Sequence record: OQ471969.1
Length of the DNA stretch: 64,000 bases
Reading direction: 5' to 3' (one strand)
Source: Acinetobacter phage vB_AbaM_ABMM1
The translations under genes were made by a program, and so were the position numbers. The notes under the pieces were generated by a model. The model saw only the letters and a program-made list of their open reading frames with translations. It was not told where the DNA came from and did no database searches. Positions within the stretch are counted from its first letter, which is position 1. The number at the start of each line of letters is the position of its first letter. Shown one piece after another: positions 1-64,000 of this stretch.

Positions 1-1
1 A

Positions 2-265
2 ATCATAGGTGAAGCGCCTGGTATTCAATATCAGAAAAAAACTGATAAAACAGAAATAAAGACCAATCAATCATTAACTGACACAATTATTATTGGTCGT
101 TTTATGCGTGGGCGTTTTGATGCACCGATGACAATACATAAGGGTAATATCCGTGGTGAACTTGGTTATGAACCAAATAATCCTGATTATCGTTGTGTCC
201 AAGATGCGCTAGATCGGGGTGTACCTTCATTACAGGTTCTGCGAGTACCACCAAATATTGGATAA
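2..265 (+). CDS. 3' fragment of a hypothetical protein; the gene starts left of the window and ends ...GVPSLQVLRVPPNIG*
   Basis: Open frame from position 2 to TAA at 263-265; the last 50 nt are repeated at 2013-2062. Confidence 0.4.
   Translation: MIGEAPGIQYQKKTDKTEIKTNQSLTDTIIIGRFMRGRFDAPMTIHKGNIRGELGYEPNNPDYRCVQDALDRGVPSLQVLRVPPNIG
213..262. repeat. 50-bp direct repeat, copy 1 (3' end of the upstream CDS)
   Basis: ggggtgtaccttcattacaggttctgcgagtaccaccaaatattggataa recurs at 2013-2062 with one mismatch. Confidence 0.8.
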
Positions 266-273
266 GTTCTAAA

Positions 274-300
274 AAGAAAGCCAGCTGTATAGCTGGCTTT
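274..300. terminator. Hairpin terminator at the 3' end of the antirepressor gene (minus strand; also usable from plus)
   Basis: aagccagctgtatagctggctt stem-loop followed by a T-run on the minus strand; the same agccagct...agctggct hairpin type follows all three ant copies. Confidence 0.55.
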
Positions 301-350
301 AATATAAGGGGAGTTCCAGTAGGAACGTCTTAATTTAATGATATGCCCTT

Positions 351-1247
351 TCAGTTCACAGGTTCAAAAGGAAAGCGTTTTAATACTTTGCCAAGCTCAA
401 GTACTTCATCCTTATGAAGAAACTCCCATAGCCCATTAAACTTTTCGCGTAGTTGCACGACATTAATGGGCGTGTGGTGTAGAGAATATTGCTGTACTGA
501 AAGAGCGCCGTTTTCCTGAATCGAAATCCAGAAGTTTTTCGGACCTTTGGGAGATTGATACTTTAGCTTCTCACCTACATGCTGTGCTATTTCATAAGCT
601 AGCGGATTTTCTAATGCTGGATACCGTGCAGCGAGATTATCTACAAATTTTTCTAAACGTTTAAGTGTATCTGTTTCGGTTGGGCCTAGCTCATGAAGTG
701 GTATTGTCTCAAGATACTGCTTCGCATCATCAAAATGGATTGAAAGCAATTGGCTATATTTAGCAATTCCAAAGTGGCGATTATGACGTATCCACATAGA
801 GGCTCTTAAACTTCGATCTTTTCCTGCACGACGATCGACGATTGCATGTAAAGCATGCTGTTGTTCAGGTGAGATAGCTTTTCTATGATTGATTACTTGG
901 CCTTTTGTCCAGTAATTCCATAAGACATCATCACATTCGTTTTGGTACATGATGACAGTGTCACGAAGTTCAGGTTTTACTTTGTTAGGACTGATGGTGG
1001 TGAGCCAAGCAAGAAGTTTTCTTAGTGGTAGACAAACCATTTCCTGTAAGTCGCCAAGAGTAGGTATAACGATTTTCGTTATACCCCATCGTTGAGGATT
1101 GGCATTCAGTTTTGCTAATTGAGACTGCCAAGCTAACCCCATACCCTCAACAATAGGCTTCATGGGTGTATATGGCTGACCATCATGTTCCACCAAGTAC
1201 AACTCAGCATTGTGGAAAGGTACGGTGATTTGAGTTAAAGTAGTCAT
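351..1247 (-). CDS. Phage antirepressor-like protein (Ant/KilAC-type), paralog 1 of 3
   Basis: 298 aa; N-terminal VPFHNAEL...PMKPIVEGMGL and central DTVIMYQ.ECDDVLW.YWTKGQ blocks are shared with the ORFs at 25392-26291 and 55768-56709. Confidence 0.6.
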   Translation of the reverse strand: MTTLTQITVPFHNAELYLVEHDGQPYTPMKPIVEGMGLAWQSQLAKLNANPQRWGITKIVIPTLGDLQEMVCLPLRKLLAWLTTISPNKVKPELRDTVIMYQNECDDVLWNYWTKGQVINHRKAISPEQQHALHAIVDRRAGKDRSLRASMWIRHNRHFGIAKYSQLLSIHFDDAKQYLETIPLHELGPTETDTLKRLEKFVDNLAARYPALENPLAYEIAQHVGEKLKYQSPKGPKNFWISIQENGALSVQQYSLHHTPINVVQLREKFNGLWEFLHKDEVLELGKVLKRFPFEPVN

Positions 1248-1275
1248 GTCTAATTTCCTCTTAGAGATTGGATAT

Positions 1276-1317
1276 AACCCCTTGTTTACTTTGATCGGTA
1301 CAAGGGGTTCTTTTTAT
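1276..1317 (+). terminator. Intrinsic-terminator-like hairpin on the strand antisense to the ant leader
   Basis: aaccccttgt / acaaggggtt 10-bp inverted repeat followed by ctttttat; lies 30-70 nt upstream of the ant start codon on the opposite strand. Confidence 0.5.
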
Positions 1318-1450
1318 CAAGACCATATCCTGTCCTGATGAGTTAAATATAACAACTATTAAATATAATAGCAATTACGAGTATTAATAAAATTATATTT
1401 AATAGCAATTGTTCTTGTGATACACTGAACTAAATATTTTTTGGTATATC

Positions 1451-1705
1451 GTGATGGTTGAAAAAAACAATGTCGCAACTTTGCGAGAGCAAGCTGGTAT
1501 GACAGTTTATCAATTAGCTAAACAATGCGGATTTATATCAAATAATCATGTGCTTAATAGGTATATAAAAGATGCAGAAGCAGGAAAACACATCAGTGTT
1601 TATCGTGCCTTACTCATTTACACCGAACTAAAAAAAGCTGGTGTATGCGAGAAGTTTGAAGATGTCTTTTGGCTTGAATGTGATGATAAAGATATCGAAA
1701 ACTAA
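1451..1705 (+). CDS. Small HTH DNA-binding protein divergent from ant (Cro/Mnt-like role proposed)
   Basis: 84 aa; TVYQLAKQCGFISNNHV helix-turn-helix-like segment; the C-terminal 24 aa are identical to the ORF at 26493-26741. Confidence 0.55.
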   Translation: MMVEKNNVATLREQAGMTVYQLAKQCGFISNNHVLNRYIKDAEAGKHISVYRALLIYTELKKAGVCEKFEDVFWLECDDKDIEN

Positions 1706-1795
1706 AATATTTTTCTTGTGGAGTTGGAACTAACTAACTTCTAAGCTTTCCTCATTGTAAATAATGGCTTTATTCAATGAATAGGGTCATTATTA

Positions 1796-1927
1796 TGTCC
1801 AAAGCTTTAGCTTATGCACCGGCAGTAAATACAGCTAGAACAAAGTTGCCCAGTACTGAATCAGATCCTTTCTATTTTAGGCACATTACAAGAAAATCAG
1901 TTATTATGAAAATCATAACAACTTGAT
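1796..1927 (+). pseudogene. Truncated 5' copy of the 26829-27623 gene (MSKALAYAPAVNTA...)
   Basis: The first ~30 codons are ~90% identical at nucleotide level to 26829 onward, then diverge to a stop after 43 codons. Confidence 0.5.
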
Positions 1928-1959
1928 TAACTATTTGTTTTAACTTAACAAACTGAGAA

Positions 1960-2012
1960 GCCCAATCTAAGCCAATGCCATCAACGATATGCTTCATGGG
2001 TGTGTATCGGGG
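1960..2012 (-). pseudogene. ~50-nt fragment of a further antirepressor copy, abutting repeat copy 2
   Basis: ctaagccaatgccatcaacgatatgcttcatgggtgt resembles ant1 positions 1133-1172 (minus strand encodes ...PMKHIVDGIGL...). Confidence 0.4.
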
Positions 2013-2062
2013 TGTACCTTCAGTACAGGTTCTGCGAGTACCACCAAATATTGGATAAAAAG
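2013..2062. repeat. 50-bp direct repeat, copy 2
   Basis: 49/50 identical to 213-262. Confidence 0.8.
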
Positions 2063-2238
2063 CTGATTTAAAAAGCTACCTTTTAGGGTGGCTTTTTTAT
2101 TAAGACCTATTAAGTGGTTGTTAAACAGGTCTTGAAACAGATCTTCAAATTGTTTATATTGAGTTAACCCTGTAGCAAACTTAACTTTCTGAGGACGGTT
2201 CTAATCAATTGGCTACAAATTGATGTAGGACACATCAA

Positions 2239-2526
2239 ATGAGAAACGTCATGAACCACATAATCCATAGTCGATTTGTGGCTAGTGTTTCTGAATTAAA
2301 AAAGAATCCTACAGCAGTTGTACAAAATGCTTTTGGCGAAGCAGTAGCTATTCTGAATAGAAATAATCCAGAATTCTACTGTGTTCCGGCAGCAATGTAT
2401 GAACGCATGATGGATCTAATTGAAGATCAGGAACTAATTAAACTAGCCGAGCAAGTTGATACTGACGAAACTGTGAAGGTATCTATTAATGAGTTACGAG
2501 CTAGAGTTCTCAAAAACAGCTCTTAA
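2239..2526 (+). CDS. Type II antitoxin, Phd/YefM-like
   Basis: 95 aa; overlaps the downstream RelE/ParE-like ORF by 38 nt; small acidic antitoxin-like protein. Confidence 0.65.
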   Translation: MRNVMNHIIHSRFVASVSELKKNPTAVVQNAFGEAVAILNRNNPEFYCVPAAMYERMMDLIEDQELIKLAEQVDTDETVKVSINELRARVLKNSS

Positions 2527-2755
2527 AAAGTTTGACAAACTTAACCCACAAATCGCTGAGCAGTTTATTCGTAAGCTGGAAGCAATCCTAGATAACCCTA
2601 AGATACCGAAGAATAAGCTGAGAGGATCAGTTGATCTATATAAGATTAAACTGAAATCAGCAGGATACCGCCTTTTATATCAAGTCAAGGATGATGTAGT
2701 CGTAGTTCTTGTTCTTGATGTAGATAGGCGAGATGTTATCTATAAACAGATGTGA
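2489..2755 (+). CDS. Type II toxin, RelE/ParE family
   Basis: 88 aa; YRLLYQVKDD.VVVLVLDVDRRDVIY resembles the RelE/ParE core. Confidence 0.7.
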   Translation: MSYELEFSKTALKKFDKLNPQIAEQFIRKLEAILDNPKIPKNKLRGSVDLYKIKLKSAGYRLLYQVKDDVVVVLVLDVDRRDVIYKQM

Positions 2756-2757
2756 TA

Positions 2758-2782
2758 TAGCCCGCTTTTGCGGGTTTTTTAT
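2758..2782 (+). terminator. Rho-independent terminator
   Basis: gcccgcttttgcgggtttttt directly after the toxin stop codon. Confidence 0.75.
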
Positions 2783-2866
2783 TAATATAAAGTCAGTTTT
2801 CTAAAATGGAACTGATTAAAAACCAATAGCAAAAACATCCTTAATCTTGTTGCATAAATCTGCATT

Positions 2867-3526
2867 TTGAGCATCAAAATTATGCAACAATCTAATCCGA
2901 TTTTACTAAATCAGCTTAAACAAGATTACATTGCTCTACAGCAACTTGGTTCACCATTATTAGCGTGTCAGGGGATGTTTGTTCCTCGTGGCATGGAAGA
3001 CCTTCGCTTCTTATTTAAAAGTTGCCCACGGCCAATTGTGAGTAATGAAGATCCAGCAGAAGTTCAATATGCGGGTGGATTTACTGGAATTGTTGCTGGT
3101 CCCCCGAAAACCCATTACACAGGCAACCTTCAAATCCTAGTAACTGAAGCAGGGCATGATCAACTATTAGCTGAATATGTCGTAGCTAGTGGTGGAATCA
3201 TCCATGGTGATTATTACGATGGCCGTTTAGGTAGTTTTACCCGTTCTTATGCACTTGAAAACTGTGCTATACGCTTTGAGTCAGCTGAGTATGATTCAGA
3301 TAGCCGATCTCAAGTTATGACAGTTTCTTGCCCAATCGACTATAACTACTTTGGTAGCTTCGCAAACATTGGTACCAACGGCAGTATTCAGCCGGGTAAA
3401 AAAGAAATTGATGGTACAGCTGAACTTGTGAATCGCGTTCAGCAGGTAATCAATACTGCTCAACAAGCTGTACGCAACTCAACGATTAATGCGACATCAC
3501 GTACATTAGGCAATCTTTTCGGGTAA
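2867..3526 (+). CDS. Phage tail/baseplate-associated protein (function unknown)
   Basis: 219-aa ORF; TAATG-coupled to the next ORFs of the tail operon; the true start may be ATG at 2882. Confidence 0.35.
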   Translation: MSIKIMQQSNPILLNQLKQDYIALQQLGSPLLACQGMFVPRGMEDLRFLFKSCPRPIVSNEDPAEVQYAGGFTGIVAGPPKTHYTGNLQILVTEAGHDQLLAEYVVASGGIIHGDYYDGRLGSFTRSYALENCAIRFESAEYDSDSRSQVMTVSCPIDYNYFGSFANIGTNGSIQPGKKEIDGTAELVNRVQQVINTAQQAVRNSTINATSRTLGNLFG

Positions 3527-3975
3527 TGGCTATGAAGTTATTACCTGAATCTGAAGGGTATGCTGTAGTTGCTGGTTCTATCCAGCAACTTTCAGAAGAA
3601 CTCTATAAAGAATATCAATTATCGGGCTATTCAATTTTGCTTGATGATATCGTGAAAGCATTTTTAGATGAGGCAAAATATTATGCCGGATGGGCTGTTT
3701 TAGATTGTCAAACTAAAGCTACCACGAGTATTGAACTGAATGAAACTATCGAACTTAGCGGTGATGAGTACGTAATCATCCAACCTTTAGTAAAAGCTCA
3801 CTGTGATCTTTTGCAAGCTAGATTGGTTGAAGCTACTCGTGGGCTCGGAGTCGAAAGTTATGGGCTATCTGTATCAGAAGCTCAACAGAACTATAATGAA
3901 AAGAAAGACGCTTTGCCTAAACTTGCGTTTTGTATGGCCCCAATGAGTTTTAATTTTAACTTGGGGAACCGTTAA
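3526..3975 (+). CDS. Phage tail-associated protein
   Basis: 149 aa; start overlaps the previous stop (TAATG). Confidence 0.35.
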   Translation: MAMKLLPESEGYAVVAGSIQQLSEELYKEYQLSGYSILLDDIVKAFLDEAKYYAGWAVLDCQTKATTSIELNETIELSGDEYVIIQPLVKAHCDLLQARLVEATRGLGVESYGLSVSEAQQNYNEKKDALPKLAFCMAPMSFNFNLGNR

Positions 3976-4868
3976 TGCAAATCACCATTGTATCTGCGGG
4001 TAAAATTATTCCAGCGTCTGAGCTGATTAGTGCAACTTTAAGAACTGATCTCGTACCTATTCCCGCATCTATTGAGTTCACAGTTCAATCTACTACTGAA
4101 TTAGACTCCCTTTTAAAAGAAGGGGAGCTACTTACTGTAAATGACATATCTCATCCTTTCGAACTTATCAAAGTTACCCCTCTAAAAACTCAGACTATTA
4201 AACAAGATCGGCGAGTAGGTGGCATCTCATGTATTGGTATTTTGGCTGGTTGTAAAAGACTTATCGAATATTCAAAGCAAGCAATTATTAGTAATGAAAC
4301 TTCTTTTAATTCAGTAATTCGAGCTTGTGGTGCAACGATCAGTCTGGGCAGTGATTTACCTTTGCCTAAATTTGTTTGTTTAAAGGGTAGTATGCCTACA
4401 CAGCGCTTGGCTCATTATCTTCAGCAAGAAGCGGCAGTAATTTGCTTTCAAAATAATAAAGTGTCTGCTCAAAAAATTGATTCTTTTTTCAAAAAGGAAC
4501 CAGTCACAAAACTAGATCCTAGCAGTGTCGTTTGGATATCCAGTAAACCTTTGGAACTGATGCAAAAATCATCTTTCGTGACCGTGGAGAATAACGGTTC
4601 AACGGTTGTTGGTGATGACTCAATAACCCCAGGCCACACTGTTACGCAAAGAGCTGGTTTAGATGCCCGACAAGTTAAAAACTTAGAAAAAGTTTTGATC
4701 TTGCGGGGAACCATAATCAGGCCGCTAAATTTGAATTGGAATGCGGGCGATATATTCGAAATTGATAGTAAGAAGTATATCGTTTTAACAGCTGCACATC
4801 ATATAGATACAGGCGCAATCGGGGGATCAATGGGGACTTCATCAAAGTTCTGGATTGCTAATTTGTAG
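3975..4868 (+). CDS. Phage tail-associated protein
   Basis: 297 aa; TAATG coupling; immediately precedes the giant tail protein. Confidence 0.35.
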   Translation: MQITIVSAGKIIPASELISATLRTDLVPIPASIEFTVQSTTELDSLLKEGELLTVNDISHPFELIKVTPLKTQTIKQDRRVGGISCIGILAGCKRLIEYSKQAIISNETSFNSVIRACGATISLGSDLPLPKFVCLKGSMPTQRLAHYLQQEAAVICFQNNKVSAQKIDSFFKKEPVTKLDPSSVVWISSKPLELMQKSSFVTVENNGSTVVGDDSITPGHTVTQRAGLDARQVKNLEKVLILRGTIIRPLNLNWNAGDIFEIDSKKYIVLTAAHHIDTGAIGGSMGTSSKFWIANL

Positions 4869-4877
4869 GTCAAATAT

Positions 4878-7800
4878 ATGAATGGTTATAAACGTGCAAA
4901 GATTTTAAGTTACAACGCAAAAGGTCGTACTGCACAAGTACACATTCATGGTTTAACTGATGGCGCGAGTGAAGGCATTACTGCAACTTTTGCCTATCCA
5001 GTCGGTGATAGTGATTTAGATACAGAAATTCAAATTGTGGATGGGGAAGACGTCTATGTCTTCTTTGAAAACGGCAATGAAGAACGTCCAGTAATCCATA
5101 GTTATGTCAGTCACGGAGACGGCGCAATTGTAGGTGTGCGCCGTATTCGACAAGACAATATTGAATTTATCTCTAAAGAAAATTTAAAAGTAGATTCTGG
5201 CACAACTGTATCTATTAAAACGCCGTTGATGAATGTGCAAGCTAATACACAACAAACTGGTAATAGCACATTAACGGGAAATAGTACTGTAGTAGGTAAT
5301 ACTTCAGTTGCAGGAAATAGTTCTGTTGCAGGCAGTATGGCTGTTGGCACAACACTTACGGTTGCAGGTGTGCCTATTGACCCTAAAGCTATTGAGGGTG
5401 CATTTAAAGACGCTCTTAATAAGTTAGAGAGTTTAAAAGAAGACTTAAAAGAACAAGGCGAAAAAATTGATGAAAACAAAGATCAGATAAGCCAAGAAAT
5501 TGATGAAAAAATAAAAGAAGTAGAAGAGTTAATTGATAATATTAAAGATTCTGATGCCTATAAATTGCTTGAAGAAGGTATTAATCACATTGATGAAGAG
5601 GTGCAAAAAATACATGACCAAGTAAAAGAAGTAGGTCAGATTGCACAAAATAAAGTTGATGAAATTCGGGCTTATATTGATCAAGAAATTATCGATACCA
5701 AACTGATTGTTGAACAGCATGCAAATGATGCAAATATTCGTTTGGATGAAGCCAATAAACGTATTGATCAATCAATTCTGGCAAATGAAGAGTTGGTAGC
5801 TGATGCTCAACAACGGGCAATCCGCGCTGAGAAAGAACTCGATGACAAAATTGGTTTCATCAAGAGAGAAACGGATTCTATTATTGCTGATGTTAGAAGT
5901 GATTCTGATGAAATTCGCTTGGTCGCAGAAAACGCGAAAAAAGTTGCAGACCAAGAAGTTCTAGACCGTAAAAAGCAAGCAGCTGACACTCTTATTGTTA
6001 TTGATCAAACAAAGGCCGCTTTAAAACAAGATATTGATCAAAACTTAGTTAAAGCTGGTCAAATGATTGATGATGCTAAATTAGCATTAGGTGAAGAAAC
6101 TAATACCCTCATTAATCAAAAAATTGAACCAATAGTTAGCAAAACTGAAGCTGCAGTTAAAAAAGTAGATGAATTTGCAGCTCAGTATGTTGAGCTTGAT
6201 AAGAAAGTCGATTCTGGTTTTCTAGCTGAAGCTGAAGCACGTGCAAATGATAAAGAGGCTTTAACTCAAAGTTTTGAGCTTAAGTTTGCTGAAATGCAAA
6301 ACGAATTGGGTAAATCAAATGCCTTAATTTCAGAAGAATCTAAAACTCGTGCAGCTCAAGACAAAGCAATTACTGAACAAATTAGTATTGCTCAATCTCA
6401 AATTGGTGATAACAAAGCTGCCATTAATAGTGTTGAACGAACTGTAGTTGACCTTACCAAATCTGTGGCTGAAAAAACTGACCAAATACAGGCCAGTTTA
6501 GACACAACAAATGCAAGTTTATTAAGTGCTAATGAGTTAGCGCGGATGCAATCACTTGGTAAACCTTTACGTGATGATCCGACGTTTCTTTCTGGTAATG
6601 GGGGATTAAGTGCCTATGTGGTACCAGCAGGCTCAACACTAACTCGACAAGCCAAATCTACGGATAACCCCGTAAATAGTACCCATGAGATGCTTTTAAG
6701 ATCTACATCATCTTTAGGTGGTGGTTGGTATCCAACTGTTCCTACACTTGTAGCTGCGCCTAATAAAACCTTTTTAATAAAACAAATTATTAAAATGCCA
6801 AAAGGGACTTATTTATTACCAGTTGGCAATGCTACAGGTACAGGTGGTTATTTACGAGTACTTGGAAATAAAGAAGGTACTGGCAAGTTTGAGGTTTATT
6901 ACTCTGTTGTTCAGTGTGGCTATGATGCACCAGCAGCTATTCATGGGCATTTTCGTGTATTAGCTGGCACTAATCCACCTTTACCAAGCACTTCAAGCCC
7001 AGTTGATGTAATCCTTGCTGATTATGAGGTCTGGGACATTACAGCACTAAATGACACCATCCCTAAAGCATGGCGTGATCAAATTACTGGTAATGCCTCA
7101 TATATCGAAAAGGTTGAATCATCTGTAAAACTTGTTGATGAGAAACTTGTTTCAGAAGCAAAAAAACTTGAAGAACTAAAGACTGACTATAATTCAAATA
7201 AAACTAAAACAACGTCTGATTTAGCGACAATTACTCAGTCAGTTTCTGATGGGGATAAAGCCTTATCATTACGTATCGACCAAACAAAAGCAGCTCTGGA
7301 AGAAGCAGATCGTCAGTCGAATTCAAATATTCTAGAAGTTACTGAGTCACTAGCTGAATTTGAACAGTCTACCACGACGAAATTTACAGAACTTGATACA
7401 AGTATCTCGAAAGAAAATTTGAAGGTACAAGGTCAGATTGTAGATGTCCAAAAAAGTATATCTACCTTAGAAAGTAATACAAACACTAAAATATCTGGCC
7501 TTTCTTCTTCACTTAAAACTACTGATGATATTGCTAAACTAGCTTTCGATAATGCAGCCGAAGCGCAGCAAACTGGTACAACAGCGGTAAAAGCAACTGA
7601 AGCACTTTCTCAAAATTTATTAAGTCTCAAGTCTCAAACTCAAGTGACTACTGGTGTGAGGGCAGTAGTAACAGCAAAAGGAATTGATGACTGGTCAACT
7701 TGGCGAGCTACAGGTGAAGCTAAAGTACTTCAAGATTCTGATGCATTTGGCGGTTATATTCTTGAGCTTGGTAATAATGCTGGCAATGATGAAGCTTGGG

Positions 7801-10800
7801 TTCATTGGAAAGAATTAGTAAAAATTAATCCAGATACGCTTTATCGGGTGCGTGCACGTTTCCGTCGTGTTGCTGGTGAAAATGGAAGTATTTATTTAGG
7901 TGTTGCATGTAAAACAGCAGATCAAACTAAGTATGTAACAACTACAAATAATCTTGCTGCAGACATGGGCTCATCAAATTACTTGTTGTCTGCAATTAAA
8001 CCAAATTTAGGTGAATGGCAAGAAGTTGTACTTTATCTGAAAGGAAAATCTACAGGTGCAGCTACGGGACTTGGAACAATTGATAATCCGCGTACTTTCC
8101 CAGCACAAGCTGAATTTTATGCCCCAATGTTTATTGGTAACTATGCGGCTCAACCAGGTATAAGTCAGCTTAACTACATTATCGTTGAAGATAACAACTC
8201 TTTAGCTTCAGCAAATGATGCAACAGCAACCGCAAATGATTTATTCAAAACTGCTACTAATAGAACTGAGGCTGAAGCAGAACGGACCAGTAAGCTTGAA
8301 TCAAGAATGCAGAATGCTGAAACAGGTATTCAGAGCAACGCTCAAGCATTATTGAAAACAGCTACAAAGAGTGATCTTGATAGCGCCATGGGACGTGTGG
8401 CTACTGATATCACAGCTGCAGTAGATAATATTAAAATTGGTGGGGTTAATGCGGTAGCTAATTCAGAAGCGCCAAGAAGCTCAACAGCATCAACTAGTCG
8501 TGAATACTTAATGTATGAACGAAGTAAAGAGCTCAAAGCTTTTTATGACGAAAATTTAGATAAGCCGGTTACTATTTCTTTTGACGTGAGTGTGCCCGTT
8601 GCTGGAACAGTACAAGTTTACTCTTCAAATGGATCTGCTCATTACTTTACAACTTCAGTTACTGTAACAAAAGCAAATGAGTTTCAAAGATTTGCAGTTA
8701 CAGTATCCCCTAAAGTACACACTGGAAGTACTACCGAATCAACAATTGAGTTTTATGGAACATACGGTTCTGGTCGAATTCCAACGATTCAAAAATTACA
8801 GATCGAAGCAGGCAATAAGGCTACCGCATGGAGCCCAAGCCCACGTGATACTCAAAGCTCTTTAAATGCCAATGCGGAAGCAATTAAAGTCACTCAAGCT
8901 GAAGTAAAGAAGAATGGTGATACTTTATCTTCTCAAAGTATAGATATTTCTAAGCTTAGAAATGATCTAACTTTGACTAACACTGAAGTAGGGAAAAAAG
9001 CCTCAAGTGAAGCACTTGAAACAACAAATTCAAAAGTAACTGAACAAGCTGGACAGATTAAAGCAGTTACTGAACAATCAAATACCTTATCAGCAAATCT
9101 TAACAAGTCTGCACCAGCTGGCACGAATTTGTTAATCAACTCTAATGTAGTAGGAACTTACAATGGAGTTTCATATCCTCATCTACGCTATAAAGTGGGG
9201 GAAGACTGGGAAGTAGGAGCAAAATACACACTTCTTTGGTGTGCTGAGCATACACGAGGTGCTGGTGATACAAACTCTAATTTAACTGTATATGCTGGTG
9301 GCGGAAGTCAGTGGGTTCAAGCTTGCCCTGCAGGTGCAGGTAAAGTAATTAATAAAGTTACTTTTACAAAAAGTTCTGCAGGCACAGGTAGAGAAATTCA
9401 ATTCTATATGATTAATAAACCTACAGCAGACAAAAATTCTGTAGGTACTGTTTACTGGGCCGTATTGGTTAAAGGGGAATTCATAACTACAGATAATTGG
9501 ATTGCAAGTCCTTACGACTTCAATGCAGCATTCGATCAAGTATCAGCAAATTTAAATGAATTTAAACAAACGTATGTTACTGAAAGTACTGCTTTAGCTA
9601 AAAAAACTCAAAACTTAGAATCAACAATTAATGATCCTGTAAATGGTTTGGCAGCACAGGCTAAACAAATTTCAGACCGGATGACTAAATCTGATGTTGA
9701 TAGCGCAATATCAACTACAACCGAAGCTTTGAAAACAAGTATCGGTGGAAAGGCTTTTGACAACATTGTGGTCGGGGGGAATGTCGAAAAAAGCAAAACG
9801 GGTGGTTATGTACAAATATCATATCCCTTAGCAAAAAGTTTAAATGCACCTGGTATTACTGTTACCGTCAGAGCAAAAGTTACCTTTGATAATGGAGGGA
9901 ACAATGCAGCCAATTTGCGTATATATATTGGCGGAGCTAATGTATTTAATGCAGATGCGCCTATTTTTTCAGCTAGTAAAGACATTTTCGAATTTACCTT
10001 AACTACAATTGCTAGAACAGACTCAACGGTTGTTAATTTTGCTTGTTTTCCAAATTCGTCAGCAAATGCTAATGCCACTACTACAGTGCATTGGGTAGAA
10101 GTTTTTGAGGGTAATAATAAAGCGTTAAATGATAAGGTAAGTACTTCAACTCTAATTAAGGATTACTCTTCTAAAGCAGATACTGCTCAAGCAATAACTT
10201 CTGCAACTGAAACCCTTGAAGCTAAATTTCGTCAAAAATTTGGTGATCTATGGACTAACAGTTCAGCAACTCTTGATAGTACTCGTTATACAAAAACTGA
10301 GACTAATCAAGCGATTGCAGAGGAAAGTAAAATCATCAAAGCCGCTATTTCAACTAGTGGTGGTGATAATATTATTAAAAATGGTGATTTCTCAAGCCCT
10401 TTAGGCACCTTAAATTGGCGTCAAAATTCTGCTGTGGCAGGTAATCTACTTGAAGTTTATAAAGATTCAAAAGGTGCTACTTGGGGGCACTTTAAATCTA
10501 CTGATACAACTACATACTTTAAAGGGTTTATTGAAACTCTGACATTGGCAGATGGTTTAGAGATGAATCAGAAGTACACATTGTCATTTAAAGCAATGTC
10601 GTTGACAGCTGCACAGACTCAAATTTTATTAATTATACACCGTCGAGATTCATCAGGTAGTAACAACCAAATTGGTACTACATGGAATAACATTTCGACT
10701 GATAAAGAAACATTATGTACTTATACCTTTGATACAAATATTATTAATTTACAGCATATTAACTTAATTTTATATTCGCAAGTAGGTTTTGCTCCTGACT

Positions 10801-13800
10801 TTTTAATTAGAGAAGTGCAACTTGAAAAAGGTGAGTTAGCCACTGGTTTTAGAAAAAATCCTCGTGAACTAATTAAGGATCTTGAAGCTAATGCTTCTGC
10901 AATTGAGGGTACTAAAGCGGATGTTCAAAAAAACGGTGAGAAGATTACTTCACTTGCAGAGAATTATGCGACTTTAAAATCTACTGTAGACAATAATAAA
11001 ACTGCTGTAGATGGTAAGTTTCAGGAAATTAATTCAACTATTAGTGATAATCAACAGAACACCACACAGTCTATTAATAACTTGGAATCAAGTTATAAAC
11101 AATTAAATCAGGACCTTGGTCAAGTTTTCAATTACCGTGTTTATTCATGTGGCTGGAATGGCTTTTTCACAGGGATTAAAAACTTAAAGGGTGAAATCAA
11201 ATCAGTAGCTTCAGCTCGTGGTTTTTCAGTACATGTTTTAGCAGCTGATGGTTCTGTTGCTTCTTCAACTAGATATGATACTTATGCAGCTGTAGCAAAT
11301 GCTACGGCAATGAGTAACGCTATTGCTGCGATTCCAAATGACACCTTTGTTATCGTTACAAACTACGACAGTATTGGGGTAAACCTAGCACCAGTTAAGA
11401 ATGCACTAATTTCATTAGGTGCCAATCCATTCACACTTGATCAAATAACGGGTCGGGATGCATACATTTTAGTTGGTCAGAAGGGGATTGGTTCAGGTCG
11501 TGGTATAGAATTGCATGCAACACCAGATACTGGACCAAATGGGGCTAAGCAAATCATGCTTGCAGTCCAAGTAGTTAGTGGTATCCCGATTGGTCTGGCA
11601 AACAATAGTGGAAACTTACAAAAGGTTTTAGAAAACCACGCACAAATTCTTCAAGAAAAAATTACAAGATCTGATGCGAAAGAAGTATTTGCTGAGGAAA
11701 TCAAAGTTTTTAAAGCACAACTTGATACTTTACGTTACTCAGAAGAGAACTGGATTTTACTTGGTGATGATACTAAAAATTTAAGTATTTCTACTGGTAC
11801 AAACCGAACTGTAGCTGTTTGGGAACTGCAATATAAACACAAGGAAATTCCAATTGATAAGGGTGATCCAATAGTTGCGAGAATCAAATACACAGCAACT
11901 GCAGGATTAGTTGGCGCTACATGTAGTATTCAATTTCATGGTGCAACTTATAGTGTTGGGTTGCCTTCGTTTGTTGTAGCTGCAAGTGGTGAAATAGAAC
12001 TTACTGGTATTTTCCCATCTGATTTAAAAGCCTCTGCTTTTGAAGCTATTCCATTGGGTTTACGGTTTGATAATGCTCCATCTGGTGGAACATTTACTGT
12101 AACTAATATGTTTATTAGCCGGGGTAATTCAGCGCCAAATTTTAAGGGCGGATTTAGATCGTCTCTTAAACAAAATGCTCAATTTGTTGAAGATACTTTT
12201 ATCAAGGCTGATGTAAATAAAGGGGTTATAGCTCAGCAAATTCAACAATATGATGCAACTGTACCTGGTGGTTTATCTTCTGTAGTAAAAACAACAAAAG
12301 CTACAGCTGACCAAACATCAAAGGATCTAGCTACACTTAGAAATACTGAAATTTCTCAGCTTCAAACAAGTACAAATAATCTTGGTTCCGCATTAGAAAA
12401 CACAACAATGCTGGCGATGATGATTACTAATGGAAAATTGTTGCAGGGAGACGTAAATTTCAAAAAAGGTAACAATGGTGTATCTGTCTATAACAATGCC
12501 GGCAATGGGAACGTGACAGTTACTCGTGTCGCGAAAAGTGCTGATAACCCAACTACATCAACCTATGAAATTGAAATTAAAACCATTGGTGCTGCCAGCC
12601 CAACATGGGGTGGATTTGTTCAACTCGTTTATGGCCGTGCAAATGCTGTTTTTGTTATCAAGTATTTAATCAAGCTACCAGTTGGATATAAATTGGTGAA
12701 TGCTGGTAACGCAATGGGGACAGGGGCAATTGATCGATTCATTGGCAATACTGAGGGTACAGGCAAATTCGAAACATATATTCGAATGATTAAATGTGGT
12801 GCTGTAGGTTCTTTCTCTAACTCAGGACATGTTTATGTGGCGGGAGGATCTACACCAACAGCTACTGCGCCTTTAGTTTGGACCTTAGCCCAAATCGAGC
12901 AATATGACGTTACTGATTACGCTTCAGCTGACCCGACTTTACAGGACTTTGTTTCTTCAGCCACAGACTCTATATCAACATTAACGAACTTCAAAGAAAC
13001 TTGGGCTGCCAAACTTACTGAAATGTCTTCAAAATTAGACAGTAAAAACGGCGCTTATATTTTGAATGCGGATATAACAAATACTAATGTTGAGCGTGCA
13101 ATTGCAGCATCTTCACAGAAAATTACTTCTGAATATACCAATGCTATGAGTGTGCAGCCATTGAGTTCAGGTGCAGGGAAAATTTTCGTTAAGCCTTTAA
13201 CTTGGCGTCAAGCAATCACTACTTCGGGTACATTGGTTATTAAGACACCAATTACAGTTGGTGCGTACATGACCAAGGTTAAAATTTCTGGTTATAACTA
13301 CAATAACAAAGAAGATAATATTTTCGATCTGGATTTGGCATTTTATGCATATACGTCAACAGTGCCATTTTATTCGAATATGACCTCTCGTTCTTTTGGT
13401 ATCACTTTAGATGAAAGTAATGCTACGACTAAAGGTCTAGCTTTAGCTTTAGATAGCAATAATAAGGTGTGCATCTTAATTACCAAAAAATATGCTTGGT
13501 CTTACCCAGCAATTACAGTTGAGTCGGCCACTATTACTCATACAAATCCGCCAGATTACTTTAAAGATGGCTGGACGGCGGCCATTGAAACAGATTTATC
13601 AGTTTATAAGTCAGTTACGCCGTTTACAGTGACTTCAATGATGGAAACCACTGCAGGTTCACAAGCCAAAGTAGATGTTCCAATGTCTCAATTAAGTGAT
13701 ATTGCAGCTGATAATAAACTCACACCAGTTGAGAAAAAACAGGCGAAGTTGGTTTGGGATACACTTTATCAAACTGATGCAAGCTTGCGAGCTGAGGCAG

Positions 13801-15233
13801 TCACTTATGGTATATCTTCTACTGCCTATGCAACGGCATTCAGTACTTTAAATACATATTTAGCAGCTTTATTCGCAAATATGAATGTAACTAGTACGAT
13901 TGACCGAAACCAGTTCATTACTAACTTTGCGAACGTGCACAACGCACGACAAGCATTAGTACGTGCAATCTCGGAGAAGGCTAAAGAAATAGCTGATACT
14001 GCCAAGGACATAGCTTCTACTACAAAAGCAACATTAGAGCGTGATTACATGACGTCTACCAAGACGAATGAAGCAATCGCATCTTCAACAGAAAGAATGT
14101 CTGCACTGTATTCTGCAAATGGTCAAAAGATCATGGCTTCAGTACTCGAAACATGGCAAAAAGATTGGTTAGTAAAAACTCCAAGTGGGAATAGGCCTGA
14201 ACTTAGTTTAGTTGCAGATGCAACTTGTCGTGGGGGATATGCACTAAGAATTGGTAATAACGTAGGTAATGATGAAGCCTGGTTAAATTGGTTCACATCT
14301 TTGCCTATCGATGACAATAAATATTACCGAGTTAAGTATAGATTCCGCCGTGTAAGTGGTACCGGAGTTGTTTATGTTGGTGCGACCTGTCAAAACGCCA
14401 ATAAAACAAAATATATTGCTCAAGATAACTCTGAAATCAATGATATCGGTTCAAGTCACTATTTAGTCGCAGGTACCGCACCAGCGTTGGGAACTTGGAT
14501 AACCGGTACTGCTTATTTTAAGGGGCGATCTGCTGGTGCAAGTGCAGGTGCTGGCACTCTACTAAGCCCTAAAACATTTGCTAATAAAGCTGCTTTCTTT
14601 ACACCAGTATTCATTGGTAACTATTCCGGTAAAGCTGGTGAAGTGGATCTAGACTTTATCGATATTGAAGATGCTGACAACATTGCTGATTTTGAAAATT
14701 TCAAAACCACATATACAACTGATGTGGGAGCATATGCTGGTGCATTACAAACTTTGGTTTCTGTTTACGGCCAAAATGCTATCAAGCTTAAATCACAAGC
14801 TGATTTGATCGATGGTGTGAAAGGTAAGTACGTAATGGGAATGGATAATAATGGTGTGTTCTCTGGAATGTCTATGGTCAGCGAGCAAACGAATGGAACT
14901 GTGCTCAGTTCTATAGGTTTTCAAGCGGATAGAATTTTCTTCACAACTGGTTCTTCTTCTACTAAATATATGCCGTTCATAATCCAAGACAATCAAGTTG
15001 TGATGAACAGTGATGTATTTATTAAGAATTTGACAGCCGCAAACTTTAAGGCCAAGTCTCTTACAGCTGAATTATTCAATGTTGACAAGTTAAGTGCCAT
15101 AACTGGTGAACTTGGGACTTTAATTACTTATAAAGATCCTAGTCAGCCTCAAAAAGCAAGAATGGTCATTTCAGGGACCGCTTTAAAGTTATATGACGAT
15201 AACAATATTGAGAGAATTTATATTGGTTTATAA
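4878..15233 (+). CDS. Giant phage tail protein (central spike / host-specificity fibre fusion), 3451 aa
   Basis: Uninterrupted 10.4-kb ORF; N-terminus has a gpV/gp5-like OB-fold plus a GNSTLTGNSTVVGNTSVAGNSSVAG beta-helix repeat; a K/E/D-rich coiled coil follows; two internally duplicated domain pairs. Confidence 0.7.
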   Translation: MNGYKRAKILSYNAKGRTAQVHIHGLTDGASEGITATFAYPVGDSDLDTEIQIVDGEDVYVFFENGNEERPVIHSYVSHGDGAIVGVRRIRQDNIEFISKENLKVDSGTTVSIKTPLMNVQANTQQTGNSTLTGNSTVVGNTSVAGNSSVAGSMAVGTTLTVAGVPIDPKAIEGAFKDALNKLESLKEDLKEQGEKIDENKDQISQEIDEKIKEVEELIDNIKDSDAYKLLEEGINHIDEEVQKIHDQVKEVGQIAQNKVDEIRAYIDQEIIDTKLIVEQHANDANIRLDEANKRIDQSILANEELVADAQQRAIRAEKELDDKIGFIKRETDSIIADVRSDSDEIRLVAENAKKVADQEVLDRKKQAADTLIVIDQTKAALKQDIDQNLVKAGQMIDDAKLALGEETNTLINQKIEPIVSKTEAAVKKVDEFAAQYVELDKKVDSGFLAEAEARANDKEALTQSFELKFAEMQNELGKSNALISEESKTRAAQDKAITEQISIAQSQIGDNKAAINSVERTVVDLTKSVAEKTDQIQASLDTTNASLLSANELARMQSLGKPLRDDPTFLSGNGGLSAYVVPAGSTLTRQAKSTDNPVNSTHEMLLRSTSSLGGGWYPTVPTLVAAPNKTFLIKQIIKMPKGTYLLPVGNATGTGGYLRVLGNKEGTGKFEVYYSVVQCGYDAPAAIHGHFRVLAGTNPPLPSTSSPVDVILADYEVWDITALNDTIPKAWRDQITGNASYIEKVESSVKLVDEKLVSEAKKLEELKTDYNSNKTKTTSDLATITQSVSDGDKALSLRIDQTKAALEEADRQSNSNILEVTESLAEFEQSTTTKFTELDTSISKENLKVQGQIVDVQKSISTLESNTNTKISGLSSSLKTTDDIAKLAFDNAAEAQQTGTTAVKATEALSQNLLSLKSQTQVTTGVRAVVTAKGIDDWSTWRATGEAKVLQDSDAFGGYILELGNNAGNDEAWVHWKELVKINPDTLYRVRARFRRVAGENGSIYLGVACKTADQTKYVTTTNNLAADMGSSNYLLSAIKPNLGEWQEVVLYLKGKSTGAATGLGTIDNPRTFPAQAEFYAPMFIGNYAAQPGISQLNYIIVEDNNSLASANDATATANDLFKTATNRTEAEAERTSKLESRMQNAETGIQSNAQALLKTATKSDLDSAMGRVATDITAAVDNIKIGGVNAVANSEAPRSSTASTSREYLMYERSKELKAFYDENLDKPVTISFDVSVPVAGTVQVYSSNGSAHYFTTSVTVTKANEFQRFAVTVSPKVHTGSTTESTIEFYGTYGSGRIPTIQKLQIEAGNKATAWSPSPRDTQSSLNANAEAIKVTQAEVKKNGDTLSSQSIDISKLRNDLTLTNTEVGKKASSEALETTNSKVTEQAGQIKAVTEQSNTLSANLNKSAPAGTNLLINSNVVGTYNGVSYPHLRYKVGEDWEVGAKYTLLWCAEHTRGAGDTNSNLTVYAGGGSQWVQACPAGAGKVINKVTFTKSSAGTGREIQFYMINKPTADKNSVGTVYWAVLVKGEFITTDNWIASPYDFNAAFDQVSANLNEFKQTYVTESTALAKKTQNLESTINDPVNGLAAQAKQISDRMTKSDVDSAISTTTEALKTSIGGKAFDNIVVGGNVEKSKTGGYVQISYPLAKSLNAPGITVTVRAKVTFDNGGNNAANLRIYIGGANVFNADAPIFSASKDIFEFTLTTIARTDSTVVNFACFPNSSANANATTTVHWVEVFEGNNKALNDKVSTSTLIKDYSSKADTAQAITSATETLEAKFRQKFGDLWTNSSATLDSTRYTKTETNQAIAEESKIIKAAISTSGGDNIIKNGDFSSPLGTLNWRQNSAVAGNLLEVYKDSKGATWGHFKSTDTTTYFKGFIETLTLADGLEMNQKYTLSFKAMSLTAAQTQILLIIHRRDSSGSNNQIGTTWNNISTDKETLCTYTFDTNIINLQHINLILYSQVGFAPDFLIREVQLEKGELATGFRKNPRELIKDLEANASAIEGTKADVQKNGEKITSLAENYATLKSTVDNNKTAVDGKFQEINSTISDNQQNTTQSINNLESSYKQLNQDLGQVFNYRVYSCGWNGFFTGIKNLKGEIKSVASARGFSVHVLAADGSVASSTRYDTYAAVANATAMSNAIAAIPNDTFVIVTNYDSIGVNLAPVKNALISLGANPFTLDQITGRDAYILVGQKGIGSGRGIELHATPDTGPNGAKQIMLAVQVVSGIPIGLANNSGNLQKVLENHAQILQEKITRSDAKEVFAEEIKVFKAQLDTLRYSEENWILLGDDTKNLSISTGTNRTVAVWELQYKHKEIPIDKGDPIVARIKYTATAGLVGATCSIQFHGATYSVGLPSFVVAASGEIELTGIFPSDLKASAFEAIPLGLRFDNAPSGGTFTVTNMFISRGNSAPNFKGGFRSSLKQNAQFVEDTFIKADVNKGVIAQQIQQYDATVPGGLSSVVKTTKATADQTSKDLATLRNTEISQLQTSTNNLGSALENTTMLAMMITNGKLLQGDVNFKKGNNGVSVYNNAGNGNVTVTRVAKSADNPTTSTYEIEIKTIGAASPTWGGFVQLVYGRANAVFVIKYLIKLPVGYKLVNAGNAMGTGAIDRFIGNTEGTGKFETYIRMIKCGAVGSFSNSGHVYVAGGSTPTATAPLVWTLAQIEQYDVTDYASADPTLQDFVSSATDSISTLTNFKETWAAKLTEMSSKLDSKNGAYILNADITNTNVERAIAASSQKITSEYTNAMSVQPLSSGAGKIFVKPLTWRQAITTSGTLVIKTPITVGAYMTKVKISGYNYNNKEDNIFDLDLAFYAYTSTVPFYSNMTSRSFGITLDESNATTKGLALALDSNNKVCILITKKYAWSYPAITVESATITHTNPPDYFKDGWTAAIETDLSVYKSVTPFTVTSMMETTAGSQAKVDVPMSQLSDIAADNKLTPVEKKQAKLVWDTLYQTDASLRAEAVTYGISSTAYATAFSTLNTYLAALFANMNVTSTIDRNQFITNFANVHNARQALVRAISEKAKEIADTAKDIASTTKATLERDYMTSTKTNEAIASSTERMSALYSANGQKIMASVLETWQKDWLVKTPSGNRPELSLVADATCRGGYALRIGNNVGNDEAWLNWFTSLPIDDNKYYRVKYRFRRVSGTGVVYVGATCQNANKTKYIAQDNSEINDIGSSHYLVAGTAPALGTWITGTAYFKGRSAGASAGAGTLLSPKTFANKAAFFTPVFIGNYSGKAGEVDLDFIDIEDADNIADFENFKTTYTTDVGAYAGALQTLVSVYGQNAIKLKSQADLIDGVKGKYVMGMDNNGVFSGMSMVSEQTNGTVLSSIGFQADRIFFTTGSSSTKYMPFIIQDNQVVMNSDVFIKNLTAANFKAKSLTAELFNVDKLSAITGELGTLITYKDPSQPQKARMVISGTALKLYDDNNIERIYIGL

Positions 15234-15632
15234 ATGGCTACATTCTTATTAAGGGACCTCGGTGGCAACGTAGTCCTTGATCTAACATCTAATCTTAGTA
15301 TGTATACAGAAACGTTAAGTGTTGTCCTCCCGAAAGGTTCATCTATGGACACAATTGTACGAAAACTAGATACTGCTGAAAATCATCCAAGATGGTGGGC
15401 TTATGTAGCTTCTGGTGAAGTGTTATCTGCCAATAGTGCTGTAGTTGAGTCTTATTCAAATGGTATGGGATGTGCCATTTTGACTAAAGCTATGGCTATT
15501 GAGGCTAAGCTGGGCGATAAGATACTTAATCAAATGGATGATACTTCATCTTATTTATTAATTTATGATTGTAGAGCTTATTACAATACAGCTTTTCAGC
15601 AAACGGTTAGTATTCATATAGGTAAATGCTAA
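15234..15632 (+). CDS. Hypothetical protein downstream of the tail fibre (possible fibre accessory)
   Basis: 132 aa; start adjoins the giant-ORF stop. Confidence 0.4.
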   Translation: MATFLLRDLGGNVVLDLTSNLSMYTETLSVVLPKGSSMDTIVRKLDTAENHPRWWAYVASGEVLSANSAVVESYSNGMGCAILTKAMAIEAKLGDKILNQMDDTSSYLLIYDCRAYYNTAFQQTVSIHIGKC

Positions 15633-16402
15633 TGGCTGAATACATCAAAATTCTCAATGATAATAAAGTGACAATAATTGACGACAGCTATAGAAACTTT
15701 CACCTTATAAATAAGTTTGTTAGGGAAGTCGCTTCTTCAGACCCATTACCTCCTGCAGTGCTATCTGTATCTGGTTACGTTAAGTGTCATGTTTTGAATG
15801 TTACATCTTTACAAAGACCAATTGTGGTATTTACAGGCGTTTCTGTGATGCAGGTCAGATATGAAGAAATTTCCACAAATAATTGGAAAATAACTGTAAT
15901 TTTTGACACCTTAGACGACCAAGGAGGATTTAAATATAAGAATACTTTTCCTTTTACAAAAGCAACTTATTATGTATTTGGATTAATTACTTTATTAGAA
16001 AGTGGTCATTCGCCAAAATTACTAATTAAGAATGGTAAAGGTGAGATTGTATTTTCTAACTCCCACAATCCTTTAAAAGTAGTTAAAGCAGAAACTTTTT
16101 ATTTAAAAGGCAGTGCAAATTATTTTAGCTCATGGTTATCAGATATACCTGATTATAATGCTAATAAGACTTATGGCTTGGCTTTAGCTTGTCCAGCTCA
16201 TTATGAATATTATTGGGGAGTTGGTGGTTTGAGTTCTTATATGCATTCATACTGTACTATAAAGACTAACTCATATAGTGATCCAACTTTCTCAGGTAAG
16301 ATCCTTCGGGGATATACGATACTAGCTAATGGTATGAATACTTCAGCTAGTCTCTATTCTCCATTTCATAGTCATTTAATAGTTGATATTACTGGCTATT
16401 AA
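15626..16402 (+). CDS. Hypothetical protein (AT-rich)
   Basis: 258 aa; overlaps the previous stop; low-GC coding sequence. Confidence 0.4.
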   Translation: MLMAEYIKILNDNKVTIIDDSYRNFHLINKFVREVASSDPLPPAVLSVSGYVKCHVLNVTSLQRPIVVFTGVSVMQVRYEEISTNNWKITVIFDTLDDQGGFKYKNTFPFTKATYYVFGLITLLESGHSPKLLIKNGKGEIVFSNSHNPLKVVKAETFYLKGSANYFSSWLSDIPDYNANKTYGLALACPAHYEYYWGVGGLSSYMHSYCTIKTNSYSDPTFSGKILRGYTILANGMNTSASLYSPFHSHLIVDITGY

Positions 16403-16426
16403 AAAGCCCCTTATTAGGGGCTTTCA
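16401..16426. terminator. Bidirectional hairpin terminator
   Basis: aaaaagccccttattaggggcttt with A/T runs on both sides; separates the convergent genes 15626-16402 (+) and 16430-16624 (-). Confidence 0.6.
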
Positions 16427-16429
16427 TGT

Positions 16430-16624
16430 TTAAGCAGGCTGATCATTAACTGGTGGTTCTTCTACAAATGTGTAATTTACTGCTACCGACCCAGTCTCTA
16501 AATCCCAGCCTAGATTTAATGTTTTGAAAGCAGGACGGTTGTTAAAACGTTGAGCATTGACGATGTCTTGGGTTTTTTGAGCTAATTCAATATCCAAAGC
16601 ATTAAATACTTTAACTTCGGCCAT
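16430..16624 (-). CDS. Small hypothetical protein on the minus strand
   Basis: 64 aa; aggaaaag RBS upstream; lies between the terminator and the next plus-strand operon. Confidence 0.35.
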   Translation of the reverse strand: MAEVKVFNALDIELAQKTQDIVNAQRFNNRPAFKTLNLGWDLETGSVAVNYTFVEEPPVNDQPA

Positions 16625-16782
16625 GAGCTTTTCCTCTAATTAGATAAGAAATTTGTTCAGATAGAATTGCATGCAGTTAATTAATGGAATCTGTACGGTT
16701 CCAATTAACTTTGGAACCCATCTAAAAGTTAAAAATTATTAGTCATCAAAATACTTAATTATTTAGGTATTTTGGCTTAGTT

Positions 16783-18318
16783 ATGTCTTCTCGGTTCTTA
16801 TCGTTGTTACTCGGTGAAAATGTTAATTCATATGATCAGCAATTCGATACGTCTAATCAGGATGCAACAGCGCAGCTATATGAAACTATGGCTCCGTTTT
16901 CACTTGGGACTAACCAAACCAAAGCCAATAAGAAGCGTACTCGAAAAGAAATTCTTACTAAATGGGAGAGAATGTTACGCTTTGCACCTATCGCAGAGGG
17001 TATGGGGATTCATGTTTCTGCAGCCTTAGGCGGAGATTCTTATAGCGGCCAACAAGTCTTTATTACGCCCGCAGAACGGTTAAAAAAGGCGAATGGACCA
17101 GCAGCTGAAAAACTAAAAAAACAACTAGATGAGCGCCGTGTAAAGATGGAAAAGCTTATCAATAAGTATTTAAGCAAACTTGCCCGAGATGCTATTTCTT
17201 TCGGTGATTCCTATGCACGTATTTATGGGAAAAAAGATATAGGTGTAATTGACCTCGTATGCAATGAGTATACATATCCGCCATTAATACAACCGTTCGA
17301 ACAAGGCAGTAAGACTGTCGCCTTTTTTTGTTTAGATCCTCGTAATTGGCAAAAAACTATTACCAAACTGAATACTATTCAAATGGTACGTTTCAAAATG
17401 CCCCGTATGAGCAATATTGCTCAATATGAGCTTGTTGAAACTGGTCTTGTCACGAAAATGTTGGAGGGTGATGATCCAGATGAGCTACCAATCTTACCAG
17501 CGCATTTAGGCGGCTCATTTCTTTATGAGATTGAAGATATTTATGATGATGTAATCCTCGCTTTGGCATCAATGAATAGCCAGCAAATTGCAGATACCGT
17601 AAATCAGATGTTCTTGACAGTAAATATGTCAGGAATGCCGCCAGCACAACGTCAAGCCTATATCCGTGGTTTAGAAGGTTTACTCAAAAATCATGAGGCT
17701 TATGTCCGTGATGCTTTATCAGGTGGTGAAGCAGTCTGGAATACTGCTTTTCACATGCTTCCAGTATTTGATGAAAAACAAGTTCTAAATCCAGTGGGTG
17801 ATATCAAGAATCAACGAAGCTCACCTATTAATATTGAACAGTTCATGATTAATGTCCGTTTGTTAATGGGCGGTATAGGTCTAGACCCAAGTATGGTAGG
17901 GTGGGCTGACATGTTAACTGGTGGTATTGGAGAAGGTGGAGCATTCCATACTTCTGCACAAATCATGCGTAGGTCACAAGACATTCGAACAGCAGCTTCC
18001 GAAGGGATTAATCAAATTCTTCACTTGGATTGGGGTTTTGCTTATAACGAACAATTTGAGCCTGAAGATTACCCTTGGCAAGTTGAATATTATTCAAACC
18101 AAACTGCAGCAGCTACGGAAGAAATCAACAATGCTCAATCAAGAATGAATACAACATTACTTAAAACACAAGTAATCGCATCATTGAAAGAATCAAATTT
18201 AGATGTAGATATTATGGCGTACATTCTTGAGCGCGATACAGGTATGAAATATGAGGAAGCATTAACATTAGCTGAAAGTATTGCTAAGAGCCGTAAATTT
18301 CCAGAGGATGAAGAATAA
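16783..18318 (+). CDS. Large hypothetical protein with an acidic C-terminus (portal-like or virion protein; function unknown)
   Basis: 511 aa; first gene of a TAATG-coupled operon; no NTPase or nuclease motif seen. Confidence 0.5.
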   Translation: MSSRFLSLLLGENVNSYDQQFDTSNQDATAQLYETMAPFSLGTNQTKANKKRTRKEILTKWERMLRFAPIAEGMGIHVSAALGGDSYSGQQVFITPAERLKKANGPAAEKLKKQLDERRVKMEKLINKYLSKLARDAISFGDSYARIYGKKDIGVIDLVCNEYTYPPLIQPFEQGSKTVAFFCLDPRNWQKTITKLNTIQMVRFKMPRMSNIAQYELVETGLVTKMLEGDDPDELPILPAHLGGSFLYEIEDIYDDVILALASMNSQQIADTVNQMFLTVNMSGMPPAQRQAYIRGLEGLLKNHEAYVRDALSGGEAVWNTAFHMLPVFDEKQVLNPVGDIKNQRSSPINIEQFMINVRLLMGGIGLDPSMVGWADMLTGGIGEGGAFHTSAQIMRRSQDIRTAASEGINQILHLDWGFAYNEQFEPEDYPWQVEYYSNQTAAATEEINNAQSRMNTTLLKTQVIASLKESNLDVDIMAYILERDTGMKYEEALTLAESIAKSRKFPEDEE

Positions 18319-18971
18319 TGGCTTTTTTTGAATACGAAACACAGAATAAAACTATAAATAACAGTTTTGGAAACGTTTTAAATCCGTTTAAAGATCGTTT
18401 TGCTAAAAATCCTGTCTTATGGTCTGGTCTAACAGTGGATCGAGCTGTTTCCCATTATCAGGAACTTTACGCATTAGGAACACTTTCAGCTGCACATTTT
18501 GGAATAGAAATTCAGCCTTACCGTGCAAACAGTAAGATTGCTCAAGCGAATATTCCAATTTTTGATCCTTCAAATAAAGTTGCTTGGTTAGCCAATAATG
18601 TCGATGTATCACTACTTGATGCTCAAACCGATGCAGTGCATGTGGGGCACTTTCAACTCAACCATGTAACAGGTAATGCGTCAAATGAGTTGAGTATTTC
18701 ATTTATTGAGACTAAAGATGCTGCAATTGCGAATAGTGCTAAAGCTATAAAAGATATAATGTTTAATAAGGATGGTACTCAGCCGCCACCAATTGAATAC
18801 TTAATGCGATTAAAAATATATGCTTTTGATAAAGCTGCAAGAAATCAAAACCAATTTGAAATTGAGCATCTAGTTTCACTTCAAGCAGGCAATTTGCCCC
18901 TTGATGCCTCTAATAAAGCACATACCATTGTTACTTTAAATTTCATCAAAATGTTTCCCAACTTAAAATAA
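18318..18971 (+). CDS. Hypothetical protein
   Basis: 217 aa; start overlaps the upstream stop. Confidence 0.5.
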   Translation: MAFFEYETQNKTINNSFGNVLNPFKDRFAKNPVLWSGLTVDRAVSHYQELYALGTLSAAHFGIEIQPYRANSKIAQANIPIFDPSNKVAWLANNVDVSLLDAQTDAVHVGHFQLNHVTGNASNELSISFIETKDAAIANSAKAIKDIMFNKDGTQPPPIEYLMRLKIYAFDKAARNQNQFEIEHLVSLQAGNLPLDASNKAHTIVTLNFIKMFPNLK

Positions 18972-19044
18972 GCTATGGAACTCATTGGCTTTATAGATTC
19001 ACCTAATTGAGAAAATATCCTCAAATTAAAATGAGGATAACTCC

Positions 19045-20997
19045 GTGAGTGTTAAATCAATTTTCATTCAAACACACGCACCACATCAAAGCCGATTAGT
19101 ACATGGTTTTGACTCCATGGTGAATAGTGGTGCTTGTTCAATTGGGTTTATTAAGGGTGATTACCGTCAAATTAATGCTTTAGTCACTGAAGATTACACG
19201 GAAAATGATTTCTGGCGTGTTGTAAATTTAAAAGGCAAAAAGGGTGGGATAGATGCGTTTGATTCCGTTGCGGTATTAGGCGCTATCGATGACCAGCATG
19301 CAGCTGATTTAGCGATACTGCAATTCGGCCGTATGTTTGATGCTTGTGTTACAGATGTTATTGAAACGAATCAATTTGGACTTAAGCGCCATTTATCATC
19401 ACAACAATTTAATTTGACGGGTTCAAAACCGATTCAAAGATGGCAACTAGAACAATTACAAAATGTTGTAGCAGCTGAAAAACCTGAATGGGATGGAATC
19501 AATTTAATTTCTCATGAGGGTGATACTTCTAAGTTGTTATTAGATATGCAACGAAATGATGATCACAGCCAATTATTGAGTAAATTTGATGGGTTACCTA
19601 CACTTTTATCTAGTCTAGGCGTAGAAGAAGCGCTTTACGACTCTATTATCGTTGATTACCAGCATTTAGAGCAGCTGTCTGCAATTTTGCATCACTCTAT
19701 GGATCAGTTTTCAAAAACTGGCGTCAAAATCGTTAACGTTACGGAAAGTAAGCCATTTAAGCATAAAAAAGTCCTTCAAATTGCTCTTACTTATGATTTT
19801 GATGACGGCCAAAACTTCACAATCCTTTTTCATAAGCCAGATCGATTATCAAAAAAAATTAGTCCAGCAGATTCATTAATTTCATGGAAGATTTTAATGA
19901 ACAATCGGGATATTACGGCTGCAATTCAGCCGAATCAGGGAGAAGGAATTTCAATTCCAGTTCTCGCTGGTCGAATTATGAAGTTGATTAACCAAAATAG
20001 TAATCGTTTTAAGCGGTTACAATCTAAAAAAGCAGAAAAGGCCAAGGCTTTAGCAGATGCTGAACTACGTCTCGAGCAAAAACAAAGTCAATTAAATTCT
20101 TTAAGTGTAGAAATTTCCAATTTATTAAATGAATTGGATCAGTTGCAAAATACATTGTTAACCAAGCAATCTGAAGAAAATGAAGTAATCATTAAAGAGA
20201 ATAGTCTCGATAATGAGTTACCAGATAGTATTTCTGATGAAGAAGCCGAACGTTTAAAAGCCGACTTAAAGCGTTTAAATGCTGATCCTGAATGGGCAGG
20301 TGAAGATGGTTTACGTTACCAAGCATTCTTTGAACGTATCAATAAGGCTCTAGAGGGGGATTCTGATGCAGTAGTTTGGGCACGTGAATGGATTTCTGAT
20401 CTAGATGACCAGGCTTTGGCTCAACAGCAAGCAGAATTAGAAGCAAAAAAACTTATTGATGCCGAAAATGAAGCTAAACAAAAAAGAGATGAAGAAGTAT
20501 TAGCAGCACGTACAGCTGGTATAGCTGAAAACAAAATGATGCAAGCATGGTTAGACACTTTGGAAAATCCTGAAGATTCTAACAACATAGACTTTATGGC
20601 TTGGGTTTCAGATCGCCGTGGTGAATTCTTAAAAAACTGGAATGGTGCCGAAGGTTCACCAGAATATTTAACAGCATTTTATGAATATTCAAGAGCATGG
20701 GCAGATGAACATTTAGCGGATCGCCTCAGAAATAAAGAGCCAGCCCAAAATTCAGATAATGAAGAATTTAAAGAACTAAATGCTCCGACAGAAGTTGAAG
20801 ATCTTCAGCCTAGTACGACAAATGATGAAGGTAATCAACTTTACCGTTCAGTAATTGAAGGGCAGGTTAAAGTTAATCTTGAGTTATTAGAGCAAATTCG
20901 AGATGAAGCAGAAAAAGACTTAAATGATCCACTTCTTATTCCAGCGGTGACAGAGCTCTTGAATCAAGTACAAAAAATGGAAGCGGAGAATATCTAA
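19045..20997 (+). CDS. Hypothetical protein with a globular N-terminal domain and a long acidic coiled-coil C-terminus
   Basis: 650 aa; residues ~330-650 are E/K/Q/L-rich heptad-like sequence. Confidence 0.5.
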   Translation: MSVKSIFIQTHAPHQSRLVHGFDSMVNSGACSIGFIKGDYRQINALVTEDYTENDFWRVVNLKGKKGGIDAFDSVAVLGAIDDQHAADLAILQFGRMFDACVTDVIETNQFGLKRHLSSQQFNLTGSKPIQRWQLEQLQNVVAAEKPEWDGINLISHEGDTSKLLLDMQRNDDHSQLLSKFDGLPTLLSSLGVEEALYDSIIVDYQHLEQLSAILHHSMDQFSKTGVKIVNVTESKPFKHKKVLQIALTYDFDDGQNFTILFHKPDRLSKKISPADSLISWKILMNNRDITAAIQPNQGEGISIPVLAGRIMKLINQNSNRFKRLQSKKAEKAKALADAELRLEQKQSQLNSLSVEISNLLNELDQLQNTLLTKQSEENEVIIKENSLDNELPDSISDEEAERLKADLKRLNADPEWAGEDGLRYQAFFERINKALEGDSDAVVWAREWISDLDDQALAQQQAELEAKKLIDAENEAKQKRDEEVLAARTAGIAENKMMQAWLDTLENPEDSNNIDFMAWVSDRRGEFLKNWNGAEGSPEYLTAFYEYSRAWADEHLADRLRNKEPAQNSDNEEFKELNAPTEVEDLQPSTTNDEGNQLYRSVIEGQVKVNLELLEQIRDEAEKDLNDPLLIPAVTELLNQVQKMEAENI

Positions 20998-22448
20998 TGA
21001 CAACATTAAATCTAATTTCTACTCAAGATATTGCTAAAAATCCATTAGTTGTAATTGATCAAATGATCAGCTTCTTTAAACCTAAACAGCCCTTCACTGG
21101 GCTTTTGAAGGGTAGAACTAATAATGTGAAAACAGCCAAAGGACAAAAGATTTCTACTGTATTCGCTTTAGTTGATATTGATCAAGTCATTGCATCTCAT
21201 ACAGCAACTGGTGCGGAAAACCCTAATTATCCGCAAGAATTGCAGCCACGAGATCGTAGTCGTGAATCCTCACAAGCATGGGTACAGAAAACTGCTAATG
21301 ATTTAGATCCCGAAAGCCTAGGCCGCTCAGGTCGTGCAGATACGGGAGCACCGATTACTGGTGATGATTTAGTGGTTGAATCAGGAAATGGCCGAACAAT
21401 GGCAATCAAGCTTGCCTATGATCGCGGTTCCGCAGATGAGTATAAACAATGGTTGATTGATGAAGCTGATTACTTTGGCTTTAGTAGTGAGCAGGTCCAA
21501 GCAATAGCTCAACCGATTTTGATACGTATTCGTACAACCGAGATTGATAGAGCTCAATTTGCAATAGATGCTAACCAAGATGATAAGTTGTCTTTTACAG
21601 CAACTGAACGTGCTAAAGCTGATGCTAAACGTTTAGATGAGAATTTACTGGCACTTTTTAATCCGAGTGAAGATGGCGATTTATTAGCAGTAAGTAATCA
21701 AAAGTTTATTCAAGGTTTTTTAAGTAAATTAGGTGATACAGAAGCTGCCCAGTACACAACGAAAGATAAAAAACCAACACAAGCACTGATAAACAGAATC
21801 AAGGCCGCAATTTTTAGTAAAGCGTACAATGATGATCGTTTGCTAGAAATGATGGCTGATCATACAAAACCAGATCTTCAAAATATGCTTAATGCGCTTG
21901 GTGTTGCTGCCCCTAAATTTATTGAAGCGCAAGCCATAAGTCGTGGAAATGTTCAAGATATATCAGATCAAATCGTTGATGGAATGGAGCAAGCCATTGA
22001 TCAACGTGTTGCTAATGCAATTATTGATGCAGCAAATACCATTTTATCTGCAAAGCAAAATGATCAAGATATTGTTGAGTTTGTAAAGCAGCAAGGGCTT
22101 TTTGAGGATCTAGGAGAAGGTGTTGCTGAGCTCGCCGTATTTCTCGCCAAGAATAGCCGCAGTTCAAAAAAAATGAGTATGTTATTTAAAGCTTTAGCTG
22201 AATTTGCAGAGAAACAAGCTTTAGATAGCAGCAATGTAGGATTGTTTGGTGAACCTGAACCAGTAAGTGTAAAAGATGCTCTCCAATATGCACAACAAGT
22301 GCTTGGTGATGATTTCATTAGTGTGCAAATGTACGATTCATTATTCTCTAATGCATGTAATTATTTAAAATTAATAGATTATGTATCTAAGGATCCTCTT
22401 TTTGTTATTAAATCATTGATTATAAACATTAAAAAATATAAGTTTTAA
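20997..22448 (+). CDS. ParB/Srx-like N-terminal domain protein
   Basis: 483 aa; ENPNYPQELQPRDRS (ParB box I-like NP.QPR) and LVVESGNGRTMAIKLA (box II-like G.RR..A arrangement); start overlaps the upstream stop. Confidence 0.45.
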   Translation: MTTLNLISTQDIAKNPLVVIDQMISFFKPKQPFTGLLKGRTNNVKTAKGQKISTVFALVDIDQVIASHTATGAENPNYPQELQPRDRSRESSQAWVQKTANDLDPESLGRSGRADTGAPITGDDLVVESGNGRTMAIKLAYDRGSADEYKQWLIDEADYFGFSSEQVQAIAQPILIRIRTTEIDRAQFAIDANQDDKLSFTATERAKADAKRLDENLLALFNPSEDGDLLAVSNQKFIQGFLSKLGDTEAAQYTTKDKKPTQALINRIKAAIFSKAYNDDRLLEMMADHTKPDLQNMLNALGVAAPKFIEAQAISRGNVQDISDQIVDGMEQAIDQRVANAIIDAANTILSAKQNDQDIVEFVKQQGLFEDLGEGVAELAVFLAKNSRSSKKMSMLFKALAEFAEKQALDSSNVGLFGEPEPVSVKDALQYAQQVLGDDFISVQMYDSLFSNACNYLKLIDYVSKDPLFVIKSLIINIKKYKF

Positions 22449-22462
22449 TTTTTAACATTGGT

Positions 22463-22508
22463 ATTAGAACATTTAATTAATCTATTGTTGACTAATAAAT
22501 GTTCTAAT
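22463..22508. promoter_or_regulatory. 13-bp perfect inverted repeat (ATTAGAACATTTA ... TAAATGTTCTAAT) spanning a TTGACT -35-like hexamer
   Basis: Read directly from the sequence, ~90 bp upstream of the 22599 ORF. Confidence 0.45.
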
Positions 22509-22598
22509 ATGTTTTTTGGGAATAATTTAGGAATAAAAAACTATAGAAAAGTAAAAAAATAGTGTATAAAGTTAAGTAAAATATTTTGGAGCCGCTTT

Positions 22599-23228
22599 AT
22601 GGCCATAGCTGAAGAATTACATGTTAAAAGTTTAATCCAACCATATTCTAATTCTATTATTCAGGCTATTAAGGAGGCGTGGTCATTGTGGCTGCAAAGT
22701 CCTTTTTTTGGAAAATGGAGTTCACGCGGACGTGCCACATTCGTTTGGGAAACTGTAATTAATTTACTCAAAGAAAAATTTATGGGACGTAGTGACGTTT
22801 TTATTATAGATAAAGGTGTTACGGTACTTTTTGTAATTCAACAGCAAGTTGTTTTTCGTTTTAAATTGGCAGATAGGACTGGAAGAAGTAAAAACGTTCA
22901 AACAGATTCGGCTAAAAGCTTTCATGATCCTGAACTCAATTATAATTTATTAGCTGAAGCTGATATAGCTAGTAATATTCCACGTATTGAAGTTATCTAT
23001 ACTTTAAATAAGTCTGCTACTCAAATCGATAATATCAAAATGATTGCTAGAGATAAAAATTCCGTTGCTTGGAATGTAAGTTTAATTGATAGCCAAACAT
23101 CATTCGTTGAATTTGACGAAAGCAAAGATACAAGTGACTTTGATACTGTTAAGGATAATCAAACAAAACGTCGTTTCAAAGGGAAATCCACTGGCGGTGG
23201 ATTTAAAAAAGCAGAAGGTGAATCGTGA
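22599..23228 (+). CDS. Hypothetical protein, partner of the HTH-ImmA gene
   Basis: 209 aa; stop overlaps the start of the next ORF (GTGA). Confidence 0.5.
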   Translation: MAIAEELHVKSLIQPYSNSIIQAIKEAWSLWLQSPFFGKWSSRGRATFVWETVINLLKEKFMGRSDVFIIDKGVTVLFVIQQQVVFRFKLADRTGRSKNVQTDSAKSFHDPELNYNLLAEADIASNIPRIEVIYTLNKSATQIDNIKMIARDKNSVAWNVSLIDSQTSFVEFDESKDTSDFDTVKDNQTKRRFKGKSTGGGFKKAEGES

Positions 23229-24304
23229 GTAATTTGACCTTTAATCCTGAGTTATTAAGGATAGTAAGGCAGTTTAGAGGGTTTGGACAAACAGCTCTTG
23301 CTAAAATGGCTTCATTGTCTCAGGGAACTCTGTCAAAAATTGAAGCAGGATTGTTAGAGCCTAATGAGGAAATGGTTTCAAATCTTGCCAAAGTTTTAAA
23401 CTTTCCCGTTTCAATATTTTATGAGACCTATAAGCCATTTGGTTTACCGTTAAGTGTTCATCCCATGTACAGGAAGAACTCTTCAATCGGTAAAAGGGCT
23501 ATTGAACAACTTGAAGCTGAACTTAATATTCGATTATTTAACTCTATGAAGTTAGTTAAAGCTATTGAGTTTGAGGAGGATTTACCACTTCCTTTTTTAA
23601 GTTTAGATATATATGAAACTCCTGAAAAAGTTGCTGAATTGCTCAGAAGAACTTGGTTAATTCCTAATGGCCCATTAAAGAATTTAACCGATTATGTTGA
23701 GAGGGCAGGGTGTCTCGTATTTCATTGCGATTTCTCTCAAGAAGGTGTGTCTGGTGTAACAATAAAAGTACCTGGTTTAAACCCTTGTATTTTTATTGAT
23801 AAAAATATGCCCTCAGATAGACAACGTTTCACACTGGCGCATGAGTTAGGTCATGCAATTATGCATAAACTCCCTTCAGAAAATATGGAGGATGAGGCTA
23901 ACCGTTTTGCAAGTGCTCTTTTGATGCCTTCAAAAGATATTAGACCATATCTTACTGGGAAAATTACTTTAGAAAAGCTCGCTACCTTAAAGTTGGTTTG
24001 GAAAGTTTCTATGAATGCTCTTCTTAAAACAGCAGAACGAGAAGGCTTATTAACACCATCCCAGAAAAAGTATCTATGGATACAAATGACTAAGAATGGT
24101 TATAGGACTAAGGAACCTGTAGAGTTGGATTTTCCTAAAGAAAAGGCTGTAACTATAGATCAAATTTTTGAATACTATAGAGAAGACTTAGGTTACTCAA
24201 TTGATGAGTTATCTAATTTATTGCAAACACCAAAAGAAGACATTGATTCACTCTACTCATTAAATATAGTTAAGAAAAAACCAAATATACGAATTTTAGA
24301 ATAA
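23225..24304 (+). CDS. XRE-family HTH fused to an ImmA/IrrE-type zinc metallopeptidase
   Basis: 359 aa; N-terminal HTH (TALAKMASLSQGTLSKIE); HEXXH motif in FTLAHELGHAIMH. Confidence 0.7.
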   Translation: MSNLTFNPELLRIVRQFRGFGQTALAKMASLSQGTLSKIEAGLLEPNEEMVSNLAKVLNFPVSIFYETYKPFGLPLSVHPMYRKNSSIGKRAIEQLEAELNIRLFNSMKLVKAIEFEEDLPLPFLSLDIYETPEKVAELLRRTWLIPNGPLKNLTDYVERAGCLVFHCDFSQEGVSGVTIKVPGLNPCIFIDKNMPSDRQRFTLAHELGHAIMHKLPSENMEDEANRFASALLMPSKDIRPYLTGKITLEKLATLKLVWKVSMNALLKTAEREGLLTPSQKKYLWIQMTKNGYRTKEPVELDFPKEKAVTIDQIFEYYREDLGYSIDELSNLLQTPKEDIDSLYSLNIVKKKPNIRILE

Positions 24305-24308
24305 GATA

Positions 24309-24338
24309 GGCCCTCCATTAGGAGGGTTTCCTTTTTTA
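24309..24338 (+). terminator. Rho-independent terminator
   Basis: ggccctccattaggagggtttcctttttt. Confidence 0.65.
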
Positions 24339-24519
24339 ATAAAAAAACTTTTCTTTTTAAAAAAAATAGTCATAATAAATCTATGCTTCCACACTAAGCT
24401 TGTCACTCCAACCGTATTACGGAGCGAACATTCCTTAAGTAATGATGTGTACGTATATATGATTTACAACATTAGTGTAGATCTAGATTTTTGGAGTGGT
24501 CTAATTTTTATCTACACAG

Positions 24520-25233
24520 ATGGACCGTATAATCATGTCTGATAAGAACTTCGTATTTCCTTCAGGATTGACCAGTCAACGTGCTAGAGCTTTAGCTAAA
24601 GAAGCAAAAAAACTAAATGGTACGCAACTTTCATGTGAGCTGGATTTAATATCTAAAAAAGAATGTCAACTCCCATGGCATAAAGCAGTTGCTAAGTTTA
24701 CTAATGAAGATATCTCAATTCTACATTTGAAAGTAGAAGATATTTTGAAAAAAAACCCATTATTGGGTTATGGTGGATTCTATTCTCCATTAATATTTTC
24801 AGATCGTTATTATCAACGTCAATATAGAATGTCTAAAATAGAGTATGAACAGCATTTTATTGAAGGCCGAATTTTAAGTACAGACTGGTTAAAACAAATA
24901 GAATATGCTCAGCAGTTTATGTCATATTTTGGAAAAAATAAGAATATAAATAATAATATGTTAGGTTCTTATGGGTTAAAACATATGTGTGAGGATTACT
25001 ATGGAGAAATATGTGGTCAGCATACTTATATATCTAATGGTGCATTAATCATAGGTGCTATTTTAAATAATTTCAATTTTGAGCAATATAGTGAATATCA
25101 TATTAACTGTAGTTTTAATATTAGTAAAAAAAGTGAATTTTACCAATGGTATAAAATGTGGAAATATGGCTACAGGCCAAGTCAGTATCTAAAGTTTAAG
25201 ATATTGGACCAAAAATATAGATCTAATAGCTAA
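24520..25233 (+). CDS. Hypothetical protein in a very AT-rich region (orphan/moron)
   Basis: 237 aa; Y/N/K-rich; bounded by terminators at 24309 and 25318; local GC visibly lower than the flanks. Confidence 0.5.
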   Translation: MDRIIMSDKNFVFPSGLTSQRARALAKEAKKLNGTQLSCELDLISKKECQLPWHKAVAKFTNEDISILHLKVEDILKKNPLLGYGGFYSPLIFSDRYYQRQYRMSKIEYEQHFIEGRILSTDWLKQIEYAQQFMSYFGKNKNINNNMLGSYGLKHMCEDYYGEICGQHTYISNGALIIGAILNNFNFEQYSEYHINCSFNISKKSEFYQWYKMWKYGYRPSQYLKFKILDQKYRSNS

Positions 25234-25317
25234 AGCTTTAGTTAAAAAGACATGAATTAAAAAAGTAATCGATAAATCAAGGGAAATCGTTTAACTGTTC
25301 GTAAGGTGCTTAACAAA

Positions 25318-25346
25318 TGAAAACCAGCTAACTAGCTGGTTTTCTT
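25318..25346. terminator. Hairpin terminator at the 3' end of ant2
   Basis: aaaccagctaactagctggtttt. Confidence 0.55.
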
Positions 25347-25391
25347 AATTTGGGGAGTTCTGGTGGAACATCTTAAAATAATTATATGCCC

Positions 25392-26291
25392 TTATCCTCT
25401 GATAGGTTCATAGGGAAACCTCTTTAAAACTTTACCTAATTCAAGTACCTCATCTTTATGTAAAAAATCCCATAGTTGATTGAATTTCTCCCGAAGTTGT
25501 ACGACATTTACAGGTGTATGATGTGAAGTGTATTGATGTACTGCAACAGCACCACTTTCCTGAATTGAAATCCAGAAGTTTTTAGGGCCATTTGGAGATT
25601 GATACTTTAACTTTTCACCTACTTGTTGAGCAATTTCATAAGCCAGAGGGTTTTCTAATGCTGGATAACGTGATGAAACTCGATCTAAAAGATTTTCAAG
25701 CCGTTGTAAAGGATCTGATTCCACTTTTTCAACAACATTGATTGATTCTAAGTATTGTTTAGCTTCTTCAAAATGTATTGATAAAAGTTGGCTGTACTTA
25801 GCTATGCCAAAATGTCTGTTATGCCGTACCCACATAGATGCCCGTTGGCTGCGGTTTTTACCAGCACGGCGGTCAACTATCTCATGTAGTGCATGCTGCT
25901 GCTCAGGGGTAATCGTAAGACGTTTGTTTATTGCCTGTCCTTTTGTCCAGTAATCCCAAAGCACATCATCACATTCTTGTTGATACATGATGACTGTTTC
26001 GCGAAGTTCAGGCCGGACTTTGTTGGCGTGGATTGAGTAAAGCCATGCAGCTAATTTTCGGACAGGTAAGCAAGTCATTAAGCGACTTTTCCCATCATTG
26101 GCAACTGTGGTGATTTCCACCATAGTTGCACTGAAACGATCTTTTAATTTAACAAACTGGCTTTTCCAATCTAGCCCCATAGCTTCAACGATAGGTTTCA
26201 TTGGTGTATAAGGCTGCCCATGATGTTCAATAATCATAAGTTCTGCATCATGAAATGGTACAACTTGTGGTATGTATGATAAATTAGACAT
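25392..26291 (-). CDS. Phage antirepressor-like protein, paralog 2
   Basis: Six-frame ORF is 25392-26450; the start is assigned to Met54 (MSNLSYIPQVVPFHDAEL) by alignment with the other two copies and an aggat RBS. Confidence 0.6.
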   Translation of the reverse strand: MSNLSYIPQVVPFHDAELMIIEHHGQPYTPMKPIVEAMGLDWKSQFVKLKDRFSATMVEITTVANDGKSRLMTCLPVRKLAAWLYSIHANKVRPELRETVIMYQQECDDVLWDYWTKGQAINKRLTITPEQQHALHEIVDRRAGKNRSQRASMWVRHNRHFGIAKYSQLLSIHFEEAKQYLESINVVEKVESDPLQRLENLLDRVSSRYPALENPLAYEIAQQVGEKLKYQSPNGPKNFWISIQESGAVAVHQYTSHHTPVNVVQLREKFNQLWDFLHKDEVLELGKVLKRFPYEPIRG

Positions 26292-26320
26292 ATCAATATC
26301 CTTTCGTGGTTGTTGATAGA

Positions 26321-26363
26321 AGCCCTTGCATTTGGTTGGTAGCCTGCAAGGGCTTTGTTGTTT
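26321..26363 (+). terminator. Terminator-like hairpin antisense to the ant2 leader
   Basis: agcccttgca / tgcaagggct 10-bp inverted repeat followed by ttgttgttt; 30 nt upstream of the ant2 start. Confidence 0.5.
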
Positions 26364-26492
26364 CAGGTTTAGAGCCTGTTGTGAATAACTATATATAGTG
26401 TATTTAAATAATGCAATATTAAAATAAATTAAAATATAAAAAGAATGCAATCTTACTGTGTTATGATTAATTATCTTTTTTAGAGAATTGAG

Positions 26493-26741
26493 ATGATTAA
26501 GAATAATATTATTGCCTTACGAGATAAGGCCGGCATGACGGCGTATCAGTTAGCGAAACAATGCGGATTTATTTCAAATAACCATGTACTGGGAAAGAAG
26601 ATAAGTGACGCAGAAAAAGGAAAAAATATCACAATTGAAACGGCTTTTTTAATCTACACTGAACTCAAAAAAGCTGGTGTATGCGAGAAGTTTGAAGATG
26701 TCTTTTGGCTTGAATGTGATGATAAAGATATCGAAAACTAA
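26493..26741 (+). CDS. Small HTH protein divergent from ant2
   Basis: 82 aa; paralog of 1451-1705 with an identical C-terminal 24 aa. Confidence 0.55.
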   Translation: MIKNNIIALRDKAGMTAYQLAKQCGFISNNHVLGKKISDAEKGKNITIETAFLIYTELKKAGVCEKFEDVFWLECDDKDIEN

Positions 26742-26828
26742 AAATATTTTTTGTAGAGTTGGAACTAACTAATTTTTAAACTTTCATATTTGTAAATAAT
26801 GGTCCTATTCAATGAGTAGGGCTTTTTT

Positions 26829-27623
26829 ATGTCCAAAGCTTTAGCTTATGCACCAGCTGTAAATACAGCAAAAACTAATTTACCAAGTAATGAATCAGAT
26901 CCATTCTATGGTTCTATTTCAAAGCACAAATACGCAGAGTTTTCTCTATGTGACAAAGAGGGGAATCCTATTGCTGGCTCGCCAGTGATTAGAGCCTTAT
27001 TAACGGACGGTGATAAAAGCATTGAGAGCCAATGGCAAACTCCATTTGAGAATAGTAATCCTGAGCTAAAAATGCCTATGCTCATGGCAGGCTTACAATC
27101 AGGTCAGCTATCACAAGTCGCTGAACAGATGCAAAGTAATCCTATAGCTCAAGTTTTATCAAAACTTGGGGTTCAAGATGCTATGCAGAGCGTTGAAGGG
27201 CGTACCAATCTAACTAAAGTGAATACAACTCAAGTATTCCTATCTACTTCTTCAGTACGGCTCAACCTTTCTATTTTCTTCCTTGCCTTTAGTGATGCGA
27301 AAACAGAAGTTGAAGACAGGATCATGCAATTAGAGGCTTGGAGTCTTCCAGTTTCTTTATCTTCTGATTCTACACTTCAGAATGTGGTTAATGACTCAAA
27401 CTCAACTTTAGAAGGGTTGTTTTCAGGTGTAATCCCACCCTTTGTGTCTCTGACAACTCACGGCAAAACTTATAAACCTTTCATTATTGAAAGTGTTTCT
27501 GCACCAATTGTTGCGCCAATTGATGAGAAAGGTAACCGGTTAAGTTTGGCCGTGAATATAAGTTTGATGAGTCGAACTGCATGGGATTCAAAAGACATTT
27601 ATTCATTGTATGGAGGCAACTAA
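26829..27623 (+). CDS. Hypothetical phage structural-like protein
   Basis: 264 aa; its 5' end is duplicated at 1796. Confidence 0.45.
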   Translation: MSKALAYAPAVNTAKTNLPSNESDPFYGSISKHKYAEFSLCDKEGNPIAGSPVIRALLTDGDKSIESQWQTPFENSNPELKMPMLMAGLQSGQLSQVAEQMQSNPIAQVLSKLGVQDAMQSVEGRTNLTKVNTTQVFLSTSSVRLNLSIFFLAFSDAKTEVEDRIMQLEAWSLPVSLSSDSTLQNVVNDSNSTLEGLFSGVIPPFVSLTTHGKTYKPFIIESVSAPIVAPIDEKGNRLSLAVNISLMSRTAWDSKDIYSLYGGN

Positions 27624-28321
27624 TGATTACTTTTGATCCAGTGTATGTAGGCGATAATACTTTTCAAATGCAAGAATTGAGTTTTGAGCAGTGTCTTAAA
27701 ATTTCAATCATTGCGCCGAATTTAAATGAAAAAAGACTTACAGCTTTTCTTAAATCAGCTTTAGATAGTGTGTTTGATCCTTTGGTTTTAACTATTCAAG
27801 AACGATATTTACTGCTGCTGAAGTATCTTGAAAAACAAAGTAATACTATGTTGGAGGTGAACACAGACTGGTCTAAAGTTTTCCTTCAATCAGAAAATAA
27901 TTGGAAAACTGAAACTACTCAAAATGGAATTACGGTTAGACAGCTTATTGGAATGGAAGCGGAGTTCTTAGAGGCAAATTGTAAGAATGTCGCTGAATGG
28001 ATTGCCTGCATGATGGCTTTTCAGTTGAGTTATTCTAATCATGAGCACTTAGCTTTATTACCGGATAGAACAAATCCTAAATTATTTGAAGAACGATTTA
28101 AGCAGCGGCTAGATTTTATTAAGAAAATGCCAGCTAGTGATTTTGATTTGTGCTATCAAGACTTTAATAATTTAAACAATGAGTTATTTACTCATTTACG
28201 GTTAAGCGTTGATAACCACGGTATTTTAGTGGAAAGAGGTGCAGATGACGCGCCTGCACGATTTCGCACCGCTTCCATCTTTACAGGAATCATCAAAGAG
28301 TTGGACCGATCTTTTGCTTGA
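27623..28321 (+). CDS. Hypothetical protein
   Basis: ggagg RBS plus ATG at 27623, overlapping the upstream stop (TAATG); the six-frame ORF extends back to 27581. Confidence 0.45.
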   Translation: MITFDPVYVGDNTFQMQELSFEQCLKISIIAPNLNEKRLTAFLKSALDSVFDPLVLTIQERYLLLLKYLEKQSNTMLEVNTDWSKVFLQSENNWKTETTQNGITVRQLIGMEAEFLEANCKNVAEWIACMMAFQLSYSNHEHLALLPDRTNPKLFEERFKQRLDFIKKMPASDFDLCYQDFNNLNNELFTHLRLSVDNHGILVERGADDAPARFRTASIFTGIIKELDRSFA

Positions 28322-28532
28322 GACAGCAAGTAGTATTTCTGAAAACTGCCCAATGCCTTTATCGGATGCATTAAAAATGCCTTTGAGTTTTGAAAGTACT
28401 TACTTCAATTCATCAGCATGGGAAAACCGCAAGAAGTATTTAGAAAATGAAATTGAACGTCATAACGTATTCTTAAAATTAGGTCAAGAAGTCATTAAGG
28501 GATTAAATGCCCTAGCAAGTAGAGGCCGATAG
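28245..28532 (+). CDS. Hypothetical protein
   Basis: Six-frame ORF 28239-28532; ATG at 28245 follows a gaaagagg RBS. Confidence 0.3.
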   Translation: MTRLHDFAPLPSLQESSKSWTDLLLETASSISENCPMPLSDALKMPLSFESTYFNSSAWENRKKYLENEIERHNVFLKLGQEVIKGLNALASRGR

Positions 28533-28653
28533 TTTTCATGTAGAAAAGTCTGATTAATTTAGACTTTTTTCGTGCTTTGTATTTGGAACCATACTCTATT
28601 TAGAACAATAACACTTGCAAAAATAGCTCCAAATGAAACGTGGGGAATAGGTC

Positions 28654-28941
28654 ATGTCTGATCATCAGGCAATTGAAGTCACAGTCACAACTTTTGCTAA
28701 TAAAACTACCTTCTGGAGTGGTTTAGCAAGCGCATTTGGTTCTTTAACTTCAATTAATTGGTTGAGCTATACAGGTGCAATAGTGGCTGTTGTTGGCCTA
28801 TTCATAAGTTTCATTTTTCAGTGGAGACGTGACCGCAGAGAACGTAAAGAAAGTGAATTACGTGAAAAAGAAAGCGAATTACGAATCAAAGCTTTAGAAG
28901 CTCTAGAGCAAGATAATTTACGAAAGAGGAAAGATGAATGA
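28654..28941 (+). CDS. Holin-like small membrane protein
   Basis: 95 aa; two hydrophobic segments then a highly charged RRDRRERKESELREKE tail; stop overlaps the endolysin start. Confidence 0.5.
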   Translation: MSDHQAIEVTVTTFANKTTFWSGLASAFGSLTSINWLSYTGAIVAVVGLFISFIFQWRRDRRERKESELREKESELRIKALEALEQDNLRKRKDE

Positions 28942-29708
28942 AGTTAATTGAAAACAATGCTTGGCAGTATCTATCTGTTAAGTTACCCGCCGTAGGTGCA
29001 TTCATCATGCTAATTTTATTGCCAGCACTACAATGGGGTGTTGATTATGAAGTTATTCCTGAAAAATATCATGCATTTGTTACTGGTACTTTGATGCTTG
29101 TTCTGTCATGGATTGGAAAGAAAATTTCTCAACCACGACTTAATGGCCCGCAATTAACAGGCCAGTTAGTAGGGATCAATTCTTTATTGAATATCCCAAC
29201 ACCAACAAAGCCTGATGAATTAGCTTGGATTGCAGAAGCAAAAAAGCATCTTGGCCTTCAAGAAATACCTGGTAAACAGCATAACCCAACTATTTTAAAA
29301 TGGCTCTCGGAGCTAAAGGCTTGGTGGGCTGACGATGAAACGGCTTGGTGTGGGACCTTCGTTGCACATTGCTTGAAATCAGCTGGAATTGCTTATCCTA
29401 AGCATTGGTACCGTGCATTGGATTATGTGAATTATGGTACAAAATTAGCTAAACCCGCTTACGGTTGTGTAGCTATTAAAACTCGAAAGGGTGGTGGGCA
29501 TGTTTGTTTTGTAGTTGGCCGTGACAAAAAGTCTGGAAAGTTAGTATGCCTTGGAGGCAATCAGTCTAATAAAGTTTGTTATGCACTTTATAATGACTCT
29601 GACTTTCAAGAATTCAGATGGTATGGTCGTACAACTCAACCAGCTAGCAAACGTTACAACTTACCGCAATTAAGTGGCGTGACAGCAATTAGAGTTACTG
29701 AAGCATAA
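28938..29708 (+). CDS. Endolysin / cell-wall peptidase, TIGR02594 (CHAP/NlpC-P60-like) family with N-terminal membrane segments
   Basis: 256 aa; WCGTFVAHCL...GGGHVCFVVG motifs; two N-terminal hydrophobic helices. Confidence 0.6.
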   Translation: MKLIENNAWQYLSVKLPAVGAFIMLILLPALQWGVDYEVIPEKYHAFVTGTLMLVLSWIGKKISQPRLNGPQLTGQLVGINSLLNIPTPTKPDELAWIAEAKKHLGLQEIPGKQHNPTILKWLSELKAWWADDETAWCGTFVAHCLKSAGIAYPKHWYRALDYVNYGTKLAKPAYGCVAIKTRKGGGHVCFVVGRDKKSGKLVCLGGNQSNKVCYALYNDSDFQEFRWYGRTTQPASKRYNLPQLSGVTAIRVTEA

Positions 29709-29803
29709 TGAAGTTACTATTACTAAGCTTTCTTTTATGTGGCTGTACGGCACATACAATCAATAGCAATGTAAACGTATCTATTTGCGTTAAAGCACTT
29801 TAA
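29708..29803 (+). CDS. 31-aa lipoprotein-like ORF overlapping the endolysin stop (candidate spanin-like peptide)
   Basis: MKLLLLSFLLCGCTAHTINSNVNVSICVKAL read from TAATG at 29706-29710; absent from the ORF track because it is under 60 aa. Confidence 0.25.
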   Translation: MKLLLLSFLLCGCTAHTINSNVNVSICVKAL

Positions 29804-29834
29804 AAAAAGCCCTGAATATTCAGGGCTTTTTAAT
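29804..29834. terminator. Bidirectional rho-independent terminator
   Basis: aaaaaagccctgaatattcagggcttttt. Confidence 0.75.
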
Positions 29835-30205
29835 TAATTATTTATTTCTGCATCGTAGACAGTTTGTAAAGAGGCTTTTAGAGCTTCATCATTTGTACTA
29901 TCAATGAATTTCCTCATTTTCTCTTTGTATTCAAGGTGCCCAGCTTTATACTTTACAAGTAAGTATGAAAATTCAGCTTGCTTATAATTTGGGTCCTTCT
30001 TATTTTCTGGTTTGTTCAGCTCTACTTTTAGAACCTCTGCCACATAGTCATAGCACCTATTAATCGAAGTGGCTTCTTTCCCTTGTAGTGAAAGTAACTG
30101 ACATCTAAATGTAAGTCGTGCTGTGTCATTTGGTTTCTGTGCAAGCTGCTTATCATTTAAAGCATGCGCTTTATCATAGTCATTCAAAATCATATATATA
30201 TTCAT
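29834..30205 (-). CDS. Hypothetical helical-repeat protein, possibly 5'-truncated
   Basis: 123 aa; its 5' end abuts the transposase remnant. Confidence 0.4.
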   Translation of the reverse strand: MNIYMILNDYDKAHALNDKQLAQKPNDTARLTFRCQLLSLQGKEATSINRCYDYVAEVLKVELNKPENKKDPNYKQAEFSYLLVKYKAGHLEYKEKMRKFIDSTNDEALKASLQTVYDAEINN

Positions 30206-30239
30206 TTGAAGAAGCTCACGTTTTCGCTTATCCGTGATT

Positions 30240-30454
30240 TTATCGACCTCCGTCTAGGAAGAGCCCTTTGGAAAAAGTGGTCTGGTTATCATCGGCGAAG
30301 TTTGGTCGAAACCAAGATGCATTGCATCAAATTATTAGGCGATAAACTCTACTCAAGGAATTTTGACAGCCAAGTGAATGAGATCCATGCACGTGTAGCC
30401 GTATTAAATAAATTTACAGAATTAGGCAGACCTCATACCCAAGTTGTAACCTAA
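30240..30454 (+). mobile_element. 3' remnant of an IS5-family (IS903-group-like) transposase gene
   Basis: Encoded ...WKKWSGYHRRSLVETKMHCIKLLGDKLYSRNFDSQVNEIHARVAVLNKFTELGRP matches the conserved transposase C-terminus W..GYHRRSL.ET.M...K.L.G..L.SR....Q..E..A....LN; no DDE N-terminal part is present. Confidence 0.6.
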
Positions 30455-30576
30455 ATTTTAGCAACTTATGAAAACTTTACCTTCAAAGGCTTTATGCAAC
30501 AAAGCCTATATTTGGGTAAAAGTAATAAAAAAAATCCTCAATTGAGGATTTTTAAAGCTTAGTATTTATAAAAATA

Positions 30577-31275
30577 CTATTTTACTTTTAAATTAATATA
30601 TTGAGACATTTCAGAAGTTACTATATCAAGTATTTCTTTATTAAATAGTTTTTCGGAATTCTTTAGATGATTTGTCATTGCATTTAATTCAAAAGCTGAT
30701 TTTGATTGTGATAGGTCTCTTAGCATTCCTCCAATACATCCTCTGTAATGTCGGATTCGATCTAAATCTAGATTAAGATCGGAGTCGAAGGTCTTTTCAT
30801 AAATCTTTAAATCGATCAGAAATTGTTTATAGAGCTCTTCGCATTCATTGCGAAATATACTTCTTCTTTCTTCACATTCGTTAGGTATTTTTTCTGCCTG
30901 ATCGATTAAATTTTTACTAATCTCTGGGAAGTTTTTTGAGTTCCATAAATGTTTTTGTGTCATTACATACTTATGATAATAATCAAGATAACTTACAAGT
31001 TTATATAAAGATGTTTGTGTATTTCTAGCAAGTTCAGATCTATTTAAGCCTGTTTGAGAATCTCTCCAATCATTAAATAAACTAGCTGCAATTATTGCTG
31101 CCCCAATAGTAGCTAAAGCTGAAAGTATGCTTACCATTAGGGACCAAGCTTCTTTTAATGGGTTATCAATTTGATTGTAGGAATATAACCAAAGAGTGAA
31201 AAAGAAAAATATGATACAAATGGAAGTAATCCAACCAATAGTATCTATTAATAAAACTTTAATTTTTTGATTCAT
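30577..31275 (-). CDS. Membrane protein (two N-terminal TM helices plus cytoplasmic domain), function unknown
   Basis: 232 aa; located directly downstream of umuDC. Confidence 0.5.
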   Translation of the reverse strand: MNQKIKVLLIDTIGWITSICIIFFFFTLWLYSYNQIDNPLKEAWSLMVSILSALATIGAAIIAASLFNDWRDSQTGLNRSELARNTQTSLYKLVSYLDYYHKYVMTQKHLWNSKNFPEISKNLIDQAEKIPNECEERRSIFRNECEELYKQFLIDLKIYEKTFDSDLNLDLDRIRHYRGCIGGMLRDLSQSKSAFELNAMTNHLKNSEKLFNKEILDIVTSEMSQYINLKVK

Positions 31276-31373
31276 AACTTTGAGTATTTCTGAGGTTAGC
31301 TTATTTTAGATAATCATAAATATTAATCTAGTCGAATAAATGGAAATTTCATTTAAGTTTTTGATAGAAAAAT

Positions 31374-31432
31374 GAGCAAAAAATTGCTCAAAATTGATAA
31401 AATCCTTCGAAAGTGAGCAAAAAATTGCTCAT
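31374..31432. promoter_or_regulatory. Two copies of the 17-bp palindrome GAGCAAAAAATTGCTCA, 42 bp apart
   Basis: Read directly at 31374-31390 and 31416-31432, between the umuC 3' end and the start of the 30577-31275 gene. Confidence 0.5.
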
Positions 31433-32727
31433 TTAGTTATTAAAGGTAGTTCATCCCATTTAAATGGATTCTTAGTTAATTTGTCTCGTGACATTGACCA
31501 GTTGCGACCTGGTACATAACACGAACTTATACCGAGTTTTTTCTTTCCGAATTTTGTGTGTACGTTCTCTAGTGTTTTCATCAATTGTTCTTTCTTTTCT
31601 ATAGCTTCGAAATCTGTGAGCAGGTCATAAGTGTGACCTGTTTTGGGTTCTAGCCCAGTTAGTATCACACCGCACTTCTTATACTTAATACCTTCTTTAA
31701 AAATGTGAGATAGCATTTTTGTTGCAGCTTTTACGAAATCTAACGCACAATCTGTTGGTTGTGAAAATGAGCCGGTTATTGACTTGTTATAAAACGGTAC
31801 ATTTTCATCAAAAGGACTTGATTGAACAAAAACAATAAGACAGCCGCATAATGATTCATCATCTCTCAATCTCTTACATGCTTCTTGTGCATGCATGGCT
31901 ATTGCTTCTTGTAGGTCAATAAGTTCGGTAACTTTCGCACCAAAAGAACATGACTTAATAATTTGCTTTTTAGATGGCGGAGTGTCTTCAATTTCTAGGC
32001 AAGAGATGCCTTGTAGCTCGTTAATAGTACGAGCCATAACAATAGAAAAGCGTTTTTGCATTTCACGTGGTTCAGCACAAGCTAGATCAAGCACTGTATT
32101 AATTCCCATGCTTTGCAACTTTTTTGCATGTTTACGGCCGACCCCCCAGACTTCACTCACATCTATTTGAGCAAAGTAATATTCTTTATTGCACGGATCC
32201 ATGTTTACGAGATCGCAAACGCCGTTAAAGCCTTGATTTTTCTTAGCTATATGATTGGATATCTTTGCCTCCGTCTTGCTGCGACCAATACCTACGCACA
32301 CGGGCAAACCAATCCATTTCCATATTTTTAGGCGCATATCCTGAGCGACCTTTTCTAGGTCAAAATTTTTTTCATAAGCTGTGAAGTCTACAAAGCACTC
32401 ATCAATCGAGTACGGTTCAACTTCTTCTGCAGTTACGTAAGAAGCAAGAATCGTATGAAAGCGCCGTGACATTTCTGCATACATTGCATAGTTGCTTGAA
32501 AGAACGATTACGTTATGTTGCTGAACAATGTCTTTAATTTGAAAAAGCGGCACACCCATTTTTATATTTAAGGATTTTGCCTCGTTGCTACGCGCCACGG
32601 CGCACCCATCATTATTGCTGAGCACAATAACAGGCTTATCATTCAAAGACGGGTCAAAGACTCTTTCACATGAGACGTACATGTTATTTACATCGATGAG
32701 AAAAAATACTTTATTCTCATGTTTCAT
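31429..32727 (-). CDS. umuC: Translesion DNA polymerase V catalytic subunit UmuC (Y-family)
   Basis: 432 aa; [17 protein letters not shown]...VLSNNDGC is an N-terminus typical of UmuC/DinB. Confidence 0.85.
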
Positions 32728-32730
32728 GAC

Positions 32731-33225
32731 TTAATGCCGCGTCATTTTAATGATATGAGTGACAACGCCCCAGATAATTAGTTCTTGGCCCTCTTGTAGA
32801 TAGATATTTTTATATTCAGGATTCTCAGCTTTAAGCCATTGGCCGCTTTCATCAATCATTAGTCGCTTTACAGTAAATTCATTATCGACTAGAGCCACAA
32901 CGATATCGCCGTGCTTTGCATCAAGACTTCGATCTACAATCAACTCGTCATCAATATCAATGCCTGCGTTAAGCATCGAAAGCGAAGCAACTTTTACAAT
33001 AAACGTTGAAGTTTCGTTCTTAATTAAGTGCTCATTCATATCGAGTACTTTGTCTATGTAATCTTGTGCAGGGCTAGGGAAACCAGCGGAAATCTTTTCT
33101 AAAGCATAAGGGATAAGCATGTGAGTTGACGGTACAACTTGCTTAAATGATAAAGCTTCAGATAAAACAATACTTTGTGTGATGTACGGTTTTATCTGGA
33201 TAATGGACGGTGCAATTTCGCTCAT
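32731..33225 (-). CDS. umuD: UmuD (S24 LexA-like self-cleaving peptidase, Pol V accessory)
   Basis: 164 aa; C-terminal S24 peptidase-like region; 4 nt upstream of umuC. Confidence 0.8.
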   Translation of the reverse strand: MSEIAPSIIQIKPYITQSIVLSEALSFKQVVPSTHMLIPYALEKISAGFPSPAQDYIDKVLDMNEHLIKNETSTFIVKVASLSMLNAGIDIDDELIVDRSLDAKHGDIVVALVDNEFTVKRLMIDESGQWLKAENPEYKNIYLQEGQELIIWGVVTHIIKMTRH

Positions 33226-33339
33226 ATGTTTCCCCTAGCTTGATTTTGTAACATATTCAAGATGATATTCTAGAGATGAGCTTAAATTCAAATTTAAAAA
33301 GCTGTGGATAAACAAATAGAAGTCAAAAATTGACGTTCC

Positions 33340-33984
33340 TTATTGTGCATTTGGTCGGAAATTCTTCAGTTCTGATCTAGGTTGAGCGGTGAATTCATCA
33401 GCAGGCATATCTAAGAAAAACTCTTTAGCTTCTTCATGTTTGCAATGCAGCCAATCATTTCTTAGTTCAGGCGGGATGACAATGATAGAGCGTTTTTCAT
33501 CTGTAGGAGCATGGAATTGCTTCATGAAAGGGTGATGGTCAGAATTAATTGTGAGCATGCTCATAGATCTGATTTCTTCGCCGTTCACTACAGCATATTC
33601 GTAAATGCCGGCGATAGTGAAAGGCATATCATCTTTGCGATAAATTCCCCACCATTCTGGCTTATTATTAATATACTTCGGTTCAAAAATCACATCTGCA
33701 GGTATTAAGCAGAATTGATTTTTCTTCCAAGCATTACGAAAGCTGGGCTTTTCGTGAACTGTCTCTGTTCTAGCATTATAAGTATTGTGTACCTTTTTAA
33801 GGTCTTTAACCCAAGGGGCTACGAGGCCAAAACGAGCTAAGCGCCATTCCATCTGCTCTTTTTTTGAGAATAAGAGAGGGGCTTCATAGTTGGGATAAAT
33901 GTGAGATTTATATTCAAATGTTGGCTCAAACAGATCCAGTAAGTGAATTCTATCTTTTGCAATTGGTTCGTAGTTTGAGCACAT
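33340..33984 (-). CDS. SOS-response-associated peptidase (SRAP/YedK, DUF159)
   Basis: Start set at MCSNYEP (Cys2 nucleophile after Met), which fits the SRAP family; the six-frame ORF extends 3 codons upstream. Confidence 0.65.
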   Translation of the reverse strand: MCSNYEPIAKDRIHLLDLFEPTFEYKSHIYPNYEAPLLFSKKEQMEWRLARFGLVAPWVKDLKKVHNTYNARTETVHEKPSFRNAWKKNQFCLIPADVIFEPKYINNKPEWWGIYRKDDMPFTIAGIYEYAVVNGEEIRSMSMLTINSDHHPFMKQFHAPTDEKRSIIVIPPELRNDWLHCKHEEAKEFFLDMPADEFTAQPRSELKNFRPNAQ

Positions 33985-34097
33985 AAAATGCACCTAAATT
34001 AGAAAAGCTAAATAAACTATTAAATAAATTCTTATTAAATGCTTTATAATTTTTGTAGCTTGAGAAAAAGAATTTTTATTAAAAGTTAGGGGGAAAT

Positions 34098-34850
34098 ATG
34101 ACACTTGATTCGTTCTCAAAATTTTTAGATGGAACGTTTAGACCTTTTGTTATTGTAATTTCGACAATAATTACAATTATTTTGTCTTTAAATAAATGGG
34201 GGAACTCAGTAATCGCGAGCTTTACTATTGATCATGATGCATTAACATTTCCACGAATTAATAATATTGTCTTGGCAAATAAAAAGGACAAACCCGTTCC
34301 AATTTTTGCTATATACGCTTTATTTGATGAAGAAATATTACTACTTTTAGAAGAATGTAATCCTCCGCTTGTATTAGAGCCTTTTGGATCTATAAGTTTA
34401 ACTACGAAGCCATTTAGTAATTTATCTTTAGGGCCTCATCTTTATAATCCTGAGTATGAAAACGCTAAAATTTTACTTGAATCTGTAGACTCTATAATAG
34501 TTTGTAAGAATTTAAAGCGAACTCTAAAAGGGAATAATGAATATCGGCAGATTATAAAGCATTTCAATAGGTTTAATGGGATTGTGCATTCTTTAAATTT
34601 CCCATATGTTCTTGTGTATCGCTTAGGTGATGAGGTTAAAACTACCTTTATTCATGATAGTGGCTATTTTGAAAATAATTGGGATTTTCCATATCAAATG
34701 ATTGGGCTGTTGCCAGGTCAACAATTAGATGAGAATTTAATTAATCAATTTCTTATTGATTATAATTATGCTTCTTTATTTAAGACCTATGTTATATATA
34801 AATTTAATGGTAATGAGTATGAGTTGGTGCTAAAAAGCGATGATTCATGA
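34098..34850 (+). CDS. Hypothetical protein with an N-terminal TM helix (AT-rich)
   Basis: 250-aa ORF. Confidence 0.45.
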   Translation: MTLDSFSKFLDGTFRPFVIVISTIITIILSLNKWGNSVIASFTIDHDALTFPRINNIVLANKKDKPVPIFAIYALFDEEILLLLEECNPPLVLEPFGSISLTTKPFSNLSLGPHLYNPEYENAKILLESVDSIIVCKNLKRTLKGNNEYRQIIKHFNRFNGIVHSLNFPYVLVYRLGDEVKTTFIHDSGYFENNWDFPYQMIGLLPGQQLDENLINQFLIDYNYASLFKTYVIYKFNGNEYELVLKSDDS

Positions 34851-35162
34851 AAATAAGCAACCAAATACGGTTGCTTATAATATAGCTAAAGAGTGTATGT
34901 AGATTAATTGCAGCTTACAAAAGAAATTTTAATCAGTGCAGCGAGTATTAATGAACTCAATAATAATAGCTAAGCATTCTCTAGATCCTTTAAGTTACTA
35001 TTACCTATGTGCTCTTCTTGAAAAAATTCATCAGCTATTTGCCATGACTTAATAACTTGAATTACATCTTCTTTAGTCCAACTCTAGCATGTTTGGCTAT
35101 TTCGTTTTCATCAAAATATTCGCTCATTTTTAATTACTTGTAATTCATTTTATTTTCAATGC

Positions 35163-36368
35163 TTAAATATTAGTCAGAGAGTTAAGTTTCTTCAACCACT
35201 TTGTATAAGCTTCAGTTTGCTGTGGTAAATACTCGTAATAATCATAAGTACCTTGTTCACCAGACATTACATGGCCAATCATTAGCTGTGCTACATCACG
35301 CGAAGTAAATGCGCTGAAATTAGTACGAGCTGTCCTTCTAAGGTCATGAAGGGACCAATGCTTCATGTAAAAGTCATGATGTCGTCTTAGGCGTTCCATT
35401 AAGTAGGCTGGCAATGAATTTGAAGAACCATGACTCATAGGTGTTTCTTCATTATCATTTGTTAGGAAGTACTCAGAAGTGTTGTATTCAAAAGCCTCGA
35501 CAATTAATGCCTCCATTTCAGGCAAAATAGGGCGAATGATTTCACGGCCAGTTTTCTTACCGGTCTTATTGTTTACAACAGGAACAATCCAGACTTTTCT
35601 ATTTAAATCAAAATCTGTCTTTTTAGCTTTTCTAAGCTCACCATTACGGCAGCCAAACATTAAACATAGTTTTAAGAAAATTTTGTTTTTAGGCAAAATA
35701 TTTGATTCTTCAATAGCCATCAAAACCATCTTAATTTCTTCATCAGAAAGAAATCTTGTTCTTCTGTTTCGCTCTATACCTAGATCTTCCTTGGCATAGA
35801 TGTCAGATAAAACATTTACCTCAAGTAATTGTCTTTTTTTGGCCCATTTTAGAACCTGTTTTGCATTCGTTAATACGCGATCTGCAATCGAAGGTACATC
35901 ATCTGCTAATTCTTCAAGTAAGGCTAACCATTGTTGTAGAGTAATGCGCTCAACTGGTAAATCACCGATTTCAGGTATTACATGCTGCTCAAAAGTATTC
36001 TTAATTTGCTGGGCAGATGTTTTCTTCTTTAGACAATAACTTTCATACCAATCATTAAAGACATCTTCAAATGTGCTTGCATCGATGTATTTTTGCTGCT
36101 GTACACGAACCTCAACTTTAGGATTCATTCCCTTATCTAATAGTGAACGCATTTCACTAGCTTTTACACGTGCATCTTTGAGAGAGATATGAGGGTAGGT
36201 ACCAAGGTCTAAACGTTCAGCTTTTCCAGCAAAACGGTACCGAAGCTGAAAAACAATTTTACCTTTAGGTGAGATTCTGACACTCATTGAATCCCGATCT
36301 GCTATTTCTTCAACCTTATCACGTGCCTTGCCGTTATTAGCTTTCAGCCACACTTCAGTTAAAGCCAT
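35163..36368 (-). CDS. int: Tyrosine-type site-specific integrase (P4-like)
   Basis: 401 aa; C-terminal HDLRRT...LMIGH...Y catalytic region; N-terminal arm-binding-like domain. Confidence 0.85.
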   Translation of the reverse strand: MALTEVWLKANNGKARDKVEEIADRDSMSVRISPKGKIVFQLRYRFAGKAERLDLGTYPHISLKDARVKASEMRSLLDKGMNPKVEVRVQQQKYIDASTFEDVFNDWYESYCLKKKTSAQQIKNTFEQHVIPEIGDLPVERITLQQWLALLEELADDVPSIADRVLTNAKQVLKWAKKRQLLEVNVLSDIYAKEDLGIERNRRTRFLSDEEIKMVLMAIEESNILPKNKIFLKLCLMFGCRNGELRKAKKTDFDLNRKVWIVPVVNNKTGKKTGREIIRPILPEMEALIVEAFEYNTSEYFLTNDNEETPMSHGSSNSLPAYLMERLRRHHDFYMKHWSLHDLRRTARTNFSAFTSRDVAQLMIGHVMSGEQGTYDYYEYLPQQTEAYTKWLKKLNSLTNI

Positions 36369-36414
36369 AGTCCACCTGTGTACATAATTTTAGTTGAGCG
36401 AGAGGTAAGTACAA

Positions 36415-36441
36415 ATATGTACACCAATGTGTACATAATTA
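36415..36441. repeat. Direct repeat ATATGTACACCAATGTGTACATAA, copy 1 (TGTACA-containing site)
   Basis: Recurs at 36649-36675 as ATATGTACACCATTATGTACATAA; a further TGTACATAA lies at 36378. Confidence 0.6.
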
Positions 36442-36648
36442 ATGAGACTTATTCTGTCCTAAAATGTCTTAGTATGTCTATATTAAAAACAAGGGAAATA
36501 TTGAGAAATAAGGCTTTTATTGTTGTTTTTGTCTTGGTGTGTCTTAGAGTGGCTAAATGGCATTAATTCTTTTGAACGATTAATGCCATATCGCCTAAAC
36601 CCTTATAATTAAACGGGAAAAGTATATTCTTGCTTCCTTGGTTTCATT

Positions 36649-36675
36649 ATATGTACACCATTATGTACATAAATG
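36649..36675. repeat. Direct repeat, copy 2
   Basis: See copy 1. Confidence 0.6.
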
Positions 36676-36798
36676 AAATTGCTGAGTTTATCTAGCAAGC
36701 CGTGATTCGGCGGACAGTATATAGTAACGTAAATATGCTAACAATCATTGATCTGGACTAATTTGATCAAGTTTTCTGATTGTTAGCTTCGGTACAAC

Positions 36799-37089
36799 TT
36801 ATATAGCTTTTTTTAGTTGCTTCTTTTGCTGGCATTCTTCCTCCCACTTCATTACATCAGTAGCGAGGTATCTTTTCATTGTTCCGCCCTCAGAACTTAA
36901 TGCTGGGGCTGGGAATGGAATCCCCCAAGGTGTGTTAATTTCCCACCGATTAAGTGTGCGTTTAGTAATATGAAACATCTCACACACATTGTTAGATGTC
37001 AGATATTTATCCACCTTACCCCTCCTTACTTTCCGCTTTAGGATTTGCCCACCAAAGTACAGGGCCATCTTCTGAATCAAATGCTGCAA
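36799..37089 (-). CDS. AlpA/Xis-like small HTH protein (excisionase or transcriptional activator); true start probably internal
   Basis: CEMFHITKRTLNRWEI matches the AlpA-family HTH; overlaps the upstream ORF by 74 nt. Confidence 0.45.
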   Translation of the reverse strand: MQHLIQKMALYFGGQILKRKVRRGKVDKYLTSNNVCEMFHITKRTLNRWEINTPWGIPFPAPALSSEGGTMKRYLATDVMKWEEECQQKKQLKKAI

Positions 37090-37738
37090 TTAAAAAGAAT
37101 CCTTGTTCTGGCGGTTCTGGCTTCCAGTTGGGCCAAACTACTGCATCTTCCGGTATATTTGGTATTTCATCGTAATCTAATAGTTGAGTTTCAATTTCAA
37201 CTCTAAGATTCATCTGAAGTTGTGCCCACTGTTCTCTTGTATAGGCTTCTGCTCCTTCTTCAATGGTGTCAAACAATTCAATATCTGGATGAAACCAATT
37301 GAAAAGGTTTTCAGGTGGTTCTATTGGCTGGATCTGATATTTAAAACCCGTCTCACTAGATCCATAAAATAGTTTTGCTTCATCAAAGCTTTTGGTTACA
37401 AGAGGGGCAGAACCTTTCTTGTAGCAAATTACTATTTCATCAAATTTAAAAACACGTTCAGCTGTCTTCAAATCAAAGCATTGGTACATAGGTTCACTAA
37501 ACCAACTCTCTACATAAAATAGATTTTTAATATGATCTTTGCGGGAACCGTGCCATTTCTGAACTTTAATAACATCATCGAAGATTTCTAAGAAAAAGTT
37601 GTTGCCTTCCTTTTCATGCATTTTTCTATAACGCTCAACAGCTCTCTCAGCTATCTCTTTAGAAGCTGCTGGTGTTTGTCTGAAAGGGCTGTAACCTTCA
37701 GGTCGCATTGCAACTGCCCATAAAGTTGATTCACTCAT
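37016..37738 (-). CDS. Hypothetical early protein
   Basis: 240 aa. Confidence 0.45.
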   Translation of the reverse strand: MSESTLWAVAMRPEGYSPFRQTPAASKEIAERAVERYRKMHEKEGNNFFLEIFDDVIKVQKWHGSRKDHIKNLFYVESWFSEPMYQCFDLKTAERVFKFDEIVICYKKGSAPLVTKSFDEAKLFYGSSETGFKYQIQPIEPPENLFNWFHPDIELFDTIEEGAEAYTREQWAQLQMNLRVEIETQLLDYDEIPNIPEDAVVWPNWKPEPPEQGFFLIAAFDSEDGPVLWWANPKAESKEG

Positions 37739-38214
37739 CCTTCAGCTCCCGATTCGCTATTACATTTATTAAAGTGAAGTCTTAAGATTTCCGTTCCTAC
37801 TTCATATTTTGTAAACTCATCCTTTTTGTGGTGTTCTTCGGTAACAACTTCATCAACTGTATACCCAGCTGATGCGATAACAACCCCATAGCAAAGTTCA
37901 TAAAATTCACCATCTTCAGCAACATGATGGCCATCTGCGACTTTATCTCTATACCAATCAAGACTATCCTCTGCTTCTTTTTGAGCTTCGTCTAAAGAGT
38001 CGTGATATTTAAAGCCATCGCCGTTAAAATCATGGCTAAGGTATTTTTGCGGTCGTACCGCCTGAGCTTTGGCTCTTGCTAACCATGCCGTTTCACTTGT
38101 ATAAAAATCTGTTTCAAATTCAGGACTAAGATCTCTATAAAACTTGTACGCAATTGGGTCATTATTCTTGTACCAATTTTCATGAGCCAATTTTTCTTCA
38201 TCTTCATTAAACAT
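37735..38214 (-). CDS. Hypothetical early protein
   Basis: 159 aa; overlapping stop/start. Confidence 0.45.
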   Translation of the reverse strand: MFNEDEEKLAHENWYKNNDPIAYKFYRDLSPEFETDFYTSETAWLARAKAQAVRPQKYLSHDFNGDGFKYHDSLDEAQKEAEDSLDWYRDKVADGHHVAEDGEFYELCYGVVIASAGYTVDEVVTEEHHKKDEFTKYEVGTEILRLHFNKCNSESGAEG

Positions 38215-38216
38215 CG

Positions 38217-38462
38217 CTAAGCCCTCAAATATTCTTCTTTAGTCCACTCAACAAACTCTTTATAAAGTTGTTGTGCTGGTTTATTTAAACGGTTGTTGTA
38301 GTCGATCGTTATGCGGCGCCAAGCTACTGGTACCGCATAATGCTTTGTTAGAAACATTGCTTGATCCATGCCTTTCCGGACTATTACGTAGCCCAGCAAT
38401 TGCAAGTAGTACATAAAACCAAGCACGTGTTTTTGACTTACTTTCTTGTACTGGTCTTTCAT
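38217..38462 (-). CDS. Hypothetical protein
   Basis: 81 aa. Confidence 0.4.
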   Translation of the reverse strand: MKDQYKKVSQKHVLGFMYYLQLLGYVIVRKGMDQAMFLTKHYAVPVAWRRITIDYNNRLNKPAQQLYKEFVEWTKEEYLRA

Positions 38463-38463
38463 A

Positions 38464-39423
38464 TTAGAAACCGTCCTCTAATAGATAATCAGGGGTAGGC
38501 TCTGTTTGAGTAGGAGTAGGATTCTCTAATTCATAGCGGCGTTTTCTGATATATCCCATGTACTTTGGTTGAATTAGCGGATCACGTGCAGCTACGTCTA
38601 TTTCCAGCGCATCTAGCGTTGTAAGGTCTGGTGCGTTCTGGATCTGAACCATTAGCGAAGGCGGATCACTCTCAGCAGGTTTGTTTTCTGTAAGCTCTGA
38701 CAAACGTTTATGGGTAGCTTGTAGCAAAGGCTCCATCTGTTTATCAGACCAAGTGCGGGTGTATCGATAAACTGCATTTACTTCGTCTGGTGTTTTTGAT
38801 TCTTTTACACGCTGAAGAAGGGCATCTAATGCCTTCTGATATTCAGGATCTACTTTAGGCTCGTTAGTTTCTGGAATTAATAGATCCTCAGATGTGGTGA
38901 CATTTGTTTGTTCGGTAATAACAATTGTTGGTTGAATTTCTGCAGAAATAACTTCAATAGGCTTTTCTGCTTTTGATTTTTTGCCTCTCTGTTTTTTAGG
39001 TTCCTCACCAAGACGAATAACACTTAAATCATTGTTGATTTCAATACCGAGTGCTTTTGAAAAAGCTTTTAATTGAAGCTTGGCGTTTTCTGCATCACGT
39101 TGAACGAAGCCACTGTTAATAGAATCAATTAATGCGTTAGTTTTGAAATCTAAAACATAGACCGTAGGTGAATATGTACTGATTACAAAAACTTCCTGAC
39201 CGTCTTCATACTCATCAATAGTTAATGGCTTTGTGAATGTAATGCCAGCCAGTTCAATAGTTTCGATTTTGATGCAGAATTCAAAACCCGGTTTGCCAAA
39301 AACAGAAGCGGGGAATTGATCTAAGTCAGAAAAGTCCAACATGTCTCCAATAGGACGACAAAGAACAGTTTTACCTTTTTGAAGAGCTGCAAATGCTTCA
39401 GCTGCAGTGATTAGATTATTCAT
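38464..39423 (-). CDS. Hypothetical protein of the recombination/early module
   Basis: 319 aa; basic KKQRGKKSKAEKP linker. Confidence 0.45.
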   Translation of the reverse strand: MNNLITAAEAFAALQKGKTVLCRPIGDMLDFSDLDQFPASVFGKPGFEFCIKIETIELAGITFTKPLTIDEYEDGQEVFVISTYSPTVYVLDFKTNALIDSINSGFVQRDAENAKLQLKAFSKALGIEINNDLSVIRLGEEPKKQRGKKSKAEKPIEVISAEIQPTIVITEQTNVTTSEDLLIPETNEPKVDPEYQKALDALLQRVKESKTPDEVNAVYRYTRTWSDKQMEPLLQATHKRLSELTENKPAESDPPSLMVQIQNAPDLTTLDALEIDVAARDPLIQPKYMGYIRKRRYELENPTPTQTEPTPDYLLEDGF

Positions 39424-40541
39424 GCTGTCATCCCCGTTTTAGCTAATGTTTCAATGTCTTGTTTAACTGCCTTAAGTTTTGCTGCTTCAATTTGAATAAG
39501 GGCATCGATACCTAAGTGCTCACATACTGTTTTTACGTCTAGGCCACGTTCAGCAATAAAGTTTTGAAGTTCATCTCTTTGTTGATCTGAGATACCGTTA
39601 AATTCAGGTGGACTAATCCAAGTGCCACGTTGCTTATCAAACGTGCAATTCAATGCTTTAGCCCTCATTAACATTGCTTGGCGCATGTTCTGGTAATACA
39701 TATGTTCTTTATCAAGCGACTCAGTTAATTGATTAAGGTCACCTGCATGCTCTGCTTCCTCACAGCTTTGTTTCCAGTTTTCTAGCTCTTCTTGGGCTTT
39801 AGCTGCTGCAAGTTGTGCAGGCGTTAAGGTGTTAATGTGATCTTTAGCTTGAGTAATCAGGTCAGCCAAGAAAGTTGGATGTGTTTTGAGATCTGGTACC
39901 CACACTTCACCAGTTTCACCGCCTAGTGCACCTGAGTTTTTCGCATGATGTGTAGGTGAGGGTTTGAAATTAATAACGCGGGCATTTTTACCTTCACCTG
40001 TGGTAACAGTTGTTAGATAACCCATGACATCTGCTATACGGTAAAGTTCGTTACGGTTTTTACCACCTAGATCTGGTCGGTAAATAATTTGATCACCGTT
40101 TTGATCTTCTGATGCGTGTGCAATGAAAACAACATCTTTACCTAAACTGATCAAAGTATTGATGTATTGCTTGAACGTTTGGTTCGCTAAACCTTGAGCC
40201 TTTAACTTTAAAGAACCATCTTTTTGACGGTTATTTGCCGTAAGTAACAGGTGGGTTTTAATGCATTCAAGCATTGCACCCACGGTATCAATGACTACGG
40301 TTTTATATGGTGCTAAGTCCTGCGGAGTAAGGTTTGCAACATCACTCCATTGATGAACCTGTACAACCGCACCACGACGTAATTCACCAGTACGGTGAGC
40401 ACCACGGTCAAAGTCAAAAGAAATTGCTTTTTCCGCAGTAAAGCCCATCGATGATTTACCTAAACCCGGATCAGCGTATAGGTACACAATAATTGCTTGA
40501 ACCAATAAAGTTTGGTCAGCAGTAATAATCGGTAGAGCCAT
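39420..40541 (-). CDS. Sak4-like (AAA_24) RecA-fold ATPase with a C-terminal extension
   Basis: Walker A YADPGLGKSS; start assigned to MALPIITADQ (aagga RBS; avoids a 71-nt overlap with the upstream ORF). Confidence 0.55.
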   Translation of the reverse strand: MALPIITADQTLLVQAIIVYLYADPGLGKSSMGFTAEKAISFDFDRGAHRTGELRRGAVVQVHQWSDVANLTPQDLAPYKTVVIDTVGAMLECIKTHLLLTANNRQKDGSLKLKAQGLANQTFKQYINTLISLGKDVVFIAHASEDQNGDQIIYRPDLGGKNRNELYRIADVMGYLTTVTTGEGKNARVINFKPSPTHHAKNSGALGGETGEVWVPDLKTHPTFLADLITQAKDHINTLTPAQLAAAKAQEELENWKQSCEEAEHAGDLNQLTESLDKEHMYYQNMRQAMLMRAKALNCTFDKQRGTWISPPEFNGISDQQRDELQNFIAERGLDVKTVCEHLGIDALIQIEAAKLKAVKQDIETLAKTGMTA

Positions 40542-40551
40542 TTTATTATCC

Positions 40552-40878
40552 TTATCTTGAGCCAGTGAAGCCGCGCTTAGTTTTATAAGCCTTGCGGTCA
40601 TAAGTAGGGATGTTTGTTTCACGCAGTTTTATTGCGAGCTGCTTTCTGCGTTGGAAATCAATTTCTTGTGTGAGTTCATTCCAAACTTTTGGATAGTCAG
40701 TTTGGAACCTGAACACATTTAAAGGCGTCTTAAATCCGTCTTTAACTTTGTAAAGAACTGAGCCATTAGCATTAGATGCGTACACTTGCCAGCCAATACG
40801 AACAGAGTAGAGGCCCTTATCATCACGGCCTAAAAATGACATGTAGCCGTCAGGGTGCTTTTTGAAATTAGACATCAT
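40552..40878 (-). CDS. Hypothetical protein
   Basis: 108 aa. Confidence 0.4.
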   Translation of the reverse strand: MMSNFKKHPDGYMSFLGRDDKGLYSVRIGWQVYASNANGSVLYKVKDGFKTPLNVFRFQTDYPKVWNELTQEIDFQRRKQLAIKLRETNIPTYDRKAYKTKRGFTGSR

Positions 40879-41318
40879 TAAACCTCCACCAACTTGTTAC
40901 GTTCGATGAAGCCTTTTAGAAGGTCATTGATGTTGCGGATGTCTTCAAATTCGGTGAAATCGTTATATGACTTACCATTAACATCAGTAATTTCATTTAC
41001 CGTGAGTTGAGTAATATCAACAGCGGTAAATTCAGAACCCGGAACGCCATAACTGTCTGGATGAGCTTCAAAATCAAAGCTAACGTTTAAACGGAAGCTA
41101 TCTAATTTAATTACAGCAACGCCAGAATGTTTACCTGTGATTTTCGCGGTTAACACACCGTAAGTACTTGGTTGAGTTTTAGGTGTAAAAAGAGTAGGTG
41201 CTTCTTTTGTTTGGAAAGCTGGCTGCAATTGGCAAGCAACTAAAGAACCACCTGAGATTGCAAGAGCAGCCATGCTGACAAATGCAAAGGAGTTGAAAGG
41301 GGTAGCTTTTACGTTCAT
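40878..41318 (-). CDS. Predicted lipoprotein, first gene of the leftward early operon
   Basis: Start assigned to MNVKATPFNSFAFVSMAALAISGGSLVAC (signal peptide plus LVAC lipobox); the six-frame ORF extends to 41390. Confidence 0.45.
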   Translation of the reverse strand: MNVKATPFNSFAFVSMAALAISGGSLVACQLQPAFQTKEAPTLFTPKTQPSTYGVLTAKITGKHSGVAVIKLDSFRLNVSFDFEAHPDSYGVPGSEFTAVDITQLTVNEITDVNGKSYNDFTEFEDIRNINDLLKGFIERNKLVEV

Positions 41319-41416
41319 AATTGATCTCGCAGTTTGCAAAAGCACATCAGATTTAGCGGTCGGTGTGCTTTTTTGTTGTCTACGAGACAAATATAGTTTT
41401 ATCTATTATTAGTGTC

Positions 41417-41529
41417 AATAGGTATAACTATAAAATGATAGGTGTAAATTTCTGAATTGATAGGTAAATCTATAAATAAAAAGCCCACCTTATAGGTGGG
41501 CAAATGTATAAAATTGTTTCTATAGGTGA
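41417..41529. promoter_or_regulatory. Operator-like array (OL analogue): five ATAGGT half-sites, three spaced exactly 21 bp apart
   Basis: ATAGGT at 41418, 41439 and 41460 (21-bp period) and at 41492 and 41522; the 17-mer ATAGGTATAACTATAAA is shared with the cI-cro intergenic region. Confidence 0.5.
41474..41501 (-). terminator. Terminator after cI (minus strand)
   Basis: gcccacc-ttata-ggtgggc followed by a T-run on the minus strand. Confidence 0.5.
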
Positions 41530-41534
41530 ATTTA

Positions 41535-42206
41535 TTAACCAGCTCGCCAAAATTGACGACCCATTACCTTAAAATTTTTTCCATTCTCTTCAGTAACTTT
41601 TCGATCTCTAAACTTTTCATTGAGACTATGAAGAATTAGAGACCCATCAGCCTCTTTAAAAATTTGCTTCAACATTCCTTCACCAGCGAAGTAAACAGCA
41701 TATATTTCACCGTCAATAACTTCAGTTTGAGAAATATCAATACCAACTAAGTCACCATCTTTGATGTAATCCATCATGCTATCACCTTTAGCTTTGATGA
41801 TACGCATGCAATCCTCAGAGACACGTTTTTCTTTAAAAAATGATGGTGGAAAAGGGATTGCTCCATTGATTGCATCAAAATGAAATTCAATAGATTCACC
41901 TGGTCCACATGAAAAATTAGCTTCCACTACGTCAATCCAAATGTAATTGTCTATTCCTTTATGAACCACTTTAGGTTTTACAAAATCATCTTCGGAAAAA
42001 CCATCTTCAGTTTTTCCAGTAGTTAGCCAATACGCATCTACACCTAAGTATTTTGCAATCAGTGGAAGGAAAGCAGACTTCAAGCTCTTACCACTTTCTA
42101 AGGCTTGATATGTGGGTTGTTTAATACCAACTGCTTCAGCTACTTCATACTGACTTTTACCAGCTTTAGTACGAGCTTCTTTGAGTCGAGTTGCCAAATC
42201 AGACAT
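41535..42206 (-). CDS. CI-like phage repressor (HTH plus S24 LexA-like peptidase)
   Basis: 223 aa; N-terminal XRE HTH; C-terminal KAKGDSM...K catalytic dyad arrangement. Confidence 0.8.
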   Translation of the reverse strand: MSDLATRLKEARTKAGKSQYEVAEAVGIKQPTYQALESGKSLKSAFLPLIAKYLGVDAYWLTTGKTEDGFSEDDFVKPKVVHKGIDNYIWIDVVEANFSCGPGESIEFHFDAINGAIPFPPSFFKEKRVSEDCMRIIKAKGDSMMDYIKDGDLVGIDISQTEVIDGEIYAVYFAGEGMLKQIFKEADGSLILHSLNEKFRDRKVTEENGKNFKVMGRQFWRAG

Positions 42207-42333
42207 AACAAAAACCTTAATTTGTTTGGAATTGGATTTTATAGGCTCAACTATAAAACTTCAAAAAGGCATACCTATTGACATATGATAGGTATAACTA
42301 TAAATTAACTATCAAAATAGGAGTTTGATAGTT
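42207..42333. promoter_or_regulatory. cI-cro divergent promoter/operator region (OR analogue)
   Basis: TACCTAT-N9-ATAGGTA palindrome; exact ATAGGTATAACTATAAA 17-mer; 10-bp perfect inverted repeat AACTATCAAA...TTTGATAGTT flanking the cro RBS. Confidence 0.55.
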
Positions 42334-42564
42334 ATGAGCCAAAATCTCATCGCAATCTATGAAAAATTAGTTGAGTTCTTAGGTGGCCAAACAAAGACAG
42401 CTCAAGTCCTACTTATAAAACAACCCTCTGTAAATGCATGGCTTAAAGGAAAAAACCAAATGTCCGAAAAGATTGCATTACGCGCTGAGCGTGTAACTAA
42501 AGGTCGTTTTAAAGCTTATGAGCTTTGTCCATCACTTTCAGAATTCGAAACATTAACCGCTTAG
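42334..42564 (+). CDS. Cro-like small HTH regulator
   Basis: aggag RBS then ATG at 42334 (the six-frame ORF begins at TTG 42325); divergent from cI. Confidence 0.6.
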   Translation: MSQNLIAIYEKLVEFLGGQTKTAQVLLIKQPSVNAWLKGKNQMSEKIALRAERVTKGRFKAYELCPSLSEFETLTA

Positions 42565-42574
42565 GACCTTACCC

Positions 42575-42895
42575 ATGAGCAAAGTATCAAATGAATTGCC
42601 TGCAAGCGCTAGCAATAACGAATCGCTCATATTGCAAGCACTTAACGCTAGCAACCAAAGACAAGTAGCAGAGATGATAAATGTCGATGCGAGCATCCTT
42701 TCACGGATGAAAACAGAAAAGAAATCAAATGGTTGGACTGAAATTGAGTTTATTAGCTTTTTGTTGACAGCCATTGGTTTGAAGGTTGTGCAAGAGAGTG
42801 ATGTGTATTGCTCACCTGAAATTGCAGAAGCAACGCGAGTTTATTTAGCACATGCATTCACTTCACCTGAATACATGCGGATTTTATTCAAATAA
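42575..42895 (+). CDS. CII-like/HTH early regulator (tentative)
   Basis: 106 aa; QRQVAEMINVDASILSR HTH-like segment. Confidence 0.4.
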   Translation: MSKVSNELPASASNNESLILQALNASNQRQVAEMINVDASILSRMKTEKKSNGWTEIEFISFLLTAIGLKVVQESDVYCSPEIAEATRVYLAHAFTSPEYMRILFK

Positions 42896-42944
42896 AAAAC
42901 CACTACCTGCGCGAACAGGAGTGGTTTATAGGCATTCAGTCGAG

Positions 42945-43244
42945 ATGAATCAAATGAATAAAACTAATTTATCAAATCAACAGCAAATAATCCAGAGCTG
43001 GTTTGAGCCGGCTCTCCACACACTTAAAGCATTAATCAAAAAGTGTGAAGAGAACCTAGAGCGAGTTAAAGCTGACAAGAAAAATGCCGCCGTAAAGAGA
43101 GATGACTTTAAAGAAACTTTAGTCCGTCAACATCGTATTACATATAACCATGCTGAGGAAATTATTAGAAGCCTTGGTCGTGCTGGGCGTATTCGCTTCT
43201 TGGGTAGTACATACATTCAGTTAAATGTTCAGGAGACCAAATGA
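42945..43244 (+). CDS. Hypothetical protein
   Basis: ATG at 42945 after a hairpin and aggag; stop overlaps the MTase start (ATGA); the six-frame ORF extends to 42852. Confidence 0.4.
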   Translation: MNQMNKTNLSNQQQIIQSWFEPALHTLKALIKKCEENLERVKADKKNAAVKRDDFKETLVRQHRITYNHAEEIIRSLGRAGRIRFLGSTYIQLNVQETK

Positions 43245-44155
43245 ATGAGTTGGCTCTTTTCGCAGGCGCTGGTGGCGGAGTACTCGCATCTTATCTCTTG
43301 GGATGGCGAACAGTGTGCGCAGTTGAACGTGATGCCTACGCCGCACAAGTTCTGGCGCAACGACAGAATGATGGAATTCTCGAAGCTTTCCCAATTTGGT
43401 CTGACATTACAACTTTTGACGGAAAACCATGGCAAGGAATTGTTGACGTTATATCTGGCGGCTTTCCGTGCCAAGACATCTCATCCGCGGGGAAAGGTGC
43501 TGGAATCGAAGGTGAACGTTCTGGGCTTTGGTCAGAAATGGCACGAATTATTGGTGAAGTACGACCTAGATACGTGTTCGTGGAAAACTCACCAATGCTT
43601 GTTTCCAGAGGACTTACACGAGTCATCAGTGACCTTGCCAAAATGGGGTATGACGCGCAATGGGCACGTTTTTCAGCATCTAACTTTGGAGCGCCCCATA
43701 TCCGTGACCGAATCTGGATTGTGGGCAACACCACTAGCAAGGGATTTTCGGAGTGGTCAATCCCAACGATGGGACAACCCGCATCGTTCAAGAAACTTAA
43801 ACGACCAAGTTGCAAAGTTCCCAACACCCAAAGCTTCGGATGGGAACAAACGAGGCAAGGTGAGCAATCATCCAAGGAACGGTTTAGCCGGCGTGGTGGA
43901 GAATTTGCCTACCCCAACTGCCTCAATGAGCAAAGGATCATCACCAGCGACGCTGACCAGGAAAGACGGCAAGAGCAGGGTAAACGATCGGCTCGATCAT
44001 CATGTAATGAACTCACATGGTGGCAAGTTGAACCCGAACTGGGTCGAGTGGCTGATGGGGTGGCCAATCGGGTGGACCGACTTAAGGCCATTGGAAATGG
44101 ACAAGTTTCAATCGTGGCTAAATGCGCATTTGAATTTTTAGGTGGTGCAGAATGA
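43241..44155 (+). CDS. DNA (cytosine-5)-methyltransferase
   Basis: Motif I LFAGAGGG, motif IV GFPCQDIS, motif VI ENSP, motif VIII GAPHIRDRIWIVG, C-terminal motif X-like RLKAIGNGQVSIVAKCAF; ATGA coupling at both ends; GC-rich island. Confidence 0.65.
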   Translation: MNELALFAGAGGGVLASYLLGWRTVCAVERDAYAAQVLAQRQNDGILEAFPIWSDITTFDGKPWQGIVDVISGGFPCQDISSAGKGAGIEGERSGLWSEMARIIGEVRPRYVFVENSPMLVSRGLTRVISDLAKMGYDAQWARFSASNFGAPHIRDRIWIVGNTTSKGFSEWSIPTMGQPASFKKLKRPSCKVPNTQSFGWEQTRQGEQSSKERFSRRGGEFAYPNCLNEQRIITSDADQERRQEQGKRSARSSCNELTWWQVEPELGRVADGVANRVDRLKAIGNGQVSIVAKCAFEFLGGAE

Positions 44156-45102
44156 ATTATTACCAACACCATATTGGTGACTTTAACAATGCGACTCGCC
44201 ACCTCAGTTTAATTGAGCGTGCGATTTACCGTGACTTATTAGACATGTATTACGACACGGAGAAGGCGATTGATGCAACAAGCATTGATCGTTTAGCACG
44301 TCGTTTGCAATGTACTACCGAAGAGCAAAAAGAAGCTCTCAAATATGTACTTGATGAGTTTTTCATTCTTGAAGAAGGTGTTTATCGCAATAATCGTTGT
44401 GAACGAGAAATTGCTGAATACCACGGGAAAAAGAAACAAGCGAGTGAGGCTGGTAAAGCGTCTGCTGCAAAACGTGCAGCGAAAAAGAAAGGTTCGTCCA
44501 ACAGTGGTTCATCAAAAGATGATCAATCGTCTAACGAAAATTCAACGGTCGTTGAAAATCCGTTAAACGAAGAACAAACGGGCGTGCAACCAACCAATAA
44601 CCATAAACCATTAACCATAAACCAAGAACCAATTATTGATAGTAGTAGTAATACGCGTGGAGAAAATTCGCAATTAACTCCAATTCAATTTGCTCAGTAT
44701 CAGATCGATGATCACAAACGCTATTCAATGCGTGAATTCATTTCTGAATACAGCGAGTTTCAATACGATTTCATTTCACTTGCTCAACAAAGATTTGTTT
44801 CTGTACCTGAAATCGACTTGAGAACCATGATTCAAAATTTCGGTGACTGGTACTTTGCAAACGATTCTAGTTCATTGAATACACCAAGCATCTGGTTGGT
44901 TAAGTGGTTCTCTTGGGTTCAAAACAACGAGAAACAAGTTGCTGCTAACCGCAAGAAACAAGAGCAAATCAATTCAGTTGGGCAAAAACCACAAGAGTCG
45001 GGTTACTTCGCTAATCTTTTTGAAGAACAGAGCGAATCTCAAATCGTGGATGTAACCCCAGCAAAAAAGTTTCCAATGATTGAGGAGGTAGGTCATGCAT
45101 GA
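44152..45102 (+). CDS. DUF1376 (YdaU-like) phage replication-associated protein
   Basis: N-terminus MNYYQHHIGDF...LSLIERAIYRDLLDMYY is the DUF1376 signature; K/A/S-rich linker. Confidence 0.6.
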   Translation: MNYYQHHIGDFNNATRHLSLIERAIYRDLLDMYYDTEKAIDATSIDRLARRLQCTTEEQKEALKYVLDEFFILEEGVYRNNRCEREIAEYHGKKKQASEAGKASAAKRAAKKKGSSNSGSSKDDQSSNENSTVVENPLNEEQTGVQPTNNHKPLTINQEPIIDSSSNTRGENSQLTPIQFAQYQIDDHKRYSMREFISEYSEFQYDFISLAQQRFVSVPEIDLRTMIQNFGDWYFANDSSSLNTPSIWLVKWFSWVQNNEKQVAANRKKQEQINSVGQKPQESGYFANLFEEQSESQIVDVTPAKKFPMIEEVGHA

Positions 45103-45844
45103 GATTACCTTGAACGAAGTGCGTCAATTAATCGCATCTCTTCGCACTGTTTACGCTGCTCAGTTCAATAAGCAATTTCCAGCAACAGGCGAAAAAGCAA
45201 TTCCTCTGTCAGTAGTTGAGCAAATTGCACTTAAAACACTGGTTGGCGTTCAACAAAACCAATTTAACAACGCACTTGCTCGATTACTTACAGCAGGTGG
45301 GCGTTTTATGCCGTCATTTGCTGAATTTCGCACCTGGTGTATCGGTGAAAGTTGGATGTCTCCAGAGGAAGCTTGGTCACGTGCATGTAAGTTTACGACT
45401 GACCGTACCGTGGTTATTACACAAATTACAAAATATGCATTAGACGAAGTGATGTATTTGATCGAAGCCGGCCAAATGCGAGCAGCTCAAGATAATTTCT
45501 TCGGAACCTACAACGTGATGGTGGCTAAAGCTCAATTGAAAGGTCGTCAGCAAGAGTTTTACGCTCCACCGCTACAACTAGAACACAAAGAACCTAAACA
45601 CGTTCCTGTGAGCAATGACGAAGCACAAAAGCATCTCAAATCTTTGATGGAACGGCTAAAGATTAACGGCCGTAAACCTACGCCAGTTCAAAAACTTGAG
45701 GCAAAAGAAAAAGAGCCTGAGCTTGCAAAGGAATTAGGGCCAGATCCTTTCGATAATCCACACGAATATGCCGAGATGTGCCGCCGTGAAGGTATGCCTA
45801 TTCCTCGAAATATTCTGCAGTTAATTGAAGGGGCGAATGTATGA
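45095..45844 (+). CDS. Putative replication protein (function unknown)
   Basis: 249 aa; follows DUF1376 in the replication module. Confidence 0.4.
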   Translation: MHEITLNEVRQLIASLRTVYAAQFNKQFPATGEKAIPLSVVEQIALKTLVGVQQNQFNNALARLLTAGGRFMPSFAEFRTWCIGESWMSPEEAWSRACKFTTDRTVVITQITKYALDEVMYLIEAGQMRAAQDNFFGTYNVMVAKAQLKGRQQEFYAPPLQLEHKEPKHVPVSNDEAQKHLKSLMERLKINGRKPTPVQKLEAKEKEPELAKELGPDPFDNPHEYAEMCRREGMPIPRNILQLIEGANV

Positions 45845-46248
45845 GCCATTTCCAAGATAAGCATGTGATTCATGTTGATGAACAAAATCAAGTTATCAAG
45901 TTCACACGTAGAAATGAGATTGTGGAGTGTGATCACGGGCGTATTGAAATATCAAAGGAAGATAATGAGATCCTTTGTATGGACTGCAATACAAAACTTA
46001 ATCCAGTTTTATGGATTGCCAAATATTTAGACCAATTGAATCAAGTCACCCAACGTAATAACAGAATGCTGGCAGAGGTCCGTGAAATACAGGCAAAGCT
46101 TGAAAAGAAAAATAAGTTTATGTGCAAACACTGCCATGAAGTAAACACTATTGATTTTAAGAAGCTTCCTTCACAAGCAGCTGTAGTGCGCGGTATGGCC
46201 GTAATTGATCAAGAGTTTGACGGTATGAAAGTGGAGTTCTGCCAATGA
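45841..46248 (+). CDS. Zn-ribbon protein (two CxxC pairs)
   Basis: CDHG...CMDC and CKHCH motifs. Confidence 0.4.
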   Translation: MSHFQDKHVIHVDEQNQVIKFTRRNEIVECDHGRIEISKEDNEILCMDCNTKLNPVLWIAKYLDQLNQVTQRNNRMLAEVREIQAKLEKKNKFMCKHCHEVNTIDFKKLPSQAAVVRGMAVIDQEFDGMKVEFCQ

Positions 46249-46529
46249 AATACAAAATTGGTGATAGAGTCTATGTAGATTTCAAATCATGTAATCGAAT
46301 GGAAACTGATGGAACTCATATTTTTGGTGAAGGCCAGATTGATAGGGTCGATGAAGACAATGATTTTCTAATTGGAAGACTCGATAAAGGTGGTTATTTT
46401 GGTTGTCCATCTTCAGATGTAAAACCTATTAATAAGTCATGTGTACACGGGTACGATGTTGCATGTTTATTATGTGGTTTTGGTCAATCTGAAACTACTG
46501 GTGAAAGAATCTGGCATACTCAACGATAG
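46245..46529 (+). CDS. Hypothetical protein
   Basis: 94 aa; overlapping start. Confidence 0.4.
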   Translation: MKYKIGDRVYVDFKSCNRMETDGTHIFGEGQIDRVDEDNDFLIGRLDKGGYFGCPSSDVKPINKSCVHGYDVACLLCGFGQSETTGERIWHTQR

Positions 46530-46605
46530 TATGTAAGTTATAGTTTTAAATTAAATAACAAGTTAAGCTCATCAATTGATGGGCTTTATTATTAGAGTGA
46601 ATTAA

Positions 46606-47385
46606 ATGACTTTAGAAATATGTAAACTTTGCGGAGAAGAAAAAGAGTTACAACGCTCTCATGTAATAGGTAAAGTTGTTTTTAGTAAGATTTTAAGAGA
46701 AGTAGAAAATGGGTATGCAATCAATATCTCAATTGGAAAAAATCAAATAAAGAAAAGTACAGATACATGGGATTCAAAATTGCTATGTAAGGATTGTGAA
46801 AGATTATTTAATCAAAAATATGAAGACTACTCTTATCATGTTTTAAGAAGAGAACAAAAAGGCATTTTAACAAATGAAGGTCCACACGGAATTTATTTTA
46901 GTAAAGTAAATACCTATAGAGTTATTCTCTATTTCTTCTCAATCTATTGGAGAGCGGGTTATTCAACTCACTCAGCTTATTCCAATGTTGTAATCAATGA
47001 AGGTATTAGTAATCATTTAAAACAAGTTTTCAAAGATGAAGCAAACTTAAACCCAAAAGCCTTCAGTGTTAGAGTTAGGTTGTTAAAAGATGAATCCGGA
47101 GGATTCCCTCCAGAAAGCCTAAAGCGAATTATCATAAATCCATATAATAGAATTCAAGGTAAAGGGTTTGTTTTATGCATGATTTACGAAGGATTCTTTT
47201 TTGAACTATTTTGTAATGCTAGTACTTTTAAAGATAGACAAGCACCTGGTTTTTTAAATAGAGCAAAAGATTCATTTTTTGTACCTTATGTAGATTTATT
47301 TGATATCCCCGAAGTTGTGCAAACACTTGCTGATGGTCTAAAAATTCATAATGAGACACCCGATGAAAATAAAATTAAAATATAA
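46606..47385 (+). CDS. CxxC...SH / CxxC zinc-finger protein (HNH-like N-terminus; AT-rich moron)
   Basis: CKLCGEEKELQRSHVIGK and CKDCERLF motifs; preceded by a hairpin at 46566-46590; low local GC. Confidence 0.4.
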   Translation: MTLEICKLCGEEKELQRSHVIGKVVFSKILREVENGYAINISIGKNQIKKSTDTWDSKLLCKDCERLFNQKYEDYSYHVLRREQKGILTNEGPHGIYFSKVNTYRVILYFFSIYWRAGYSTHSAYSNVVINEGISNHLKQVFKDEANLNPKAFSVRVRLLKDESGGFPPESLKRIIINPYNRIQGKGFVLCMIYEGFFFELFCNASTFKDRQAPGFLNRAKDSFFVPYVDLFDIPEVVQTLADGLKIHNETPDENKIKI

Positions 47386-47433
47386 ATAGCAATTGAGGTG
47401 TAGGATAGAGTCGTATCTTGAATTGGACTTGTA

Positions 47434-47649
47434 ATGAAAATATGTATTGGTGGTGATCTTAATGGACAAGTGGTTGAGAAGGATGTTTATTCATTTAAAG
47501 CAGCTGATATAGATCCTGAGAAAAAGTCAGAGTATTTCACCCAGAGTTTTATACTGGGTGATAAAACTCATAGATTCTGGATTAGTAACGATATTGATTT
47601 TCATGAAGCCTGCAAAATCGTTGAAAAGATGATTAGGCATCAAGCTTAA
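47434..47649 (+). CDS. Hypothetical small protein
   Basis: 71-aa ORF. Confidence 0.35.
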   Translation: MKICIGGDLNGQVVEKDVYSFKAADIDPEKKSEYFTQSFILGDKTHRFWISNDIDFHEACKIVEKMIRHQA

Positions 47650-47911
47650 TAAATATATATATTGATAAAAAACGATTTATATATTAAATTATGTGAACTG
47701 TTTATCGGTTTACGTTAATTTAAGTTTTATAGTCCGTACTTTCCCCAAGGTGCGGACTTTTTTTATCTCGTCAAAAATAATGATTGGAACTAGGGTCCTT
47801 TTAAATAAATCAAACGGTCAATAATTCTGGAACTAAGTGTTTTTAAGGATTTTGTCATGCAAGAAGAGTTTCAAGTCTATGTAAATCTTACTTGCTTGAT
47901 TTGAGGTCGTT

Positions 47912-48610
47912 ATGATTAAAAAAAGTAACCGCCGTCAGTGGAGTGAGTTTTTCTCCAATAATAAAAGACAGGAACTCTTTAAGGATTTCAGTGTTTCATT
48001 AGGCAATGAAAAAACTAAAAAGCAAAAGTCTAGCCCTTCTAAACATGTGTTTTTCCCTTGCCATGTAGAAAAAGAATATGAGGGTGAAAACGGTGAAAAT
48101 ACTATATATAGGGGAAGCACAGGCGGTGTTATCATTTCTGGTAAGCAATACATCACAATCAAATTGCCTTATGGATTAAGCGCTAACGAGATTTGGCGGG
48201 CTACAATTGATCAGAATGGAAAGCAAAGAAATAGTCTTTCAGTAGGTGCTAAAAAATATAAAGACAAGGTTCAAAAGCAATATGGACCTATGTTTAGAGC
48301 ACTTAAGTTAAAAGCTATCGATCAACTTTGTGAAATACGATTAATTGTTCAGCCACCACTTAAAACTCGTTCTTACAGTGCAAAGACTTATCCACGCTTT
48401 GATATTGATAACTATCCAAAATTACTTATTGATAGTGTCAAGGGTGATGGCTTGTTATTCAAAGACGACAATATTTTCATAAGTGAACAAATTAAGCTGG
48501 CAGAACCATGTGAAGAAGGTTGTGTCTGGCTTTCGTGCGTTTTTACTGATGAAACTGATTGGTTGTCAAAAACTGTAGATTTTGATTGGTTAGCTGGGAG
48601 AAGCATTTAA
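47912..48610 (+). CDS. rusA: RusA-family Holliday junction resolvase; N-terminal extension or start uncertain
   Basis: IKLPYGLSANEIWR and DIDNYPKLLIDSVKG...DDNIFISE match RusA motifs; the RusA domain is ~150 aa of the 232-aa ORF. Confidence 0.6.
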   Translation: MIKKSNRRQWSEFFSNNKRQELFKDFSVSLGNEKTKKQKSSPSKHVFFPCHVEKEYEGENGENTIYRGSTGGVIISGKQYITIKLPYGLSANEIWRATIDQNGKQRNSLSVGAKKYKDKVQKQYGPMFRALKLKAIDQLCEIRLIVQPPLKTRSYSAKTYPRFDIDNYPKLLIDSVKGDGLLFKDDNIFISEQIKLAEPCEEGCVWLSCVFTDETDWLSKTVDFDWLAGRSI

Positions 48611-49297
48611 ATGGCGAAAAAGAGCGATTTGCAACGTCGAGTACTTATCGGAAGAAAACTTGCAATGGCGCGTGACATGGCTCAATTACGTCAAGAAGAC
48701 GTAGCATTAGAAATATTCGGTACACCGCATAAAAATCGTATGAGTGAAATCGAAAACGGTAAGTTAATGCCAGATGCAGAATTACTTTCTTTGCTATGTC
48801 AAAAATATGGTGTTTCAGCTGACTGGATTCTTGGTTTTACGATTGAACCGGAACTAGATAAAACAGCTTCTGTAGCTGGTATTCTGTTTAACAGTCTTGG
48901 TGAAATGATGAGTGAATATACTCAAGCCATGGCATTTCAATTGAGTATGGCAGCGGCACAGCATATTACTTCTTTCCCTAAAGCCTTAACGGTTGAGTTA
49001 CTAGAAGCCTCAAAGGGCCTTATTCAAGCTTGTTTATCGCAAGATCAGTCTATTCAAGAAAAGGTTTTACCAGAACTTCACACCCTTATGCGTATAGTGC
49101 GTGAGTGTGAACAAAATCGTGCGAAACAAATCCGTAACTTAGAAATGGCTATCGATGATGTTTTCCAACGCGAAGAGAACGATTTACAGCAAAAAGCTCT
49201 AATTGATCTTATCCAAAATAAAAAACGTTTTAGCAAGGCTTCTTTACAGCAACAAGCTATAGCAGAAGTAAAACAAATAGGTCTATTTACTGAATAA
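48611..49297 (+). CDS. HTH (XRE-like) late-gene regulator candidate
   Basis: 228 aa; N-terminal HTH; stop/start adjacent to rusA. Confidence 0.45.
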   Translation: MAKKSDLQRRVLIGRKLAMARDMAQLRQEDVALEIFGTPHKNRMSEIENGKLMPDAELLSLLCQKYGVSADWILGFTIEPELDKTASVAGILFNSLGEMMSEYTQAMAFQLSMAAAQHITSFPKALTVELLEASKGLIQACLSQDQSIQEKVLPELHTLMRIVRECEQNRAKQIRNLEMAIDDVFQREENDLQQKALIDLIQNKKRFSKASLQQQAIAEVKQIGLFTE

Positions 49298-49310
49298 GGG
49301 ATAGACTTTA

Positions 49311-50147
49311 ATGGCTCGCAAGATTGAATACTCGGAAGAAATTTGGAACCGGCTAAAAGAAGTCTATGAATCTTCTCCTAAGATTACGTGGCAAGCTTTA
49401 GTTGATCAGGTTGGCGAAGAACTCGGTTGTGAGATGCCTTCGCCATCCGTTGTACGCCGTAAAGCACTTGCTGAGAAATGGAAAAAGAAAGCTAAATCTC
49501 TAGTCAAAAAGACAGCCCAAGAGCTTAATAAAGAGATTAAAAAATTGACCAAAAAAAACAATGGTCAAGAAGACACACAAGATACTGAAAAATCAGAAAA
49601 AAGTGATAGTCAAAAATCTGTCAAAAAAACGTCAAATATTGCTGAATTTAATAGTCAAAACTCAAAAAATAGTGGTCATAACAACGGTGGCCGTTCTACA
49701 GTCAACGAGAACTATCTAAAGTCAGCTTTGGTTGTCAAAAATAACCGTATAAGAGCTCATAAGCTTGGAGAGTTAATTACAGACACTATCGATAGTGTTA
49801 TTCATATTAGAGATGAAGTACTGAATTTAAATAATCCAACTGAGGAACAATTAGCATTAGTCAAGTTCAAGATGGGACTTATATGTCAGGTTGTAGATTT
49901 AAACGTTAAGCAAAGTATCAGCATTTCTAACATTGCCAAGACAGAAGCAATGTTCTGGGGCTTAGATGTAGATGATCTTAAAGACCAGTCGGAAGTTCAA
50001 GCACGGCGTAGTTCTGTTATTTCGGGTGCTGAAGAAAGAATGGCAATCGCTAAAGCAAACATGAAACGGAAAAAAGAAGAAGCATTTATGCGTAAGTTAG
50101 CGCTAATTGAAGCAGGTGAAGTAGAGTCTGAAGATGTTCAAGAATAA
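49311..50147 (+). CDS. Hypothetical K/E-rich protein (possibly a terminase small subunit-like DNA-binding protein)
   Basis: 278 aa; contains an A8 homopolymer at 49551-49558. Confidence 0.35.
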   Translation: MARKIEYSEEIWNRLKEVYESSPKITWQALVDQVGEELGCEMPSPSVVRRKALAEKWKKKAKSLVKKTAQELNKEIKKLTKKNNGQEDTQDTEKSEKSDSQKSVKKTSNIAEFNSQNSKNSGHNNGGRSTVNENYLKSALVVKNNRIRAHKLGELITDTIDSVIHIRDEVLNLNNPTEEQLALVKFKMGLICQVVDLNVKQSISISNIAKTEAMFWGLDVDDLKDQSEVQARRSSVISGAEERMAIAKANMKRKKEEAFMRKLALIEAGEVESEDVQE

Positions 50148-50264
50148 GTTGAAAATACACTGGAATATAGTTGATTAATGAATATACTATTTACTTGATA
50201 TGTACAACAATTTTCATTTCATCTAACAACTTAATTCAAGACATCTAAAGTAGGAGAATAATTC

Positions 50265-50687
50265 TTGAATCCTTATTTTTTTGGTATTAACTCTTTATTT
50301 TTATATGCTTTTTTGGTGGTTATTGCCATCGTGGGCATTTTGTTGATTCGTTTTAATAAGTTTCATAACACTGCTGGAAGTGGATTCGGTGTTATTTTAA
50401 TCGGCTTAGCTATAATTAGTGGTTTCTCCTATCATAGCTATATGAGTAAACCAATTACTCATGCGGACGCAAAGAAACTCGATCTTGTATATGATGAGAG
50501 TTACGGCAATCCCCAAGCTGAAGCCTTCCGAAACGAAATGTCAGACTTAGCTAAAAAAAATGGGATCGTTGTTAGTTCAGCTTTTTCATATAGCGGTAGG
50601 GATATCTATGTTGACTACATTACAAGAAGCGACTTCAATAGACTTGCTAAGCTTTATGATGAAAGCAAAAAAATTGATAATAATTAA
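50265..50687 (+). CDS. Membrane protein (two TM helices)
   Basis: 140 aa. Confidence 0.45.
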   Translation: MNPYFFGINSLFLYAFLVVIAIVGILLIRFNKFHNTAGSGFGVILIGLAIISGFSYHSYMSKPITHADAKKLDLVYDESYGNPQAEAFRNEMSDLAKKNGIVVSSAFSYSGRDIYVDYITRSDFNRLAKLYDESKKIDNN

Positions 50688-50696
50688 GGTGATATA

Positions 50697-50999
50697 ATGA
50701 CAACAAAATCGTTTCAAAATCTTAGTGTTATGCAACGTGTTGAAGTCGCATTATTTACTTCGGGAATTGCTGTGGCTTACATGGTAATTTTGATGTTAAT
50801 AATGAAGCCATATCTGATTTTCATCAATCCTGTATCAATGCTGTTTGTTGAAGCTGCAGGTTTGGACCCTTTCAATAATGTTTTACAAATTTTAAGTGGA
50901 TTTTGCTTCATTCTAACGCAACTCACTGTACTTTTAGTTCCTTATATAATTGTTCGTTTTTTAGTAGAAGTTTTCCTAAAAAAACTGAAAGAAGAGTAA
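50697..50999 (+). CDS. Small membrane protein (three TM helices)
   Basis: 100 aa. Confidence 0.45.
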   Translation: MTTKSFQNLSVMQRVEVALFTSGIAVAYMVILMLIMKPYLIFINPVSMLFVEAAGLDPFNNVLQILSGFCFILTQLTVLLVPYIIVRFLVEVFLKKLKEE

Positions 51000-51122
51000 C
51001 TTTTTAAGCTCTAAATTATTAGTTAGATGGCCTGTCTGAGAGTTTATACAATAGGAACCCATCAACATTTAGTTCAAAAAACTTAACCAAAATGCCCTAT
51101 ATCAATATGGGGCATTTTCGTT

Positions 51123-53411
51123 ATGACAGATTCAAATCACAATAACCCAGTTTTATCATACGATGAGTTGGGCTTCATCATCGGGATGAAACGAGTTGAA
51201 AAAAAAGTAAGTACGATTGATTCAAATATTGAGAAGATCATAGATATTCTTACTCAAAGCTTTGAAGAGCAAAAAGTACAACTTGCACAGCCTCAGCCTA
51301 AACTGACTGAATTTCAAAAGATGCTTAATACTGTCAATAATAGACAAGCTTTAGATTTTGAAGATTTATTAAAAGAAAAAGCTAATCCAATTACTCAATC
51401 TTTTGTTGTAGCAGATAAACTGGTCAAAGACTTCGCTGATATATTGGAGCAATCAGTTAATGACCTTAAGACTGTAGAAAAGAAACAGACTAACCAACCT
51501 AAAAGTTTAAAACCTGCTATAGAAATTAATAGTCATGAAGACTTATCAAAAATTGTAAATCCTACTGTTCCTGAGCGTGATGAAAAGGGCCGTTTTGTAT
51601 CTAATCCAAATGAACCCCAAAACCAATCATCGATTCGTAAAGTTGCCCAAACGATATCTACGGCGATTAAAGGGGTAATGCCGAACTCACCACAAGGTGT
51701 AGATCCTACAGTTGATGCTATCAATGAAGTTAGTCATTTACTTTCACCTGTACGCCGTGCAGCAGGATTAGCTTTGCGGCCATTAACTGGATTAATGCGT
51801 AGTAAAAAGCGAAATGAGCCATTACCTCGTGAACAAGAGAACCATAACCGCAAACAAATAAAGTTATTGCAGCGTATTGCCGATAATTTAGCTTCTAAGG
51901 GTGGTTTGTTAGGTTCACTAGGGAAATTACTTTCTACAGCTCTATCTGCTGGCAGTGGGCTTCTAGGCGGTGTTCTAGGCAAAGGAAAGAAAGGTGTAGG
52001 GAAATTAGGAAAGGGCTTGGGTAAACTTCTCAAGTTTGGACGTGGTCTACCCGTAATTGGTGCACTGGCTGCTGGTGCATCATTGTTAGATTGGAATGAA
52101 CAAAGTACACAAGAAAAGGGCGGTACCGTTGGTAGTCTTGCAGGTGGAGTAATTGGTGGTACTGTCGGGTCTTTATTTGGTCCAGCTGGTACTTTGATTG
52201 GTGGTATGGCTGGTTCTTGGATAGGTAATAAGCTAGGTACCGCAGTTGCGCCGTATTTTAAAGAATGGACCGATTCATTAATTGCTGCAGATGTACCAAG
52301 TATTATTAATACTGCTTGGAAAGGATTTGTAAGCTATGCGTCTAATGCTTTTGATCAGGCGAAAGGTACTGCTTCAAAAGTTATAGACGGCGTTAAAGAT
52401 ACTGCTGGTGATGCCTTAGACTTCATTAAGGATAAATTTAATCGCTTTAATCCATTTCATGACGGCGTTCCCACATGGGGCATTGGGCAAGGAGTTTATA
52501 AGCCGGGTTTTGGAGCAAATAAAAATGTACCTGCTTATGGATCAACTATTTCTCCAATTGGTGAAAAAACTAAGGAAAAGCAACTTGCAGTTTACAATGC
52601 TATGAAGAAAGCAGGTTTTAATGATAATTGGGCTGCTGGTTTAACTGCTTCCGTTGGTCGAGAAAATGATTATCGAGATGAATACTTGTTTGGTAAACAT
52701 CAAGATAAAGCTGGTGGAATAAATATGGGAATGATTTCTTGGCAAGGAGCTCGTAAAGACCGGCTTACGGCATATATGAAGGAAAGGGGATTACTTGATG
52801 CAAACGGTAATATGGTACGGAGCCAAGCAGCTTTAGATGCACAAGGTGCATTTATGAAGCATGAAATCGAAACGAATCCAGAATATGCTTCAGTTAAAGC
52901 TTATATGCAGAAAAACCCAAATGCATCAAAAGAAGATATTGCCCGAGTTCTCGGCACAAAATATGTAAGATGGGCGTATGGGCAAACAAAGCTTCGCAAT
53001 GGGAAGTCATTTGATTATAGACCGCATTTAGAAAAGGAATATAAATACAGAGCTAACATTGATAAAACCGTTCAGGAACAGAAAACTAATCTACCTAAAG
53101 AAAATACCCCAGCTGTATCAGATTTGAAATCAAGTCATATTGTGGAAAATACAAGAGCTAAAGTTGCTAGTGTTTTAAGCACCCAAAAAGCTATCGTTCC
53201 CCAAGCTACTACAAAAGCAAAACCTTCATTAAATAATCAAAATAGATTATTAACTAATGTCACGCCGTTTAAGCAACCTTTAAATACTCCTAACCCACAG
53301 GAAGTTGTTGTTGTAAATCAGAATAATGGTAACATCGGGCAGAATGTTAGTGATCGTTTCCTTGCTCATGCTCTAACTGGCGGCATTGGAATGGGGAAAT
53401 TAGACGTTTAG
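51123..53411 (+). CDS. Tape-measure-like protein with a glycine-zipper core and a possible muralytic C-terminal region
   Basis: 762 aa; GGLLGSLGKLLSTALSAGSGLLGGVLGKG... glycine-rich membrane-like block. Confidence 0.4.
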   Translation: MTDSNHNNPVLSYDELGFIIGMKRVEKKVSTIDSNIEKIIDILTQSFEEQKVQLAQPQPKLTEFQKMLNTVNNRQALDFEDLLKEKANPITQSFVVADKLVKDFADILEQSVNDLKTVEKKQTNQPKSLKPAIEINSHEDLSKIVNPTVPERDEKGRFVSNPNEPQNQSSIRKVAQTISTAIKGVMPNSPQGVDPTVDAINEVSHLLSPVRRAAGLALRPLTGLMRSKKRNEPLPREQENHNRKQIKLLQRIADNLASKGGLLGSLGKLLSTALSAGSGLLGGVLGKGKKGVGKLGKGLGKLLKFGRGLPVIGALAAGASLLDWNEQSTQEKGGTVGSLAGGVIGGTVGSLFGPAGTLIGGMAGSWIGNKLGTAVAPYFKEWTDSLIAADVPSIINTAWKGFVSYASNAFDQAKGTASKVIDGVKDTAGDALDFIKDKFNRFNPFHDGVPTWGIGQGVYKPGFGANKNVPAYGSTISPIGEKTKEKQLAVYNAMKKAGFNDNWAAGLTASVGRENDYRDEYLFGKHQDKAGGINMGMISWQGARKDRLTAYMKERGLLDANGNMVRSQAALDAQGAFMKHEIETNPEYASVKAYMQKNPNASKEDIARVLGTKYVRWAYGQTKLRNGKSFDYRPHLEKEYKYRANIDKTVQEQKTNLPKENTPAVSDLKSSHIVENTRAKVASVLSTQKAIVPQATTKAKPSLNNQNRLLTNVTPFKQPLNTPNPQEVVVVNQNNGNIGQNVSDRFLAHALTGGIGMGKLDV

Positions 53412-53424
53412 TTTTGGGATATAT

Positions 53425-54480
53425 ATGACTTTAAAATTATTAAAATTATCTTTCTTAGTTACGGCAGCTTTTTCAAGTTATGTTCAAGCTGCTACAAGTG
53501 TTAATGATATTCTGAATAAACAAATAATTGCTACCAACAGTGAAAATATTAATTCGACAAAGGTAGTTAGTGAACTTTGTATTTTTAGTTGTGATTTATT
53601 AAGTACAAACCCTGAAGTGTCTTATGGTGGCATGGACGAACTTTATGTTCTTTTACGAGAAAAATATGGTTTAGATTCTAAGCAAAGTTGTAAGTTCTAT
53701 AAAAGGACAACTGGCAATGTAATATTAGATACACAATATAAAATTGCAGCCTTACAGGGAACGCCAAATCCTGATGCCTATTCAGATTCAATTTTTAATA
53801 ATTTGATATATAAGCAAGGAATATATAGTTCTTCAGATGTAAATGTGGACATTTATTATGATTTAGTTGACATTGCTAGAATCAATAATCCTGAATTAGA
53901 TGAAAATAGCAAAAACAATCTAGTAAAAACTTTTCAAATGCGCCATCGTTTTATTGCCAATAGTTGTGGTGAAAAATTTATGATGGCTTATGACAAGTAC
54001 TTAAATAAAGTTAGTGAGTTAAGAGAGGCTGAATATATTGAAGCAATTAATAAAAAGAATGCTAAAGAACGGGAAAAAGAGGAATGGGAAGAAGAAATCC
54101 GTTTAGCAAAACAAGCAAGAGATCGAGCCGATGCGGAGAGGGAGGAACAAGCCCGTTTAATTGATGCTAAGAAGCGGGAAAATAGACAAAAAATTAATCT
54201 ATGCAAAAGTACTAATAATTATAAGCTATTTATAGAATCCTCTAATGTTGTTAGTGCACGAAATAGTATTAAAGTTGCACAAGACGTTTTAAAAGAAGAA
54301 GATAGGTTACAAAGTTTTAGCGGTGTCACTCGTTTAGATAGGCGTTATGCAGCTGCTCAACGGATCGAGTATGGGCAAAAAACTCTAAATCAAAGCTTTG
54401 CCAAGTATAAACAATTGGGTGGAAGTGCAAGTAGTGTTGCTACTGTGACACCTCTAAATAATCCATGTAAGGGTTTGTGA
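53425..54480 (+). CDS. Secreted protein with a charged coiled-coil segment
   Basis: Signal peptide MTLKLLKLSFLVTAAFSSYVQA; EREKEEWEEEIRLAKQARDRADAEREEQARL. Confidence 0.5.
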   Translation: MTLKLLKLSFLVTAAFSSYVQAATSVNDILNKQIIATNSENINSTKVVSELCIFSCDLLSTNPEVSYGGMDELYVLLREKYGLDSKQSCKFYKRTTGNVILDTQYKIAALQGTPNPDAYSDSIFNNLIYKQGIYSSSDVNVDIYYDLVDIARINNPELDENSKNNLVKTFQMRHRFIANSCGEKFMMAYDKYLNKVSELREAEYIEAINKKNAKEREKEEWEEEIRLAKQARDRADAEREEQARLIDAKKRENRQKINLCKSTNNYKLFIESSNVVSARNSIKVAQDVLKEEDRLQSFSGVTRLDRRYAAAQRIEYGQKTLNQSFAKYKQLGGSASSVATVTPLNNPCKGL

Positions 54481-54504
54481 TTTTTCCAATATGATCAAGA
54501 AAAA

Positions 54505-54535
54505 CCGCCGTGATAGTTATCACGGCATTTTTTTT
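54505..54535 (+). terminator. Rho-independent terminator
   Basis: gccgtgata-gt-tatcacggc followed by a T9 run. Confidence 0.65.
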
Positions 54536-54554
54536 CATATAACTTGATCTATTC

Positions 54555-54589
54555 TTAACTTAACTTAACTTAACTTAACTTAACTTAAC
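54555..54589. repeat. Pentanucleotide microsatellite (TTAAC)x7
   Basis: Seven perfect tandem units, 54555-54589. Confidence 0.9.
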
Positions 54590-54803
54590 GTAAGTGAAGC
54601 AAATAAAATCACAGTATAGAGTTGTAACTCTATAAATCTTTAATTTTGGAATCTTGGGGTTATAAATTTAAAATTAATAATTTCAATAAGTTGAATTTTT
54701 ATTAATAACTATTTGATTTTAAATTTGTTGACAATATTTTTTTTAGAACTATTATTAAAAAAGGTGTCTAAAAATCTGAAATATCATTCAAAAGGAGTTC
54801 TTG

Positions 54804-55745
54804 GTGAAAAACTATACAGTTGCTGTAAAGATTACAGAATCTAAGTCTTTCTTTAAAAAAGATATTTATGAGGCTGCACTTTTTGATAAACCGAATATTA
54901 ATGCTACTGGTTCCAGTTATGACGAGGTGATTAGGAAGGTATATGAGAAGACGCTTGAGTATTTTGATTTTCTAAGTGACCAAGGTCTTGATATTCCTGA
55001 GCCGACTGAAATTAATTCAGTAACATTTAAAAAACGTGATAAAGATGTTTTTTTTCATGTCATAACAATTGATACATCAATCTATGCGGAAAAGACTGAA
55101 AAGATTAACGTTACAATTCCCATATCTTTAACACGAAAAATTGATGACTTTCTAAAAGATAAAGTACATAACTCAAATCTTTTCTCCTCTAGATCAGATT
55201 ACATAACCAAATCTTGCCAAAGATATTTACCCTATGCGAATTATCTTGCCTCGCTCTACAATAATGAAGATTTAATAATTGCTCACAGATATCACGAAAG
55301 TAATACCACGAGAAATTGTCTTAATTTGCTCGACTATTTGAAGCTACCTAATTGTCAAGAAGTAATCTTATTTGCGACTTATCGTACACCTACTGATGGG
55401 TTTAGTAGAGATGACGGGCCTGAAACTAATTTGCCCCTCATGGGAGCAATTGCGAAAGTCCAATTACCAGGATTAAACGAGATTTATATTATTTTTGATG
55501 GACTTTTCCTAACCGCGCAAAGGAAGCCGCGCTACAATGAAGTAAAAGATGTGCTGGATACAGCTTTGGAAACAGATAAAACATCATTTATTCAATTATC
55601 AGTTCCATTTACTTCACAGTTAGATCCTGTGGAAGCAGTCAAAATATTAAGTGAATTTCCTAGACAGAAATTAACTAAGGAAACTCGACCTACTTTTTTT
55701 AATTTATTAAGTAATCTAACAGAAGAACAATATGTAAATTTTTAA
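54804..55745 (+). CDS. HicB-like antitoxin domain plus ribbon-helix-helix, fused to a ~165-aa uncharacterised C-terminal domain
   Basis: YTVAVKI...YEAALFD...GSSYDEVIRKVYEKTLEYFDF...GLDIPEP (HicB/UPF0150-like), then INVTIPISLTRKIDDFL...SRSDYITKSCQRYL (RHH); GTG 54804 after an aaggag RBS (six-frame start TTG 54801); no hicA seen nearby. Confidence 0.5.
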   Translation: MKNYTVAVKITESKSFFKKDIYEAALFDKPNINATGSSYDEVIRKVYEKTLEYFDFLSDQGLDIPEPTEINSVTFKKRDKDVFFHVITIDTSIYAEKTEKINVTIPISLTRKIDDFLKDKVHNSNLFSSRSDYITKSCQRYLPYANYLASLYNNEDLIIAHRYHESNTTRNCLNLLDYLKLPNCQEVILFATYRTPTDGFSRDDGPETNLPLMGAIAKVQLPGLNEIYIIFDGLFLTAQRKPRYNEVKDVLDTALETDKTSFIQLSVPFTSQLDPVEAVKILSEFPRQKLTKETRPTFFNLLSNLTEEQYVNF

Positions 55746-55785
55746 CCACAAAAAAGCCTCGCAGTCCGTGGAAAGAAAACGAGGC
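55746..55785 (-). terminator. Terminator-like hairpin antisense to the ant3 leader
   Basis: gcctcg...cgaggc stem followed on the minus strand by TTTTT. Confidence 0.35.
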
Positions 55786-56709
55786 CTGTCATTGCATAGG
55801 AGCAACAACGTGCGTACTTTAACACAAATTAATGTACCTTTTCATAGTGCTGATTTAGTAATTATTGAATTCAACAATCAGCCATTTACTGCCATGCGCC
55901 CAATTGTTGAAGGAATGGGCCTCACATGGCAATCACAATATGAAAAGTTAAAACAAAGATTTAGTTCAGTTATCACTGAAATAGTGACAACTGGAAAAGA
56001 TGGTAAACAGTACAATATGGTTTGTTTACCTGTTCGTAAGCTTTTTGGATGGTTAATGACTATAAGTCCAAACAAGGTTAATCCCGAAATTCGAGATACT
56101 GTGATCATGTACCAGCAAGAGTGCGACGATGTGCTGTGGGAATACTGGACTAAAGGGCAAGCAATAAACCAACGCTTAACCATTTCTCCAGAACAACAAA
56201 ATGCACTGCACGAGATAGTTGATCGCCGTGCAGGGAGGGATCGAAGCTTAAGAGCTTCAATGTGGATTCGTCATAATCGCCACTTTGGAATTGCTAAATA
56301 TAGCCAATTGCTTTCAATCCATTTTGATGAGGCGAAGCAGTATCTTGAGCTCTTGCCGTTACAAGAGCTAGTTCCAGCTGAAACAGATACACTTAAACGT
56401 TTAGAAAAGTTTGTAGATAATCTCGCTGCTCGTTATCCAGCATTAGAAAACCCTCTTGCTTATGACATTGCACAGCAATTAGGTGAGGAGCTAAAGTATC
56501 AATCTCCAAAAGGACCTAAAAACTTTTGGATATCGATTCAAGAAAGCGGAGCAGTTTCTGTACAGCAATATTCACTACACCACACACCAGTTAATGTTGT
56601 GCAATTGCGTGAACGCTTTAATCAATTGTGGGATTTTCTTCATAAAGATGAGGTGCTTGAACTTGGGAAGGTTTTAAAACGCTTTCCTTTCGAACCTGTG
56701 AATCGATAA
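55768..56709 (+). CDS. Phage antirepressor-like protein, paralog 3
   Basis: Six-frame ORF from ATG 55768; by alignment with the paralogs, GTG 55810 after aggag is the likelier start (VRTLTQINVPFHSADL). Confidence 0.6.
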   Translation: MERKRGLSLHRSNNVRTLTQINVPFHSADLVIIEFNNQPFTAMRPIVEGMGLTWQSQYEKLKQRFSSVITEIVTTGKDGKQYNMVCLPVRKLFGWLMTISPNKVNPEIRDTVIMYQQECDDVLWEYWTKGQAINQRLTISPEQQNALHEIVDRRAGRDRSLRASMWIRHNRHFGIAKYSQLLSIHFDEAKQYLELLPLQELVPAETDTLKRLEKFVDNLAARYPALENPLAYDIAQQLGEELKYQSPKGPKNFWISIQESGAVSVQQYSLHHTPVNVVQLRERFNQLWDFLHKDEVLELGKVLKRFPFEPVNR

Positions 56710-56754
56710 GGGCTTATCAAAATATAAAGATGTCTAAATAGGACTCCCCTAATA

Positions 56755-56782
56755 AAAAGCCAGCTATTAGCTGGCTTTTTTC
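56755..56782. terminator. Bidirectional terminator
   Basis: aaaaagccagctattagctggcttttttc. Confidence 0.7.
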
Positions 56783-57197
56783 ATTTCACAAAATCTTGAA
56801 TTGCTCTAGAGAGATTTTTAATAATTAATTCTCTTTCATAGCGAGAATCAAAAGTTTTTGGATTTTTTACATTGAGAACTTTCTGTTGAGCTAGTGTCAA
56901 TGGAATCTTATCGTTTTTGTTATTAACTAGAGAATTATCGATATCGATTAACGTGTTTAACTCAGCAGTCTTTTGAATATTCAGCCACTGGATTTGAACA
57001 TTCATTTGAGGAAAAGTAGCATTAAAAAAGGGTGTAAATTTTTTAGTAGAAATTGAGATTTCTTGACCATTATGTTTACTAACAATTAATTCATTTGTAT
57101 TGCACAGTAGTGTGTCTGCATAAACTAAGTTATTGCCAAATTGTTGAATCTTATTTGGGTCAAGGGTGATCTTTTGACCTTCATAAACAAAATACAT
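56781..57197 (-). CDS. Hypothetical protein
   Basis: 138 aa; convergent with ant3. Confidence 0.4.
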   Translation of the reverse strand: MYFVYEGQKITLDPNKIQQFGNNLVYADTLLCNTNELIVSKHNGQEISISTKKFTPFFNATFPQMNVQIQWLNIQKTAELNTLIDIDNSLVNNKNDKIPLTLAQQKVLNVKNPKTFDSRYERELIIKNLSRAIQDFVK

Positions 57198-57379
57198 TTA
57201 AAAATTCCGTGTAAATAAATTAATGATGTTTCAGCCATTCTTTGTGGCCTATCATTCAGTTGTATCATTTAATTAGATGATATGTGTAGTATATTTTTAA
57301 TTAAGTGCAATGCTTTGAAACTTGGATGGAACCTTTATCATTATTTAGGTTTTAGCAATATCAAAATAGCCTCATTGAT

Positions 57380-58336
57380 ATGAGGTTATTTTTCATGGGC
57401 AGTCTTAATCTTGCAGCTGTTACAGCTTCCACTCCATACATTAAAAAGATTCAATCGGCATTAGAAAAAGCAACAGGCCAAACGATTGTTACACCAGAAT
57501 TTCGCAAAATTAAGCGTGTTGCTGGTGTTAGCGTTTTACCAGTTGCATTTTTCTTTTCAGGTGGCGCTACGCTCACACTTTATGTTCGAGCTTTAGCAGA
57601 TGTGGTCAAGGCCGAACTGAACGACAAAGTAATTGTGTTATCAGGCGATTTTAGTGATGACTATAAGCCAACATTTGAAAACGCCGTGAGTTGTGTAGCT
57701 AAACTTATCCGTGAAGCACAATCAAAGATTCAAGAACAAAATAAACGGGATAAAGTCAGTTTGCCGCCGCGCCGTACTTCTGTAGATCAGAAAATTAAAG
57801 AAGTACAAGAACAAGAACAAAAGCTAGATGAAGATTTAGCAAAACAAACCGCTCAGCGTGACCAACTGAAGGAACAAATTGAACATGCTAAGCAACAACT
57901 TGGTATAAGTTCGGAGGCTGGTCAATCCGAACTGGGAAAGCCTGAATTTGATAGTGCGAGTCCAATCAAATCAGTTACAGCAAATATCACACGTGGTAAA
58001 GCTGCAATGAACAAAGCCATTATGGAAAAAACCACAGTGCATAGAGCTATGTATCGTAATGATCTAGGCTGGGTGGATTTTGAGTATGGCAGTGATAAAC
58101 AGGGCATTAAGCATATTATCAAGCGCCGTATGGAAAGTGATGGCATGACATATGATGAAGTTGTGCATATGCTTGTGGATACTATTGTGCAAACAATCGC
58201 TCAAGGTAGTACACAACGGCGTACAGAACGTGGATTATCTACAAGAATAAATATTGTATTTAATTCGCATGAAGCGTCATTGATTAAGCGAGAAGGTAGT
58301 AATGCATGGCTGCTTACAGCTTTTGAAGTGCATTAA
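57380..58336 (+). CDS. Hypothetical protein (coiled-coil middle; conserved-looking C-terminal GWVDFEYGSDKQGIKHIIKRR domain)
   Basis: 318 aa; an alternative start is at 57395. Confidence 0.45.
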   Translation: MRLFFMGSLNLAAVTASTPYIKKIQSALEKATGQTIVTPEFRKIKRVAGVSVLPVAFFFSGGATLTLYVRALADVVKAELNDKVIVLSGDFSDDYKPTFENAVSCVAKLIREAQSKIQEQNKRDKVSLPPRRTSVDQKIKEVQEQEQKLDEDLAKQTAQRDQLKEQIEHAKQQLGISSEAGQSELGKPEFDSASPIKSVTANITRGKAAMNKAIMEKTTVHRAMYRNDLGWVDFEYGSDKQGIKHIIKRRMESDGMTYDEVVHMLVDTIVQTIAQGSTQRRTERGLSTRINIVFNSHEASLIKREGSNAWLLTAFEVH

Positions 58337-58892
58337 AAAAAGCCCGGTAGTTAGAGATGGGTTGCGACATCTTCTAACCTACACTTATGACCCTATACGT
58401 TCTCGTGTCATAAGTGGAGCGGGCTTTGTATATATAATAATCCATGCTTTTCCTATTTTCAAATATGGAACCATTCACGCTTACATATATACAAAAGCAA
58501 TACCCTTAATAAGAACTGTATTAAGGGTGTTTTTTATGCAAATTCAAATCGGTATTGATATTGTCTTAATTCTTGCATTTTTAGCTTATCTTTCCGTTGT
58601 TACAGGATGGAATAGCAAGAATAAAGCTGCGTATATTAAACAATTCCGTCATGTGCCTATAAGCCTCTTATTTAAAGAAATCAGATATATGTATTTCATA
58701 AGTATGGCATGTGTATTGATCACTATTATTCTTGTTGATTGGCGAATCTATAACGTTGCTTCATATTTTGATGCATTAAGCGTTTCATTATGGATATTCA
58801 TAATCTATTTCACCATTTTTTCAACTTACCAGATCGGCACTGCAATACTAGTAAAGCTTTTGATGATTTTCAGTAATAGAGCAACTTCTTAA
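58302..58892 (+). CDS. Membrane protein (about four TM helices)
   Basis: 196 aa; overlaps the upstream gene by 35 nt. Confidence 0.4.
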   Translation: MHGCLQLLKCIKKSPVVRDGLRHLLTYTYDPIRSRVISGAGFVYIIIHAFPIFKYGTIHAYIYTKAIPLIRTVLRVFFMQIQIGIDIVLILAFLAYLSVVTGWNSKNKAAYIKQFRHVPISLLFKEIRYMYFISMACVLITIILVDWRIYNVASYFDALSVSLWIFIIYFTIFSTYQIGTAILVKLLMIFSNRATS

Positions 58893-59230
58893 TGATCACA
58901 TCTAAAACAATTTTAGACATGGTTGAGTACTGGCTTAATCATCCGGTCAATGGGAAGTATGGTTCTGATTTTGGTGCACCTCTTTATGATTTGCTAATGG
59001 CACCTTTAGACTCGAGGGTGGCAGATAGTTTTCTTATTAAGATGAAAAAGGATCTACCAATATTATCTGAGCTTAACTCTGACCAATTAGCCCTGTATTC
59101 ACAAACCGAAGGATTTGAGACGGTTCATATTCATTTAAGCATCATGAATGTGAATATAGATCTTAACCAAGTAGCAGACCGATTGGGTAAATCAGTAACA
59201 GGTGAGACATATGACATTAACGCAAGCTGA
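58892..59230 (+). CDS. Phage structural-module protein (small, possibly baseplate)
   Basis: 112 aa; coupled start. Confidence 0.35.
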   Translation: MITSKTILDMVEYWLNHPVNGKYGSDFGAPLYDLLMAPLDSRVADSFLIKMKKDLPILSELNSDQLALYSQTEGFETVHIHLSIMNVNIDLNQVADRLGKSVTGETYDINAS

Positions 59231-60656
59231 TTTTGAAGCCCAGCTCCAAGCAGCGATAGATGATTATGAGATTCAGGAACGCTATAAAGCTCAAGATCCA
59301 CTTGTCGTTCACCAGCTGCGTTCTATGGCTAGTTTTTTGACTGCATTTGGTCCAGAAATCGATATTGCTTCAATTGAACCATTTACCAAAACACGTGACC
59401 GCTCAATTATTGCGGATGCTACAAATAAAGGTATTTTGCCTATAGGTACGCCGTGTCAGCACTTAATTGAAATCATTAACCGGTCAACAAATGCTGTGAG
59501 CTTAAGTCAAGGGCGAATGATTGAGGACCATAGCGGCGGTAGAGTGTGGCGGTTGCTTCAATCAATTACTGTTAAAGCTGGTGAGACGGCGGAAGTAATA
59601 GCCGAACAAAGTGAATACCGTGAAATTAAATATGTTGTACCAGTTACTGAAGGGTTCCATAAATATCGAATAGACCTTTTAGAGGACCTTTCACTTGCAA
59701 ATATTTCGGTTAAGCAGGGCAATAATAACTATGTAATTAAGCCGCGCTGGATGAATGTTGAACCAGGTGAATATGCTGTAACAGTTACTACAGATAATCT
59801 AAGAAGATTGTTTATTGAGTTTGGCGATTCTGAGAGAGCTGGTCGTACTCTGCAAGCCAATGAAACGGTAATAATTGGAATTCTTGAGACATACGGGGAA
59901 GTTGATGTCAATCGTTTAAAAGATGCTGCTTTACTTGACGTACTTTCTAATGATGAACAACGCATATCAGTGCGTTTTAAAGCTGGTGGAGTGATTAGAG
60001 AGGGCGTAGATCCGTTAGCTGTATCTGAATTACGTTTATTATCAAGCTATCCATCGCTTTACGATGAAGATGCTGTATTTCTGGGCAACTTTGACTATGC
60101 GGTCCGTAAAAAATTCATGAAACGGGCACAGTTTATTTCTGTTTGGAATGAAACTTTGCAAGAGCAACACTTTGCCATTACATACCGCGACATTAATCAT
60201 TTAAACCTTGTGGTGGTTGCCAAGAACCCAGCTGAACAAGCAACGTTAGAACAAGATATCTGTCGGTATATTGGTTATTGCGATAACTTGTATGAAGGTA
60301 AAGTGAATGTACATGAAGTTGTAGAAAAGCCAATTGAAGTAAAAATTAAAGGCTCTTTGGCTTCTGTACATAACACAGATATGGTTAAGACACAGATCAA
60401 AGAATTACTTGTAGAACGATACGGGCGTGAATCATTGAGCTCAAGTCGTTGGCTGGTTAATGGCTTTAATACGCAAGAAATGGGGAAGCTGATTAATGAC
60501 AATATTGTGGCTTTCCAAGACCGGATGAGTGACTTTACCATTATGCTTTCAAATGAGTTGAATAAGCCTAATGAGTGGGTGTATGTGACAAAAGACAGCA
60601 TTACTGTTGAGTTGGAACGCACCGCTGATATTTCGGGGGCTACATGGACCCTATAA
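59202..60656 (+). CDS. Phage structural protein (baseplate J-like is a guess)
   Basis: 484 aa; part of an overlapping gene chain. Confidence 0.35.
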   Translation: MRHMTLTQADFEAQLQAAIDDYEIQERYKAQDPLVVHQLRSMASFLTAFGPEIDIASIEPFTKTRDRSIIADATNKGILPIGTPCQHLIEIINRSTNAVSLSQGRMIEDHSGGRVWRLLQSITVKAGETAEVIAEQSEYREIKYVVPVTEGFHKYRIDLLEDLSLANISVKQGNNNYVIKPRWMNVEPGEYAVTVTTDNLRRLFIEFGDSERAGRTLQANETVIIGILETYGEVDVNRLKDAALLDVLSNDEQRISVRFKAGGVIREGVDPLAVSELRLLSSYPSLYDEDAVFLGNFDYAVRKKFMKRAQFISVWNETLQEQHFAITYRDINHLNLVVVAKNPAEQATLEQDICRYIGYCDNLYEGKVNVHEVVEKPIEVKIKGSLASVHNTDMVKTQIKELLVERYGRESLSSSRWLVNGFNTQEMGKLINDNIVAFQDRMSDFTIMLSNELNKPNEWVYVTKDSITVELERTADISGATWTL

Positions 60657-61258
60657 GCTTTACTCGGCCTATCGATGAACACTATGTGAGTACGGGCTTG
60701 CAAACCGCACTTGCTAAAGCATTTAAACAAGTATTTGCACAAAACTTTGAGCAGTCCATTCAAGATTTATTGGATTACGGTTGTCCTCATATCGGTAGTA
60801 AAACAGTTGTAGAACGGTTCTCTAAACAAAACGGACTTGTTGTATTACGCCGAAATAACACCTCTGACACGTTAATGCGAATTATCTATGCCAATTGGAG
60901 CAGCATGGGTAATAAAAGAGGATTAGCGTTTTTAGAGTTTGTTTTACGAATGTTGTGGGGGAAAGATCATTTTCAGATTATCCGGCTATGGCACAGCTTG
61001 GAAAAGCTAAAAGAATATCCAGCCTATTTGTCTGATTTTGAAAAGCCAAATTACTTCTTAACAAGTCGGATTAGGATTGTTTTAGATAAAACAGTTGATG
61101 CAAATGAAGTGGTAGAGCTGTCACCGATATTACGGCGTTTAGTACCAGCAAATATTGTCGTTAAAGTTCACTCAATGGCGTTTGATAGAGATTTAGGCAC
61201 TACAAGCTTTGCAGCGGCAATAGCAGCTAAGCCTTATGCAGTCTATAACTTCCTTTAA
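60644..61258 (+). CDS. Phage structural protein
   Basis: 204 aa. Confidence 0.35.
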   Translation: MDPISFTRPIDEHYVSTGLQTALAKAFKQVFAQNFEQSIQDLLDYGCPHIGSKTVVERFSKQNGLVVLRRNNTSDTLMRIIYANWSSMGNKRGLAFLEFVLRMLWGKDHFQIIRLWHSLEKLKEYPAYLSDFEKPNYFLTSRIRIVLDKTVDANEVVELSPILRRLVPANIVVKVHSMAFDRDLGTTSFAAAIAAKPYAVYNFL

Positions 61259-61336
61259 TTCAATTGGAACTGTTGAGTTAGCGCTCAAATACAAAATGAT
61301 TTCATAGTCCTGTTCATTAGTTCAGGACTTTTTTAT

Positions 61337-61795
61337 ATGCAACAAGCTCAAGACAATGTTTTAGTAGGAATCGCAGAACCTATCAATGGTCAGGGAGAAA
61401 ACTTATTAATTGATCATTTCTTAGGATATGCAAGCCATGAATTAGAACCACAAGAAATTGATAAAGTTATTAAAGGGGAAGTGGTTGAAGGCATCACGGA
61501 ATATGCTCAGGGCCATTACTATAAGATTTCAGCAAATCCTGAAAACCAAAATGCAAAAGATTTTGAAATCAGTATTCATTTTCAGGATGGCCCAATTCCA
61601 GAACATGGTGTGAATGGGGTTACCAGTGAAGCATTGTTAAAAGTACTTATTCACCGTACTAAAACCTTGGATGAAAAATTTCCGAGTGAGTTCAACAAAC
61701 AAGCCATTATTTATATGGAAAGTGCGCTAGAAGAATTTAATAAGCGTACAGCTGAACGCCGTGCTCGTGGTGTTGAAGGCACACTTGTTAAGTAA
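61337..61795 (+). CDS. Hypothetical protein
   Basis: 152 aa. Confidence 0.35.
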   Translation: MQQAQDNVLVGIAEPINGQGENLLIDHFLGYASHELEPQEIDKVIKGEVVEGITEYAQGHYYKISANPENQNAKDFEISIHFQDGPIPEHGVNGVTSEALLKVLIHRTKTLDEKFPSEFNKQAIIYMESALEEFNKRTAERRARGVEGTLVK

Positions 61796-61806
61796 TGGGG
61801 TGATGT

Positions 61807-62034
61807 ATGCGTTTAAGTATTTTTTGTCGAAAGCGTGGTTGCTCTCAATTAATTGACTTATCTCAAATGGATTGTTTGCAAGTCTCCGAAAGTGAACATC
61901 GAGGAGGCATGGTCCATGAGCGCTTTTATGATGTTTTTATTTCTCTTAAAAGTGGGTACATCTTTGATGCAACCATTGAAGATAAACAGCATGACAAGCT
62001 ATTGGAATTAATTGAGTTTGATCAAAAGATTTGA
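61807..62034 (+). CDS. Hypothetical small protein
   Basis: 75 aa. Confidence 0.3.
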   Translation: MRLSIFCRKRGCSQLIDLSQMDCLQVSESEHRGGMVHERFYDVFISLKSGYIFDATIEDKQHDKLLELIEFDQKI

Positions 62035-62106
62035 TTTGGAACTGATTAAATTTCAACTATAGAACAACTGAAACAATAGCCTCAATCACAGCATTGGGGC
62101 TTTTTT

Positions 62107-63012
62107 ATGGCTAGCAAAAATAGAAAGACAAAAGTTCTATCTTACAACTTACATGACCGATGCCGTAAATTTACCGGTGTTGATCGAAGTAATGTCGATG
62201 TAGATGCAATGGTCAACTTGATCAACAGTGACCATGTACAAGAAATGGTTGCTACTAATTCATTACAAGGTTTTTACGGTCATCAAATTCGACAGCGCTA
62301 TGGTATGGTGCCGCCTGAAACGGTGATCATTAAAGGTAAAGTTGTATATCTTTCACGGGCATTTAAAACAATTGAATTACGTGCGTCAAAGGATGGAACA
62401 GTTGAACACCGAGAAGAGTTTTATGATAACGAGCCTGGTGAGATCGCATTACAAGATTATAAAGCCCAAGCGGGTGGTTTTAGCACATCAGTCAATTACA
62501 AGAATGTCGGTGGCCGTTTAATTCCAACGGGTTTTTTTGGTTTTGATTTCGTTGCACAACCAAATTATGCAAGTAATGTAGGTGATGGTCAGTTATTTGA
62601 TGGATTATTTGTTCCTGAAGAGCCAGAAGGTGTTGTTTCTTGCTTTGATAGCGCAACAGATATTTCACAGTTATCACAGCCCGAAATTATTATTGCCCAA
62701 TTACTTGAAGATCAAATTTTACAGACATACGACAATATCAATAGTCAGCTGCATCTATTAACCGAGTTAGGAAATGCTCAAGGATTAGTGGGTGAATTAT
62801 CAGAAAAAGTTGATAAACAGAAACGCTTGCAACAACTTAGAGAAGAACGAAAAAAAGAACTCTATACGGGTATGGTAAATCCTGTGAAGAGTTTTGATTC
62901 AGTACAACAACAAGCTGAACAAATCATTCAAAGTTTGGACAATCCAAACGTAAAAGAGAAACCTAAAAAGCCGAAAAAGTCTTTTGGCAGTATCTTTAGT
63001 GTATGGGGGTAA
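62107..63012 (+). CDS. Phage morphogenesis protein with a C-terminal coiled coil (scaffold/protease-like guess)
   Basis: 301 aa; acidic/basic coiled-coil tail. Confidence 0.35.
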   Translation: MASKNRKTKVLSYNLHDRCRKFTGVDRSNVDVDAMVNLINSDHVQEMVATNSLQGFYGHQIRQRYGMVPPETVIIKGKVVYLSRAFKTIELRASKDGTVEHREEFYDNEPGEIALQDYKAQAGGFSTSVNYKNVGGRLIPTGFFGFDFVAQPNYASNVGDGQLFDGLFVPEEPEGVVSCFDSATDISQLSQPEIIIAQLLEDQILQTYDNINSQLHLLTELGNAQGLVGELSEKVDKQKRLQQLREERKKELYTGMVNPVKSFDSVQQQAEQIIQSLDNPNVKEKPKKPKKSFGSIFSVWG

Positions 63013-63818
63013 TAATGAATTACCCCAACGATTCGCTTAAATGCATCCAAAACGCTTGGTATAAGCAGCTTGTCAATTTTCGTGCTTGGTATATGCCTGA
63101 GACCCAATTAACGGCTGACTGGAAGTTGAGAGCCATTGGTAACGCTATAAAAGCATGTCCGTCACGGATGATGGACGATTCAGAAGCAATGCTTTCTGAA
63201 TATAGAAAAAGCCAGAAGCATGAGGAAGAATCCAAAGTGATTTTACCTGTAATGCTTACTGCAACAGCGTTAACTGACCAACCCCCTGATGTAAATCAAT
63301 TACTACCAGTGCCTGATTTTATTGAAACGGTCATTGATGAGAAACGGGTGAAGGTTCGTCTGGTGCCGACAACTGTACGTGCTCAAATCGCTTTCTTTGC
63401 CACCAATCCCAATGATCTGCGTTCAGTCATTGGGCAGTTTTGCGCATACATGTCTAGCAGCGATAACCGCCGTTTTAATGTGCCATTTCAGCAATGGAAT
63501 GATCATGTTGTTAATTCAACATTCACTGTTTTTGAAAATGAACTTTTTCCATCACCAGTCCCAAGCGAAGCAATCAATCTTTCTATCTCAACTGTAGATA
63601 TTCAGCTTGTGGGTTATACACCTAACGTTATCGGTTTCGGTGGTCCATTCGACAACAACACAGGTAATGGCTATGAACCTGACGGCTCAGCAACGGAACA
63701 GCCCGCAATCAACGACAAAGTTGTAGTGCAAGCTGATCAGTACACATCACTCGATCACCAGCGTGTGAAGGGTGATAGAGAAACAGGTGAAATTACAGTT
63801 GAGCGTATAGATGACTGA
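63003..63818 (+). CDS. Phage structural protein
   Basis: 271 aa. Confidence 0.35.
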   Translation: MGVIMNYPNDSLKCIQNAWYKQLVNFRAWYMPETQLTADWKLRAIGNAIKACPSRMMDDSEAMLSEYRKSQKHEEESKVILPVMLTATALTDQPPDVNQLLPVPDFIETVIDEKRVKVRLVPTTVRAQIAFFATNPNDLRSVIGQFCAYMSSSDNRRFNVPFQQWNDHVVNSTFTVFENELFPSPVPSEAINLSISTVDIQLVGYTPNVIGFGGPFDNNTGNGYEPDGSATEQPAINDKVVVQADQYTSLDHQRVKGDRETGEITVERIDD

Positions 63819-64000
63819 CTTAATCGATAAGGCACAAGAAAGTGCTGATTATTTATTGCAGCAAGAAATTGCAAACCGATGCCGTTTTGAAGGCGAATCT
63901 GAAAAAGAATGTGTTGAATGTGGTGAAGAAATACCAGAGCGCCGCCGTGCTTTAGGTGGCGTGAAATTCTGCATTGAATGCCAAACCAAGTTAGAACGCA
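63811..64000 (+). CDS. TraR/DksA-type C4 zinc-finger protein, 5' partial within the window
   Basis: CVECGEEIPERRRALGGVKFCIECQ; ATG 63811 overlaps the upstream stop. Confidence 0.5.
   Translation, partial: MTDLIDKAQESADYLLQQEIANRCRFEGESEKECVECGEEIPERRRALGGVKFCIECQTKLER

Follow-up and report, generated by a model that had tools for sequence, protein, structure and literature searches.

The Dar system of coliphage P1 comprises DarA, Hdf, DdrA, DdrB, DarB and Ulx, and DdrB, DdrA, DarA and Hdf are contained in the virion proteome (PMC9024508). Hdf is the partner of DarA on the inner capsid surface, which carries 55 DarA-Hdf pairs; the two proteins set the head size and bind both the capsid and the DNA (PMC12810830; PMC9024508), and the prohead protease Pro is thought to process DarA as well as the capsid protein (PMC9024508, PMC12810830). 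The role of DdrB is poorly defined: it is described either as helping DarB to join the capsid (PMC9024508) or as altering the sensitivity to EcoB/EcoK (PMC12810830). DdrB-ParB and DarA_N are defined domains of phage proteins delivered with the virion, and signature domains of the phage polyvalent proteins (Iyer, Burroughs, Anand, de Souza and Aravind 2017; PMC5512222), a study in which DdrB-ParB proteins from Acinetobacter prophages were already recorded. RosmerTA (RmrT-RmrA; Millman et al. 2022; bioRxiv 10.1101/2022.05.11.491447; NetFlax, PMC10440598) is a system of another kind, in which a Zn-peptidase antitoxin is paired with diverse toxins.

Organization of the locus

We analyzed a window of 64,000 nucleotides from Acinetobacter phage vB_AbaM_ABMM1 (OQ471969.1), in which an earlier note, made from the letters alone, had described positions 16783-24304 as a cargo cluster of unknown function. 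We consider it probable that two unrelated things adjoin each other here: a conserved block of P1-type virion genes, and a RosmerTA-like toxin-antitoxin or defense pair that belongs to an accessory cassette (Table 1). The region is mostly ordinary and explainable, and it contains no single cargo operon. As described in the note, the cluster lies between the giant fiber gene (4878-15233, 3451 aa) and the lysis module, with holin at 28654 and lysin at 28938, and the limits, lengths and coupling of its six ORFs proved correct: the junctions at 18318 and 20997 both read TAATG (a 1-nt stop/start overlap), and ORF5 and ORF6 share 4 nt (GTGA, 23225-23228). Each of the six has many homologs and is therefore a genuine gene, not an ORF that arose by chance. 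The Walker A motif is absent from all of them and HEXXH occurs once, as HELGH in ORF6 (residue 206), as the note had it; its statement that there is no DEAD box needs the qualification that the four letters DEAD do occur in ORF4 (residues 155-158), where no further helicase motif surrounds them.

Table 1. Features of the locus and of its P1-type partner genes (positions in the window)
Feature	Position	Strand	Basis
ORF1, predicted portal protein, homolog of P1 Prt, 511 aa	16783..18318	+	phrog_1497, BLASTP, PDB 9ums_C
ORF2, predicted tail-tube-fold protein, 217 aa, translationally coupled to the portal gene	18318..18971	+	AF2 model, Foldseek, PHROG
ORF3, DarA-like, putative capsid-internal protein (by analogy with P1), 650 aa, GTG start	19045..20997	+	Pfam, BLASTP, PHROG
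DarA_N domain of ORF3, residues 197-319	19633..20001	+	Pfam PF18788 envelope
C-terminal module of ORF3, ~63 aa, residues 583-645	20791..20979	+	BLASTP to distant relatives
ORF4, DdrB-like ParB/Srx protein, 483 aa, translationally coupled to ORF3	20997..22448	+	BLASTP, Pfam
ddrB-ParB domain of ORF4, residues 48-179	21138..21533	+	Pfam PF18763, E 1.2e-35
Perfect 14-nt inverted repeat, TATTAGAACATTTA / TAAATGTTCTAATA, 20 nt between arms	22462..22509	.	Repeat search and direct reading
ORF5, candidate toxin partner (RmrT-like role), 209 aa, uncharacterized ~200-aa family	22599..23228	+	Pairing with ORF6 homologs
ORF6, N-terminal XRE-type HTH and M78/ImmA-IrrE zinc peptidase, 359 aa	23225..24304	+	Pfam, PADLOC
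Terminator-like hairpin and T-run, directly 3' of ORF6	24308..24329	+	Terminator scan: 9-bp stem, 5 GC pairs
Remaining accessory cassette: ORF7 (237 aa), anti-repressor Ant paralog (25392-26450, minus strand), 82-aa ORF	24520..26741	.	Presence/absence over 69 loci
PmgG-like protein; core resumes after the variable slot	26829..27623	+	phrog_1114 'PmgG-like', E 2.8e-81
Hdf-like protein fused to C-terminal PBECR1 nuclease-like domain	57380..58336	+	phrog_1620 Hdf-like, E 7.2e-31; Pfam PBECR1, 7.6e-12
Homolog of P1 Pro, prohead protease	62107..63012	+	P1 Pro as tblastn query, 31% identity across 155 aa (E 6e-17)

The tblastn search of the window with the P1 proteome returned exactly ORF1-ORF4 and the Pro homolog, and by PHROG profiles this P1-type set further includes PmgG-like, Hdf-like and baseplate proteins. 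The block 16783-22448 consists of conserved late virion genes of a temperate myophage whose relationship to P1 is distant. Its first gene escaped the note, which had found no portal signature, but profile and pairwise searches clearly identify ORF1 as a portal: phrog_1497 (portal) E 8.9e-212, PDB 9ums_C 'Prt' E 4e-34, P1 Prt 24% identity across 413 aa (BLASTP E 1e-36). For ORF2 the structural comparison proposed in the note was run on an AF2 model (pLDDT 72.6). Foldseek identified P1 Tub as the best PDB match (9ay5_A, E 2e-8), followed by tube and initiator proteins of T4 and KP1; the search of BFVD with the model also revealed tail tube proteins, the tail tube profile phrog_1842 matches at 4e-8, and P1 Tub as a tblastn query finds ORF2 with E 0.002. 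The model of ORF2 has the tube fold of myophages, with the P1 tube initiator Tub as its closest counterpart and best superposition, and ORF2 may be called tube-initiator-like. Compared with Prt and Tub (PDB 9ums, 9ay5, 9vzk), the portal alignment extends across ~410 residues, but the identities are low, at 24% for Prt and ~15-23% for Tub, and the two genes, far apart in P1, are translationally coupled neighbors in this phage.

Relatives of the P1 Dar proteins

ORF3 contains the DarA_N domain (Pfam E 1.1e-21; 77 bits, cut-off 27), matches phrog_1926, annotated 'released from the phage upon host infection', and aligns with P1 DarA at 27% identity across 165 aa (E 2e-14 to 3e-15). In this alignment DGQ (Asp) and N-x-R stand where the family has the conserved Asp and the NX+ motif defined in PMC5512222. 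As in P1 DarA, the domain is followed by a coiled coil, and the half-acidic character reported earlier for one protein belongs to the C-terminal half of ORF3, where, from residue 351 on, every 50 residues include 10-13 D/E. Functional equivalence with DarA is not established, because the similarity is limited to ~165 residues and the score against the NCBIfam DarA equivalog model (49.7 bits) is far under its cut-off of 350 bits. There is no separate DdrA gene as in P1; in distant relatives, the counterpart of the C-terminal module of ORF3 is the C-terminus encoded by a separate gene of 105-109 aa between darA and ddrB (BLASTP: 51% identity, E 2e-16, to 10755-11072 of locus L135; 44%, E 5e-9, to 8411-8740 of locus L137). 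That small gene holds the same position as DdrA in P1, but homology of the module to P1 DdrA is not supported (hhalign probability 5.7%).

ORF4 shows 41% identity to P1 DdrB across 423 aa (BLASTP E 3e-102). Its counterpart is the N-terminal ParB/Srx half of the 995-aa P1 protein (residues 13-409), and the motifs VESGNGRTM (including ESGNGR) and QELQPRDR are identical in both. The ParB/Srx-like boxes noticed earlier are real, as the ddrB-ParB match in Pfam shows (E 1.2e-35). Unlike DdrB, ORF4 contains no HEXXH and lacks the middle region and the C-terminal metallopeptidase domain. In common with the polyvalent proteins, its gene context adjoins virion genes, and its relatives have an LPD3+ParB+InPase architecture or adjoin giant InPase+LPD1+helicase proteins; in some relatives the InPase domain is fused to DdrB. 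Here, in contrast, the ParB domain makes up a solo 483-aa protein outside any polyvalent fusion, and the neighboring effector gene has been replaced.

Judged by sequence, ORF3 and ORF4 are homologs of P1 DarA and DdrB, components of a virion-packaged anti-restriction system. In both phages darA is directly upstream of ddrB, the genes sit among late virion genes, and Hdf-like and Pro-like genes occur in the same prophage type; the Hdf-like gene shares IMG/VR contigs with the DarA-like gene, 37-39 kb upstream. The differences are that P1 is a plasmid prophage of E. coli and its genes are in three separate places, whereas the Acinetobacter prophage is integrated, with a tyrosine integrase, and has one block that also includes the portal and tube-initiator genes, and that the Hdf-like protein carries a fused PBECR1 domain and its gene is distant from the block. 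By analogy with P1, we infer that the capsid contains ORF3 and ORF4 and that both are ejected together with the DNA as a countermeasure to restriction. ORF3, probably trimmed first by the Pro-like protease, would be located on the inner capsid surface via a part with DarA_N, helical and penton-binding regions, would bind there jointly with the Hdf-like protein, and could serve as a docking platform for further internal proteins, including ORF4. Ejected with the genome, these proteins would shield the incoming DNA from host restriction.

The variable slot and the ORF5-ORF6 pair

We surveyed 69 IMG/VR Acinetobacter prophage loci. ORF1-ORF4 do travel together: every complete locus has all four in the same order, with 85-100% identity. 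The order is also kept in distant relatives that are only 38-64% identical, in metagenomic relatives with ORF2 only 38-46% identical, and in genomes of Acinetobacter spp., Alkanindiges and Psychrobacter (Moraxellaceae). Thus, these genes are not accessory cargo but core virion genes of kinds already known. The gene position downstream of ddrB, on the other hand, is a variable effector slot. In the 52 loci where it is fully covered, it is occupied by a 1276-aa ResIII/SNF2 helicase (33 loci), by ORF5 and ORF6 (16 loci), or, in one locus each, by the helicase with an InPase, an InPase, or other content; helicase and ORF5-ORF6 never occur together (0/52). ORF7, the Ant paralog (anti-repressor profiles phrog_2127 and phrog_524) and the 82-aa ORF co-vary with ORF5-ORF6. 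The PmgG-like gene that follows is common to relatives with and without the cassette; in P1, PmgG is a baseplate tube-linking protein (PMC12810830).

ORF6 has, by its domain matches, the architecture of RmrA, the RosmerTA antitoxin (HTH_3 2.5e-9, Peptidase_M78 1.4e-24; full-length PADLOC RmrA match, E 1.3e-56). The RmrA profile score, though high, is no proof of antitoxin function, because HTH-M78 proteins also act as ImmA-type regulators of prophages and ICEs. ORF5 has no match in Pfam, PADLOC, NCBIfam or the PDB, and its AF2 model no significant fold match; its family includes 425 clusters at 50% identity in a library of 1.84 billion proteins. ORF5 homologs (24-67% identity) were examined in eight contexts, and in every one an ORF6 homolog (42-83%) lies immediately downstream; among the eight are unrelated prophages, a lambda-like siphophage of A. 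soli and contigs from marine metagenomes. The likeness to RosmerTA extends to the prophage location, the pairing conserved in diverse contexts and the two-gene operon, in which a small upstream gene overlaps the HTH and ImmA/M78 gene. Unlike RosmerTA toxins, ORF5 matches none of the PADLOC v2 RmrT models, and no transmembrane segment is predicted in it. An AT-rich spacer of 150 nt precedes ORF5; the inverted repeat within it is a candidate operator for the HTH of ORF6, and the terminator-like hairpin closes the unit. ORF5-ORF6 would accordingly be a self-contained, separately acquired RosmerTA-like toxin-antitoxin or defense pair, in keeping with the earlier suggestion of defense-type cargo. 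ORF6 would repress and neutralize, ORF5 would be the effector, and expression from the prophage could protect or stabilize the lysogen.

Alternative readings

That ORF1-ORF4 form a single accessory operon, a novel defense or anti-defense moron independent of virion assembly, is largely refuted and in our opinion extremely improbable. Their translational coupling in pairs, their place near the prophage end beside the lysis genes and the relationship of ORF3 and ORF4 to anti-restriction proteins would fit such an operon, but ORF1 is the portal, with no other match to P1 Prt in the window (tblastn), ORF2 is a tube-fold structural protein, and invariable presence down to distant relatives is the opposite of moron behavior. 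What survives of the cargo description, besides the accessory ORF5-ORF6 pair, is the DarA/DdrB relationship of ORF3 and ORF4; only ORF1 and ORF2 are canonical virion proteins, so the four are not uniformly of the portal, scaffold, capsid or head-completion type. A Dar-like system in this phage may lack its anti-restriction effectors, which would leave only a morphogenetic role, because DarB and Ulx are undetectable in the window by tblastn with the P1 proteome and the slot helicase has also been lost. ORF3 and ORF4 would then be purely morphogenetic internal head proteins (concerned with head size, scaffolding or DNA organization) with no anti-restriction role in Acinetobacter, a reading in line with the head-size function of DarA and Hdf and with the strict conservation of both genes beside the portal gene. 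We regard it as unlikely: alignment of ORF4 with very distant relatives shows strict conservation of its ParB/Srx active-site motif, and in relatives the same domain is joined to effector domains with enzymatic functions (InPase, LPD3, helicases) of the sort that typifies injected polyvalent proteins (PMC5512222), which argues for activity inside the infected cell.

An analogous question concerns ORF5-ORF6, which could be a prophage regulatory switch in which ORF6, as an ImmA/IrrE-type protease, senses damage and cleaves a repressor, as in ImmR-ImmA-like or anti-repressor circuits. ImmA of ICEBs1 is an anti-repressor protease (summarized in PMC10440598), ORF6 shares the HTH and M78 architecture, and the cassette also holds Ant and a small ORF. 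Yet the pair is missing from two thirds of otherwise near-identical prophages and is therefore dispensable for their lysogeny control, and we regard a switch as quite unlikely. The RosmerTA-like reading agrees better with the full-length match of ORF6 to 14 RmrA models, and with the unrelated prophages, where the pair follows the lysis genes at the end of the prophage, ORF6 always being accompanied by ORF5 but not by Ant.

Portal, tube and Dar-like proteins of the P1 type

ORF1–ORF4, the four large ORFs that open the cluster, were regarded in the earlier note as cargo of unknown function (a moron, or a defence or anti-defence system). Our analysis replaces this view and removes a false lead: the cluster corresponds to the portal-proximal block of virion genes in a family of A. 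baumannii prophages that is widespread and related to P1. The layout described before was confirmed, including the coordinates and lengths of all six ORFs, the one-nucleotide stop/start overlaps (TAATG at 18318 and at 20997), the 4-nt overlap of ORF5 and ORF6 (GTGA, 23225–23228), and the position between a 3451-aa fibre gene on one side and holin and lysin genes on the other. It is also true that none of the six ORFs has a Walker A motif and that the sole HEXXH is found in ORF6 (HELGH, residue 206). The reported absence of a DEAD box holds in that ORF4 has no helicase context, but an isolated DEAD tetrapeptide does occur there. A PADLOC search with ORF1–ORF5 and ORF7 (a 237-aa ORF further along the cassette) detected no defence system, the only match being a spurious one of ThsB to the coiled coil of ORF3 (E 0.008).

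Features of the window and the basis of their assignment
Feature	Coordinates	Strand	Basis or remark
Ant-type anti-repressor paralogue	351–1247	-	phrog_2127/524
Addiction-type genes	2239–2755 and 54801–55745
Giant fibre gene	4878–15233
Two small genes (132 and 258 aa)	15234–16402		after the fibre gene
ORF1, portal	16783–18318	+	phrog_1497, E 8.9e-212; P1 Prt
ORF2, predicted tail-tube-fold protein	18318–18971	+	AlphaFold2 model and Foldseek
8-bp hairpin	19016–19039		TATCCTCA...TGAGGATA
ORF3, DarA-like	19045–20997	+	Pfam DarA_N, residues 197–319
ORF4, DdrB-like	20997–22448	+	Pfam ddrB-ParB, E 1.2e-35
14-nt inverted repeat	22462–22475 / 22496–22509		perfect
ORF5	22599–23228	+	family without Pfam, PADLOC, NCBIfam or PDB match
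ORF6	23225–24304	+	Pfam HTH_3 and Peptidase_M78, HELGH
Terminator-like hairpin	24308–24329		directly after ORF5–ORF6
Ant-type anti-repressor paralogue	25392–26450	-	phrog_2127/524
PmgG-like protein	26829–27623	+	PHROG profile
IS5-family fragment	30251–30510		about 260 bp
UmuC-like polymerase and 164-aa ORF	31429–33225	-
Integrase	35163–36368
762-aa protein	51123–53411		Phage_lysozyme2 domain
Ant-type anti-repressor paralogue	55768–56709	+	phrog_2127/524
Hdf-like protein	57380–58336	+	phrog_1620, E 7.2e-31
Pro homologue	62107–63012	+	tblastn with P1 Pro

ORF1, in which no portal signature had been recognized, matches a portal family of PHROG (see table) and, with its residues 61–473, the solved structure of the P1 portal (PDB 9ums_C, E 4e-34). 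As BLASTP also aligns it with P1 Prt (24% identity over 413 aa, E 1e-36), we identify ORF1 as a phage portal of the Prt type. ORF2 has no match in Pfam. Its AlphaFold2 model, calculated with 20 homologues as input and of moderate confidence only (pLDDT 72.6), has P1 Tub as the best solved match in Foldseek (9ay5_A, E 2e-8, TM 0.54/0.64), followed by tube and initiator proteins of T4 (5iv5) and Klebsiella phage KP1 at about 1e-6; tail tube proteins were also returned from BFVD. Weak sequence signals (phrog_1842, 4e-8; phmmer to Tub, E 0.1; tblastn with P1 Tub, E 0.002) agree with this fold, by which ORF2 is a predicted member of the myophage tube/tube-initiator family (P1 Tub, T4 gp19/gp48/gp54). 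The P1 baseplate has Tub as its hexameric tube initiator (PMC12810830). The post-portal position would, as in P1, suit a counterpart of Pro; we rejected this assignment because BLASTP finds no similarity of ORF2 to Pro and a Pro homologue is encoded elsewhere in the window.

The DarA_N domain of ORF3 scores 77.4 bits against the 27-bit Pfam cut-off (E 1.1e-21), and the alignment with P1 DarA (residues 138–281, E 2e-14 to 3e-15) covers this domain and the subsequent coiled coil. ORF3 remains below the strict DarA equivalog, with 49.7 bits against the 350-bit cut-off of NCBIfam anti_RE_DarA. Its C-terminal half is strongly acidic, as noted earlier for one protein of the cluster. Residues 583–645 are homologous (51% identity, E 2e-16) to the C-terminal ~60 residues of a small protein that distant relatives encode at the DdrA position, in a separate gene of 105–109 aa between darA and ddrB. 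This homology indicates that in the A. baumannii lineage the module is part of the DarA-like protein, and the fusion accounts both for the absence of a separate small gene between darA and ddrB in the window and for the direct coupling of ORF3 to ORF4. For P1 DdrA, homology to the small protein is unsupported (BLASTP E 0.008; hhalign probability 5.7%). The hairpin preceding the GTG-initiated DarA-like gene contains the Shine-Dalgarno sequence GAGGA of this gene in its 3' arm, and could provide translational control.

The ParB/Srx-like boxes reported previously correspond to the ddrB-ParB domain of ORF4. This protein is 41% identical to residues 13–409 of the 995-aa P1 DdrB (E 3e-102); the segments QELQPRDR and VESGNGRTM are the same in both, and the ESGNGR motif is conserved. 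P1 DdrB possesses a C-terminal zincin metallopeptidase (HEXXH), the proposed driver of autoprocessing, whereas ORF4 lacks it: the alignment ends at DdrB residue 409 and ORF4 itself at residue 483. According to Pfam, ddrB-ParB is the single domain of ORF4, which is not polyvalent, while its relatives in loci L069, L135 and L137 have at least two effector domains.

Of 82 P1 proteins compared with the whole window (tblastn), just Prt, Tub, DarA and DdrB gave matches at ORF1–ORF4, and Pro gave one at 62125–62574. PHROG labels add the PmgG-like and Hdf-like proteins along with a baseplate protein whose family includes P1 BplA, and we conclude from both lines of comparison that the virion module of the element is distantly related to that of P1. 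A DarA_N protein, Hdf and DdrB-ParB are common to P1 and this prophage type, whereas DarB (a methyltransferase-helicase) and Ulx of P1 had no tblastn match in the window, which covers only a part of the prophage. The ResIII/SNF2 helicase encoded after ddrB in relatives is weakly similar to DarB (E 2e-5). ORF6 was considered as a counterpart of P1 Hxr, the Xre-like gene after ddrB, and rejected for lack of similarity. By eye, no P1 late-promoter box (AAGTNACT...) was recognised upstream of ORF1, ORF3 or the PmgG gene. No near-identity DNA match to the region was found among GenBank phages; close DNA matches (97–99%) came only from A. baumannii chromosomes that PLSDB lists as plasmids, and place the host of the element in Acinetobacter.

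[quoted passage not shown] DdrB-ParB domains were predicted to be virion-delivered DNases/NTPases (PMC5512222). By analogy, ORF3 and the Hdf-like protein would form a capsid-internal platform after Pro-like processing, and ORF4 would be packaged on it and ejected with the DNA. In the variant of the window, a toxin-antitoxin/defence pair expressed in the lysogen would have taken the place of the co-delivered helicase. The Hdf-like protein carries a fused C-terminal PBECR1 (Barnase/EndoU/colicin-E5/RelE-like) nuclease domain, which suggests a virion-delivered RNase-like effector. The 762-aa protein, with weak tape-measure similarity beside its lysozyme domain, recalls P1 Sit, in which a muralytic domain is fused to a tape measure, although it is much shorter.

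Conserved block and variable slot in related prophages

To see if the four genes travel together, as the earlier note suggested, we scored 17 window proteins against 69 distinct IMG/VR loci with ORF3 at 85–100% identity. ORF1–ORF4 occur together in every locus that covers them, while ORF5, ORF6, ORF7, the Ant gene at 25392–26450 and an 82-aa ORF are jointly present in a minority of loci only; core and accessory genes meet at a breakpoint inside the final ~30 codons of ORF4. In 52 loci the stretch from ddrB to the PmgG-like gene is completely covered. It is occupied by a 1276-aa ResIII/SNF2 helicase in 33 of these and by ORF5 and ORF6 in 16; the remainder comprises a helicase plus InPase, a DdrB-InPase fusion and another filling (one locus each). 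The helicase and the ORF5–ORF6 pair were never found together (0/52).

Distant relatives, reached via homologues of ORF2 (38–46% identity), show the order portal, Tub-like protein, DarA_N protein (633–738 aa), the small 105–109-aa protein, DdrB-ParB (452 aa, or a 1067-aa LPD3+ParB+InPase fusion), and then a ResIII helicase (1236 aa) or a 2104-aa InPase+LPD1+helicase protein. When one genome per GTDB species was scanned, 80 DdrB-like loci emerged. Many Acinetobacter species, Alkanindiges and Psychrobacter retain the portal-tub-darA-ddrB order, enterobacterial P1-like elements retain the darA-ddrB adjacency alone, and in halomonads and others the ParB domain resides inside giant polyvalent ORFs. 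On the grounds of both gene order and presence/absence across relatives, ORF1–ORF4 represent a conserved virion block that is followed by a variable effector slot. Fillings of the slot after ParB include a ResIII/SNF2 helicase (L008, 13540–17370), an InPase fusion with a LysR regulator and a YdcZ exporter after it (L069, 11692–14202), and the LPD3+ParB+InPase protein or the InPase+LPD1+helicase giant (L135, 11128–14331; L137, 10215–14154).

Earlier work had already described these domain families, the virion context in which they are found and their occurrence in Acinetobacter prophages (PMC5512222), and RosmerTA is an already known system. Modestly new are the conservation of the portal-Tub-DarA-DdrB block across Moraxellaceae, the slot after ddrB, in which helicase and RosmerTA-like alleles exclude each other, the joining of the DdrA-position module to the DarA-like protein, and the widespread, uncharacterised ORF5 partner family. 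As core genes of Moraxellaceae prophages, the Dar components of the P1 type (DarA_N, DdrB-ParB, Hdf, Pro) bear on how these phages handle the wealth of restriction systems in a major clinical pathogen and on how therapeutic or transducing Acinetobacter phages are designed. The helicase and RosmerTA-like alleles offer a natural near-isogenic prophage pair for probing slot genes.

The ORF5–ORF6 pair

RosmerTA systems consist of a Zn-peptidase antitoxin and diverse toxins, mostly of unknown function, and several of them give phage defence (bioRxiv 10.1101/2022.05.11.491447; PMC10440598). ORF6 matches 14 PADLOC RmrA models over its full length (best E 1.3e-56) and the NCBIfam spr1629 antitoxin model, though under the cut-off of the latter. 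It shares with RosmerTA a Zn-peptidase (ImmA/M78) with an N-terminal HTH, and the pair shares the conserved co-oriented two-gene operon; the RmrT families modelled in PADLOC, in contrast, do not include ORF5.

By profile comparison with 1.84 billion representative proteins, ORF5 belongs to a family of at least 425 clusters at 50% identity (E <= 1e-3), with members nearly all of ~195–210 aa. Like ORF5 itself, a profile of 53 family members found nothing in Pfam, PADLOC or PDB. In PADLOC, RmrT models matched neither ORF5 nor 52 family members; one member gave a REase_II match (E 0.0015). Fold comparison, proposed in the earlier note for the four large proteins, identified the tube fold of ORF2 but gave no significant match for ORF5 (AF2 model, pLDDT 67; nothing below E 0.017 in Foldseek against PDB). 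Assignment of ORF5 as a nuclease could draw on scattered PD-(D/E)XK matches; as these are weak (E 0.02–0.3, TM <0.35) and the family has no invariant acidic residues, we did not adopt it. Conservation in the family falls on Trp, Arg, Lys, Asn, Thr and Tyr, and since residues such as Trp, Arg and Lys rather than acidic ones are conserved, the mechanism of ORF5 may be new.

In all eight contexts examined, an ORF6 homologue (42–83% identity) overlaps or abuts the ORF5-like gene (24–67% identity) as the next gene. Among these contexts are a lambda-like siphophage of A. soli, a second Acinetobacter-type phage, and metagenome contigs of marine and other origin; in those phages the pair follows the lysis genes at the prophage end. 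The 150-nt AT-rich spacer before the pair holds the perfect inverted repeat, and the terminator-like hairpin follows it. A sigma-70 consensus scan returned fewer sites than in shuffled sequence, none of them convincing upstream of ORF5. The conserved pairing, diverse contexts and own flanking signals argue that ORF5–ORF6 is an autonomous mobile module of RosmerTA architecture, apparently unrelated in function to ORF1–ORF4.

Tentatively, and with somewhat less than even confidence, we propose two linked readings, namely that ORF5 represents an undescribed family of RosmerTA-type effectors and that the slot after ddrB is a recombination hotspot. At such a hotspot, virion-delivered counter-defence effectors (SNF2 helicase, InPase) may be swapped for defence cargo expressed in the lysogen, so that, of two close prophages, one would arm the particle and the other the lysogen. 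A new toxin or defence effector may be sought in the ORF5 family, a concrete candidate that can be tested.

Prophage organisation and other genes of the window

Positions 1–29800 appear to hold the right end of the prophage type (fibre, portal, lysis) and positions 35100–64000 the left end of the same type, with the integrase, early genes and Sit-like, Hdf-like, BplA-like and Pro-like genes. The Hdf-like and DarA-like genes share IMG/VR contigs and are not adjacent: the former lies 37–39 kb upstream of the latter on these contigs and 38 kb downstream in the window. Given this opposite order, there are either two related prophages side by side or one circular form of ~76 kb. More than 1 Mb separates the umuDC-integrase segment from the DarA segment in NZ_CP104448.1.

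The interval from the lysis end to the integrase contains the UmuC-like Y-family polymerase (432 aa) and, just upstream of it, the 164-aa ORF, which a plasmid match names umuD; in L144, a prophage of A. soli, an IMS-family polymerase adjoins the integrase and ORF5–ORF6 homologues. The IS5-family fragment, 99% identical to transposase genes of many Acinetobacter plasmids, follows shortly after the lysin gene, close to what appears to be the prophage end. At the other side of the portal gene, the 132- and 258-aa genes are present only where the C-terminus of the fibre protein is near-identical to that in the window and absent where it is divergent, which is consistent with a swappable receptor-binding/chaperone cassette. 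One of the three Ant paralogues belongs to the accessory cassette beside ORF5–ORF7. The further small addiction-type genes comprise an antitoxin and RelE/ParE toxin pair, so named in the annotation of CP040048.1, and a HicB-like protein.
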